A DNA stretch of 63,966 nt, filler included, from Basidiobolus ranarum (lineage: Eukaryota), in the NCBI GenBank assembly GCA_040143965.1. It is 10 parts of 10 records of this genome, joined end to end, with 100 filler letters (N's around TTAATTAATTAA, not from the genome) between each part and the next. Parts side by side here need not be neighbours in the genome. Positions count along the whole stretch, not along the records: positions 51,289 to 57,580 come from JASJQH010008226.1; 9 more parts are not named here. One strand, 5' to 3'. Below, piece by piece: positions 1 to 63,966 of this stretch. Both the position numbers and the translations under genes were made by a program. The notes under the pieces were generated by a model. That model was not told the origin of the DNA, did no database searches, and saw nothing but the letters and a program-made list of their open reading frames with translations. The stretch's first letter is position 1. Each line of letters opens with the position of its first letter.

Positions 1-668
1 AAGGGCAAGCAAAAGCCACACAAACACTGCAAAGCACCCTCAGTAGTGTCATACTACAAGGATGTATAATAATAGTGAAAGTGCTTGAGGATTATTTTCA
101 AAAGTATGAAGGGAAAAATGCAGTGCAGGTGTGCAAAAAGTGGCTTCCAAAGAAGAACATTCAACCTGACATTCAGTCTGGTGTTGACCATGCAGATATC
201 TGGGAAGATCTTAATACAGAGTGGCACGATATTGCAGGGTATCTGCCAGATGGCTGGAAGAATGTTGATTCAGCAACATTAATAAAATAGTGGGCTTTGA
301 TGGAGATGTTGATAGAAGCTCATGATGGGTACAAGCTAAGCCTTGGGTATGAAGAACTCTATAAAAGTATTCAGGAGAATATATCAAAGAGACTAGGGAT
401 TTCAAAGGTGACAAATTAGCATTCAAGTGGTAAATGTGACAATTTGAGTTATGTTTTTTGCAAATGTATTGATCCATAGTTCTCTGAGATTGTAGCCAAT
501 TGTGTGCAGCTATTTTGCAAGATCTTGAACTTTCACTCCTGAAACTGAAAAAATTCATTAAAATCAAATCTAGCTTGACAATTTTATGATGGTAAGTATA
601 CTGTCAATCCCAAATGGATTAAAATTGTGATGGTTTACCTACAATAACAATCCTCAAATATCTGTTAG
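1..668 (+). repeat. Copy A (3' part) of a ~2.2-kb degenerate repeat carrying an unknown ORF
   Basis: The reverse complement of 603-668 matches 2417-2483. The peptide KVLEDYFQKYEGK (75..290) recurs as KVLEEYFQNYEGK on the minus strand at 2944..3141. Confidence 0.85.
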
Positions 669-818
669 GGATTACTTTTGATATCTACCAGGCTTTGTGC
701 AGCTAGTGGCTTTGTATAGTGACCTTGCTGGTGATTATTTTTTTTACAATGCCTCTGGCTTTAATAGCACACAAAGGTGTGACAATAATAGCAGCACTTC
801 CGTAAATGTTTGTGTTTT

Positions 819-2416
819 AGCATGAGAAGAATATTGTGGAAGAGAAAACACCTCCAATATAAGAGTGGTGTACTAGGTGTATCCCATCAATATTGTCAGC
901 TGATTCTGAGACAGTGTCTCAGAATGCCAGCTGGAGATATACAAGAAATTTCTGGTAATGGATGATAATTTTGGTTTATTATAAGCTGTTTCTAAGCAAT
1001 CTCATGACATCAAGTTTACCATTGGAAAGTTTCAATGCCATTCAAAAGCATTCAAAATCTTAAATAAATTGGCTTCCAAATACACACCTGCTTGCACAAA
1101 CGGAAAAAAACCAGTAAGCCCAGAGGAATTAACTGTAAAGCAGTCTAGCAATTCACTATCCACTTAGGAAGGCATTAACATGATGGAAACTAACTCAAGT
1201 AATACTGAAGTATCAATCAATATACCAGTGGGGTTCCTTTCCAGCACTAGTGCAAGTGAAGAGATTGTAATCCCCAATTATGTAGTGAAGTAATAGTTGA
1301 GCAAAGGTCAACAGAAACACTGTCAAGCCCATGAACTTCCAAAATGGCTGCTTTGCCACCTATTAAACAACCCACTGTAGAGAATTTGGAAATCATTATT
1401 ACAACAAGAGAATCTGAGGCAGAACATTATATTATTTGTAAGCAATCATTAGTAAAAGCTACAAAGTTGTTATACAGGTCATGATAAGCAATTACATTGT
1501 AATAATGCAATGACCACAGCATTCTGAACAACTAGTCAATGGTCAGAGAGTCACTCAACAATGATACAAGACTTTCAGAGTGCTGTACCTGAGCTATAGC
1601 TACATGCTGCTCCTTCCATCCATTCTCTATGAGATTTCAATCAGTCCCACACCATATATATAAATGCCACCATGACAATTTAGCACAGGAGCATATGTGC
1701 TGGCCCATTGAGCCTATATAATGACCCAAAATTGCTGGGCACATGAAAATATAAATCTCATAGGAAAACTGGCAAACTAAAAGACTCCAAATGTCAGAGC
1801 TGCTGTTACTTGCTTGGATGATGAGTGGTTTAACATTTAGGAATTTGTGGAGATTCCAGCCAGAAAGCACCTCAATTTTAGCCAAGTATGGAAAAACCTG
1901 GCATTAGTCTGTAGGTTCTTGACTTATTTCATGTAACTGATCTTGGGTTTTGCAAGCAAATGTCAATAGGGCTAGTATAGGCCTATTCATGAGATGTCTC
2001 AAAAAGTTATGCAATTGTTAACTTGGAAAATAAATAAAATCTGCTGATGAAGCACTCAATGATCAGGAAGCTAGTAAACCCCAGGCAAAAGCAAAGGAGC
2101 CAGTGAGTTTAGGCTCTACTGTCCTTTTACCAAATTCTTCACACCATCATGATAATCTCTATTTCTAGAGTTGGATATACTTGCAAAAAAGCTTCATTTT
2201 ATTATGCAACTAGCTACACCTGTTGGATGAGTGCTAAACTTGAAAGCTTATCCAACAACTGGCACCTCTCAACAAGCCAAAACACCAGCAAACAAAACTC
2301 ATGGCTCTCCAACCTCAACTGGTACTTTTCAATGTATTGAAGTTAGCCCTAAAGTTGAAGGCTAGCAAAAAGCCAGACAAAAGCTGCTAAGCAACCACAG
2401 TAGTGTCACACTGCAG
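819..2416 (+). repeat. Copy B (5' ~1.6 kb, 3'-truncated) of the same repeat
   Basis: 820-930 aligns to the reverse complement of ~4530-4636, 2200-2360 aligns to the reverse complement of ~3085-3240, and 2360-2416 resembles 1-60. Confidence 0.85.
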
Positions 2417-4636
2417 CCTAACAGAAGTTTGAGAATTGTTATTGTAGGTAAACCATCACAGTCTTAATCCATTTGGGATTGACCATTTACTTATTGTTAT
2501 ATAATTATCAAGTTAGATTTGATTTTAATCAAATTTTTCAGTTTCAGGAGTAAAATTTGAAGATCTTGCAAAGTAGTTTTACATGATTGGCTACAATCTC
2601 AGAGAACTATAGATCAATCCAAGTGCAAAAAACATAACTCAAATTTTACACATTTACCATTTGAATGCTAATTTGTCACCTTCAAAATTCCTATTTTCTT
2701 TGATATATTCTCCTAAATATTTTTATAGAGTTCTTCTTACTGAAGGTCTAGCTCATATCCAACACAAGTTTGTATCAACATCTCCATCAAAGCCCACCAT
2801 TGTATTAATGTAGCTGAATCAACATTCTTACAGCTATCTGGTGGATACCCAACAATATTATGCCACTCTACATTAAGTTCTTCCCAGTTATCTGCATGGT
2901 AAGCACCATACTGATTGTCAAGTTGTATGTTCTTCTTCTGAAGTCACTTTCTGCATACTTGCGCTGTGTACTTACCTTCATAGTTTTGAAAATACTCCTC
3001 AAGCACTTTGACTATTTTTGTACGTCCTTGCAGTGTGACACTACTGAGGGTGCTTTGCAGTGTTTGTGTGGGTTTTGCTTCCTTTACCTTTGGGACTAAT
3101 TTCAACACTTTGAAAAGTACCAGTTGAGGTTGGAGTGCCATGAGTTTTATTTGCTGATGTTTTGGCTTGTTGAGAGGTGCCAGGTGTTGGATAAACTTCC
3201 AAATTTAGCACTCTTCCAACTGGTGTACCTGGTTGCATGGTGAAATTAAGCTTTTATGCCATTATATCAGACTCAGGAAATGCAGATCTTTGTGATGGTG
3301 TGAGTAATTTGGTAAGTAGGACATCAGAGCCTAAACTCACTGGCTCCTTTGCTTTTCACCTGGGTCTACTAACTTTCTGCTCCTTGAGTACCTCTTGGGC
3401 AGCTTTGATTTTTTTCCAAGTTTATAATTTCATAACTTTTTGATATGTCTCATGAATAGGCCAATACTAGCTTGATCACCATTTTCTTGCAAAAACCCAG
3501 CATAAGCAACATGAAATAAGTCAAGAACCTTCACAGTAATGCCAGGTTTTTGGTTTTTCGATGATTGGCTCATATCCAGGTGATTTTGGCCAAGATTCTG
3601 CACAGACTTCAAAATGATAAACCACTCATTATCAGAGCAAGTGATGGCAGCTCTCACATTCAGAGTCTTTTGGTTTGCCATTTTTCCTATGAGATTTCTA
3701 CTTTCAAGTGCCCAAGCAAATTCAAGTTGTTGTGTGGGCTAAATGGTCCAAAGCATATTTTACTCTGCTTGATTGTCATAGTGACATTTATATGTATGGT
3801 GTGGGATTGATTGAAATCCCATATGAGAATGGACAGAGGAAGCAGCATATTGCTGTAGCTCAAGTACAGCACTCTGAAGGTCTTGTATCATTGTTGAGTG
3901 ACTCTCTAACTATCAACTAGTTGCTTCCAAACACTGCATTTATTGCAATATTGCGGCATTATTACTTGTCATGGCCTGTATAGCAACTTTGTAGTTTTTA
4001 CTTATGATTGCACATAAATCATTACGCTGGTCTGCCTGCAATTCTCTGCTTGTAATGATTCTATCCAAATTTTCTGCAGTGGGTTGCTCAATAGTGGACA
4101 AAGTAACCATTTTGGAAGTTAATGGTCTTGAAGGTGTTTTGGCTGAACTCTGCCCAACTGTTGATTTACAATGTAATTTTGGGATTGCAATCTTCACTTG
4201 AACTATTGCTATAAAGGAACACATCTGTTCAATTGATTAATGCTTTACCATTACTTGCATATGTTTCCAGCATGTAGATGCCTTCCAAAGTGGATAGTGG
4301 ATTGCTAGACTGTTCATGAATTAAGTCCTCTGCTCTTGCTGGTTTTTTTCCTTTTGTGCCCACAGGCTTTGGCTTGAAAGCCAATTTTGATTTAAATTTT
4401 TAATGCTTTTGGAATTGCATTGAAATTTTCAGATAGTAAACTTGATGAAGTGAAATTTGCTTAGAAGCAGATTATAATACACCAAACTGCCATCCCTTAC
4501 TGGAAATATCTTATAAATCCCATGATGACTCATCTGTGACAATAGCTCAGAATCAGCTGATGGTATTGATGTGCTATACCTAAAATACCACCCTTACATA
4601 GAAGCTGTTCTTTTTTCCACCATATCTTTCTAATGC
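2417..4636 (-). repeat. Copy C (most complete) of the same repeat, inverted relative to A and B
   Basis: Colinear reverse-complement similarity to both A and B. The minus-strand ORF fragments 3940..4224, 3687..3872, 3430..3681, 3041..3238 and 2944..3141 tile one disrupted reading frame. Confidence 0.85.
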
Positions 4637-5719
4637 CGTTGTAGTATTTTAGGGTTTAAGTAGCAACTATAGCTGCAATATCCTAAGGGTTTTGTGAGGT
4701 GTTCAAACGGTGTTCTAATAACGGTTAAATAACTTGGAGATGTATGGTAATATGGGTCTGTCTCTTGCCTCTTGGGTCTTTGTGAGAGGGAATCAAGCCT
4801 CCAGAAATGTCTAGGGACTGATAAACCACAATGCAATGTACAGCTTTCTGTTGAATAATACACTGGCACCAGACAAAAGAATATACTGGCTTAAGCATCC
4901 TTTGAGAATGATCAGATAAAAAGGGTATATCCAATCATAAACAACTGTAAACTCAGCCAGCAGGGTCTTGAAAAAGGATGCACTAGTAATGATTTATCCA
5001 AGGATATGAAAAGTTCCTTGCCTATGTAGACAAAGTTAGGGAAAAAATACAATGTATTAGAAATATAACACCTACCTGTCAGCACTTCCTTTGAGCCAGT
5101 CAAGTCCTTTCTAGTCACACAGTAGCCTGTAACTGCCTCTAGTAGTCTCTCTTGAGCTTCCTCTTCAAAGGTCTTATAAGTGGTGATGAAAATGAGGGGT
5201 GATCACAAGTAGTAATTGTTAGTTAAAACCAATATGATTTTTATTTGAAAAGATATGGTTCCTATTTATACTTTTCTGATGGTAGAAATGATTACTAATG
5301 AGAATTTCTGGAAAGTTCCAGAGAATTCTATTGATAGGGATTGGGGGTCATGCTACCACCATAAATCATAAGATCAGTAATCCATGGAATGTGCTGGAAG
5401 ATTGTATAATAATCCAGAAAGTCATGGAATGTTTTGGTAAAATCAAGTTTTTATTGGTCAAAACTCAATTAATCATCAAATATTCCAAGAATCTTGTGGA
5501 ATGTTCCAGAAGATTGTAGAATTTTCCAGAAACTAATAGGACTAATGTGGTTTAATATTGATAAATCTGAAATAATAGGGCATAATATCAATGGCGCAAT
5601 ACAATTGGCTAGACAATATAGGTAAGTCAAATATGAATAATAAAATAGAAATTGTGCAATAGTAATGATATGAGCTTGGAGTGGAAATAAGTCAACTGCC
5701 AGTGGGTAGCAATGCTACC

Positions 5720-6325
5720 TCACTATAATGTGATAAGGAATCAGGTTTTCCTTGCTGGCTGCCTGGTCAATATGTCATCACAAAATCAAAACTGGCAAGA
5801 AATAATGACCATCTTACTCAATGATGGTTGAGAACTTTGGTTGTACTAAAATATTGAAGATTCTTGTGATCACAATAAACAGTGATTCTGTGATTTGCTC
5901 CATCCAAGTAATGTTGCCATTGTTCAAATGCAGCAATAGTTGCTAATAGTTCCTTGTCATAGATCTCATAGTTGATTTCAGCAGCAGAGAACTTTCTTGA
6001 GTAAAAGGCAAAAGGGTGCAGTAAGTTGTCATCATCAAACTGTGATAGTACTGCTCCTAGAGCTAAGTCAGATGTATCAATTTCAACAATAAATGGCTTG
6101 TTTAGTTTGGGATGTGCCAGGATTGGTGCTGAGGTAGAAGCACTCATTAAAGTTACAAATGCTTGTTGGCAAGATGGGTTCCAGTTGAATGGGAGTTCTT
6201 TCTTTGTAAGGTTTGTTAATGGAGCAGATATTTTGGAGTAGTTCTTGACAAACTGTTGGTCAAAGTTTGCAAATCCAAGGAAAGATTGGACATCCTTCAC
6301 ATTCTTGGGAGTATCCCAAGACAGA
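5720..6325 (-). mobile_element. Ty3/Gypsy LTR retrotransposon pol remnant (RT connection/RNase H)
   Basis: Motifs VQSFLGFANF, PFIVEIDTSDLALGAVLSQ, AFYSRKFSAAEINYEIYDKELLA and VYCDHKNLQYF. After a stop the frame continues RWSLFLASFDFVMTY*PGSQQGKPDSLS. Confidence 0.95.
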
Positions 6326-6425
6326 NNNNNNNNNNNNNNNNNNNNNNNNNNNNNNNNNNNNNNNNNNNNTTAATTAATTAANNNNNNNNNNNNNNNNNNN
6401 NNNNNNNNNNNNNNNNNNNNNNNNN
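6326..6425. other. Artificial 100-nt contig linker (N44-TTAATTAATTAA-N44). Identical linkers at 12746-12845, 19163-19262, 25578-25677, 31991-32090, 38396-38495, 44796-44895, 51189-51288 and 57581-57680
   Basis: Identical structure at all nine gaps, a six-frame stop core, and flanking segments sorted by decreasing length. Confidence 0.98.
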
Positions 6426-6587
6426 CCTATCCCTTCGCAAGCAGCCAATCTACAATCCATAAATCCCGATGTACAACAGCCATTGAATTATGCCTCTTCA
6501 CAAGCTATCCCGAATACTTCGCAAACTGTTCCAAAAAATAATGCAAATACATTGGCTGGAGTACCTGGTCAACTGCCAGGGCAATAA
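6426..6587 (+). CDS. 3' end of an unknown gene (Q/P/N-rich C-terminus), truncated by the contig start
   Basis: Open frame from the first contig base: PIPSQAANLQSINPDVQQPLNYASSQAIPNTSQTVPKNNANTLAGVPGQLPGQ*, followed by an AT-rich 3' region. Confidence 0.5.
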   Translation, partial: PIPSQAANLQSINPDVQQPLNYASSQAIPNTSQTVPKNNANTLAGVPGQLPGQ

Positions 6588-6870
6588 GCCTTCGATGATT
6601 ATATTGTTACACAAAGAGGGATATAACCCAGAAAATAAGAAGATTTGTGTAAATAAGTGCGCTTAAATGATAAATTGTCTTGGTCGACTTCGGTTATAGT
6701 GAGAAATATTAATAATAAATCACCTATGAATTACTTCCGATACTTACGAAATGATAGACGCGTTTCAAACCTCCACAGTTTGGCTTGGCAAGAATATGTA
6801 TACTTCAGTTCATGATCACAATAACTATTTAGCATGGTGAATGCACAAGAACTTATTATTTTTTACATAG

Positions 6871-7722
6871 CAAAATAATGCTGCTGCAGGTTCAAAGTAA
6901 TTTTCAGTTTCGTTTCCAAGTTGAATCAGAATATGTTTTTGTCCAAGGTCTCGATTTTATTGATCTCATCATTAGCAATGTTACAAGAAAACCGATTGAT
7001 CGGAATTTACCTTCAAAAGTAAATAGTTAATTCAACAATCGCATAGTTGATCCGTATTTAACAGTTTTCGTCTAGATTGAAAGCACTGTTCTGGAAGCTA
7101 AACTATATACTTATCTTCAAGCACAAGAGAAGAAATTAGATGCTCTAGTTACTCGTAAAGAGCTCGAACTTCAAGATTCTCTGGTGAAATCTTCTTATGT
7201 ATGAGGGTTTTTTTCGTTGCTCTTACACATGTGTCACTGACCTTTCTGTCTATGGATGCGTAGGTTAAAAAAACATTGAGAGTATTTGTGTCGAACCTGG
7301 TAACCGATCAACCTTTTATGATTGATTAAAATCTTACCTCTTCTGATATACCTTCTTGGATATTGTAGATTTTAGATGTTTACTGTTTATACAAGATTGT
7401 CCAGTACGTACACGCGCTTCACAATGCTATCATCAAGCGTAATTTTTTCTACGGATTCTCCTCTAAGCCCACAGAGTTCCTCGAATCTTGGATTGGATCT
7501 CAAAGGAAAGATTTTGAGGTATGCTAATACCGGTGTATGGAAGTCCTTGTTATCAAATTCTCACTGACTTCATCTTCTTGCGGATAATATTGGGGGATTC
7601 ATATTCCTTAGAACTGGATGACCCATGAAGAGCAGATTTATTCAGTAAACCTTGGATCGATGAGGCTATATTTTGTTATTTGATGTGTTCTCATTCCATT
7701 ACTTCTCTAAATCACTTCTAAC
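6871..7722 (+). pseudogene. SNF12: SWI/SNF-RSC subunit SMARCD/BAF60/Snf12 pseudogene with internal deletion
   Basis: Hand-spliced exons read RKPIDRNLPSK / IESTVLEAKLYTYLQAQEKKLDALVTRKELELQDSL / VKKTLRVFVSN..* / KIVQYVHALHNAIIKRNFFYGFSSKPTEFLESWIGSQRKDFE / IILGDS..*RADF (frameshift) SKPWIDEAIFCYL. These match the N- and C-terminal SMARCD blocks; the SWIB core is absent. Confidence 0.8.
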
Positions 7723-9149
7723 CTTGTAAATAATGAGAGCCAAAGCCAGCCCATGGAACCGCCAAGGCCTAGTTATTACTAAGAAGCTATCACAGTTCAT
7801 CTTATGTTAAAAGTTTTAGGTTTCCTTTGGATATTTGAATTTGAGATACATTTTTAATTTGGTTTTCATATTCAGATAAATCGCCCCCTTGGATAACCAT
7901 AATGAAAGGGCTAACATGGAAAAGTGTAAATACATAGAAAAATTGGAATCGATGTTAAATCAACACTACTAACAAAACATCCTTTGAAAATTTGACAGTA
8001 TCCGTTGTATGAGCCAAACAGATGCATAAAGTCAATGAACTGATCATATCGCTCCCACAGCCAACGTCTCTATCATACTGACAATAAAGAAATCTCTATA
8101 TTATTTTACTTGGTGATAGGATCCTGGTCAGGTTCTAGCTGCCAAGGACAAATCTTTAAAAATTTGTTGAGATTCTACAGGTGCCAGTAGCACTTGTGCT
8201 GTTGTGGTAGCAATTGCACTAAATACAGGCACAGAAAAGATTCACTTTTTTTGATTCCGCTCCGATATTTCCTGACATCAATTTGCAAGTTCTTTTATGA
8301 TATCTGAATGAACCAGCTTTAATTATCATTGAATTCGGAAATTTACTTTTTACAACTTGAAGTATTATTTCGTAAATTCTTAGAAAATCCTGATCATTAG
8401 TCGAAGAGGCTATATTGCTTTAGCTAGAAGTCTATTTATCATTCTTCAGCCCCTACTTTTAACTTGCATTATCTATAGAACGGTTGCAAACTGAAGGTCA
8501 CTGAGCTAAATTCTATTACTATTGTTCTCTTGACCCATATTTCCCATACCAATATATATATGTTCCTTTATCTGATATCTCTATAAAAATTCCCTCTAAT
8601 GAACACTAATTAAACAACATCCTCAGCTTTTCCGAAGTTTCCCGAAACCTTATGCTCTCTCAATTAAACATTTTAACGATTCCGGGTATAAATATTCTCA
8701 AGGTTGATCCGAGACATGAGTTTAGACTGACTACAATTTCAAAATCAATACATCTGAAAAATTCCCTCACATTCAACTAAGGGGTACACCTAAATATACT
8801 TTGAAGCGTATTCTACAAAGAACTTTTAAATTCTGCATGAGTTTTTGTTGAGCTCAGCTGATTTCAAAAGAATGTATTCAAATCGTCATTATTGATTATT
8901 CTCACGATTAGATTTCACCCTTTATAAACTTCAATCCAAATACCGTGCGTGGCATCATAATTGATATGTGACCGTTCTCCTTCACCAATAAACTTCAATT
9001 CCCCATGAATATTCACACGCTTTAGTACCAGAATTGTGCACATAGTGACACAAGGTACAATGCTGTCTTAACTATATCGATGTAGTCTCCACATATAAAC
9101 TTCAATAACCGGCTACACTCCTTTATCACTTTCCTTCTATAATACAATC

Positions 9150-10663
9150 ATGTCACTTTTGAGAGCTTCTACATCTCGCACCGTTGGATTATTGAATCAA
9201 ATTGTACAATATGCTTATAACACTATTTTCATTCTTGTCAATCTCGCTAATCTAATTTGTATTAATATTCGTTAGACTCGCGGTTCTGTTGTTTCTGTAT
9301 CAAAGAGATTCATTACCAACGATACTTACAATAGTAATGTGTCAGGTTTATCAGAAGATCAAGCTCATGTATTCCTAAGAATTGTAAACTTTTGTCCAAG
9401 ACACATTTCTAACCTCTATGTGTATGTAGTTCAGACAAACTGTTCACGACTTTGCTCAAAAAGAGCTTGCACCTCGTGCAACTGACATTGACAGAGAGAA
9501 TGAATTTCCCTCCGTAAGTACTCCATCAATTTTTTTTGATCCGCAAACGTTTTTAACATTTTAGGTGACTTAGGATATGTGGAAGAAGTTCGGTGATATG
9601 GGTCTCCTTGGAATAACTGCACCTGAAAAATATGGTGGTCTTGGCTTAGGATATTTAGAGCATACCTTAGTTATGGAAGAGATAAGCAGAGCTTCTGGCT
9701 CCGTTGCTCTCAGCTACGGAGCTCATTCCAACCTATGTGTCAACCAAATTGTAAGGAATGGTAATGAGGCTCAAAAATCTAAATATTTGCCCAAGGTACA
9801 TATCTACTTCAACTATTCCTTTTTTTTATTTTCTAATCTTTTTATTTCAGTTGATCAGTGGTGAACATGTCGGTGCTTTAGCAATGAGTGAACCTGGTGC
9901 TGGGTCAGATGTCGTCTCTATGCGTCTTCGCGCTGAAAAGAAAGGTGACCGTTACATTTTGAACGGTAATAAGATGTGGATCACCAATGGTCCTGACGCC
10001 GACACTCTGGTTGTATACGCAAAGACCAATCCAGATGCAGGAGCACATGGTATCACTGCTTTCCTGATTGAAAAAGGATTCAAAGGATTTAGTGTTGCTC
10101 AAAAACTTGACAAACTTGGTATGCGTGGCTCTAATACCGGAGAACTTGTCTTTGAAGACTGTGAAGTTCCTGCTGAAAACGTTCTTGGTGAAGAGGGAAA
10201 GGGTGTTTATGTGTTGATGAGTGGCTTGGATTATGAGAGATTAGTCCTTTCAGGTGGCCCATTGGGTTTGATGCAAGCTGCTTTGGATGTCACCATCCCC
10301 TACGTCCATACTAGAAAGCAATTTAACAAGCCTATTGGAGAATTCCAGCTTCTTCAAGGCAAACTTGCCGATATGTATACCAAATTGATGGCTAGTCGCT
10401 CTTATACTTATTCTGTTGCTAGAGCGTGCGACAATGGACACGCCAGTAACAAAGATTGTGCTGGGGTTATTCTTTATACCGCTGAGCGTGCAACTGAGGT
10501 TGCTCTTGATGCCATTCAATGCTTAGGAGGTAATGGATACATCAATGAGTACCCTACGGGAAGAATTCTTCGTGATGCCAAATTATATGAAATTGGCGCT
10601 GGAACTAGTGAAATTCGCAGAATGCTCATTGGCCGTGAGTTCAACAAGGAATTTAAAGAATAA
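9150..10663 (+). CDS. IVD: Mitochondrial isovaleryl-CoA dehydrogenase; exons 9150-9203, 9276-9368, 9430-9513, 9574-9795, 9851-10663
   Basis: Acyl-CoA dehydrogenase motifs [38 protein letters not shown] and [36 protein letters not shown] introns join in frame, and the N-terminus is an R/S-rich presequence. Confidence 0.96.
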
Positions 10664-10940
10664 ATAAGGCTTCTTTAATTACCTTCACATCTCAGTATTC
10701 ATTCTCATAATTTGTATGTATAAATCAATAAAATTGTGAGTAATAAAAGTGAAACTATGAGCCGTATAAATTCTATATCACACTAAATTCAGTACGATTA
10801 CAATCAATAAAATCTCAATTTATGGCTACCAGAATTATAGTGGAAATTTCGTCTTGAGAGCTCCTTAGTTGTAATTAAATATTAGCTGGCATACCTACAC
10901 ACTAAGAGACTTTTGTTGAGAAAGTCATATCAAGACGTCA

Positions 10941-12745
10941 ATGAGTAACGATAACTCTGTAGAAAATACAGTGTTAACTGACAAATCTCAAAACTCAAAT
11001 AATTTTGAGTTTGATGAGAATACTTTGGTCGCTGCAGCTAGTTCCGTAGAGAAACAGGAATTAATTCTGTTACAATGGCTTGCAACAGTGGAGAAAGAAT
11101 TGGAAAACATTTCTGAAGTACTCACTTTAATACTTTTAACCATTTACCTCACTTTAAGTAATTTACCTGCAACTCTGTTAATAGGTATACCTCAAAAGCA
11201 TTCAGGACGAGCTTGTAAAGCAATTAATGCGATTTTTTACTTATCCCTCACCAAAACTAAAAAGACCTCTTCGTCAAGTTTTGGGACGCTGTCTTGTATT
11301 TATATATTCGAAAGGAGATACTTCACATCTGATAGATACTTTAAACACTTTAAATGGGGTGACTAATTCCGGAAAGAGTTCAGTGGATAAACTAACTAGG
11401 ATGTAACATAGAAAAGTGTATATTACTCCTTTATCTCCTATTATAATTACTAACCTAGAATTGTATAGAGCTGCTATACACTGTACTGGTACCTTGTTTG
11501 AAAGCTGTGGTCATAAGGTATGGTTGCCATTAGTTTTGTATATTTGCTTCGATAGCTGATCTCATGTCTATCAGATTGGATCATACTTTGTAGATACTAC
11601 CGCTGGACTTCTTAAAATCATCAAGAGTACATCAGAAGTATATTGTCAAAATAAATCTAGTAACATATTCTATGAAAAATATTAAGATTTGCAATATAGC
11701 AATATGCCGGTTCAATCAAAGTCGAAGCAATTCGTGCTATAGCAAAAGTTATCCGTGGTTGTGGAAAAAATACACCTGACCAGAGTTTGAAAGAAATAGT
11801 CAAATACATGAAGAGTGGGCTTTGCGATAAAAACTTTGCCAATAGAATTGCCTGTGCAGAGGTATATATTTCGTAGTACCATTATATCACCTAGATTACC
11901 GTATGGTGACACTCAAGCTTTTATTTCCTTCTAGTGTCTAAGAGAAGTGGCATCTCAGACAACTTATTTGCTTCCTTCCATTGCAAATGATTTAGACGTC
12001 CTTTTGCTTCAAATATTCAAGGCTTTCGAATCATCTAATTACGATGTACGTCGAGAGGTCGCTTCTTTAGTGGCAGTTATAACAGCAACAACACAATCAC
12101 CAGTCATGGCTACCGCTTCGGCTAAAATTAGTATCCGAATGGCCAAGAGTGTTTCTTTTCCGTCACAAAGCAATTCGCCTACATCTGAAGCCGGATCTAA
12201 GAGAGATGAAAACGGGGTATTTAGTATTGAGGAAACGCTCTCCGCCCTGTCTTCTTGCTTTTCCAAGATAGTAACAAGGGAGTCACGTGTTGGTATTATT
12301 GAAACGTATGCTGAACTCTTTTTGAGTCTTGGCCCGAGTTTTATTGAAGTTAACTACGCTGCAATCTCAAGACACATTTTAGCAGAGTTAGTAGGGAAAA
12401 ATCTTACTGGTACTAAACTTGATATCCTTTGTGTGCAAGAGTGGTGTAGTTTTCTACTTCGTGATATAATCGGGAAGAGGTTACTCAGTGAACAAGGTCA
12501 AGTTTTGGCTATTCGTGAATTAATGAATACATGGATTAAGTCTTGGGAGTCCAATGGTCCTTCGAAATTTATTCTACGATGCGTTTTGAATGAAGTCAAT
12601 GGATTGATTCTAGATCTTGGAGGTGTTGCTAGCTCTGTGCAGGTATAAATCACATAATTTTTTTGTCTTAATTTCTGTATATTATTTATTTACTTCTCTT
12701 GTCGAATTGGATTCTCTTAGTGATCCATTAGTAACTTTGTTGGGA
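10941..12745 (+). CDS. LAA1: HEAT-repeat AP-1 accessory protein Laa1/HEATR5, 5' part; exons 10941-11117, 11184-11402, 11469-11517, 11575-11637, 11700-11861, 11935-12642; truncated by the gap
   Basis: ELILLQWLATVEKEL, PSPKLKRPLRQVLGRCLVFIYSKGDT, ESRVGIIETYAELF and FLLRDIIGKRLLSEQGQ resemble fungal Laa1/HEATR5. The GT-AG introns give an open frame. Confidence 0.85.
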
Positions 12746-14905
12746 NNNNNNNNNNNNNNNNNNNNNNNNNNNNNNNNNNNNNNNNNNNNTTAATTAATTA
12801 ANNNNNNNNNNNNNNNNNNNNNNNNNNNNNNNNNNNNNNNNNNNNCATCCTTGTTTGAGACGGGGTTTAAGACATCCATCAAATACTGAGCAAAGACAAC
12901 ATTGAACGCAACAAACTTCTATAGATTAAGTGCCAACAGCATTCTTATCTATCCTGGCTGTATTGATGGCTACAGATGCATGAGTGTGGATTTCTTTCCT
13001 TTCTCCATCATGTGTGACTCTTGATTTTAGAACTGCGAAACAAAACCCAGATATCACATGCATATTTAGTGTGGATGAATCCAAAATTAGAATCAATAAT
13101 GCAATCCTGGGAATACTTGAATCCACCCTCAAAAGTGTATTAGTAGGATGTCTAAAAATGTGCGGGAAATATATATATATATGTATATATGCTTAGCTCA
13201 GAGTTAAAAAAAATATACTGGCTAATTGCAGAAACCAGGCTACGCTTTCACAACAATGAATAGGTTGTATTGAAATCCAATGCACATGATTCGACTTCAT
13301 GTAGCTGTACCTTCCAGAATGTGGAACCAAGTAAAGTGTCCAAATATGAAACCATGTCTACTTCTGTTGTATTAAGAATTTTGGGCATACTCCATTCCAA
13401 GTACTATTTGGAGTGAGAATTTTAGTCAATGTTGTGAGTATTGGATGCTTGTCATTCTGTATCTACAAAGCAATAATTGAAGGGTTTATAATCACTGTTA
13501 GAGATATCCAAATAGTACACAATGTTTTGCGGAACTATCTAGCAAGAAACAATGACCTACTATCTCATACTTTTCAGAAGATACTAAACTGTCATCATGT
13601 CCGACAATTGGTGAAAGTGTCTTCCCAATCCACCAAGCATCGTGTCTGAATATACAATCGCCTCAGGTCTAAAACTTTGCCGCTACAACTGTTCATTTGG
13701 TGCGAAGTATAGGGCATTATTTAAGGAAGACATGTGTGCGCCATTTATTGTCTCATTGAGCAAAATCTCTTCATTTCGTTTCAACCATGTGTGTCAAGTC
13801 AAAAAATAGGTGCTTGAAGAGAATGAGAAATTCTTTTATATCTGCACACTTGCATTTGGAATGCTGAATACAAAATTGTAAAACATATTAACTTTAATAA
13901 TACGCCATATGCTCCCATTCACAATGTTGAAATGCGATCAGTTGATTCTCCATTATACTCAGTCACTTAAAATAATGCTCTGTAAGATTTGTAAAATGGA
14001 AGTTACACTAACGGATCCGTTCAAAACACTCCAATATATTTGGCAACGAACCTCCACCAACATCCTATTCCTTGTGACGCAGACATCCCCACTAAGTTAA
14101 CCAACCAATTAGTTATTTGCCTGGAATAATTGGAAAAGGCACTATGAGTCGTGTGTTTTTAATTGGACTAATGAGCATTCGGTCTAATGAAATCCAACTA
14201 TAAGTAGGGGATATAGCCTTCTTGTTGCTGCTCTTTATGCTTTAACTTTTGTTTTCTCATAAATAGGCGGATGTAGACGGTTTTGGACATCCTCAAAGAA
14301 ATTTTACCTTAAGGAATAGAAATGCTGGAAAATTCTTTTTAAATTTAGCCCTGAACAATATATTTACAATCCTGCTTCATTGTGGTTGACCTCATTAAAG
14401 CGGTTGTGTCTGCTCTTTCGCTTCAGTTAGAAACGTGACTGCAAACGGCAATGGACTGTAGGCCCTTTAATAATATGATCACAGCATTCTGATGGATAAA
14501 AGATTGGCCATCAGAATGCCAATCTTGTGACCCAGAGCATGTGAGCCAATTGATGGTATTTATTAGGGTGTAGAGGGGCAATGAAAGATTATCTTCGAAT
14601 TGATTGATTTCCATCTACCCCAAAATTTGATTCACACTTCCTGAACCAAGTATATTTCTTGAGAAATCGCCCTAAAGGGTACAAATCATCATCATTCACG
14701 CAGCCTACTATGCAATCATATCAGATGTGTCAAAATAATGCGGAGAAGTAAACTAAAGATGTAGGATAAGTTCATTTCATTCCATCTAAATCTAAAATCT
14801 TGATCTGTTGGTGCGACCACATTTGCAATATATAAAACCAATCGGCTTATATGGCCTCCTTGTGCCTTGAATCGACACTGACTTTTCCTTCTCGCATAAT
14901 ATACT

Positions 14906-15484
14906 ATGACCCAGTACCTTACCGCTATCCCAGCAACTCGCGAGAACTTCGCCGCCTATGGTGATGTTGTTTGCGCACACGATGGCGCTTTCATCAGTGC
15001 CAACCAAGGTACCGCTCAACGCTACAACCACGTAGCCACCTGCACTAACAAACGTGAAACTGACCAGCCCAGTGTACCTAAGGCCAACCCCAATCTGTGC
15101 GTGTTTAGATGCAAACCAGCTACCCAAATCCCCTTCCCTATCAAGCTTCTTGAGCGTCATCCCAACTCTTCCCAATGCTTCATCCCTATGGCCTGTGGCC
15201 GTCCTTCCAGAGGATACTTGGTGATTGTAGCTTTGAACGGCAAGGATGACAGACCCGATCTCAACACCATGAAAGCGTTTATTTTTGCTCGCAATCAAGG
15301 AGTCAACTACGGTGCTGGTATCTGGCATCACCCTATGGTTGCTCTTGAGGAACTCACCGACTTTGGCTGTATTGTGTGGGAGAACAAGGTACCCGAACAC
15401 GACTGTAATATTGTTGAAATCGGTGGTGACTACAAGACATACGTACCTGGCTACCGCGCAGCCTCTCCAGACCCCAAGCTCTAA
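14906..15484 (+). CDS. DAL3: Ureidoglycolate lyase (Dal3/AllA family), intronless, 192 aa
   Basis: Motifs FAAYGDV, SANQGTA, LLERHPNSSQCFIPM and QGVNYGAGIWHHPM. TATATAAAA lies at ~14829. Confidence 0.93.
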   Translation: MTQYLTAIPATRENFAAYGDVVCAHDGAFISANQGTAQRYNHVATCTNKRETDQPSVPKANPNLCVFRCKPATQIPFPIKLLERHPNSSQCFIPMACGRPSRGYLVIVALNGKDDRPDLNTMKAFIFARNQGVNYGAGIWHHPMVALEELTDFGCIVWENKVPEHDCNIVEIGGDYKTYVPGYRAASPDPKL

Positions 15485-15896
15485 CCAGTCTATTCCAGAG
15501 TTTCATCGAGTATACTATGGGTTAAGGCCATCTTGCATCACATTCTGTAACACCTTCATTTTTATAAAAAAAAAGATAAATAAATCCAAATTATAAAGTC
15601 ATTATGGATGGAAGGTAAGACTTGCGGTTAGAGAAGTGTCTATTTGTTCTGCAAAACTTAGAAAATTGGAATCCATATTTAATATGGACCAAATATCGGT
15701 AATTTTTGAGGATTCTGATAGTGGATATTTACCTAATTTTGCGATATTCTAGGTTAACTATGATTTTGATGCCTTGTTAAAGATGCAGATCCTTTGGTGT
15801 TGGCCCAAATTTAAGTGCACTAAAAAGAACAAGAAAACCAGTTTAGAATTAATCAACAACCCGACTACAAGATGATGTTCCTTTTCAAGTGTTTAG

Positions 15897-16550
15897 GTGA
15901 CTTCAAAGGAAAGAAGAGTTTGATGAGGTATGTTTATTCTATTCGGTATATCCATTCATCATCGTACAGTATCTAACTATGCGATTGGCTACTACTTGGC
16001 CTGGATTCCTTTACCCGTAAAGACTATGACATTAACACCTCCCGAAGTTGGAAATGTTATCATGCTTCTGTTTGAAAAACATCACTGATTGTTTGAAAGG
16101 ACACGTCCGATAAGTCTCCCTCATTGGCTTAAACATGGAGGAGTAGCCGTATTTCCGAGAGCTTCGTCTTAGAGTTGGGCAAGTCCAAGGTAAAAATAGT
16201 CTCGCTAACCTCCATTTAGCTTCTGATAAGTTAAACTTTCTTGTTAACAAGTGGTAAACTTTAATCGAGATTCATATTGAAATAAAAATTACCGATGGCT
16301 ATCTTTGTCTTTTTTCATAGACTTCACTCGCAGGCATTCTAATCAAGGGAAAAAGACTGCTTATATTCAATCTGCGCAAATACTAAAGAAGACATTTGAG
16401 TTCATTATACGTGGGACTTCCCCTTTTGACCTATTATTTTTGATTCAAGAGTTCATTTCAGAAGCCATTGGTCGTTGAATCGAAAATACTTGTCAAAGAA
16501 TCTATCCTATTCAGAACATCTACTTTCACATAATCAAGATAGTCAAATAG
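15897..16550 (+). pseudogene. RPS1: 40S ribosomal protein eS1 (S1/S3a) pseudogene, intron-retaining
   Basis: KGKKSL, then an intron (GTATG at 15928), then DSFTRKDYDI...KNITDCLKGHVR*VSL...FRELRLRVGQVQGKNSLAN...KW*TLIEIHIEIKITDGYL...NQGKKTAYIQSAQI...FISEAIGR*IENTCQRIYPIQNIY. Several in-frame stops and deletions. Confidence 0.9.
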
Positions 16551-17555
16551 ATCAAGAACCCAGGTCTTTACCAATATCTCGATATAATTATATTGTCCTT
16601 TCAACTGTCATAAAATAAACACCCCTCGTGTACGATGTGGTTGTTTGTATGTTGTGGTATACATGAAAAAGAAAGTCACCTGAGTCAAGTCCTGGATGAT
16701 AGTAAGGGGTTTAGTATAAAGAATGGGACTCGATGCAGAAAAGGGTAAATTCCGTGGCACTATAAGTGCAAAGCAGGATACGAAGCTGTAGAAAATCTTA
16801 CTATATTTACCGTAGATTATAATTGCCTAAAATGCAAGGATCAAGCAAGGAGCTAGACTAATCTCTGATAGCTCCTCCAAGCACATGCATAAGTAAATTT
16901 AGTCAAAAGCATCAGAAGCAATTGGTGGTGAGACTTCTGTCATACATTGTTCATTGCACGAAATTTTCAGTATAAAGAGCTCCCGTGTCCCTTAAACATA
17001 TAACAAGTTTAGAAAGCATTATAAATGATGATTTTGGTATTGGTTTGGCATTTTGGTCAAATTCTAATTGAAAAGCAAGCGAATTGAATTTAGGAGTAGT
17101 TGCCCTTTTTTTAGGCATCCCCAATATCTTAACAGATTTTTGTTCATGCTACACCTATAACTCTGTCCTTTGGTGTAGAACACTTGGTTCAACCTTGTCT
17201 ATTTCGTTTTCCTTCACTTTCAAGTCCACTCTTTATTTAACTTCCTTTCATATTTCATTTCGTCTTACTTGTTATTTAACTCCTAACTCATCCCTTGGGC
17301 AGTTGAACCATCACTCTTGCATATTATCTAAATTCCTCTTCAATCTTGAGCCATAATAGTACAAAGGTGGATATTTTTCATACCTTCAAATAGGGATTAT
17401 CGGCTTCTATTTACCTATACTTTTTATTGCTCTTGTACTGGTGGCCTCACTTATTGCAACACTTCGTTTCAACTAAACCGTTTCTCCTTTTTATGTCAAT
17501 TTGTCTATTCGGTGACTTTGCAACATAGGGTCTAAAGTAATTGTAGTACACATAT

Positions 17556-18775
17556 ATGAGTGATATAGCTGAAAGAATAGCTGTTGCTAGAAGGGAGGCG
17601 GAGCAGCTCAAAGAGAAAATCAGGCAAAAGAAGGATAACTTAGCCGATACATCACGTAAGAGGTCTACCTTTGGCCTCGTTGAAAATAGCGTACACCATT
17701 CTTATTTTGATTTTATAATATAGTGAAAAATGTCGCGGCGGAACTTGAGCCACTTCCTAGAATTGTCATGAAAGTTCGACGAACGCTTAAAGGTCATTTG
17801 GCCAAGATTTACGCCATGCAGTGGGCCAATGATGAACGACATTTAGTTTCGGCCTCGCAAGACGGAAAACTGATCGTTTGGGACGCATACACCACCAACA
17901 AGATTCACGCCATTCCACTGCGTTCTTCCTGGGTTATGACTTGTGCTTACGCGCCATCAGGAAACTTTGTAGCATGTGGTGGACTGGATAATATCTGTTC
18001 GATTTATAATTTGAAGACTAAAGAAGGCTCAGTGAAGGTGGCTAGAGAGTTAAGCGCGCATACTGGTTATTTATCTTGTTGCAGATTCCTCAGTGATCGC
18101 CAGATTTTAACTAGTTCTGGAGATATGTCTTGTATGCTCTGGGATATTGATGCTGGTGTAAAGTTGATGGACTTTGTAGATCATACCGGAGATGTGATGA
18201 GGTAATATTTGGGAATCATTTTGAAGTGTAAATCTTTGGCTTACATTTCATAAAAGTTTGTCTCTAGCTCCGGAGAAGAACATCTTTGTATCTGGTGCCT
18301 GCGACGCCACTGCTAAAGTATGGGACATTCGCACAGGAAAATGTGTGCAAACCTTTTCTGGACATGAATCTGACATTAATGCCGTCCAATTCTTCCCCAA
18401 CGGGGATGCCTTTGGTACTGGCTCGGATGATACTACATGCAGACTGTTTGATTTAAGAGCCGATCGTGAGTTGAGTCAATATGCACACGACAACATCTTG
18501 TGCGGGATTACCTCGGTAGGATTTTCTGCCTCTGGTAGACTTTTATTTGCGGGTTATGATGATTTCAATTGTAATGTTTGGGACACCATGAGAGGAGATA
18601 GAGTAGGAGTCTTGGCCGCACACGAAAACCGAGTCAGTTGCCTCGGTGTATCTGCTGATGGAATGGCCTTGTGTACCGGTAGTTGGGACAGTTTACTGAA
18701 GGTAATCCATGGATTTGGTAGTGTTCTCTCGATAACCCCATCTAATCCTTTTCATTTCATCAGATTTGGGCTTAA
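17556..18775 (+). CDS. GPB1: Heterotrimeric G-protein beta subunit (WD40); exons 17556-17655, 17724-18201, 18257-18701, 18764-18775
   Basis: [59 protein letters not shown] and C-terminal [11 protein letters not shown]. Confidence 0.97.
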
Positions 18776-19262
18776 CTCTCAATGCCAATTGTTGGCAACT
18801 ATCTCCCAGCTTTCCTCATACATATAACAATATACACTGTTCCCGCCCCATATATAATCTGTAGCTTAAGAACCCCACCCTTTATCTTTTTATACATTTC
18901 TCGCGCTTGTCTGCGTCTACGCCCACATATATTCCATTCTTTTACATTGATTTCTCTTTGGTAAATTTTCATTTGTTTGTTAACCGTTTGTCACACTACA
19001 TCCTGTCTGTCTACTACTAGCATTACTCCCACTTTAAGTGTCTTTTCTATTGCCACCATCGGTGACTCTGACTATATGACGAATACTTGGATCCCACTTA
19101 CAAATACAACCAATCTTTTCAAGCTTTGAGGGTATTTTTCATGGTTTTTTGTGGTAGGAGGTNNNNNNNNNNNNNNNNNNNNNNNNNNNNNNNNNNNNNN
19201 NNNNNNTTAATTAATTAANNNNNNNNNNNNNNNNNNNNNNNNNNNNNNNNNNNNNNNNNNNN

Positions 19263-20304
19263 AGAAATTTCCTTATCAATCTATGGTTGGTAGTTTGATG
19301 TATATCATGGTTGGAACATGGCCAGATATTGTATATTCTGTGGGAGTTACGTGCCAATATCTTCCAAATTATGGATCTGATCAAATCATAGCAGTTAAGC
19401 AGATTTTCAGATATTCAAAAGGTACTATGGATCTATGCCTAAAATTCACATATTCTGAATCAAACTTTGGTTTTTTTGGATATCCAGATGCAAATTGGGG
19501 AAGAGATATTGAAGACAGGAGATCTATGACAGGATACTAATTTCTTTGCTGTAATGGAGCTATTTCTTGGAATTCAAAGAAACAACCTATTATATCACTT
19601 TTAACAACAAAAGCAGAATACATGGCTGCCTGTGAAGCAACAAAAGAAGCAATATGGTTAAGAAAACTCTTAACAGATTTGGGTTATTCTCAAAATTCAC
19701 CAACTACAATATTTCAAGTTAATCAAAGTTGTGTCAAATTAGCTATAAATCCCACATTTCATAATAGAAGCAAACACAAAGATATTAAGCATCACTTCAT
19801 TAGAGAGACTATAGAGAATAAGTTTATTGACTTAACTTATTGTTCTACAGAAAACATGATTGCTGATATATTAACCAAACCATTAGCTAGACAAAAATTT
19901 GAGAAATTTAGACCTTTGTTAGGATTAGTTTCTATGACTATTCAGTTGAGAGAGAGTGTTGAAATTAGCATTGCCTAATCACCTATATAGTCATATATAA
20001 TAGAGTACTTAGTTATCTTATAGTTCACTAAGATATTATCAATTATTCTCAAAAGGAATTTACTTAGAATATTTTTACCAACTTAGAAGTTCTCAGATAT
20101 ATAGATTTTTCAAACTTGTGCTAGAAGCCCCAAACTTTGCACACATGCTCCTGGGACCTTCTTTAACACATTCTACATGTTAGTTTGTTTACATCTTGAC
20201 AAAACTGTAAATGTCAACTTACTACTCAATAAATCACTAAGTGAAAATGACCAATTCCTCAAATTCTCCAAACCACTTCTAACAGGCTCCCAAATACTTT
20301 AACA
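19263..20304 (+). mobile_element. Ty1/Copia 3' end: RT/RNase H remnant, polypurine tract and 3' LTR (19957-20304)
   Basis: VGSLMYIMVGTWPDI, GYPDANWG..DRRSMTGY, EAIWLRKLL, HNRSKHKDIKHHFIRE and ENMIADILTKPL. PPT GAGAGAGAG is followed by TGTTGAAATTAGC...TACTTTAACA. Confidence 0.93.
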
Positions 20305-20452
20305 TATATTACCCTATAACTGAAACAACAATACTGCTAATCTTCATATATTAGTTAGAATATTCTTACAAAGTTAGAAGTTTTCAGATATATAAATATC
20401 ACCAACTTAGAAGTTCTCAGATGTAGAGATTTTTTAAACTTGTGCTAGAAGC

Positions 20453-20800
20453 TGTTAAAGTATTTGGGAGCCTGTTGGAAGTGGTTTGAAGAATTAGAGA
20501 AATTGGTGGTTTTCACTTGTTGATTGATTGAGTATTCAGTTGACATTCATAGTTTTGTCAAGATATAAATAAACTAACATGTAGAATGTGTTAAGGAAGG
20601 TCCCAGGAGCATGTGTGCAAAGTTTGGGGCTTCTAGCACAAGCTTGAAAAATCAATATATCTGAGAACTTCCAAGTTGGTGTCAATATTCTAAGTAAATT
20701 CCTTTTGAGAATAATTGATAATATCTTAGTGAATTATAAGATAACTAAGTACTAAGCTATATATGATTATATAGGTGTTCAGGCAATGCTAATTTCAGCA
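20453..20800 (-). mobile_element. Solo LTR of the same Copia family, inserted into an older LTR copy (~20350-20452 plus 20801-20982)
   Basis: Reverse complement of the 19957-20304 LTR with TG...CA ends and a 5-bp TSD GAAGC at 20448-20452 and 20801-20805. The host LTR sequence resumes after the TSD. Confidence 0.92.
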
Positions 20801-23481
20801 GAAGCCCCAAACGTTGCACAGATTTTCCTGGGACCATCCTTAGCACATTCTGACTCTTATTTTGCTTACATTTTGACAAAACTATAGACGTCAACCTTCT
20901 ACTCAATATATCAATAAGTGAAAACCACCAATTCTTCTAGTTCGCCAAACCACTTCCAACAAACTTCCAAAATACTTTAACAAATCATACTCTTGTTTGT
21001 AATTCACCATAGTCTCTTAAAAACAAAGCAGTTAAATCAATATCACATGTTGTCTCTTAATAAAGATTCTGGGCTTTATCCTATTTTTCATGAGGAATCT
21101 TATATTGTTGTTTCCATGTGTGCTACCTTTCCTACTAAACACACTCTTTACTACTGTAGATTTCGTGTATGTTGTTAAGCATTTCAAGAATGGATATGAT
21201 CCCATTCTATGATAATCTGCCAGAACAGCGTAGTCTTGATTATCATGAATTTATAAAAGAATATTGACCAAATAAAGCTTACACCACTCGATATTCTTCA
21301 TCTCTCACTTTCTCATTCACTCTCCCCAATACAACCATTCTCAGCAGCTAAACACACTTTAAGCAATTCGTCATACTACTTGTGCAGTTCAGGATACATC
21401 AACTTCCACTCCTTCGAATTGATTAATCCAAGCTGGGTAGGCTCACCAAAACTTCTCACACATCATCTGCCTGAAACTCTAAATATTCATGCTTTAAATG
21501 GGACATCTGGTTTCTTTCTTTATTGCGTAATAATGTGCTGACAGTCTCCGGGTAACATGTGTCGAAATACTGCCAAGATTGATTTCATCATTTAAAATGG
21601 TGCTTGTATTGCTAATATACTTGAGCAAAGTACCTACTTGACATTACTTTCTATCACAAACTCTTTTAGCATAACATTTATTTGAATATATTAGCACTGT
21701 TACGAAATGACATACTTTTCAAGCATATGTAATATTATCGCAAACATCGTTCTTAGTATCCCTAGTATTGCCATTTTTTGATATAATTAGCATACATATA
21801 AATACATATTTATATATAGTTTTTCGTAGTATAATAATGAGTTACGCTTCTGTTACTACTTGATTCTCAGAACAAGTTGATACTGATGTATGCCAATCCT
21901 TAGTATCTCATACGCACTATAGGACAATCAATGAATGAGGCTATCTATAGTAGCCTTAAATTAGAAGAATATAATCAATGTAAAACAGTCGTACTGTCGA
22001 TTAGGGAGGCACTCACACCAAGACAAATGGTTTACATGAATAAGTGCCCCGCCATATGAAAAGTATCATCCTTGTCATGAAATAGGTAGTGGTTTCGTAC
22101 TTATAGCAGTGTCTAAGAACATTCAAATACTGGGGTATCGCTATCGATGGACAAACAGTGAAATGGTGAATTTCGGAATGACATCAAAATATATATTTCC
22201 ACCAAGCAACCATATTGTTCTCGATCTTCCCGGTCAAAAGCTATACATTTAATAACCTATTATGGTTAGGTACCCACCCTTATGTAGCACACCAACAATC
22301 AGTTATTAGGGCTAGGGTTTACCAAGTAATTACGTGGATCTTATATTCCGATCAAAATCCCGATGTATCGATTACTAACTCGAAAGAGTCTGATGACACT
22401 GTGTAAATGGTGCAGCTGCCCCACTGCCTATCCCATTTAGTAAGAAAAATAAGTAAATGGTATTTGCAAATGATTTACCAACCATGGTTTTAGCATACCC
22501 TGTATAAATCACTGCTTCTGGGCTCTACAAGAAAAGATAAGCGTCGGCATACATATATGGACTTGATTATAAATTCTCCACATGACTTTCTGTGTACTAC
22601 TTCTGAATATATCCAGATAATATACAGAATAAGTAGTTAGGTTCGTAGAGAAGGGTTAGATATTGGTCACAACTGCTCGTCCGTTCATCTCAACTGACAT
22701 ATAAGTAAAATCTGACACGGTTCGTTCTGGTGGAAGGCCACCATTTTATGGGCTGATTAGAATAGACCTGTTCCAATAGACCAGGGGTTTTGGGACCTGA
22801 TTCATCATATTAACTGTTCAGGTCTGAGAGTGCCGGATGGTGGTAATTAAGCCGCTTGTTTCCTTAATTGTGTTTTCGGATCTTGTATATACAGGACTAT
22901 CTGTCTTAATCCAACAGAACCAGTTCGATAGCACAAAATTCTCATATTTTGGAAGCATATTGAACTTTCGGGCTAGGCTCAGAGAAATCCAACAAGATAT
23001 ATATACCCATGCACCCAGTACCTGGTAATTGTTAGGGTTAGAGTTACGATAAGATCTATTCGTGAAGATTGTGTTTGAGTTAAACCCTAACCTAGTACAT
23101 AAATCAGCTGGAAATAGGGTTTTGGTCTTACAGCATGGAGATGAAACATTGACCTAGTCTTATGATTGGCTCTTAACTATGAATTCGATAAGCCATATAA
23201 GATAGTTGTGATTATTAAATACATCCACTTAGCCTTTTGGAATGCTGTTTTCCATGCTTTTGAAGCAGATTTCTTTACCATAATTTTAGATACAAATAGA
23301 AGAAATACCGAGTAGAAATCGGTTTCAAGTTTATTATTAATTTAAATTCAGGATTGGTGAAGACCTCCGTTCCGGTCCAATGTTAGATGAAGCAATGGCA
23401 AAGCTCTATCTATACAAATGCCACGCTTGTATAACCAAATACTACAGCTATCTGGATGTATTATAAGCTGCTATATCAGAG

Positions 23482-25063
23482 TTATAAATTGTTATCTGCA
23501 TTCTTCCGAGATGTTAGCTCCTCCAGGCTTCTGCCCTTGGTCTCTTGAATAAAAATGAGGGTGCCCACAAATCCAATTGTACTGCAACCGGCAAAAATAA
23601 GGAAAACGTAGCCATGCATAGCTTCCATGAGACTTGGGAAAATTAGACCGATAGTGAAATTCGAGGTCCAATTCATTGTCAGGGCCATACTCGAAGTGAT
23701 CGAGACGGCATTAGTAGGCATCAACTCGGTAATAATAAGAGCCGGAATGGGACCAAAGCCAATCGCGTAGAAAGTAACATATATCATGACTGGAAAATAG
23801 AAAATAATATGTTAGAGAAATACCTTCTAGCCATGAGTATATAAAGAAACACATACTTCCTGCTACTATTAATCCATTGCTGTGTGCTTGAAGACCAACA
23901 CACATAAGAATGCAGAAGATACATAATCCAGCACTGGATATCAGCAACAAAGCCTTCCGCCCTACGCGATCAATCAACACAACGGAGGCAACGGTAATTG
24001 CAGCATTTAGACATCCGACGCAAAGAGTAATATATCTGGCATTGTCTCCATAGATACTAGTAAAGATCGAAGTAGAGTAGTACATAACACCATTAATTCC
24101 GGACCATTGTTGAATAACTCCAAGACTAATGCAAATAAAAAAGTTCCTTCTACATCCTGAGTCTCGGATAACCTCGAAAAGGCCGAGTTTCTTTGGAAGA
24201 TGCTTACTAGACTCGCGGGCTTGAACTATCTCTTGATACTCAACCTCAACATCATATCCTTTCCTTAATTTGAGCAATGCCAATCTGGCTTCTTCGTTAC
24301 TACCTGTAGAAACAAGATAGCGAGGGGTCTCAACACAAAAAGGCAGTAGACACGCTTGAAGAAGGCCAAAGGCCCCAGGAAGTGCAATCAAAACTCTCCA
24401 TCCAACAGGTGTAGACATACCCAGACTCATGCATTCAACAACTACAATGCCCATAGTAGTACAAAACTGATTGATGGCACCGAGAGTTCCTCGAGTCTTG
24501 ATGGGAGCGATTTCACCAATATAAGTAGGTAAAACGACAGCACCATATCCGCATCCAAAACCGATGAGGAGACGACCACAGATCCACATGGGTATGTTGA
24601 TAGAGCAAGCGATTAAGATCCCACCAAAAATACTAAAGAAGTTGTTTACTAACATGGCATTACGACGACCAAGTTTTTCTTGTGCATGGCCAGCCGTGAT
24701 ACAGCCAAAAATACCACCTAGCGCATGACTTCCTACGGCAAATCCCCATAGCCAAGAATCCATCGAATAGCAGTAAGGAAAGATTCCATTCAGCTTGAGA
24801 TCAGTTTCGTGGCAGTTACGAATTGCTTTGGAGGCTGGTAGAAAAATTGTAAGTTTTCTGCAGGTATAAAGGTAATACTCGAGTGAAATAAAATGGGACT
24901 TACTAATATTGGTTGAGGAAGTATCATAACCACTGCCGAATTTCACTATGCATGCAGTTAATACGCAGAACATGATGTAAGGAGAGTAGGTAATGCTTTT
25001 TGAGTCTTGTAGATCCGCCTTTTTTCCATGTTCTCCAAGAACGGCCTTTTCGATTAACTTCAT
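23482..25063 (-). CDS. MFS sugar porter (GLUT/SLC2-like), three exons (introns ~24903-24835 and ~23856-23790)
   Basis: KLGRR, GRLLIGFGCG, YIGEIAPIKTRGTLG, VETPRYL, QQWSGINGVMYYSTSIF, IDRVGRK, GFGPIP and ETKGRSLEE, with about 12 hydrophobic segments. Confidence 0.93.
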
Positions 25064-25677
25064 TGAAAATTGAGTTTGTGCAACGATATGAAAAGCGATA
25101 TCCAATGATTGCAAGATTTTCTTTAAGGAATACTGGTTGTATCCAAGAAGATGGTACTTTGATGCAGTAGCAATGGGCAAGTCCAGGATATTTATTCAAA
25201 TAATGATATAGAGATGAATGTGCAACATCCCTGCGAAGTATTACCATTTCAATTAGCAACCTAGTCCAACACCTCTTGTTCACTGGTATCTTTGCTCCGC
25301 AAATAGAAAGGAAAGTTTGCAAGATCAAAACACCTTTGAATGTTGCCCAAATGAGGAAATTATTCACCTAAAGATTTACCGTCTCCGCGCCAATAAAGTA
25401 CTTAACCCAGAATTGGGGCCTACCGAGCGTGCTATTAGGTTGTCAAGACTACGTAGCGTCTGATCTTCAATAGAGATACAAAATAATGTATCTCGGAATT
25501 CCACCAATTCAAATCAGAGCAAGATGCGAATACATTTACTGCCATAGATGATGAGCTAAGTACCTGCAGTTGAAATANNNNNNNNNNNNNNNNNNNNNNN
25601 NNNNNNNNNNNNNNNNNNNNNTTAATTAATTAANNNNNNNNNNNNNNNNNNNNNNNNNNNNNNNNNNNNNNNNNNNN

Positions 25678-25764
25678 AACACGAATGAGATAGCCCAAAC
25701 GGCAAGCTTCGACCACTAAGAGTGCGTCGTGAACCGATTCAATATAGCCAAAATATGTTTCCAT
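25678..25764 (-). CDS. Gti1/Pac2 (WOPR-box) transcription factor, N-terminal fragment truncated by the gap
   Basis: METYFGYIESVHDALLVVEACRLGYLIRV matches the WOPRa start (TYxGYI...DALLxFEACRxGxLxRV). A TATA-like TATATAAAA lies upstream at ~26016-26008. Confidence 0.85.
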
Positions 25765-28700
25765 GTTGACTAGAATATAGTGCTCAATAGGTACGGCGGA
25801 TTCTAGGTTGGATAATCTTCCAAGTATACAATAAAGAACGAATGTCAAAGTTTCACTAAATCTATATAACACTGAGATTGGGATGTTGAGTGTGAAAGAG
25901 AGGCGATCAACAGCCAAATGACTAATGGCAGTGCGGATTAGTAATAGTATTACAAGCGTCGAAACAAGCCAGGCGTGGATTGATTCAAGAGAAAGAGGAT
26001 CAAGAGCTTTTATATAGAATTGGGATCGGACGCGGATTAAAATTCACTTTATTTCTCTGGTTGGATTCCTTACCAACAATATTACACACCATATATAGCA
26101 ATTTCCATCATTTGAACCCTCTTCCGAATCTTGATTGCTAACTTTCTCTTAGTCTTTGTTCCAAGTCATAAAAAGTTAACTTTAGGGATGAATACCAGAG
26201 AATGGCCATGGCTAATTTAGAACTTTAAACACTTTTACTCATTAAACAATTTTGACTCGGTTACTAGCCAAGCAACGGACCGATAAGGGTCCAATTCTTC
26301 CATTCACAATTTCTCCAAAATGGGAAATTGACGAATAATATATTCCGCAAGGGATCAATCCAAGCCGACAGAACCTAAAACCAAGCGGTAAGTCACGAGA
26401 GAGAGATAGTATAACGTAGGGAAACTTTACTTGGTGACTTGTGGTTGGTTAAACCTGGAGTAATTATTCTTTCCATTAATTACCTCTTCAACTAAAATAT
26501 CCGAAACTGCCAAAACTTATTTTCCTTGTAATATTACTTAATGCCAAGAGAATGGGTTTTAGTTTACTAATTAAAATTGGAATATACATCCGTTGTATTA
26601 GATTAGATGCTCTATCTACCTATGCAATAGAATGCATAGATCTATATACAACGAGCTAGTGCCCCAAGGCTATGGAGAGATCCAACTCTTGAGATTAGTG
26701 ATGAGAGCCGGTCAATTCCGGGATATTATACACTATAGCACATACTATCCTCATTACGACGGTACATCTCCGAAAAAAGTGAATTTGCTAGCCTGATGAA
26801 TAAGCCCAATTGCAAGATGTCTACTCACTGAGAGATTGGTACTATTTGGTTTAGCAAACCAATTGGGACCTCATCATCCCTAAGACAAGCAAGGCATGTA
26901 GAAGTATCAATTGCATTGCAAGAACAGTAAGTGATAAAGACAAGCTCCTTAGTCATTGGAACAGGTAGGCAAGGGTCTACGGTAGAGCAACAATGCGACG
27001 GCAGGTTTCTTGCCTTGTGGATCAAAAGCAACCGGCATTTCCGAATGACCTCGCTACCAAATCCAAAACAGGCATTTACAAAAGCTAGTTTCTTAAAAAG
27101 GACAGAATTACTACTCGGTCACTTTACAATTGGGGCTGATAGTTATTTGCAAATCTCAGCCTGTTCAAATGATGTGATGTTACATTAGAGCATAAAATAG
27201 TGTTATACTCTCCAACTCCCTGCCTTATCGGACAGTATCGAGGCTGATGACTACACGCGCTATCTGAGTAGGAAACACAGAAATAATCAACACGTTGTCA
27301 CCTAATATGGTGAATTAATTTCAGAACCCTGCTCCTGCTTAAAGTGATGGTGGTTCGGCTGAGTACATGAATATCTATATTTCCCTGCATTGTAGTTGAA
27401 TTGACAGATGTTTTGAGGCTAACTCTGATATTCAAAACTTGGCCCACGTTTGCGCAAAGTTGATTACTTTTGGGTTGGCGGATTATATTGCGGCTGTACT
27501 ACGGATATCCGGTTAGAGTAAATTAAATCACCACTGTAGCACTTGGCGAACTAGTCATTTTTAAAATAGATTCAATCGAATGTCGCTTGGCCATAAAACA
27601 ATCTCCGGTTTTCTTTTTCAGAATCTCCATTTCAAAAACATCCCCTACCACACCATAAATTCCACTATTATTTTTTCAGACATGGAGACTATGAGGCGTA
27701 AATGTAGTGGGCTTATTTATCTCAAACATTGGTCCCAATTCGTATATTTTGTACACTAATCTAGATATATTTTTAAGTTCGTTATTGAAGAGAAATGGAT
27801 GATTTAAAAGAAACCCTTCGTCAGGAGCCAATTGGATAAACTCTATATGTACATCTCAAAGGAGTACAGAAATGTCATATTATGGTGGAGTAGGAATAGC
27901 TTCTAATTTGTAGTAGGCTAGGGAGAAAACGCCGAAAATATCCAGTAATCAAGAAATAGTATTTCTTGGTGCTCACAAGGTAAACACGTCTATCCGCAAT
28001 ATTTGTTAGTGGAGGATTTAGTAAGTGCCCCCAAAACTTGTTAATGTGACACTCGATAGTGTTTAATTAGACACATGAAACGTTTCTATAATTGGCAACC
28101 AGGTGGCATTAATGCTTACTCCACCCGCTTCCTACCAAACAGACAGAAATCGAGAGGATTCGTTCGCAGCGGTATAAATATCATATCTCTCTTTCGTCAT
28201 GTTGTCGGTTGAGTTAGGATTATATTTGGCTACATGTATCCAAGTCAATATTACACAAGACACCTACAATCTTCAACATCTGGCAAGCAATGATCATGAG
28301 CCCGATTCATCCCCGAATTTTTCTTCAATTGCTAATGTTAGAGAGTTGGAGTGAATTGCAGTTAAAGTTGCAACTCTTACTATATCAAGTGGGACAAACA
28401 AAATCTACTCATCGTTCAGCTATTTTTATCATTTCAATTTAACATTCTGATTGACACTTACCATATCAAGATATATGTAGTAGACGGAAAATTAGTAATG
28501 AGCTTTGGGTTGGAAACTTGGGTTAAATCCAATGGAGGATTGAAATCTGACACCTCTTACCAAGCTATGCCGTACTGAGCGGTAATACGATATTTCAAGC
28601 CATTTTCGCATATCTTCATTAAGTCAAACCGGTTGTGAGATGTTTCCGTCATCACCTTGGCGCTTTGCTTCGACGACGGGACATGATTCTACAACCGGCG

Positions 28701-29719
28701 TTTAAATCAAGCTACTATGTTCAGCCACATCGAAATTACTACTCGATCATCTTGCATTTTAACGCGGATAGAGGAATCACGGCCAACTACGGATTACACA
28801 AATACTGGGACAAGTTATAAGCTGACATGCAGAACCTAAACCCCTGTCTATAGAATAATTACGCTCAGATAGAGTTACTACTGTAATTAGCAATCCACAT
28901 ACGTTTACTTTACGCTTTGGTTATGAGAGTGTGCGTGGTAGATTAGCCAAACTAATCTCTTGCCCCTTGTATGATCTAGGCATAGTGAGAGTGTCTAATC
29001 ATTTCATCCCTACAAAGCCTACACAATGAACCACAAATCTACGGATATTAGTAACAGCCGTGGCAATGAGGTGCGGGTGAGGGATAAATATATATACCTT
29101 CCCGAAGATCAACTAGTTATTGATACTTGAATCGGAAATGTAGATTAGCTCTTACATCATCCTATGCATATGATAACCATTACACTTGATAGGGATTCAG
29201 GGAAATGATGAACCCGTGAAATCTAGGTTCTTGTCACTTCCGATACTCTAACCTTACAATCTAAAGGATTTTTGTAAATGATTCTCCAATTGGTAACCGC
29301 GGGATGTTGCGAGATTTGGCAGTGATGACATCACTCCCAATTACATCCGAAAGCACGATCCCGTTTGCTTGTCCGATCTCGTAACTAATCATTACTATTG
29401 TGGATTGAACAACAGGTGTGAAAGTAAATCCGATTGCTCTTCTTTGTCTAGGATAGTATGCCAAACATAAGGAATAATAGTGTCAGTGAACCAACACTGA
29501 TGGCTTTAATAATAATAATAATAATAAAACAGAGTAGAGTAGTAGTCAAGGCGTAGTAGGTGTCATATAAACAATGGCTTAAAGCCGCCACATAGCTAAG
29601 CTACGTATCATGTCTACAAATATCGTACTTTGAAAGATACGAATTGGTTTAACGAATTCGTTAATTCTAAATTGGATGTTTCCATTCTAATACATAGTGA
29701 CCTGATGGAAGAGGTCACA

Positions 29720-31201
29720 CTAGTTACTACTGTTAAGGTCGAGAGAATTGTTATACACCCAGGCACCATTGTCGCATGCTTTGTTGGCTTTTGTGTTTCC
29801 TTCCACAGGGTCACTAACAAAATGAAATAGCTGTAGATTGAATTCTTCACCCTTGTTTGTACGCTCTTTCACAAGGAGGCGCTGAGCGTTTTCAACCTCA
29901 TTTTTGTAATTGGTTGCTTCTCCGTAAGCTTGCCTTTGAATAGCTTCAGCGACCTTTTCCCAAACTTTTCTGGATTCGTTGGCATTTTGCTCCTCGATAG
30001 GGGCTACAATGTATTTGGCTGGAGGATTGGTACTGGTATTGAGAAAGATTTCGGATTTGCCTGTGGCAGTATTTGTGATAGTCGATTCGGCCATCCATTT
30101 GCCATCCACTTTGTAAAGAGTATTCTCTGGCTCATCTTTGTGATAAATGTTGCCAATAAACTTATGGTATTTTCCACCAAACCAGGGCTTTCCGAGAAAG
30201 TCAAACTCTGTGACATACCCATTGGAACATTCAATACTAGTAGGACCCACAATTTCGATGAATGGATTTCCAGTTATAAGAGACCTAATGTAAAGATTAG
30301 GAAAACTAACGACATAGGTGTCGTCGCCTTTGGTATGACGAACTGTTGCTCTACCGGGTTGAATAATCTAATGAAGAGCTCGTTCAATATACATTATCGA
30401 TAAAATATGATCAATCTTTAGAGTCTTACCTGAACAGATGTACCCTTGAATTTAGATTTTTGACCAACTATGTATGGAGTGTTAGAATGTCAATTATGGT
30501 TCAAATAGTATTAATAAAGTTAAATCCCTACAATGTCCGTTGATATAAACTCCAGCTTTTTTGTTTTCGATATAGAAAGCGGAAATCGGAGGATGATGAC
30601 TTACTATAGAGGATGACTTTAGTTTTCCAACACTAGTCGGTTAGAGGAGGATTAGAGACTAACCTTGTTCACAGACTAAATTAGCTTCACCACAGCCATT
30701 AACATCATCCCATTTACAGAAGAATTGCTCCCCGAGGATGGGATTGAATGGTTTTTTTCCAGAAGAACCGACGCATCCGGCAAAATAACTACCATATAAC
30801 GTAGATATAAACCAACGAGCAACAGCGACCATACGTTCTAAAATAAATGTAAGTAAGACAACCGCAAGATATACATCTCATTTTGAATATATGTACCAGC
30901 AGGATCTTCCGGCTCTGAAATAGCAGCAACTAGTTCTGGGTGGTCACCCCAGTAAGTACTGGATAGAAGTAGATTTGTTAGTTTTCAAAAAGAAATCACT
31001 GGAGGTCTTGTAATTGAACAGAGTAACCAACCTATACTCTAACAGAGAAACGCCGTTCAACAGGAAAGAAGGGCAAGTAAGAGCAGATAGATCTCCAGTG
31101 AATGAAGCAAGATCTTTCAAAAATGACAGAAACACATTTTTATGTTGAGGAGCAATGGTGGAATCAGCTTTACTTTCGTTTTTGTTGGTTTTCCCACCCA
31201 T
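29720..31201 (-). CDS. KES1: Oxysterol-binding protein, short ORD-only Kes1/Osh4 type, multi-exon
   Basis: FLKDLASFTGDLSALTCPSFLL, KKPFNPILGEQF, EQ|VSHHPPISAF, FLGKPWFGG and ESRKVWEKVAEAI..ATNYKNEVENAQR, with several GT-AG introns between 31031 and 30400. Confidence 0.92.
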
Positions 31202-31879
31202 ATTTTATGCTGTAGTCTAAAGGGAAGTATGAGGACAGGAAAGAGTGAAGTCTGAAGAAGTTATCGATGCTTTGAGTGGATTAAGAACACATTTGCTTTA
31301 TGGGTGAGCTAACACTTTAGAACCGTATCTAATTGGCTGAACAGTTCAATGGCAAGATGATTGGTTATGACGGATATAATTGTTCAAGCTAAGGCAAACA
31401 GGAAGGTAGTTTTATCCAAGCAATGGACTGCTTCGGAGGTCATATTTCAGTATAAATAATCTAGGCAAATATATTAGTAATTACTCAACACTAGACTTCG
31501 ATCACGGTAAAATGGCCTTGTGATTGACCAACGTGTAATACTAGTAATTTTGGATATCTAATCTAAATTTGGAAATTAAGCAGCATATGGTCCGACATGA
31601 ATAGCAGTAACGAAGTACAAATCTATAGGAATCTACACTTCGAGCATCTTTTTTTTTACGCAATGCTATTTCTTAATATAGGTTTTCGGAAAATCATTCC
31701 CACAGGGAAATACAGCACAAGGGAAGATCTACCATTTGTATGTCCTCGGTATTGGATCATCTGATATGTCTAGCACACCCTCTGTCAGTTTGATATACCA
31801 ACTTGATACTGAACCCAAATTGAACACGCATAGGGAGCTAGGTCCTCTTTCCGAACTCTTTCTTCCCAATTCTTGGCTC

Positions 31880-31990
31880 ATGGAATTAAACTTTGCTACA
31901 GGAGCAAAAGTTTCATTGTAGTCCACTCCTTCCATTTGAGAGTATCCTTTAGCCACAAGTCTGGCTTTATATCTGTCTACAGATCCATCA
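31880..31990 (-). mobile_element. Ty1/Copia RT fragment
   Basis: [36 protein letters not shown] at the contig end. Confidence 0.9.
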
Positions 31991-32090
31991 NNNNNNNNNN
32001 NNNNNNNNNNNNNNNNNNNNNNNNNNNNNNNNNNTTAATTAATTAANNNNNNNNNNNNNNNNNNNNNNNNNNNNNNNNNNNNNNNNNNNN

Positions 32091-34770
32091 CTATTCCAAG
32101 TTATAAAATTTTTTCATCAGGAGAGCCAGAGTGTTCCTGAGCTAGATCTACAGTTCCTCTCAAAAAACTGTATATTTGTGTACCTGTAGTTTTGTGCTCA
32201 GATCCTGGATTTTGGCAATAATGGCTGACAGTTCCCACTGCCACAACAATGTCTGGAAGTGTTCTGACCATTGTGCATGTTAAACTACCCACCATGGATT
32301 GATAAGCAAACTACTGGCTTTGAATTTAGTCATTATGGGCCTTGTTGTGTGATATTTTGCTTAATTTCACATGGGGATACATTAGTGCTAATTCAGGCAT
32401 TGTATTCTCCATGTTGAAGCAGTTTAGGATATCCTGGGTATATCTAGAATGACTCTCCATGATTTCCGGGTTAGGTTTATCTCTCTTGATTTGCTCATCC
32501 ATATCTGTCATCTGAAGCTATTTTGATAAGCTGCTTTTTGACTGATTAAGTGATTTAAGGTTGTCTCTGGTTATGATCAAGTAATCCCCATATAGTGACA
32601 AGACAAGGATCCTATTTCTGGTTGTTTTGATCTGAAAACTGTGATCTGCTGTGCATTTTTGCAAGTTCAGTTATTCCAAATAGATATCTATCTTGCTGTA
32701 CCATGCCCTGGGTGCTTACTTGAGTCCATATTGCAATTTTCCAGCTTACACACCATATCAGTGTGTTTCAGGTCAAAAAATCAATCTGGTTGCTCCCTAT
32801 AGATTTCTTCTTCTAGATTTCCATTCAGAAAGGCTGTTTTACATCTGTTTGATGTAAATCATGGCTATATATGGCTGAGAGGGCCAGGAGTGATCTAATG
32901 GAGTTAAAATTAGCTACTGGAGCAAAAGATTTTTCAACACAACTTCTGGAGCTGGGAGTAACCTCGTCAACTACTCTTGCTTTGTATCTTTCCATGGTTC
33001 CAGCAGCTTAATTTTGAATTCATAGACCCATTTGCAACCTACTGGCTCTCCCCCTAATGGTAGAGGACTTAAAACCCATATATTATTGGTATGAAATGAA
33101 CTAAAGTTATTAAACATTGCTCTTTCCAAAATTTTGATTCTGGACACTGCAGTGCTTGTTCCATAGTGTGTGCAACATCATAAACTGCTGCCTAAGCATC
33201 TACATCAACATAGGAAGAGTGCCACCAGTCCCTGGCTTATTTTTACTTCTGGATGCACTTGAAGCTTCAATATCATCCTCTGCTGCAATCGGGGATGGTA
33301 TTTTAATGAATGGGGATCAGCTGCACCCAGAGTTTGGTCAGACACTTCCTGTACAGTCCTGATTGTTTTTCTGGATCAAGAACTTTGATTAGGATTGAGA
33401 ATTTTGCTTTTTTATCTAAAAACAAATCTCTGCACTTATCTGACTTCTGATTTTTGGTAACAAGCAGTCTATAGACCTTAAATCCATAACAGTAACTAAG
33501 AAATATGCATTTTCAGCTTTAAGGTTCAATTTTGGAGTGTTTTGGAGCCATATTTACAAAAAATGCTGTGCAATTGAAGATCCTGATATGGTTCACACTT
33601 GGCTCTTATTTGGAAATATAGGCTGTTTGGAGGAACTTCAGATAAGTGGAGTTGTGAATAGCTGTGAGATAATTATTTGTTGTCCAGAAATGAAGCAATT
33701 AGACATTTTGGTGAGATACATACAACTAACACTGGGGTTGTGTTCAGAACATCTGTGGGTGTAAAATGAGCTATCTTTGGGGCAGTTTGGATGAGTTGGC
33801 AATTTCCAATATAGAATTGCTAATTCTCATGTTTCTCACATATGTATATATATTATATGCTCTGATTGCTGGTCAAGTATTTTTAACTAAATAATCTTAA
33901 CTAGCTTATATATTTATATATCAATTAGTTAGGTGTATAAAGAGAGCAATAACAAATATGATAAAGCTAATAAACTTTAACAGTTATGATCCCTATGGGA
34001 CATAGGGTACTCTGCCCAAGAGTGGTAATCTAACTTTTGATTGTGTAATATTGGTCTTGCCATAACCACTATGGTCCTGGTAGCATGTCATGCAACTCCA
34101 TTTTGATGTGGAATACAAGGAACAGTACTTTGTTGTTTACTTTCAATTTTAGAACAAAAACTAGCAAAGTCTTTAGAGCAGTTTTCTCTACCATTATCAC
34201 TCCTGATTACCATCTGTTTTGGTGCTCATTCTGTCTCTATCATTGATTTGTATTGTTGAACATAACAAATGCTTCAGATTGTGATTTTGGAAAGAATTCC
34301 CAAATATTTCTTGATTTGTCCTCAATCAAGATTGTAATGTATCTTTCACCAATAAGCAAGATGCTTTTTGTGGGCCTACATAACTCAAAATGAAGCAGCA
34401 CAAGATTTTGAGTGTATTTAATCTCTTCTAAGGTTGAAAATGGCCATCTTTGCTGCTTTCCATATGTTAAAACATCTCACAGATCCAATTTAGTGTTATC
34501 TTAGATTTCTAAGCCTGAAAGAAGCCGAGTTTAGATCATTTGGGTCAGGTATTGTTCCTCAATATGGCCTAATCTTCTATATCACATTTGACGGCTTTAT
34601 TCACTGGTTTTGGCCAAGTTTGCAATTTGTTGATTTCTAACTGGAATAAGTTTTGAGTTTTAATCATAGTAGTTAATTTAGCACTATTATAATCTGTGAT
34701 AGTGAATACAACCTTACTGAACACAAAAGGTTGTTTTCAAGTTCTTACTTGGCTTACTGGGAGTAGAGTC
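32091..34770 (-). mobile_element. Highly degenerate Ty1/Copia element Y (integrase to RT)
   Basis: Remnants GCKWV, RYKARVV, YGLK and VGSLTCTMVRTLPDI. Colinear with element X (34580-34770 resembles 37630-37837). Confidence 0.88.
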
Positions 34771-37700
34771 TGATAAAAGTGTTTAGGGGATTTTGAAATG
34801 TCTTGAACAAGATTTGGATTCATGAATCAGAGACTTGAGTTTTAGTGAATTGAATGTATCCAATATATAGTTACTATGAAATAGAACTATTTTACAGGCA
34901 TAGATGAATACAAACAAGCCTGCTAAGCATGGGTGAAAATTTCAAATGATTTGGACCAGATTTGAGAATATGGTGAAAATTGGCAAAAGTGATATAATAG
35001 AAATTTCTATCAATTTGAGCAATAAACACACATTTTGAATGACAGAATTGAGTACTAAATAATTAGATTACAAATAAACTAACTACTCAATCATGAGCTG
35101 CTATTTACCTAATTTGAACATTCCCACTCAACTTATTATTTTGTATTTCTCTTAAACCTAACTTGTATCATAATAATTCAAATTGTGCTTTAGCCAAAGG
35201 TTTGGTTAAGATGTCAGCAATCATTTCTTCAGTAGGGCAATAGACAAGTTCAATTATATCATTCTCTATTGCTTCTCTAACAAAAGGAAGCCCAATAGCT
35301 ATTTGTGTTGCTCTAGCATGAAATGTTGGGTTTTTAGCTAATGAAATAAAGCTTTGAAGATCTTCAAATACAGTAATAGCACATTTTTGCATTTATCCTA
35401 AGCCTGTATATAACTTCCTTAATCATATAGCTTCTTGTGTAGTAGCAGAGGCAGCCATATACTCCGCTTCTGTAGTGAAAGTGCTACTATTGGTTCCTTT
35501 TTACAATCCCAAATTAAGGCTCCACTACCATAGAGAAAAGTGTACCCAGTGTTTGATCTTCTATCATCAAGGCTTCTTCCTCAGTCTGCCTCACTGTAGC
35601 CTTCAAAAGTTTGTGCATCAGGAGTGCCAGAGTGTTCCAGAGCTAGATCTACAATTCCTCTCAAATATCTGAATATTAAATTTATTGCAGTTTTGTGCTC
35701 AGAGCCTAAATTCTGGAGATATTGGCAGGCAGTTCCCACTGCCACAGCAGTGTCTGGATGTGTTCCAACCATTGTATGCATTAAACTACCCACTATAGAT
35801 TGATATGGGAACTACTGGTTTTGATTTGAGTCATTTTGGGCCAAATTAGATGTAATTTTGATCAATTTCACACTGGGATCCATTGATGCTGATACAGGCT
35901 TGCTGTTCTTCATGTTGTAGTGTTTTAGAATATCTAGGATGTGCCTAGACTAATTCAGCATGAATTTATTATTCCAGTTGTTCTGATGCAAATACTATAA
36001 TCTGTCATGCATTTTTGGAATTCTGGTGATTCCAAATAGGCATCTATCTTGTTGTACTATGTCCTGGGTGCTTGCTTGAGTCTGTATAGCAGTTTTTGCA
36101 GCCTACAGACCATTACAGGGTGTTTTGGGTCAACAAATCCATCTTTTTGCTCCATATAGATGTCCTGTAGATTTCCATTCAGAGAGGCTATTTTTACATC
36201 CCTTTGATGTTAATCACAATTATGGATGGGTGAGAGTGCCAGGATTGATGAGATGGAGCTAAACTTAGCTACTGGAGCAACACTTTCATGTTAATTAACT
36301 CCTGGTGTCTGGAAAAAACCTTTTGCAACTAATCTTGCTTTGTATATTCCTACGGTTCCGTCAGCTTGGTTTTTGACTTCATAGACCCATTTGCAACCTG
36401 TTGGCTTCTCCTTGATGGTAGAGGAATCAAACCCTATTCTATTGTCCTGAAGTGAAGAAAACTCATCAGACTTTGCTCTTTCCCTTATTTTTGATTCTGG
36501 ACTTTCCAGAGCCTGATCTAGAGTATGTGGCTTGTAACATAATGCTGCATAAGCATATACATCATCATTGGAGGTGTACAACTAGTTTTTTAGCTTATTT
36601 CTCCTTCTGGATGATCTTCTAGGCTCTGAATCATCCTCTGATATATTGGGGTTAGAATTTTGGTTGAATAGAGCTCAGATACAGCTGGAATTGGTCAGAC
36701 ACTTCCTGAATAGTGCTGATGGTGTTTTCTGGATTGAGAACTGGGTTTTGAGGTAGAAAATATGCTTTTTCATTGAAAATCACTTCTTTGTACTGAATCA
36801 ACTTCTGATTGCTGGTATGAAACACTCTAGAGGCCACAGATCCATCACAGTAACAAGGAAATATGCATTTTTTGCATTTGGGCTCCAAATTAGAGCAGTT
36901 TTGAGCTGGAATTAGGCAATATGCTGTGCAACCAAAGATCCTGAGATGACTCACACTTGGTTTTGATGCATCTAGGGCTTCAAATGGAGTACAATCTTGT
37001 AGCAATTTTGTGGGGGATGTGTTTTTGATATAGATTGCAGTGGAGAAAGATACAGTGGAGTCAGATTCAGCCCAATATTGGTAATCTATCTTTTGATCAT
37101 ATAAAATTGATGTTGCCATCTCCACTATGGTCCTATGAGCAGGTTCTCTGGCTCCATTTTGCTGTGGAGTATAAGGTATTGTAGTTTGTTGCTTAATTCC
37201 ATGTTTAGAACAAAAAGTGGTAAAGTCTTTAGAGCAGTATTATCCAGCAATTATCACCTCTGAGTACCCTTATTGTTTGTGCTGATTCTTTCTCTACCAT
37301 TGCTTTGTAATACCTGAACACAGCTAAGGCTTCAGATTTTGATTTGAGAAATATTGCCCAAATGTCTTTTTTTGTCATCAATGAGGGTCATAAAGTGCCT
37401 TTTCCCACCTAGTAAGAGGTTCTTCATGAGCTCACAGAGATCAAAATGAATCAGGGCAAGATTCTGCGTAGATTTGATCACTCCAGGGCTTGAAAATGGC
37501 TGTGTGTGATGTTTTCCATATGTGCAGCCTTCACACAGATCCAATTTAGTGATATTTTCAATTTCTAAGCCTGAAACAAACTGATTTTGGATCAGTTGGG
37601 CCAGTTTTTGTTCCCCAATGTGGCCAAATCCTCAATGCCATGTTTGACGGCTTAATTCACTGGTTTGGCCAAGTTAGCATGCTCAGAATGCAATTTGTTG

Positions 37701-38395
37701 ATTTCTAGCTTTTATAAGTATTAGGTTTTGAGCCCAGTAGCTTATTTGATGTTACTCTGATTTGTGATAGTGCATCCAGCCTTACCAAACACAAAATTTA
37801 GTCCTTGAATTGTTACTTTGCTCACTAAGAGTAGATTCTTAGCTATATTAGGAACATAGAGTCCATCATCCAATTTTTCAGAGAGTGTAGCTGACTTTTT
37901 TGTTCTAAATTAAGCACATCTGGGCCCTTACCAACTGCATCTAGTAATAGTCATCATCCAAGTAGACTTTCCTTGCTTGGATTGGTTTCAAGCTGGAAAA
38001 CCAATCTCTCTTTTTTGACATATGCTGGAAAGCTCCTGAATCAACGTACCACATTTCCGAGTCTTCTTTAGTGGTTGCTGATAGGGCAGACACAAAAAGA
38101 TGATCCCTATCAGTTCTTACTTGATTTGCTTGTTCCAATTTTAGCTTTCCAGCAAAAAACCTTTTTCTGCTATCTTTCATTAAATGGCTTGGTTTCTTTC
38201 ATTACTTGCAGATGATTGATTTCCTATTAGGGGAACCTTTATTAAAGCCTGTTGGATGTCTTACAGCTCCAAAAAATGCCTGTTCTGCATTATTTTGCTG
38301 ACAATTAGATCTCCTTGATTCCTCATACAAAAGCATGGCACCTACATATTCCATTATTAATGGCTCTGATACTGATTCCAGAGCAATATTAAGGT
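34771..38395 (-). mobile_element. Degenerate Ty1/Copia element X (gag-PR-IN-RT-RNH) with PPT and a 350-bp 3' LTR (34771-35120)
   Basis: WYVDSGA (protease), CEGCTYGKHH and LIHFDLC (integrase), [26 protein letters not shown] and EMIADILTKPL. PPT GAGTGGGAA at 35129-35121, and the LTR has TG...CA ends. Confidence 0.92.
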
Positions 38396-39369
38396 NNNNN
38401 NNNNNNNNNNNNNNNNNNNNNNNNNNNNNNNNNNNNNNNTTAATTAATTAANNNNNNNNNNNNNNNNNNNNNNNNNNNNNNNNNNNNNNNNNNNNGGAAA
38501 AGTTGGACTATTTTGAGCGGACGAAAGTCTCTGTTGCCAGGAACACAGATACTACTTGGGATCATTAAGTGAGGGTTACTCAAGAGATTATTTGCTAGGT
38601 GTATTCAACCAATATCAGTTACTACAAATCAAAGTCGCTCACAAAAACTGACTTGGTAGCTGAGCTCAATAGCAATGGGTGATTTTGCGGAATGTATGCC
38701 CATTCTTTATAGCGTACTATTGCCATATTCGAGTGTGTTTTTCACAACGAGCCTTTTCATCTGATTGAAATATATACAATCCATCTCTAGCAAGTCATGA
38801 AGAAAGATGGTCACCAGAAATGCAAATAGGCAAAGCTTCGCAGCATTCCACACTAACTAAAGAGTGCAATGAACAAGTTTAAAGAGGAAGGTGATTGCTT
38901 CACCTATAGCCAGCAAAGTGAATGCCAGTGTGACCAAATCTTGATTGAGACCGTACTTGTGGAATAAGGGCTGGGGCCTAGAAGTCACTTCTTCCACAGG
39001 CACCTGTGCCAAATATTAGATTAATTTATGGTCATTGTGCCAATCTACTTTTCTCACCACAGCAGAACATTGGGCTGACCAGGCCCAGTTCATGTTATGA
39101 ATGGATTGAAATGAGGAGCATTTACATGTCCTCTACGTTCCAAGTCAGCTTTTCATTAACTTCATTAACCTGGACTGCAAATCAATACATACTCCACTAA
39201 ATTAAAGTAAATAAATATTCCATACATTAATGTCACTCGACACAAAGACATATTGGATAGTGAAGTAACTTCAGCATTTGATGGTCAGCTAATTATACTC
39301 TATAAGGAGTTACATCTAAATTCTTACAGATATGTGCATTGGATTGAATTATTAAGGGTTTGAGTAGAC

Positions 39370-40287
39370 CAACATCACTTATTGAGTTATTGAGTAGAAA
39401 GACATTTATTGTTTTGCAAAGATGGAAACAAACATGTATGTAGAATATGTTAAGAAAGGTCCCAGGAACATATGTGCAAAGTTTGGGGCTTCTGGCACAA
39501 GCTTGAAAATCTATATATCTGATAACTTCTGAGTTGGTGTCAATATTCCAAGTAAATTCTGATTGAGAATAGTGAGTGATATATTAGTGAAATATATTGA
39601 AATTATCATTGCCTAAACATGATAACCAAATACTAAGCTATATATTGTTGAAATTAGCATTGCTTAAACACCTATATAGTTATATATAGCTTAGTATTTA
39701 GTTATCCTATATTGAACTATGTTATTACTCATTATTCTCAATCGGAATTCACTTGGAATATTGACACCAACTTAGAAATTCTCATATATATAGATTTTTC
39801 AAGCTTGTGCTAGAAGCCCCAAACTTTGCACTGATGCTTTTGGGACATTTATTAACATATTCTACATGTTAGTTTGCCTATATCCTGAAAAAACTATAAA
39901 TATCAACTTTCAACTCAATACATCAATAAGTGAAAACCACCAATTTCTCTAATTCTCCAAGCCACTTCCAACAGGCTCCCAAAATACTTTAACAAAATAT
40001 AAGATAACTATATACTAAGCTATAGATGACTATATCTATATAAATGCTTAGGCAATAATAATTTCAACATAGAATGTATTAAGGAAGGTACCAGTAATAT
40101 GCGTGCAAAATTTGGGGCTTCTAATCCAAGTTTAAAAAATCAATATATCTGAGAACTTCAAAGTTGGTAAAAGTATTGAAATTAATTCTCATTGAGAATG
40201 GTTTGCCCAATCCTTATTCAATATAGAATAACTTCATGCTGAGCTATATATGACTATATAGATATTTAGGCTATGCTTGTTTCAACA
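39370..40287. mobile_element. Nest of Copia LTRs: a full plus-strand LTR at 39646-39994 inside a minus-strand LTR, plus another partial minus-strand LTR at 40070-40287
   Basis: Same family as 19957-20304 (TGTTGAAATTAGCATTGC, GTGCTAGAAGCCCCAAACTTTGCAC, TACTTTAACA). AAATA is duplicated at 39590-39594 and 39995-39999. Confidence 0.88.
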
Positions 40288-41793
40288 CAGAAAGCCTTGA
40301 TGGAAACAAGAGCCTACAAAGCTTAAATACTAAAGTACTAGAGTAACTACTTTCAGAGCTGCTCTATAAACCAGTCAACATGAAGTATGCTCATCAGATA
40401 GCTTTTTATGAGGTGGCAAAAATTGTCACTACTTGTTGGAATAGGGTCAACCTTGAACTTGGAAACAAAGTTTGAATGTTTCTCAACTTGCTCTTGAAGA
40501 TGAATGAAAGAATCGAGGTGCTGGAAAGCTAAATGAAGAAGAATGGAGAAAGTAAGAATGAGATTGGGGCAGACATAAAGACAATACCAGAGTATATAAA
40601 GAAGTTCAAGCAGCAATTTTGTTAAGAAATAGACAAGATATATTTAAATAATTTCTCTCAGACGATTTAAATATATTATCCATAGTCTTTTGGGCTTGTA
40701 TTCAACAGATTATTGATTTGGAAGAAACTCAATCGATTATGACTACAAAAGCAACCCTCTCGCTTCCAGCTAACTTATCGAATCCTGTGTGGTTATCGCT
40801 ACACTAAACAGAGCAAGTCTTTGAACACTTTGTCTTTTGCCTTCACTTATCTCCAATTTTTTTAATTCTTCTCACTTTAGATTAAAACACTGTATACAAC
40901 CAATGTTACTTGGGTATTAAGTAAGTCAATTCCATCTTTTCTATATCGTATCTGAAATATTCCCTCAAGTCCAGCCTTATGTGGTGGACTCTCTGATTAG
41001 GTGTTACAAGATGCTTGTGAAAAGAATCACCGCCTTCTCCAAAAACAACTAAATATTCTAATAGTTTGTTAGGTCCCATCAGGTCAAGAGAACATAACGT
41101 AGCCTAGCTTATACAGTACTTGGGCCGGGAACATCAGGATAGTTGAAACTTGTACTTTCACTAGCCATGACAAATGGGAATGGTAGATGTATATATATAA
41201 ATGCAATTTACGTTGTGGATTATTGAATGAGCATGCAGAATCTTCACTATAATGATCAGCAGCTGTTTATCATAACAACTCTAATTGAAGTGGTTGTTGA
41301 TCCAGAATTAGCACGAATAGCTTAAGTAGTGTATGAATAATCTACTCTGTAGTCAGTTCTTAGTAAGGAACTTGGTGCACTGATTTACGTCAAACGAAGA
41401 TAAGTACCTCACTCAATATCTATCCCACTTGGCATGCTATCGGAGGTGATATCTATTACCATTATTGGTCTCTCTCTAACATAGGCATTCCAACTCAGTC
41501 TACTGTTAGCGAAGTGAAATTTATGTTCAACGATATATGTAATTCAGATATGTTCAAAGAACTACTAGCTATGAAGATTTATTTCAACAATACGATTATA
41601 TCCTATATGTACACTTTTGTATCAGTTACTTTGATTACTGAGAATTAGCCACAAATAATCATTCATCACCAAAGACAGTAACTTTAATCTTTCTAATATG
41701 CTTGGAATATGCTTACTTTATTGAAATGTACTTGTAATCGAGTGCAATTATTATGAGTATAAATAACGCTTTTCCTTATTCAACTACAAATAC

Positions 41794-42816
41794 CTAATTA
41801 CTTCTATAGCCATAAGTTTGTGCAGTAATGTTCAGAGCTATCACGAGCTGACGAGTAGGAAACTTTGCTGCCATTTTGGAGTAAATTTCATTTTCACTCA
41901 ACTTTCTTCCAAATATTTCTTTGTTGAAGTAACTAATGTAATCCTTGGTGGCTTGTAAGTCAGATACGCTTGGCTGAACCCCATTTGGAACATGACCACC
42001 AATTACTCTTCGTGGTTTCAACGACTGAAGAACTATATTCCGTATCATAGTTAGGTTAAAGAACAAGATTCATGTAAATAAAGCAAACACTTACAGGTTA
42101 GGCTCGATATCCAGTTATCACGGGCTATAGGGGTCTGAGCCTCAGCTAGCCAAACGTGGTTATTTCCAGCATACACCATATCTCCGGTGATGACTGTTTT
42201 CTGAGTTGGAATCCATAATACCGTTAAATCATCCACATCCCCTTGTAAAGGTTGCAAAAGATGAATGGGCTCCTTGTAATTTCCCTTGAGTTGGATAATG
42301 GTTCTTTTGTACGGCTTAGGCAAGCTTGGTGATTGTGGGATTTCTTTTGCGCCGTAAACAGGTGTCCATTGATCCACTAATTAAACATGCTTAATGATCA
42401 ATAAAGGAGATACTAGAAGAATTATTGATGAACTAACCCTTTGACTGAGCTACTTGGTTGATTTTCTTGACAACTCCAGGAGATGCTAACAAATCAGCCT
42501 TACGAAAAACCTTGAGCAACTCAGTCCCACCGAAGAAGTGATCAGGATGCTCATGGGTAGAGAATATCTTAGTGACAGGTAAGTTGGTCTTTTTCTTGAT
42601 GAAGGAGATTAAGCCGCGAGCTGCTGAGTTCAAGAAAGGGGGATCGACCACCATGGCCTCCTTTTTACCTACGATCAAGGTGGAGACACTTGACAAAGCA
42701 TTCTCTGGTGAGCTGTAGTGGTACACCTTTAACCTATGGCCGGAATTATCCCCATGTGCTTCCACATATGAGCCAAGTAAACATAGGATTGGAAGAGACA
42801 GAACAAGGAATCTCAT
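41794..42816 (-). CDS. Secreted metallo-beta-lactamase-fold hydrolase, copy 1; exons 42816-42438, 42376-42095, 42032-41794
   Basis: Signal peptide MRFLVLSLPILCLLGSYVEA, THEHPDHFFG (HxHxDH), VITGDMVY and VIGGH. GT-AG introns join the three track ORFs in frame. Confidence 0.9.
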
Positions 42817-43706
42817 GGTAAACAATATTTGATGGTCTATCTGTTTGCATCCATAGACTTTATATGTATCTCCATCTCGAACTCCAGGCTGACTAATTAC
42901 TCAGTCGATTGTTTGTTATGGCATAGTAAGTTACTGCTGACTAAACATCGAAAAGCCGGATGATTACCTCGAAAAAGGAATATCAACGCAACCATAGTAT
43001 ATGCATAATATTGTATAGCAATTAGAAGCAGTTAAAAGAAATTAGAAATGGACGCCCAAAACCTAATATTTAAGGTAGTTACATCAGGGCAATGTAAAAA
43101 AGATACTACAACGTTTGTTTGGATCGATCATTTTGATAATTAACTTTTAACAAATTAGGATTTGTATGTAGTTCATAAATCAAGCTCTAATATATATATA
43201 TACATACCCATATCAAGTAATATTTTATGCCTGATTCCACCAAAATAGGAAGTTCTTCGAACTTACTACGTTTTTGGAGTGATCGAAGGCGAGTATGAAA
43301 CAGTTAAATTTGGTCAGTGTATGCAACTAGATACCATTAAGCGTGGCAAGCAATAATAACTCCGTATTGCACTAAAGATAAGTACCCTAAGTTTCGAAGA
43401 TTAATGGAACCTTAAAAAGTGTTCCATTGGATACAATCTATCGACTCATATATTGATTAAGTGAGGAGTTAAATGCTCATTTATCATCAAGAGGCAAAAA
43501 TGATTCAAACTATAATATCTTGAATTTGATTCGTAACACTTTGACTAACCATAAAGTGAAGAAATATAGACAATGAATCATACCAGTAGAGGAAGAAACT
43601 TCAAAATGTTAATCTTTATTGTATTCTTAGAATATGCTTATCTCACTAAACTTTGTTTATTAAGACGGATATGGAATATTATATAAAGATAAATAACTGC
43701 ATACAC

Positions 43707-44729
43707 CTAATTACTTTTATAGCCATAAGTTTGTGCAGTAATGTTCAGAGCTATCACGAGCTGACGAGTAGGAAACTTTGCTGCCATTTTAGAGTAAATT
43801 TCATTTTCACTCAACTTTCTTCCAAATATTTCTTTGTTGAAGTAACTAATGTAATCCTTGGTGGCTTGTAAGTCAGATACGCTTGGTTGAACCCCATTTG
43901 GAACATGACCACCAATTACTCTTCGTGGTTTCAACGACTGAAGAACTATATTCCGTATCATAGTTAGGTTAAAGAACAAGATTCATGTAAATAAAGCAAA
44001 CACTTACAGGTTAGGCTCGATATCCAGTTATCACGGGCTATAGGGGTCTGAGCCTCAGCTAGCCAAACGTGGTTATTTCCAGCATACACCATATCTCCGG
44101 TGATGACTGTTTTCTGAGTTGGAATCCATAATACCGTTAAATCATCCACATCCCCTTGTAAAGGTTGCAAAAGATGAATGGGCTCCTTGTAATTTCCCTT
44201 GAGTTGGATAATGGTTCTTTTGTACGGCTTAGGCAAGCTTGGTGATTGTGGGATTTCTTTTGCGCCGTAAACAGGTGTCCATTGATCCACTAATTAAACA
44301 TGCTTAATGATCAATAAAGGAGATGCTAGAAGAATTATTGATGAACTAACCCTTTGACTGAGCTACTTGGTTGATTTTCTTGACAACTCCAGGCGATGCT
44401 AACAAATCAGCCTTACGAAAAACCTTGAGCAACTCAGTCCCACCAAAGAAGTGATCAGGATGCTCATGGGTAGAGAATATCTTAGTGACAGGTAAGTTGG
44501 TCTTTTTCTTGATGAAGGAGATTAAGCCGCGAGCTGCTGAGTTCAAGAAAGGGGGATCGACCACCATGGCCTCCTTTTTACCTACGATCAAGGTGGAGAC
44601 ACTTGACAAAGCATTCTCTGGTGAGCTGTAGTGGTAAATCTTTAACTTATGGCCAGAATTGTCCCCATGTGCTTCCACATATGAGCCGAGTAAGCATAGG
44701 ATTGGAAGAGACAGAACAAGGAATCTCAT
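43707..44729 (-). CDS. Secreted MBL-fold hydrolase, copy 2; exons 44729-44351, 44289-44008, 43945-43707
   Basis: Near-identical to copy 1 at offset +1913, including both introns. Confidence 0.9.
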
Positions 44730-44895
44730 GGTAAACAATATTTGATGGTCTAGCTGTTTGCATCCATAGACTTTATATGTATCTCCATCTCAAACNNNNN
44801 NNNNNNNNNNNNNNNNNNNNNNNNNNNNNNNNNNNNNNNTTAATTAATTAANNNNNNNNNNNNNNNNNNNNNNNNNNNNNNNNNNNNNNNNNNNN

Positions 44896-45661
44896 TGATT
44901 GCTGATATATTAACCAAACCATTATCTAGACAGAAATTTGAGAAATTTAGACCTTTATTGGGATTAGTTTATATGACTATTTAGTTGAGGGAGAGTGTTG
45001 AGATTAGCATTGACTAAACACCTATATAGTCATATATAGCTTAGTACTTGGTTATTTTATAATGCACTAAGATATTATCAATTTCTCTCAATTGGAATTT
45101 ACTAAGAACATTTTTACCAACTTAAAAGTTCTCAGATATATAGATTTTTCAAACATGTGCTAGAAGCCCCAAACTTTGCACACACGTTCTTAGGACTTTC
45201 CTTAACACATTATACATGTTAATTTTTTAACATCTTGACAAAACTATAAATGTCAACTTTCTACTCAATAAGCAAAAACCACCAATTCCTCTATTTCTCC
45301 AAACCACTTCCAATGGGCTCCCAAATACTTTAACAGGGGCCTCTAGCACAAGTCTGAAAAATTTATAAATCTGAGAACTTCAAAGTTGGTAAAAATATTT
45401 CCAGTAAATTCCAATTGAGAAAAATGGGTAATATCATAGTGAAATATAGGATAACTAAATACTAAGCTATTATGACTATATAGGTGTTTAGGCAATGCTA
45501 ATTTCAACAGAACCTTGCTTAACACATCCTACAAACTTTGCTTGCTTACAGCTTGACAAAACTCTAACTGTCATATTTTAACTCAACAAATCAATAAGTG
45601 AAATCCACCAGTTCTTCTAGTTCTCCAAACCACTTCCAACAAACTCCCAAAATACTTTAAG
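44896..45661 (+). mobile_element. Copia 3' end (IADILTKPLSRQKFEKFR), PPT and LTR 44996-45335, abutted by a partial minus-strand LTR (45336-45509) and a partial plus-strand LTR (45510-45661)
   Basis: Near match to 19860-20304, with PPT GAGGGAGAG and TG...CA LTR ends. Confidence 0.9.
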
Positions 45662-48600
45662 TAGCTCCCATGTAGGCTTGGAGCTGCATTGTTTAATTTC
45701 TCTTCAATATTGTCATCAATAGTATTGATATTTGGTTTCTTGTTCATTAGGAAACTTATGAAAATACAAATTAACGTCATCAAAAGATTCACAAACCTCA
45801 TTTGCCGATAGTAGTTTGAAGCTTAAGGAAGGAGTTTTTGGAGAATTTAGTTAGTTAACTAGTAGTCAAGCATTTCGATATTCTCATCCAATGTTCACAG
45901 CGAATAATAGAGCTGCTCTAGTATATTATCCCCAGCATTATGTGCAAATTCTTGCAACTCAACTAAAGGTTTGTGATCATCCTAGTAATATATATCCACA
46001 AAACTCTAGAAGGAAAATGCGAAATCATCCGGAACTGGAAATAAATAGGAAGTAGTCTAATCAGGACGATTTCTATCATTGGAACTGCAATGACATTGGA
46101 AGTATGACCATAGAATGGAGGATGTTCAGTATTATAGATATCATGTAGTTATAATACTCTCGTGCTAACCCAGAGCTCAATTGAAGAATGCCTTTCGTAT
46201 AAAAGCAATAGAGTTTTACAATGCTAAAAAGTGGGTAAAAATACTTCATTACGTCGTTGCACCACTATAAATATTATGTTCTGAAACTTAAAGTGAATGG
46301 GGAGTCATGAAGAAGCATATTCACCTATCTCGCCACATTGATTTATCTAAATATACCAGAGCAATAAACAAGACGATGAGATGTGACTCCCATTCTGGAA
46401 TAGGCCATTACATCATGTGTAAAGCAATGTGCAACACCTTTGCAAATAGATTTATGGCGAGGTCTGAGGAACGTTACTCGCAAGGTTGCATTGGATATCT
46501 ATTAGGGCGGACTCCTTCACTGAAGTACTTACTCTCGACATTCACATGAGCTCTATAAAGCCAAACAAATGAATGATAAGCGTTACCGGCTGATATTGCG
46601 AGGCAATGAAGTGCTAGCAATTGGAAACATCATTTGAAATGGAAATGCAGTAAATAGCCATGACTGTATTCCGAGCCCACCTGAACTCCGGATATACAAA
46701 TATTATGCGGCTAAAGCACATGATAATAATAAATCAAGGAAATTGCCAAGTAGCACTACTGTTGTGTCCATTGTCATCATTAGTTGACTTCAATTTAGAA
46801 AGTGGTTGTGCACTCTGCAGACAGTAGTGTCACTACTCCGTAACCCCGTACAGCCCCTACAAATTCTTGAAATCCCCCTTAACATGAGAATTCTTGAATT
46901 GGTGATCAATTACTCCAATCGATTTCCTGCTACATTGACTTTCAGCAACGATACTTAATGATATACGATCCATTCTCTGCATGCATGAGGTGAGCTTTCC
47001 ACTTGGATCAATACGCATTTATTGATTTGCACCCTCATGAAGTCATGTCTCACAAGTTAGTGGTGACACTTGCTGTTCAATTAGGCGTAGTGAGTGTTCA
47101 TTGGCTCCTTGCGATTCATGTCTAATTTAGTTGCCTACTGCAGAGCACTAGACTACCTTTCATCTCTACAAATTAAATGTCAGATAAGGTTTTTGCTAAC
47201 AAACATTTTTTAGGTTTCATCAAACCATTAGCGTATGATATCGATCTGACATTGGTATTCAATGCTCTTCGGATATATCGAGACACAAACATTGACACTT
47301 GCGAGCACACAGTAGATGTGAAGCGAAAGGCCTTTGAGCTGTGTCTGTGCAGCTTCAGGTTTCTTTCGATCTCGCAAGTGACTGCTTTGAAATAGGACGT
47401 ATCGTTCAGCTTGGATTCACACTAGTAACCATCCCGAGACGGGTTCTCGTATGCTATAAAGCATTCATGGCACTAACCACCGGGGACGATCGATGCCAAT
47501 CCATTTAGCAGTGAATACCGCAAGGATTCTTAGAGGGTCTCAGTCTGTGAAATCGGCCTTCCAGATGGGATTGACCCATGGGCGGCTAGATTCGATGGTG
47601 GGTCTAGGCCCTCAGAGACCGTGGATTCTTAGAATCCATATTCACCGAGCCTCTCTATCTCCTGACGGTATTTGGAATATAATTTCTTACTTTCCAGGCA
47701 CCAAGTATGCCAGCAGCCCCTAGGATAGATTGATAAACCTTATATATATTGTACCAATCGGTGAGTTCGATTTATTTCAAACCTTACATTGATTAATATT
47801 TCAGGTCTGTGTCTCTTGAGTAGAGGCCACTTGATTCGTCCATCAGAAAGAGGATAATGCGGTGTATTGATGGAATTCATTAAACTCATCTACGTCATAA
47901 GGAAAAAAAGAAACTTCCAAACCACGATGGAAGCTTCTTTTGAGTCGACGTGTCCGTATATGGATGTCTATTAGCTAGGCAGCAAGCAAAGGAGTCCATG
48001 AATATCCACCTTTTCCAGGAACACTCTCTTCTGATTACAAAGCCCATCTACGTTGTCGTGTCAATCCCCTTTGCCACTATACCTAATGTCGGCCTATAAC
48101 AAAGATGGAAGGAGCTAAGATCACTCCACTGCATTCGCTTCGCTGATCATGATTGGCCACAAATCTGAGTTGATCGCAGTTGCCCAAGTATATGCTACGA
48201 TGATAGAGCGAGCTCACAATGGCAGTATTGGAGTTGGTAATTGGCTTCCATGACTCGGATGTAGCGTATATGTATGCGTAGACACTGATCGTTGTATTAC
48301 GCGTAGAGAGAGTAAGGTTGGTTAGCACACCATCTACAACATGAGCTAGCGTCCCCTTTTCAACCGTTGAATTTGGGTGCTATTTTCCCGAAATGGCGGG
48401 TATACATAATTGTTGCTACTAACAAGATTGGCCACTGCGTGAATTCAACATTATTTGCTATTTAGCTCATCTATCGCTGCACACCAATCATTTCCGATCT
48501 TGATAAATAGTTACTGTTATAATCTTGTTTGTCAATGACCGATCACTTGTATATATATTGTCGCATATTGGATCAGGTTTCTGACTTTCATACCTTACCA

Positions 48601-48759
48601 TCCTTCTTTTTCAGCACGCAACTTTAGCTACTGACGTCTTTTATTTCTGTTCGACTATTTCTTCCTATCCAACACATAAGTCTATCTCCCGCCTGAATAT
48701 TGCCCGTGTTTATGTTATTACCATAGATTATTCCTGATTTTCCAACGTAGCGAAACATC

Positions 48760-50137
48760 ATGAACCAACTCACAATTCAGACCCAAGAAGGCTTACAGAT
48801 TCCCCAAGAAGTCAACATTGAGGGTGGCACACCTCAAATACCGTTGTCACCTACTTCTAGTGAAAGTCCTTCAAATAAATCCTCGCCATCACCCAATGTT
48901 AGGATACTGAACAACAACTTTGTTCACAAGCTTCATGGGTAAATGTCACTCCCGGATTATTTCTTTTCTTTACTTTTCTGCACTTCATACTAATATGGAT
49001 CTTTTACTTCTTGAAGAATGGTAATCGATAAGCAGTATCAACACCTTATATCTTGGAACTATTCCGGGAATTCCTTTATTGTGTGCAATATCACTGAATT
49101 TTCAAAGGACGTACTTCCGAAACATTTCAAGCATAATAATTTCTCCAGCTTCGTAAGACAACTCAACATGTAAGCTTATTAATTGCTCGTTGAGTATCAA
49201 CTGGTCTTCTTTTAAAAAACCCCCCCCCACCGTTGTTGACCTGGTTCATTTTGCCTCGTAGGTATGGGTTTCACAAGGTAAATAAATCCCCAAGAGGACA
49301 TAGAACTCTGGCCGAGAATCAAATTTGGGAATTCTCGCATCCAAAGTTTTTGCGTGATCGTCCAGATCTGCTAGATGATATCAAAAGAAAGGCTTTAGAA
49401 TCCGAGACGCTAAGAAGAGAGACTGGCGATCTGCATGCTCATATCGCTATGATGCAGGTGACCCAATCGGATATGATTCAACGGATTGCTCATCTACAGG
49501 CCAATCTGTCCGAAGTTGTTCAAGAACTCACAGAGACGAGACGGCGTCAGACAATCCAGCAACAAATGATCAAGAATATGATGGACCATCTTCATCAACA
49601 AAATGCCGCTATACCTGGTGAGTGTCCCTTCTTACTGAATTGACTGATACACCAATTTCTAACAAATTGCCTTTCTTTGCAGCAGTGTTCTCAGCCAACG
49701 TGGGTCATACCACTCCTGATATCAAGAATGAAGACAGACCACCCATCTATATCACTTGCCCTGAGGATACTGGCAATATGGTGCATGATATGCAACTTAA
49801 TGGGCGCATTCAGAACCAAGGCAATTGTTTACAACCGCCAGGCAACAATCCCACTTCCCAGACCTATCAACAAAATTCTTTTAATCGGAATGGCCTGCAA
49901 ATTCAGATAGGTTCGAACTACTTGAGTCATCCTAATTCCGCCAGTATGATACCCACTCAAATGTCCCCTGAAAACTTCCACTCATATAATCCACCTATGA
50001 ATCACTCATTGCCCCCATCACCTCACTCCCCTTTGGGTATGACCTCGGATGATGAGCTGAATAGCCCCATTTATGGCAACAATGGTTTCCGTAATCCAGA
50101 GTATGGGAATGACGGGCAGCCGCTCTTCAATATGTAA
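48760..50137 (+). CDS. HSF-type DNA-binding domain transcription factor; exons 48760-48938, 49017-49169, 49262-49617, ~49683-50137
   Basis: [60 protein letters not shown], followed by a coiled coil and an N/P/Q-rich tail. No receiver domain is seen. Confidence 0.93.
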
Positions 50138-51637
50138 ATTAAGATAGATTGCCTTGAATTTGGGGAGACTTTTTTTCACTTGTTATCATTCTCCTTCCTA
50201 CAATTACACAGCCCTACTCGACCGCTTCACTAGGCTTTGGAGTATCCCTCGAATCAAGGCTTCCCCTACACCTACGGAGGTTCTCCATTGTGAACGGTCT
50301 CACGAGTGTTTTTACAGTGATACAGTCACTTGTCCCCTATCCTATGTATTCCTCAGTGCTGATATTCCAGAAATCGCATCCTGTCCTCCCCCCTCCACCC
50401 CCAATGAAAAACCATAGTATATTGGAAAGATATATTCAATATTCGGTTGGGAATGTTTTCCAAATCCCCCTTTTTTGGTCAAGAATTTATTGGATTTTGT
50501 AAAACAATTGATATATCAGGTGGATACAACTTGATTGTTAACTTGAAAGATTTTTTAATAATATCCCAACACCCATCTCTTGCTACCTTACCTATTTATC
50601 AGTGTTAGAAGTCATAAGAAAACGAGTGAAGTGAAGGGGAGAAATAGACCTAGTATTGTATTGCTATGAAGATATCCTGAATCCTTCAGCTACCCTACCA
50701 CCCAACATTGAGAGCGGTGTTTACAAAATTCGGAAAATCTTCCTACTAAAACTTAAGATATGAAAGTTTTCCGGATAATTTCCTTCCTTATCCGCCATAT
50801 TTAATTTGGGGGAGAGGGTGAGATTCGGGTGTCTCCCCTCCCTCCAGTATTACTTAACTGTTACCAAATATCACCTGACTTGAAATGTTTCTTCCTATTA
50901 CATCTGTACCAACTATTTGTTCTAAATGTGGGTGTATGTGGTTTCAACAATTCTTTGGAAAGCAGTTGTGGTGATATATATTCTGGAGGTACTACACGTA
51001 TGTCATCGATTCGTTCCAAATTAAATGAACTTGCTACTGGAGAGGAGGAATGAGGCGTTAGCTTGGACTTCATCATGTGGTATTTGGTAGATTTTTGTAA
51101 GGCCAAATCATGCATAGCTGACATTCACCAACCAACTGGTCGCGTCAAGTCAGGCACCCCACATCTAGAGCAGGATTCGAATGAGATANNNNNNNNNNNN
51201 NNNNNNNNNNNNNNNNNNNNNNNNNNNNNNNNTTAATTAATTAANNNNNNNNNNNNNNNNNNNNNNNNNNNNNNNNNNNNNNNNNNNNATCACAATATGG
51301 CTGTATCTGTCTATTTACTTATTATCTGTTGACTGAACCACAGATATCAGCTTTGCACTGGATAAGTTAATATGTGGGAGCAATATTTCCTTCATATTTA
51401 TCTATAAGCATCTGACAAGAATGCTTTCATATTTCTCATAGCAATCTTTGGGAGCATTCTTTTCAAGCAAGTTTTCATTACCTATTGCTGTTAATTAGTG
51501 TTGTTTCCAATTTTTGAGTGGGGGTTTTTCACCTTCAGTATGATACATACTTGCTTTTGATCAAGCTATAAAAATTCAGCCTAGATTATAAGCTACAATG
51601 GACCCTAGCTTTAATCTTCTCTTTGAGTATGATTTTG

Positions 51638-52096
51638 TTAATTTGCCTGATGGATACATATATATACTCTTCTCCAGCAATACCCTTTGTGACAGCCACA
51701 AATATCCTTTCCACCTTTCTGTTTTGTGACTCCACAGGTCAGGTCACTCTTTTCCCAAGAGTCAATAACATGGTTCAGACGATCAAGAGCATTGAAGAAT
51801 ATATCTACTCCATCAGACGCGTCTCGCTTTTCCACCTTATGGCCTGGTTGGCCTAAACTGGTGGTGAATTGCTGTATCATCTTCACGCAATCTTTAAACC
51901 TGGCTTCCTTACTAACTGGAACGAAAGTCAATGTAGCCGGGAATTCTTCACTGCACTCTTTAACATTTCTGTATAACTCCACATACTCCGGGGCAGCAGT
52001 AATCTCGGGATCGTAACGATCTACAGGGCCAGCAAAGGCAGATGCAAGTATAGAGGCCATGGCAATACTAGTCAAGAGGTTTTGGAAGAAATGCAT
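51638..52096 (-). CDS. Secreted protein with a Kex2-like KR site and a Cys-rich C-terminus; 3' end uncertain
   Basis: Signal peptide MHFFQNLLTSIAMASILASAFA, VEKR, and C-terminal CGVTKQKGGKDICGCHKGYCWRR. TATAAAA lies ~45 nt upstream. Confidence 0.7.
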   Translation of the reverse strand: MHFFQNLLTSIAMASILASAFAGPVDRYDPEITAAPEYVELYRNVKECSEEFPATLTFVPVSKEARFKDCVKMIQQFTTSLGQPGHKVEKRDASDGVDIFFNALDRLNHVIDSWEKSDLTCGVTKQKGGKDICGCHKGYCWRRVYICIHQAN

Positions 52097-53610
52097 TTCA
52101 GTTGGTTTATGTTGACTGTGTAGTCAATTCGCGTATTTTATAGATATAACAAGGGCAGGAACATATTGTTAAGCTGGGCTAAAAGAATACTTTTTGAGAG
52201 TTTCTCTGTCACGTAACCCAACCACTCTTTCTAGAAACCTCAGTCATATGAGTACTTGCACTCGTCTGCACCAATTAGTTATATTGCAAGCGATTTGTCA
52301 TACACTTCACAATGTAAGTGGAAATATTTGCCCATTGATATGCTTTCTCAATTGACCTCGGTCTAGACTTATGTGTTGTTCATAAGGACACCAGGCACAC
52401 TTTGGTATTTAGGTTAAGCCATGGACAGTCTAAGATATTATCCCAGAGTTACCTCCACTACTGGTACTATTTAGGACTTTAATACTGATAGTGTCCATTG
52501 GTTTCTGCATGTACTAGTAAAACATTCCCACCTATACGTTAAAAGTTTGAAGCGACGTACATCTTTCCAATTTCGAATAGTAGTTCTGGGATAATAATAC
52601 AGGGGTCATAGCATTTACAAAGCCTATACCCCAAATTAGGGAAACAAGCAAAATAGGAAAGACAATCAGGCTGAGATAAACATATATGATGTTATATTGA
52701 TATAATTCGTAATAAATTCATATGATTTGATAATCCATTAAGGTCATAATATCTCAATTAATTCCATCGTTCCAATAGTCAATAAGTGGATTTGGAGCGT
52801 TTGAAAAAATGTTGATGAAAAAGATTGAAGGTTCCTTTCTGATTGACTCGTAAAAACATTTGGAGCCCCATGTAGAACCATCATACGTGATACCACCATT
52901 TATCTTGAATTCGCGGACTAGGGTCTGATCATGTATACCTATCTAGAGATTGGTGTGATATTCTTGAATTCATTATTGCGGGAGTTACTATTACTCCATT
53001 TATTGTAAAGGTGACAACAACGCCTAAACACTTTAATGATGTAAGAAGCTAATACGTATTGCACTTTAGATCACCGCTTTGGACTTTCTCAGTTTAGAAT
53101 CAGCATGGCTCCCTAGGCTTTGCCATTGTATCTGGTGAGCTTTCTCCAAATGAGAGAACTAAGATTGCGAATATATGAGCCATTAGTTAATAGAAGGACG
53201 AGTGAGCATAAATTTAAAAGCAAAGGATATTCATAAGAGCCATTTTCGTTGTGAAATTACTTCCTCATTTTCCAAGTTGTGCTTGTTTGTGGATCACCAA
53301 GCTTACTGCTGGTCCAAATCATGGATATAAAGACACGTTGTTGTCCAAACTTTGCTTCCAAAACTCCCTTCTTAGTACCTATTATTCCAGCTTTCTGTCC
53401 TGTTGTTCATATGGTATATCCTACCTTTCTTTCCTTTTACTTACCACCTTCCCCCTAAACAGTATCTTTACATCCACAGAACTTGTATATATTGGTAGTA
53501 TAGTTAAGTATAGATATGGCCCCATCCTGTCACAATATATTAGGAGATTGTTGTCCTGACTGTCACTTTGTTTAGATTAGTATATAAGCTAAACAAAGTT
53601 CACACTACTT

Positions 53611-54330
53611 GGTGCTTTCCATCCGTCTAAGAGAGGCAGCGGCAACAAGAGACTCCGCACCACTATTACCCATGAGCCTAACCATTAGCCAAGCAAATTT
53701 ACAAACAATCTATTGTCTACCACCTAGGTACTATACAAACTTCACAATAGCAGCGAAGAAAACGACTGCTGGTAAGACGGTATAGACAAAAATACTGATG
53801 TCGGCGATATTGTAGCTAGTTATACATGCCAAGCCAGATTTGGAGAAGTGGAGATGAGTGGAGTACATGTTTAATACCCAACTGAAAATATCGTATCCGA
53901 CAGATGTCTCAAGGATAAACAAACCGAGGAGGAATGGTTACAGCATACCAACAACAGCAGTCCTCCATGAAATATTTTGTGATTGTCGGATGTTGCATAT
54001 AGTAGCACAATAAATACAACGGGACCAAGGAATGATCTTAGCCTGTTTAGGCGACTGCTACCTCCTTTTTGAACGGGAAGAACAAGAGTAACAGATACAA
54101 TCAATGTAACCGGAAGTAGGACACCAAAGATGAAACGGATTTTTTCGGGAATCATCGAGAAACATTCCCAGGCTTGGAAAGCACTCAGGTAGTCACGTGG
54201 TAAAACATGAGTTTCAATGAAACAAAAGTTCGAAGAAACGAAAGGACTAGGTGGCAACGATGGTTTGATCGAGGTAGTGGATGCCACCCAATAAAACTGT
54301 AGCAAATGATGATAAGGTTTGACCTAAGAC
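53611..54330 (-). pseudogene. Concentrative nucleoside transporter (CNT/SLC28) pseudogene fragment
   Basis: LRSFLGPVVFIVLLYATSDNHK (frameshift) WRTAVVGML*PFLLGLFILETSVGYDIFSW ... VLPAVVFFAAIVKFV*YLGG..*IVCKFAWLMVRLMGNSGAESLVAAAS. These are CNT signature segments with stops, and the C-terminal half is absent. Confidence 0.85.
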
Positions 54331-55002
54331 CAACCCTATCAGTAGCCCCATCAGTAGCCCTATCAGTGTTTTGCATCCCATCGCTGTGTAGATGGGTGTA
54401 TATACATATATATATTGCATGAATATTGACCATCTTCAAAAGTTTATGCTTCCTAATAAGCTTCAGTTGGAAGTATTAATATCGGAGTAAAATGGACGAA
54501 AATCTTAATGCGATAACCTACTTGTAAAGACATAGGAGATACTACAGCAAATGAAAGAGTAAACTCTAAGGCTGCTAGTGGAATTTATATATTTATGTTT
54601 AGGTAGCTGCCAGAATATATTACTTATGCCACTAGTTACCCCGCTAAGAAACATGCACCTATGTTTCAATCGATCACATCTGTCAAGAGTTGTGTTAAGT
54701 TCCATGAATCAAGCGTAAATGATTGGGTCACTCATATGTCAACATAGAATATAAATTGATGATGGCATTTGCATGAACATCACTAAACCTATGCACCACT
54801 ACCACTAATTTCACTGGTTCAGCGCTTAAGGATTGAGTGGTAAAAAGGATTCTCTGCGAAAAAATGTATGGCTTGGGCTTCATTGTAACATAATTCATGC
54901 ATTAGCTATGAGTGGACGATTGTGTCGTCAATTGGCGTATGACTGAATGAGTAAGAAACTAGCATGTGATATAGATATGCTGTTGCAAGGCTATAAGAGG
55001 AC

Positions 55003-55181
55003 TATAAATAACATATGGTATTTAGTTGTATCGATCATTCATCTTCAGCATCTACCACTCTACATCACAACCAGACATCTGAACCAGTAGTGAACACTAC
55101 AACCTAAATAGGTAAGGAACTTTATTAACGTCATACACTGAAAGGGAGACATAAAACTAACTATATCTATACATCTTTTAG
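55003..55181 (+). promoter_or_regulatory. TATA box (55003-55010) and 5'-UTR intron (55112-55181) of the NRPS-like gene
   Basis: TATAAATA, then a GTAAG donor, a CTAAC branch point at 55157 and a TTTTAG acceptor 13 nt before the ATG. Confidence 0.6.
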
Positions 55182-55194
55182 TACATTATACAAC

Positions 55195-57580
55195 ATGTCC
55201 CAAGAAAGCACCAACATGAATTTACTACAAGTCCTCGTTAATACAGCCAAGAACTATCCAACCCATGGCCTTTACTACATCAACAATTCGGACGATATTG
55301 CAAATCCTTCATTCGACAGCTACTCCAGTCTTCTTACGCGGGCATATAGCATCGGGAAGGAGCTACGTGTACTCACACAAAACAACCCTAGCCAAATAGT
55401 TGTGCTGTACTTTGACAATCATCAGGATACAATTGATCACTTTTGGGGATCGTTAGCCGCTGGTCTTCTACCATGTGTTCTTGGGGCATTGAAAGGTGAT
55501 GATGAGAAAAAGGAAATGGAACTCTCACATCTCGATACTCTTTTCAATAAGCCTATCTTTCTTTGTCGCCAAAAAGATTGCGATGAACTCACTTCTTTGG
55601 CCCCAAATCTGAATGTTCAACCCATCGACAGTTTCAAAGCACAGGAAAGCCTTGATGCTAATACAGATTTTTCTGAACTTGAGTCACTGAATTTCAATAG
55701 TCAAAGTACGACGAACGAGGTGGCTGTTCTGTTACTAACCTCTGGCTCTACAGGCAACTCAAAAGCTGTTGAACACACTGATGCAAACGTACTTGTTGCA
55801 GCCAAGTATAAGGTTGACGATTATCAGCTTGAATCCACAGACACCATATTAAATTGGGTTGGATGTGACCATGTGGCTGGGTTAATTGAGAATCACATCA
55901 CACCTATTGTAGCAGGAGCAAATCAAGTTCAAGTAGCTGCATCAGTGATCACCCTGGAGCCATTGACACTTTTAGACATTGCTGAAGTATTCGAAGTAGG
56001 CTATACTTTTGCTCCCAACTTTTTATTAGCTAACATCGAGAAAGATCTGAGAACCAAGCTTCAGGCGACTTCACAAGTACCACTCTACAATTTATCCAAG
56101 CTGAAGCGCATCAACTCTGGAGGAGAGGCCAATTTGGTAGATTTAGGGAATCAACTCTTACTCACATTGAAAGAAGCAAAGTCCAAGTTTACTGGGATCA
56201 TAGCGCCAGGCTTTGGAATGACGGAGACTTGCGCTGGTTGTATCTATAACAAACAGTTTCCATTCAGTGATACTGGGAAGGAATTTGGTACGTTAGGGCA
56301 TCCTTCCAGCGAAGTATGTTTGCGAATTGTCGATGATGATGATCAAATATTGCCAGCTGGCTCATGCGGGAATCTGCAAATATCGTGCCCTCAGCTATTC
56401 AAGGGCTATTATAACAATCCTGAGGCTAATGAACAAGCTTTCACTAAGGATGGCTGGTTCAGAACAGGGGATACAGCTAATCTTGCCAATGGGGCCCTGG
56501 AACTTGTTGGAAGAACCAAGGATAGTATTATTCTTCGTGGTGTAAACTATTACGGCAATGAACTTGAGGCTGCATTACAAAATATAGACGGGATTGTCCC
56601 TTCATTCGTCGCAGTTTGCCCTATTCGGCCAAAGGGCTCTCAAACCGAACAAGTTGCCGTTTTCTATCTTCCTTCATTCTCACTATCCGATGAAGAAGCC
56701 CTTCTTCGTACTCATTCCAGTATTCAACAAAAACTGATTCAGTTTTGCTCTCAAGCACCTCACGTAATATTGCCACTCTCCAAAAACATCTTGACTAAAA
56801 ATTCATTGGGCAAGTTGTCAAGAGGAAAGCTACGTCAACGATATGAAAAAGGGGAATTCAATGAATTCCTTAAGATTGTTGAACAAGTCGTCCAAACAAG
56901 AAAGGCTTTGAAATACAAGAAGCCAACCTCTGATACCGAAATCACTTTGGCTTCCTTCTTGTGTAAAATATTTGATGTACCTTCGGATGATATGTGTGTA
57001 GAAGAGAACTTCTTTAATATGGGAGGCTCGTCTCTAGAAGTCGTACAGTAAGTTGATTTTCTTTAACCGATGATTTTATTCATGTATTAAGTGGGTTTCT
57101 ATTGTATAGATACAAAGCAAGAATTATTGAACACTTCAATTTAGCTAAGGTAAGACTAGAGAGGTACTACGGAAGTTCCATGATTTTATTACTAATTCAT
57201 ATTTTCCATTACAGAATTGGCCAGTCATCAGAATTATGCAACATCCAACTATTCGAGCACTTGCAACACATTTGGATGAATCCAAATCGAATGCCACGGG
57301 AGGTTTGCCTAACCAGAACTATGATCCAGTTGTCCCCTTACAAGTAACAGGGTCAGGCGTGCCCATATTCTTTGTCCATCCTGGTGTAGGTGAGGTCCTT
57401 ATCTTCGTCAACTTGGCCAAGTATTTTGTGAATGAACGTCCATTCTACGCATTGAGAGCTCGAGGATTTGATGAAAATCAAACTTACTTTGAGTCAATGG
57501 AAGAGATGGCCGATATTTATACTGCAGCCATTCGTAAAACTCAACCGGAAGGTCCCTACGCTGTAGCTGGATATTCTTAC
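55195..57580 (+). CDS. Monomodular NRPS-like enzyme (A-T-TE, no C domain) of the quinone/furanone synthetase type; exons 55195-57047, 57110-57149, 57215->57580; truncated in the TE domain by the gap
   Basis: A domain: LLTSGSTGNSKAV, WVGCDHVAGL, FAPNFLL, NSGGEAN, PGFGMTETCAG, GWFRTGD and KNSLGKLSR. T domain: FFNMGGSSL. TE domain: PIFFVHPGVGEVLIFVNLAKYF..RPFYALRARGF..GPYAVAGYSY. Confidence 0.95.
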
Positions 57581-57799
57581 NNNNNNNNNNNNNNNNNNNN
57601 NNNNNNNNNNNNNNNNNNNNNNNNTTAATTAATTAANNNNNNNNNNNNNNNNNNNNNNNNNNNNNNNNNNNNNNNNNNNNATTTCAGCTATACAAGCAAC
57701 TGATTGGCCTTAGACTTTGTGTTCAGATGCAGTCACCATACTCCATATATTCCTCTTTGGGAATTACTGCTTGTATCACAAGTCACCAGACTTTCAACA

Positions 57800-58331
57800 G
57801 TTTTCACCTATTGATTTATTGAGTAGAAAGTTGACATTTATAGTTTTGTCAAGTTGTAAACAAACTAACATGTAGCATATGTCAAGGAAGGTCCCAGGAA
57901 CATGTTTGCAAAGTTTGGGGCTTCTAGCGCAAGTTTGAAAAATCTATATATCTCAGGATTTCTAAGTAAATTCTGGTTGAGAATAATGGATAATATCTTA
58001 GTGAATCTTAAGATAACTAAGTACTATGCTATATATGACTATATAGGTGTTTAGGCAATGCTAATTTCAACACTAAGTTGGTATTAATATTCTAAGTAAA
58101 TTCCCCATGAAAACAGTGGATAATATCTTAGTGAGATATAAGATAACTAAGTACTAAGCTATATATGACTATATTGGAGCTTAGGCAATGCTAACTTCAA
58201 TACTAGCTTAGTACTCCCTGAATAAACTCAATATACTTACACTGGATGATATTCTAACACCAAGTAGAATGTACATTTCAAATGAGTAATTTCCATTGAA
58301 TACGGTAAGGTTTAGCAATGCTAATTTTGAC
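57800..58331 (-). mobile_element. Stack of partial Copia LTRs (LTR termini at 58072, ~58202 and ~58331)
   Basis: GCAATGCTAATTTCAACA-like termini occur three times, and the internal sequence matches the 19957-20304 LTR. Confidence 0.85.
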
Positions 58332-59056
58332 ATTTAGTATAACGCATGAATATTTAGACACTTGATGCTTTTAATTTAACACTTGTTATATGCAATTGAA
58401 GATCTATATTGTATTGATTAAATAGCAAATCAGCACTTAAATGTGCCATCTTTACCACTAAACACTAATATTTGTCCTTCGGATATTGGCTCTTTTACGA
58501 AAGACATTGACTATGGGTCTACTCCCCTTGTATTTGATTTTGCTGGAAATTTGAAAGCCTCTGTCTCGGTATCTAGAATAACTCAGATTCAATAAATATA
58601 ACCAAATTAAGCCTACGTTATTTGAAACTCCAGTAAATAGCAGACAGGTTTGAAAGAATGATGCAAATTTTCTGATTTATACCTGGGGAGAAAGGAATAA
58701 TATGAACTTACCAACGAAGTGCCATCACAGAAGCTCTATGAGGGAAATATCCCCAAGTTGCTACGATTTGATCAAACTTTCCGTTTTCGAATGCTTATAT
58801 TATTAGCTCAGTACTAATATGTAATACTTCCAAGTGGCATGGCACCATTCCAGTTGGACAGGAAACAACTGTCTCCGTATATAGAGATTCATGGAGCGGT
58901 GCTGCCAAGAATTCGGATTTATTCAATTCCGTTTAGATACAAACTCATTTGGATATCTGTGCATTAGTACGCCACCCTTAGGATAGGTATGACCTGAAAC
59001 TGGATTTACCAGACAAGTATATAAGGATGTGCGGTGAGTTGATCGAAGTAACTTGA

Positions 59057-60382
59057 ATGTACAGTATGATGGCACACTCACTAAAGCTGAATGATGATGA
59101 AACGGTGGCTTTCAATTTCCTCTATCCCAGCTGGATGAAGGTTCCGGTTTCCATTCGGCCCGACGAAGATCACCTCAAGATAGCGATCACTGACTACTTG
59201 GCGGAGAACAGAGCCCTTGAGAATGCTCTTGGAGGTAATATTGCTGAGAAAAAGCCAGCTTTGCACTTTTCGCTACAACAAGGAGTAGAAAAGCAACCAT
59301 ACAATGCTGAGGAGCTTCGCGACAAAAGTTGCAGCATGGAATTCCATAGAACACTCATCTACTTGAAAATGGTTGGGCTGGACCCAATTCAGGACCTGAA
59401 GCCATTTGGTCTTGACGAAGAGTCAGTCTTCGATCCAACGTATCTAGCTGCAAACCTTCTTGTTACTCTACCATTAATTGCTGATTGTTTCCAAGTGACT
59501 CACACTGAGACTGAGCGATTTCCCAAGTATGGTCATGATATTGGATGCGTTGAGCGGCACCTAAACTACAATATTGGGATCAAAGATATGTCGACGAATT
59601 GGAAAAGCTACGATCTAGGAGGCCTTGTATACGAAATTCTTAAAACACTCCCTCCTGGCCACACCAGTACTAATGAACTGATAGCGCCGCTGAAGGATTT
59701 GAAGTCAATCACAGACAAGGATACATTTATTCATTATCTATCTAAAGTCACAGTGAACCAGTTGAAGAAAAAATCTCTACGCTTAAGTGAAAAGGCAGTA
59801 TTAGGGCTTCGGAAATCAATCCTCTGTGCCGCGAATAATCTTTTCAGAGAGAAATGCTTACTAGTGCCCTATCCAAATAATAGAACATTGGATTTGCTGT
59901 ACAATCGGAAAACTCTTCGTAACAACGTTATTGTCCATCCACCCACTCTCTGCCTAAACGATGCTCTCAGTGTGCACACAATGTTCCACAAGGCCATTGC
60001 TAGCAAAAAACTGAAGCTATATTCGGGTGGGCAGTTGCTATTTAAAGAAGATAACGGAGAATGCGCTATGCGACTTCCCACTCCAAATGACGTGAAAAGG
60101 GCTATTGCTAGAGAGGGACTCTGTACAGCTAACTCATATGACCTGCTTGTACTCGAAATAGGGGCCATTGAGTATGACCAAAGAATTCGTACTGGAGCTC
60201 CGTTCTCAAGTGTTCCTTATGAATACCTGGCCACTTGCAAAAAGTTGTTTAATGAATCTTGGATAGATGCCCTCATAGCGTTAAAACTCAAACGTCTTTT
60301 GACCGGCTACTTCAGTTTGGTAGGAGATACAGATATGAAGCAAGCTCATTGTCGTCGAATTATATATACTTCAGTCGATTAA
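59057..60382 (+). CDS. Intronless 441-aa protein of unknown function
   Basis: Long uninterrupted ORF in AT-rich DNA with a globular composition and normal CpG content. TATATAA lies at 59018-59024, and a diverged duplicate lies at 61797-62070. No family recognised. Confidence 0.8.
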   Translation: MYSMMAHSLKLNDDETVAFNFLYPSWMKVPVSIRPDEDHLKIAITDYLAENRALENALGGNIAEKKPALHFSLQQGVEKQPYNAEELRDKSCSMEFHRTLIYLKMVGLDPIQDLKPFGLDEESVFDPTYLAANLLVTLPLIADCFQVTHTETERFPKYGHDIGCVERHLNYNIGIKDMSTNWKSYDLGGLVYEILKTLPPGHTSTNELIAPLKDLKSITDKDTFIHYLSKVTVNQLKKKSLRLSEKAVLGLRKSILCAANNLFREKCLLVPYPNNRTLDLLYNRKTLRNNVIVHPPTLCLNDALSVHTMFHKAIASKKLKLYSGGQLLFKEDNGECAMRLPTPNDVKRAIAREGLCTANSYDLLVLEIGAIEYDQRIRTGAPFSSVPYEYLATCKKLFNESWIDALIALKLKRLLTGYFSLVGDTDMKQAHCRRIIYTSVD

Positions 60383-61796
60383 CTTTATGAGCAAGAGGAT
60401 GTATTCAGTCAAACGAAGTCCAAACTGTAGTCAATAATTTGTAATATCTGTTAGACGTGATTCTGGCGCCTCCCAGATTATGACCATAAAATTTCTGCAT
60501 TGTGTTAGCAGCTTAAATACAGAGTGTACTTTCATTGAACGTGTCGCTTTCAAATTGATGATACTTGCAAAATTTCAATAGAACGGAGTCTCATAGATAA
60601 AAGCACTCGCTATTCTCCATCATTTGGATAGCAAACAAGTGGAGCATCAAGGTAAAAAATCGGCCCCTCCAGGTACTTCTGCTAGTACAATTCACTTGAA
60701 AGGAAATTTGAGGATTCATAAGTCACCATCAACACATGATTTAGGATTGCCATTGATGGTCCGATCTAGAAAAATGCCCATAGTGGCAAGATAAGCAAAG
60801 GTGGCCTCGACAAAAAAGGAACCCCTTAGTGACCAGATACGAAAAAGATGGTTGATTCTTTACATCAAGTAGTGAGTATTACCTAATTTGCCACTTAAGA
60901 GCACCCGAAATTTAGGGCTCAGCAAGCCGATTAGCAATAAGCTCATTCGTGAGTAGGGCCCGAATCGCAAGAGTAATAAAAGGCACATCTATAGCTTAAC
61001 TTGACTAACCAAATATTGTTGGTATATCCGCCTTGTTCGTTGCTAAACACGATATATTTTCATGAAAGTGAGTAAATTCCCTCAATTTTTCATGTTCTTC
61101 TTTCCCAAAAATTTCATTTTCAAAGTATATACAGTCGAACAGTGCCTAGGTATAATACGTAGAAGTAGAATATCGTCGTTCACAACTTTGTATTCTTTCA
61201 AATGAGGAGATAAGCCAATTGTTATTAATTATCAAGTAACCCAATTTGAACCTCACATGAAAATTACTTCTACGCTTGGCTATCAATACTATTCGATCGG
61301 GACCAACCATGGAATTCTGCAAGCCCAATTGCTATTTGTCTCGCTTATATCTCACGCATAGTCTCATGCATAGTAGATGTATTCTAATTTGGGTATTCAA
61401 AAAGCAGTGCAGGTACGTTAGCGTTCTCTTGACATTGTGACATAAATAAGTTTCAAATACATATTGGAATGTACACTATTTAAAGATATTACAGTGGAGA
61501 AATGTTTGCGCATGCTCGAAGGAATGTGCTTTGGATGGGACACAGGCGGTTGTTAGCCATGTACCAACAAAATTTGATATCATGTGCCATGTAATCGTAG
61601 TAATGATTGGGTCAAGATTTGGAATGTCAAATGCTTAAACGCGTAACCCTGACACTAATGTGTGATGATTTTAAGTAGCATGGCTTCATACCTTGACTAT
61701 TTGGAACGATACTAACATCTGGGCATAATGATAATACCATTTAGATTGAAATTCCACTGGATATCAGCACAATACTATGCCCCTGCTGGGGGTGAC

Positions 61797-62070
61797 ATGA
61801 CCTGAAGCTAAAATATCCAGAATAGTATACATAGATAAGTGCTGACTATATCTAAGCAAGTTAAAACGTACATTAAGATGGCGCACCCACCACAGCTAAA
61901 TGACTATGTAACGACGACTTTCAACTTTCGTTGTGTCGGCTGATTGACGATTCCAATTTTCATTCAGCCTGACGAAGATCACTTCAAGGTAGCGACCACT
62001 AACTACTTGGCGGAGAACAGAGTCCTTGAGGATGGGAAAGCTACGATCTCGACAGTCAAAGAATTCGTAT
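61797..62070 (+). pseudogene. Decayed, internally deleted duplicate of the 59057..60382 gene
   Basis: 61797-62033 aligns to 58989-59225 (IQPDEDHFKVATTNYLAENRVLED vs IRPDEDHLKIAITDYLAENRALEN) with an in-frame TGA. It is followed by short blocks matching 59601-59616 and 60179-60191. Confidence 0.85.
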
Positions 62071-62803
62071 TAAAAGAACTATTTTCACAAGAACACTCTA
62101 GGTCTTGTTTGGAGATCGCAACCTTGTGGGCCATCATAATAACAAATATATTGGTTATCGCGGCAAAGAATAGGCTGTCCAAGCATTGGTTGGTACTTCT
62201 GCAAATACAAACCTGCGGCGGGACTCCAAAAGGCCTATAACACGCGTGGTTAAATTCTGCGCTCTAGTCTAGAAATGCCTCGATAGTGGACAAACAGATG
62301 AGGAAACTTTCAGCCACTATATATGTGTCGGATTGTGGATACTCATTTTACGTGAATTATTCCCTGATTCAATGGAAGCATGATTGAAATTGGAAATATT
62401 CTTATATAGGGTTAGGGCTATTAATCTACATGTTAGCGATTGGTGAGTTGACTTAGAGTGCAAACCTACCCTGAAATGACATCATATTCAATCTGCACTC
62501 AGCGCGTAAGCGCGTATCACTATACAGAGCGCAGTTCGAATAATCTGACATCTATGATGAGTACAAATTTAGAATTTCCTAAAGAAGTGATTTATATCAG
62601 TTGTACTTGCATATCACATGTTTTCCATTTTTAGGGCAGAGGCCGGAAAACTTTGTTATTATGCCAATCAATCTTCAGAGAAACCTTTCTATGCTACTAC
62701 AATGCAACTCACTCTGACCATGTGCTATTGGTAGTGCATGCTTGGTGAAATATTCGTATATGTTTCGCAGACTAAATATTTGTCCATCAAGTATTTCTTA
62801 ACG

Positions 62804-63001
62804 TCAAAATTCATTAGTAGCACTGCTAGAGTAAGGAGCAAAACAAACAGATGCACCAGTAGTAAAAGTACCCCCCGAAAGGGCGCTACAGCATTTCTTT
62901 GTAACTTGATCATCAGCCCCATAGCACCCTTCGCAGTTTAGCATTGCAGGACTAACTAAGGTTGCTGATAGCATCACTGATTGGATAGAAATAATCTTCA
63001 C
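62804..63001 (-). pseudogene. Possible small secreted Cys-rich peptide gene, probably degenerate
   Basis: (V)KIISIQSVMLSATLVSPAMLNCEGCYGADDQVTKKCCSALSGGTFTTGASVCFAPYSSSATNEF*. The leader is signal-like but starts at GTG, and there are five Cys including a CC pair. Confidence 0.35.
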
Positions 63002-63319
63002 AATGAGAGATTTAAGCCACTTTAGATACCTCGTATGTTTGGCTATTTTATCTTTTAAAGAACTAGGTCTGTCTAACTGTTTTGTCTTCAATATAGCCAC
63101 TTACTGACCCCCATTCTTGCTTAAACTTCAAAAAGTTGACTTGTACTGTATAGTTGTAATAAGATATAATAGAAAAGTGGGGATAATAAGACATACTTGT
63201 TATATAGATATAGAGATATTCCTATTTAGAATATAGGGGCTATTGATGCATTGCTTTCTGTTTTTGATATATGTATCTTGACTAAAGGTAGCTAAGATGT
63301 AGAATAAAGATTAATTATC

Positions 63320-63645
63320 CAACTCTTAAGCATCTATGAGGTCATATAGTTGGCTACTTTAATTTCACAATGTTGTTATTCAATATTTTCATGAGGAACT
63401 TACTTAGAAAATTGAGATCAACTAGGAAGTTCAAAGATTATATAATTTTCTTAAACTTGTCCAAGAGACCCCAGACTCTGCACACATGCTCCTGGGACCT
63501 TACGTGGCATATTCTAAATGTTTGTTTGCTTATCTCTTGACAAAACTATAATTGTCAACTTTCTACTCAACGAATCAATAGGTGAAATCACTGATTCTTC
63601 TAGCTCTCCAAACCACTTCCAACAAACTCCCAAAATGCTTCAACA
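63320..63645 (+). mobile_element. Degenerate solo Copia LTR
   Basis: CCCCAGACTCTGCACACATGCTCCTGGGACC and CCAAACCACTTCCAACAAACTCCCAAAATGCTTCAACA match the family LTR. Confidence 0.8.
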
Positions 63646-63813
63646 TTGAATTGATATTTAGATTTTTTTTTCCAAAGATTGCAACATCATGTCCTAAATA
63701 AATGTCAATATTTTGGCAAATAGCAAGTTCACTCTTTGGAAGCAGCACTGCACTCCTATTACATCCATATTTGGTACTACAATATTTGGTACCTTTTTAT
63801 ATAGTACATCTAA

Positions 63814-63966
63814 GTGTTAAAGTATTTGCGAGCCTGTTGGAAGTGGTTTGGAGATTTAGAGGAATTGGTGGTTTTCACTTATTGAGTTGACATTTATAGT
63901 TTTGTCAAGATGTAAACAAACTAACGTGTAGAATGTGTTAAGGAAGGTCCCAGGAACATGTGTGCA
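63814..63966 (-). mobile_element. Partial Copia LTR running off the window end
   Basis: Starts TGTTAAAGTATTTG and matches 20453-20620. Confidence 0.88.

Follow-up and report, generated by a model that had tools for sequence, protein, structure and literature searches.

A probably native Basidiobolus gene for an A-T-TE NRPS-like synthetase that probably acts on aryl 2-oxo acids

Introduction

The locus described here raises two questions: which enzyme does it encode, and did the gene reach its fungal host from bacteria? Dikarya and a small number of bacteria are known to make terphenylquinones and related aryl-pyruvate dimers. The characterised synthetases of the Boletales include AtrA, GreA, InvA and NPS3, and ascomycete examples include TdiA, MicA and AcyN. 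RalA and EchA are bacterial counterparts, and the compounds function in these organisms as pigments and redox shuttles and also modulate the biofilms of bacteria (PMC10316625, in excerpt). An earlier note on this DNA had described an A-T-TE enzyme in an apparently early-diverging fungus and had proposed that the gene was acquired horizontally and is being domesticated. We have analyzed the gene model, the host, the domain motifs and the phylogenetic position of this locus. With a probability of about 0.8 we consider it a native gene of Basidiobolus (B. ranarum group) for a non-reducing A-T-TE NRPS-like synthetase, which would dimerise aryl 2-oxo acids.

Results

The window, that is the whole stretch of 63,966 nucleotides that was analyzed, consists of ten contigs of about 6.3 kb with artificial linkers between them. 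The gene lies on the plus strand of the contig at 51289..57580 (6,292 bases), which is flanked at both ends by N44-TTAATTAATTAA-N44 linkers; everything before 51289 or past 57680 belongs to other contigs. P0003, the gene call made for the window itself, is likewise located on a contig of 6,292 bases. Exon 1 (55195..57047, +) carries the start codon, the entire adenylation domain and the initial part of the thiolation domain in a single open frame, which runs for 617 codons and two further bases (translation P0001). The start methionine is in register with residue 1 of the Basidiobolus homologues, and residues 1-626 of the paralogue P0004 are spanned by one tblastn HSP in this exon. The A domain is indeed free of introns, as had been proposed, over an open frame of 1,853 bases. 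Upstream of it, 55112..55181 (+) shows the signals GTAAGG ... CTAAC ... TTTTAG with the ATG 13 bases downstream, and judged by these signals it is a plausible 5'-UTR intron. The T domain is interrupted by two introns with GT..AG borders, again in line with the first description. Intron 1 (57048..57109, +; 62 bases, GTAAGT..TAG) is followed by exon 2, a micro-exon of 40 bases (57110..57149, +) that finishes the Gln codon interrupted by intron 1 and codes for YKARIIEHFNLAK. Intron 2 (57150..57214, +; 65 bases, GTAAGA..CAG) leads to exon 3 (57215..57580, +; translation P0002), which contains what remains of the T domain together with ~73 residues from the start of the thioesterase. The peptide spliced across both introns is identical to P0008 and P0013, two protein models of B. 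ranarum, and exon 3 agrees with P0008 in 110 of 111 residues. Two B. meristosporus homologues, P0006 and P0007, depart from the gene exactly at the micro-exon, which suggests that their gene models may be faulty at this point.

The 3' end of the gene is missing because the contig stops at 57580, inside the TE nucleophile motif G-Y-S-Y (Ser at 57575-57577, +). When the 949-residue paralogue P0004 is used in tblastn, the alignment stops at residue 761; about 188 codons are absent through the end of the contig and not through damage to the gene, and the TE Asp, the TE His and the stop codon fall past this end. Both G-Y-S-Y-G-G and a conserved G-x-H-Y-T-L-M are present in P0004 and 6 further full-length relatives. 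The TE half, for which breakage had been considered, is therefore truncated by the assembly. Within the whole window, tblastn with P0004 yields only this locus and no second match. An exact 34-base scan for the 3' end in metagenome contigs returned 0 matches, and of the 53 pattern matches from a protein-guided scan 0 were confirmed. One may ask whether this copy is a decaying or inactive paralogue of a multi-copy family, since near-identical copies and fragments exist in B. ranarum (76-98 %), the representative library holds the fragments P0313 and P0314 (88-89 %), the 3' end of the copy lies outside the contig, and the B. ranarum model P0013 passes into unrelated sequence downstream of the T domain. 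We consider such decay improbable: the 2,259 coding bases present contain no stops or frameshifts, and the conserved motifs of the A domain, the serine of the T domain and the beginning of the TE have all been kept intact.

The host is Basidiobolus. Proteins of B. ranarum are 76, 84, 95 and 98 % identical to the gene product and those of B. meristosporus 66-67 %, so that the early-diverging fungal host of the first description is confirmed by the gene copies themselves. The check by a housekeeping gene that the earlier note had asked for gave the same answer: isovaleryl-CoA dehydrogenase, encoded on a separate contig, matches B. ranarum at 98 % and B. meristosporus at 97 % identity, with all others at or below 88 %. 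The gene is one of several Basidiobolus copies. [quoted passage not shown] It had been assumed that the lineage lacks a characterised example. This holds for the literature searched, where neither a characterised member nor biochemical data were found outside Dikarya or in the early-diverging clade, and where Basidiobolus together with atromentin gave only unrelated mentions. However, novelty is lower than had been assumed, because B. meristosporus homologues already carry the public label 'atromentin synthetase'.

Pfam AMP-binding is recognized in exon 1 (E 1.8e-30) and Pfam Thioesterase in exon 3 (E 1.7e-16), the latter with 73 N-terminal residues that cover profile positions 2-75 of 226. 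We take the G-G-S-S-L motif to be the phosphopantetheine site of the T domain, and its Ser613 (57031..57033, +) is the attachment site expected from the sequence. PF00550 is recorded for P0004 and also for P0008, which is 95 % identical to the gene product. A condensation domain is absent from the protein and from the 9 upstream ORFs of at least 60 aa. The A-T-TE order without a condensation domain is in place, with the TE seen over its first ~73 residues. The closest solved structures are the A-PCP of the McyG loading module (4r0m, E 9.8e-71) and then 6ulw (2.4e-63), with amino-acid A domains far behind. McyG and the 6ulw/6ulx A domain have a D-H-V-type A4 region in common with the gene; they differ in that they are part of multimodular assembly lines and do not undergo TE-mediated dimerisation. 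6ulw is a keto-acid-selecting module.

The D-H-V-A motif (residues 225-228; 55867..55878, +) places V227 in the Asp235 column. Of 35 reference A domains taken out of 7 multimodular synthetases, 30 have D in this column, 3 have V and 2 have S. The replacement of the amine-binding Asp by Val is thereby verified, and Val at code position 1 marks the activation of alpha-keto acids (PMC10316625, in excerpt). The ten-residue code V-A-E-F-S-G-G-A-C-K can be read in the register used previously, and the Boletales synthetases have the identical ten residues there. In this register the string is near-invariant across the whole family, and for this reason it does not separate substrates; we have dropped it as substrate evidence, as it varies hardly at all within the family. 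The string is taken to be the published code; it was not found in the literature searched.

The residue immediately before S-G-G-E is Asn307 in the gene (56113..56115, +), which is code 'position 5' in the usage of PMC10316625. In our alignment, Asn occupies it in 8 of 9 early-diverging-fungal rows and in all 9 Boletales rows, whereas it is Ile or Val in 12/12 bacterial or metagenome rows and Ile or Ala in 5/5 Ascomycota rows. According to excerpts of PMC10316625, Asn at position 5 correlates with 4-hydroxyphenylpyruvate, and Ile and Val with phenylpyruvate; mutagenesis showed that the position 'contributes to, but does not strictly determine' specificity. By this correlation rule Asn307 therefore predicts 4-hydroxyphenylpyruvate as the substrate.

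For the phylogenetic analysis, database-labelled homologues were used in place of the characterised TdiA, MicA, AtrA, GreA, InvA and EchA. Boletales stand-ins included Paxillus involutus P0067, Suillus luteus P0127 and Serpula lacrymans P0167; the Ascomycota rows included the Colletotrichum 'microperfuranone synthase' P0336 and proteins from Phyllosticta, Sordaria and Cudoniella; the bacterial rows included Ralstonia P0099 and proteins from Streptomyces, Xenorhabdus, Burkholderia and Hyalangium. We computed four rooted trees, one full-length and three of the A domain (including one careful tree), and treed the T-TE part alone, which gave the same picture as the A-domain trees. In the A-domain trees the A-T-TE family node that contains the gene has a support of 100 above the outgroup A domains. 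The bacterial rows form one exclusive group (100 in the full-length tree, 99 and 99 in A-domain trees, 100/99 in the careful tree), and in all four trees the gene falls into a fungal clade (90 and 94 in A-domain trees, 97/94 in the careful tree) of Basidiobolus, Spizellomycetales, Calcarisporiella, Boletales and Ascomycota, to which the bacterial clade is sister. Basidiobolus and Spizellomycetales are united at 96-100 in all four trees. At genus level the gene groups with vertically inherited orthologs, namely the B. ranarum and B. meristosporus copies, an outcome that the earlier note had named as contrary to its reading.

The proposal of a recent acquisition from bacteria, with introns gained only at the gene edges during domestication, has to be judged against these trees. 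It finds some backing in the intron-free A domain, in the bacterial homologues, which score roughly equal to the Boletales ones (35-39 % identity), and in the report that many Basidiobolus core genes of the NRPS and NRPS-like types are candidates for transfer from bacteria, 22 of 30 in B. meristosporus CBS 931.73 (PMC7466969, in excerpt). Joining Basidiobolus plus Spizellomycetales to the bacteria was also not formally rejected in a topology test (p-AU 0.059, delta lnL 57). Yet Basidiobolus alone forced together with the bacteria was rejected (p-AU 0.0046, delta lnL 104.9), the gene is shut out of the exclusive bacterial clade at 99-100, and the A part and the T-TE part yield the same tree. 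The nearest relatives outside Basidiobolus are chytrids and Calcarisporiella (42-45 % identity; profile score gap 1565 to 1147), and are fungal; the gene does not nest among bacteria, as a transfer in the sense of PMC7466969 (in excerpt) would. The composition is that of host genes, with GC 0.421 and GC3 0.391, where four host exons range over 0.409-0.441 and 0.347-0.398. Instead of the few or no introns of Basidiobolus transfer genes, the gene has two coding introns, which equals the median of native genes, the median of transfer candidates being 0 (PMC7466969, in excerpt). Further differences concern the sequences themselves: the bacterial A-T-TE enzymes have D-H-V-A and the architecture in common with the gene but carry Ser where it has Cys in T-C-A-G-C. 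On the trees, the composition and the introns, a recent bacterial origin is very improbable, and the domestication proposal is not upheld. The gene looks like an old fungal gene, because its clade is shared with rare genes of Spizellomycetales chytrids and Calcarisporiella and with the large groups of Boletales and Ascomycota.

How the old fungal gene came to its present distribution is a separate matter. The branching within the fungal clade disagrees with that of the species, and a trichotomy separates the Boletales, the Ascomycota and the Basidiobolus/chytrid group. Database searches found members of the clade in only 4 early-diverging genera, whereas the housekeeping gene comes from about 55-60 such genera in the same database by our own count; if descent was vertical, the gene must therefore have been lost many times. 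Alternatively, transfer from fungus to fungus, in place of a common fungal ancestor followed by many losses, could account for the scattered occurrence in Basidiobolus, Spizellomycetales and Calcarisporiella, and these counts speak for it, as does the grouping of Basidiobolus with chytrids, which differs from the species relationship. Against such transfer stand the long branches and the 42-51 % identity between lineages, each of which is deeply separated as old divergences would give, and the basal position, within the fungal clade, of two very divergent Calcarisporiella copies; a nesting of recipient within donor is not seen in the trees. We hold transfer between fungi to be rather unlikely, at odds well above those of a bacterial import.

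Discussion

The scheme of the characterised family can be laid over the motifs of the Basidiobolus enzyme. The A domain, which is devoid of the amine-binding Asp, would adenylate an aromatic 2-oxo acid, and by the Asn at position 5 this would be 4-hydroxyphenylpyruvate. The acyl group would then be loaded onto the phosphopantetheinyl arm that the T domain carries on Ser613, the TE serine would receive one unit, and the TE would join two units to a dimer core. This core might be a terphenylquinone (e.g. atromentin), a furanone, a butyrolactone or a dioxolanone, and the sequence does not say which.

Close parallels are the atromentin/quinone synthetases of the Boletales, which have the A-T-TE architecture, the Val at position 1 and the Asn at position 5 in common with the gene. 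Over the T-TE stretch identity reaches 60 %, but over the A domain only 35-38 %. The Basidiobolus clade is separate and long-branched and part of the trichotomy, and the host is not a member of the Dikarya. Another difference is that no clustered aminotransferase is seen here on the short contig. The clustered pair of synthetase and aminotransferase is described as essential for atromentin (bioRxiv 10.1101/2020.03.25.008516, in excerpt). As had been noted before, an aminotransferase is not recognized in the 3.9 kb upstream, an observation of little weight on a contig of 6.3 kb that has no downstream sequence. The ascomycete non-reducing NRPS-like enzymes resemble the gene in A-T-TE order, in the Val at position 1 and in belonging to the fungal clade, but form a clade of their own (support 100) with other residues at position 5.

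The enzyme may belong to the same class and still perform other chemistry, using phenylpyruvate or indole-3-pyruvate as substrate or building, in place of a terphenylquinone, the core of a furanone, butyrolactone or dioxolanone. The core structure is set by the TE and not by the A domain, with no sequence rule known (PMC9047271, in excerpt), and the TE ends here after ~73 residues. Position 5 only contributes to specificity, and the T-TE tree does not specifically pair the early-diverging group with the Boletales quinone synthetases. An attempt to read the product from the T-TE-only tree failed on polytomy and long branches. On the other side, the position-5 Asn is found in 9/9 Boletales rows but in 0/12 bacterial or metagenome and 0/5 Ascomycota rows, and the high T-TE identity to the Paxillus involutus homologue contrasts with ~37 % for the A domain. 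The group that includes the gene is also joined to the Boletales at 91 in the full-length tree, although this node is a polytomy in the A-domain and T-TE trees. Taken together, other chemistry is a serious contender, to which we give somewhat less than even odds.

A wider reading is that A-T-TE aryl-pyruvate synthetases were present in an early fungal ancestor and survive in few lineages outside Dikarya, and that the expanded Basidiobolus set makes a redox-active terphenylquinone of the atromentin type from 4-hydroxyphenylpyruvate. We put this forward tentatively, as a possibility that we would not bet on. If it is true, the early ancestor predates the separation of chytrids, zygomycetes and Dikarya, and Basidiobolus would have the first such pigment pathway outside Dikarya, and this in a fungus that dwells in the gut with bacteria around it. 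In practical terms the value is modest, as the family can already be found in public annotation and its chemistry can be predicted. If functional, the gene would offer, with about 2.9 kb of coding sequence, a small and concrete target in early-diverging fungi, whose secondary metabolism is still largely untested. The view that the NRPS-like genes of Basidiobolus generally came from bacteria is tempered, because this gene does not appear to have done so. A functional Basidiobolus enzyme, together with its chytrid and Calcarisporiella sisters, would put the origin of this chemistry deep in the fungal tree.

A truncated A-T-TE gene in Basidiobolus

The protein encoded at 55195-57580 (+) has adenylation-thiolation-thioesterase (A-T-TE) architecture and lacks a condensation domain, in line with the earlier note. 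Pfam places AMP-binding in exon 1 (E 1.8e-30) and Thioesterase in exon 3 (E 1.7e-16, first 74 profile positions only, the TE lying only in part on the contig). The T-domain motif G-G-S-S-L is located at the 3' end of exon 1, and PF00550 is recorded for the 95 %-identical Basidiobolus ranarum protein P0008. From the ATG at 55195 the frame of exon 1 is uninterrupted up to 57047, followed on the plus strand by intron 1 (57048-57109, GTAAGT..TAG), a 40-base exon 2 (57110-57149), intron 2 (57150-57214, GTAAGA..CAG) and exon 3 (57215-57580), whose 3' limit is the contig end. The spliced peptide ...GGSSLEVVQ/YKARIIEHFNLAK/NWPVIRIM... agrees exactly with the B. ranarum protein models P0008 and P0013, and the predicted two-intron splice model is thereby supported by independent gene models. 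A putative intron in the 5' UTR (55112-55181) has plausible splice signals, and the N-terminus lines up with residue 1 in all Basidiobolus homologues. The B. meristosporus gene models P0006 and P0007 diverge precisely at the 40-base micro-exon (alignment columns about 650-670), where 13 residues are absent in P0007 and unrelated residues stand in P0006. Both are probably mis-spliced, which would also account for PF00550 not being on record for either.

When the full-length paralogue P0004 (949 aa) was compared with the window by tblastn, this locus was the only match and coverage ended at residue 761. With P0004 as reference about 188 TE residues are absent, and the sequence ends inside G-Y-S-Y, the TE serine motif. 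The frame is intact across the 2,259 coding bases present, and the 3' loss is an assembly truncation rather than a lesion.

The closest proteins are from B. ranarum (full-length P0004 76 % and P0005 84 %, fragments P0008 95 % and P0013 98 % identity), followed by B. meristosporus CBS 931.73 (P0006, labelled 'atromentin synthetase', 67 %; P0007 66 %). As a housekeeping check, the exon of an ordinary host gene on another contig, isovaleryl-CoA dehydrogenase (9755-10663, +), matches B. ranarum at 98 % and B. meristosporus at 97 % identity, the rest reaching at most 88 %. Basidiobolus belongs to Basidiobolomycota, outside Dikarya (NCBI taxonomy), and the suspected early-diverging fungal host is thus confirmed.

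Specificity of the adenylation domain

Among solved structures, the A domain is closest to the McyG loading module (4r0m, E 9.8e-71), with 6ulw/6ulx second (2.4e-63). The next matches, to adenylating enzymes of the acyl-CoA-ligase type, stop at E 1e-20, and those to NRPS A domains that activate amino acids at about 3e-15. The A3-A5 region was aligned against 35 A domains cut out of seven multimodular synthetases. The V in D-H-V-A shares its column with Asp in 30 of these (Val in 3, Ser in 2), and hence the proposed Val in place of the Asp of amino-acid A domains holds. According to PMC10316625 (section 5), Val at this place is the mark of alpha-keto-acid activation. The string V-A-E-F-S-G-G-A-C-K, which we take to be the published code, is readable in the window in the same register; it was not found printed in the literature searched. 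As a substrate marker, however, it does not stand. It is identical in 9 of 9 Boletales rows, the bacterial rows differ solely by Ser in place of Cys, and as read from the alignment it marks the family and not the substrate.

In PMC10316625 (section 11), position 5 is the residue preceding S-G-G-E. Asn there correlates with 4-hydroxyphenylpyruvate and Ile or Val with phenylpyruvate, and exchanges loosened specificity without a complete switch. The window has Asn307 at this position. Asn is also found in 8 of 9 early-diverging-fungal rows (Thr in Calcarisporiella) and in all 9 Boletales rows, Ile or Val in 12 of 12 bacterial or metagenome rows, and Ile or Ala in 5 Ascomycota rows. Since Asn307 is common to Boletales, in contrast to Ile/Val in bacteria, we predict with moderate confidence that 4-hydroxyphenylpyruvate is the substrate.

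Phylogeny and origin

Outside Basidiobolus, the closest proteins come from chytrids, namely Spizellomyces 'palustris' and a pair of Geranomyces species (43-45 %), and from Calcarisporiella thermophila (42 %), with Boletales and bacterial proteins next at 35-39 % identity. Searching with a profile of eight early-diverging sequences added no member, and behind these eight the score dropped to 1147 bits from 1565. HMMER was also run exhaustively against 1.84 billion representatives, with 95,423 matches at E <=0.001 and 3,060 at 1e-30. Ahead of the general family stood only the cluster of the window itself, the Geranomyces representative and two fragments at 88-89 %. Names were looked up for 20 representatives, 11 of them without one, and the named ones include Phyllosticta, Sordaria, Cudoniella, Bogoriella, a Colletotrichum 'microperfuranone synthase' and a second Calcarisporiella protein.

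Five trees were calculated, from the full length (tree 1; 45 rows, unrooted, mixture model, quick), the A-domain region (tree 2; 63 rows, LG+G4, quick, with six A domains out of multimodular proteins as the root), the rows of tree 2 under a mixture model (tree 3), 43 rows with a careful search and ultrafast bootstrap (tree 4) and the T-TE region alone (tree 5; 37 rows). Four of the five come from short searches in which SH-aLRT is the only support measure, and the rows are best database matches rather than a designed sample, several with deviant composition and long branches. AtrA, GreA, InvA, TdiA and MicA are characterised reference enzymes; such enzymes are stood in for by database-labelled homologues. 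All five trees give the same picture. Bacterial and metagenome rows form one group without any fungal row (support in trees 1-5: 100; 99; 99; 100/99; 97), and the fungal rows are its sister clade in the rooted A-domain trees 2-4 (90; 94; 97/94). In the T-TE tree the fungal clade has support 96 and takes in one long row with a protist label. Basidiobolus joins Spizellomycetales throughout (trees 1-5: 96; 99; 97; 100/97; 95), two Calcarisporiella copies are the first branch in the rooted A-domain trees, and Boletales, Ascomycota and the Basidiobolus/chytrid group form a trichotomy. In the A-domain trees, A-T-TE homologues from transcriptome sets that carry the labels Dracoamoeba jomungandri and Stephanopyxis turris (P0321, P0363/P0462 and P0354) group outside the clade of bacteria and fungi; these could be true protist genes or contaminants.

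The earlier note had suggested that the introns would fit a horizontally acquired gene being domesticated, but the trees point the opposite way. A recent bacterial origin is opposed by the fungal clade with bacteria apart, by the two coding introns, and by the rejection of a tree in which Basidiobolus is held with the bacterial clade (104.9 log-likelihood units worse, p-AU 0.0046). Moving Basidiobolus and Spizellomycetales together to the bacteria is 57.0 units worse and short of formal rejection (p-AU 0.059), and since this group was picked after the tree was seen, the test is lenient to the fungal-clade reading rather than strict. For B. meristosporus CBS 931.73, PMC7466969 flags 22 of 30 NRPS and NRPS-like genes as candidates for bacterial transfer, and atromentin, quinone or an A-T-TE enzyme has 0 occurrences in its main text. 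That study gives a median of 2 introns in native genes versus 0 in transfer candidates. Exon 1 (GC 0.421, GC3 0.391) and exon 3 (0.440, 0.369) lie inside the range spanned by four host exons from other places in the window (GC 0.409-0.441, GC3 0.347-0.398), yet this host-like composition is weak evidence, because transfer candidates in PMC7466969 likewise show no compositional difference from native genes. Among early-diverging fungi the fungal-clade gene was seen in only four genera, compared with a housekeeping gene from roughly 55-60 such genera in the same database (hand count). This patchy distribution could reflect an ancient inheritance followed by many losses, or else exchange of the gene among fungi.

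Genomic surroundings

The 63,966 bases are ten contigs of ~6.3 kb each and no continuous chromosome stretch. They are split by nine artificial N44-TTAATTAATTAA-N44 linkers (6326-6425, 12746-12845, 19163-19262, 25578-25677, 31991-32090, 38396-38495, 44796-44895, 51189-51288 and 57581-57680), across which adjacency is not genomic, and neighbour-based findings spanning any of them are therefore unsafe. The gene's contig is 51289-57580 (6,292 bases); other contigs of the assembly supply the sequence ahead of 51289 and past 57680, which is thus uninformative on the gene's neighbours. As the earlier note had stated, no aminotransferase or tailoring gene was recognised in the 3.9 kb upstream, where nine ORFs of at least 60 aa gave no Pfam family above threshold. 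Given multi-exon genes and a 6.3-kb contig without the downstream part, this does not speak for a stand-alone gene. One ORF on this contig (51638-52123, -; no Pfam match), with a hydrophobic signal-peptide-like start and a Cys-rich end, is possibly a small secreted protein. A hydrophobic ORF lying upstream of the gene (53871-54323, -) matches the PF01148 cytidylyltransferase family below threshold (E 0.032; 14.5 bits, where the cut-off is 24) and is perhaps one exon of a membrane enzyme.

Near the start of the following contig lie two direct copies, noticed by eye at about 57950-58210, of a roughly 120-base unit (..taagtaaattc..gataatatcttagtga..aagataactaagtacta..gctatatatgactatat..ttaggcaatgctaa..). 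This contig also carries an uninterrupted 441-aa ORF (59057-60382, +) without a Pfam match, for which the Atlas points only weakly (score 0.86, under the level of 0.9) to P-element-transposase-like GTP-binding-insertion-domain clusters. Its N-terminal motif ..PDEDH..YLAENR.. recurs, by eye, in a shorter ORF (61944-62240, +) 2.9 kb downstream, and the two possibly represent a DNA-transposon family. The ORF at 36652-37239 (-), with a retroviral-polymerase SH3-like domain (PF25597, E 5.2e-20), is identified by this domain as a retrotransposon fragment. Ordinary host genes on other contigs encode a G-protein beta subunit (18225-18827, +), a sugar transporter (23711-25195, -) and an oxysterol-binding protein (29720-30367, -).

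Proposed function and significance

The gene shows domains in the order A-T-TE, Val and Asn in the pocket, a carrier serine and the beginning of the TE, and several copies occur in the genus. The A domain would adenylate aromatic 2-oxo acid units and the T domain would carry them, and the TE would condense them into a core particular to each TE. Candidate cores are a terphenylquinone (atromentin), a furanone, a butyrolactone or a dioxolanone, among which the sequence does not discriminate, and the T-TE tree gives no help in this choice.

Enzymes of this class are familiar from Dikarya and bacteria, and Basidiobolus homologues are already in public databases, one automatically named 'atromentin synthetase'. 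A characterised or discussed A-T-TE enzyme of Basidiobolus or another non-Dikarya fungus was not found in a search of literature outside subscription journals. Where 'Basidiobolus' and 'atromentin' share a publication in the literature searched, they are mentioned separately only, and passages of a 2025 preprint on 19 genomes give cluster counts only. A further point of some interest is that the family is one fungal clade that extends to chytrids.
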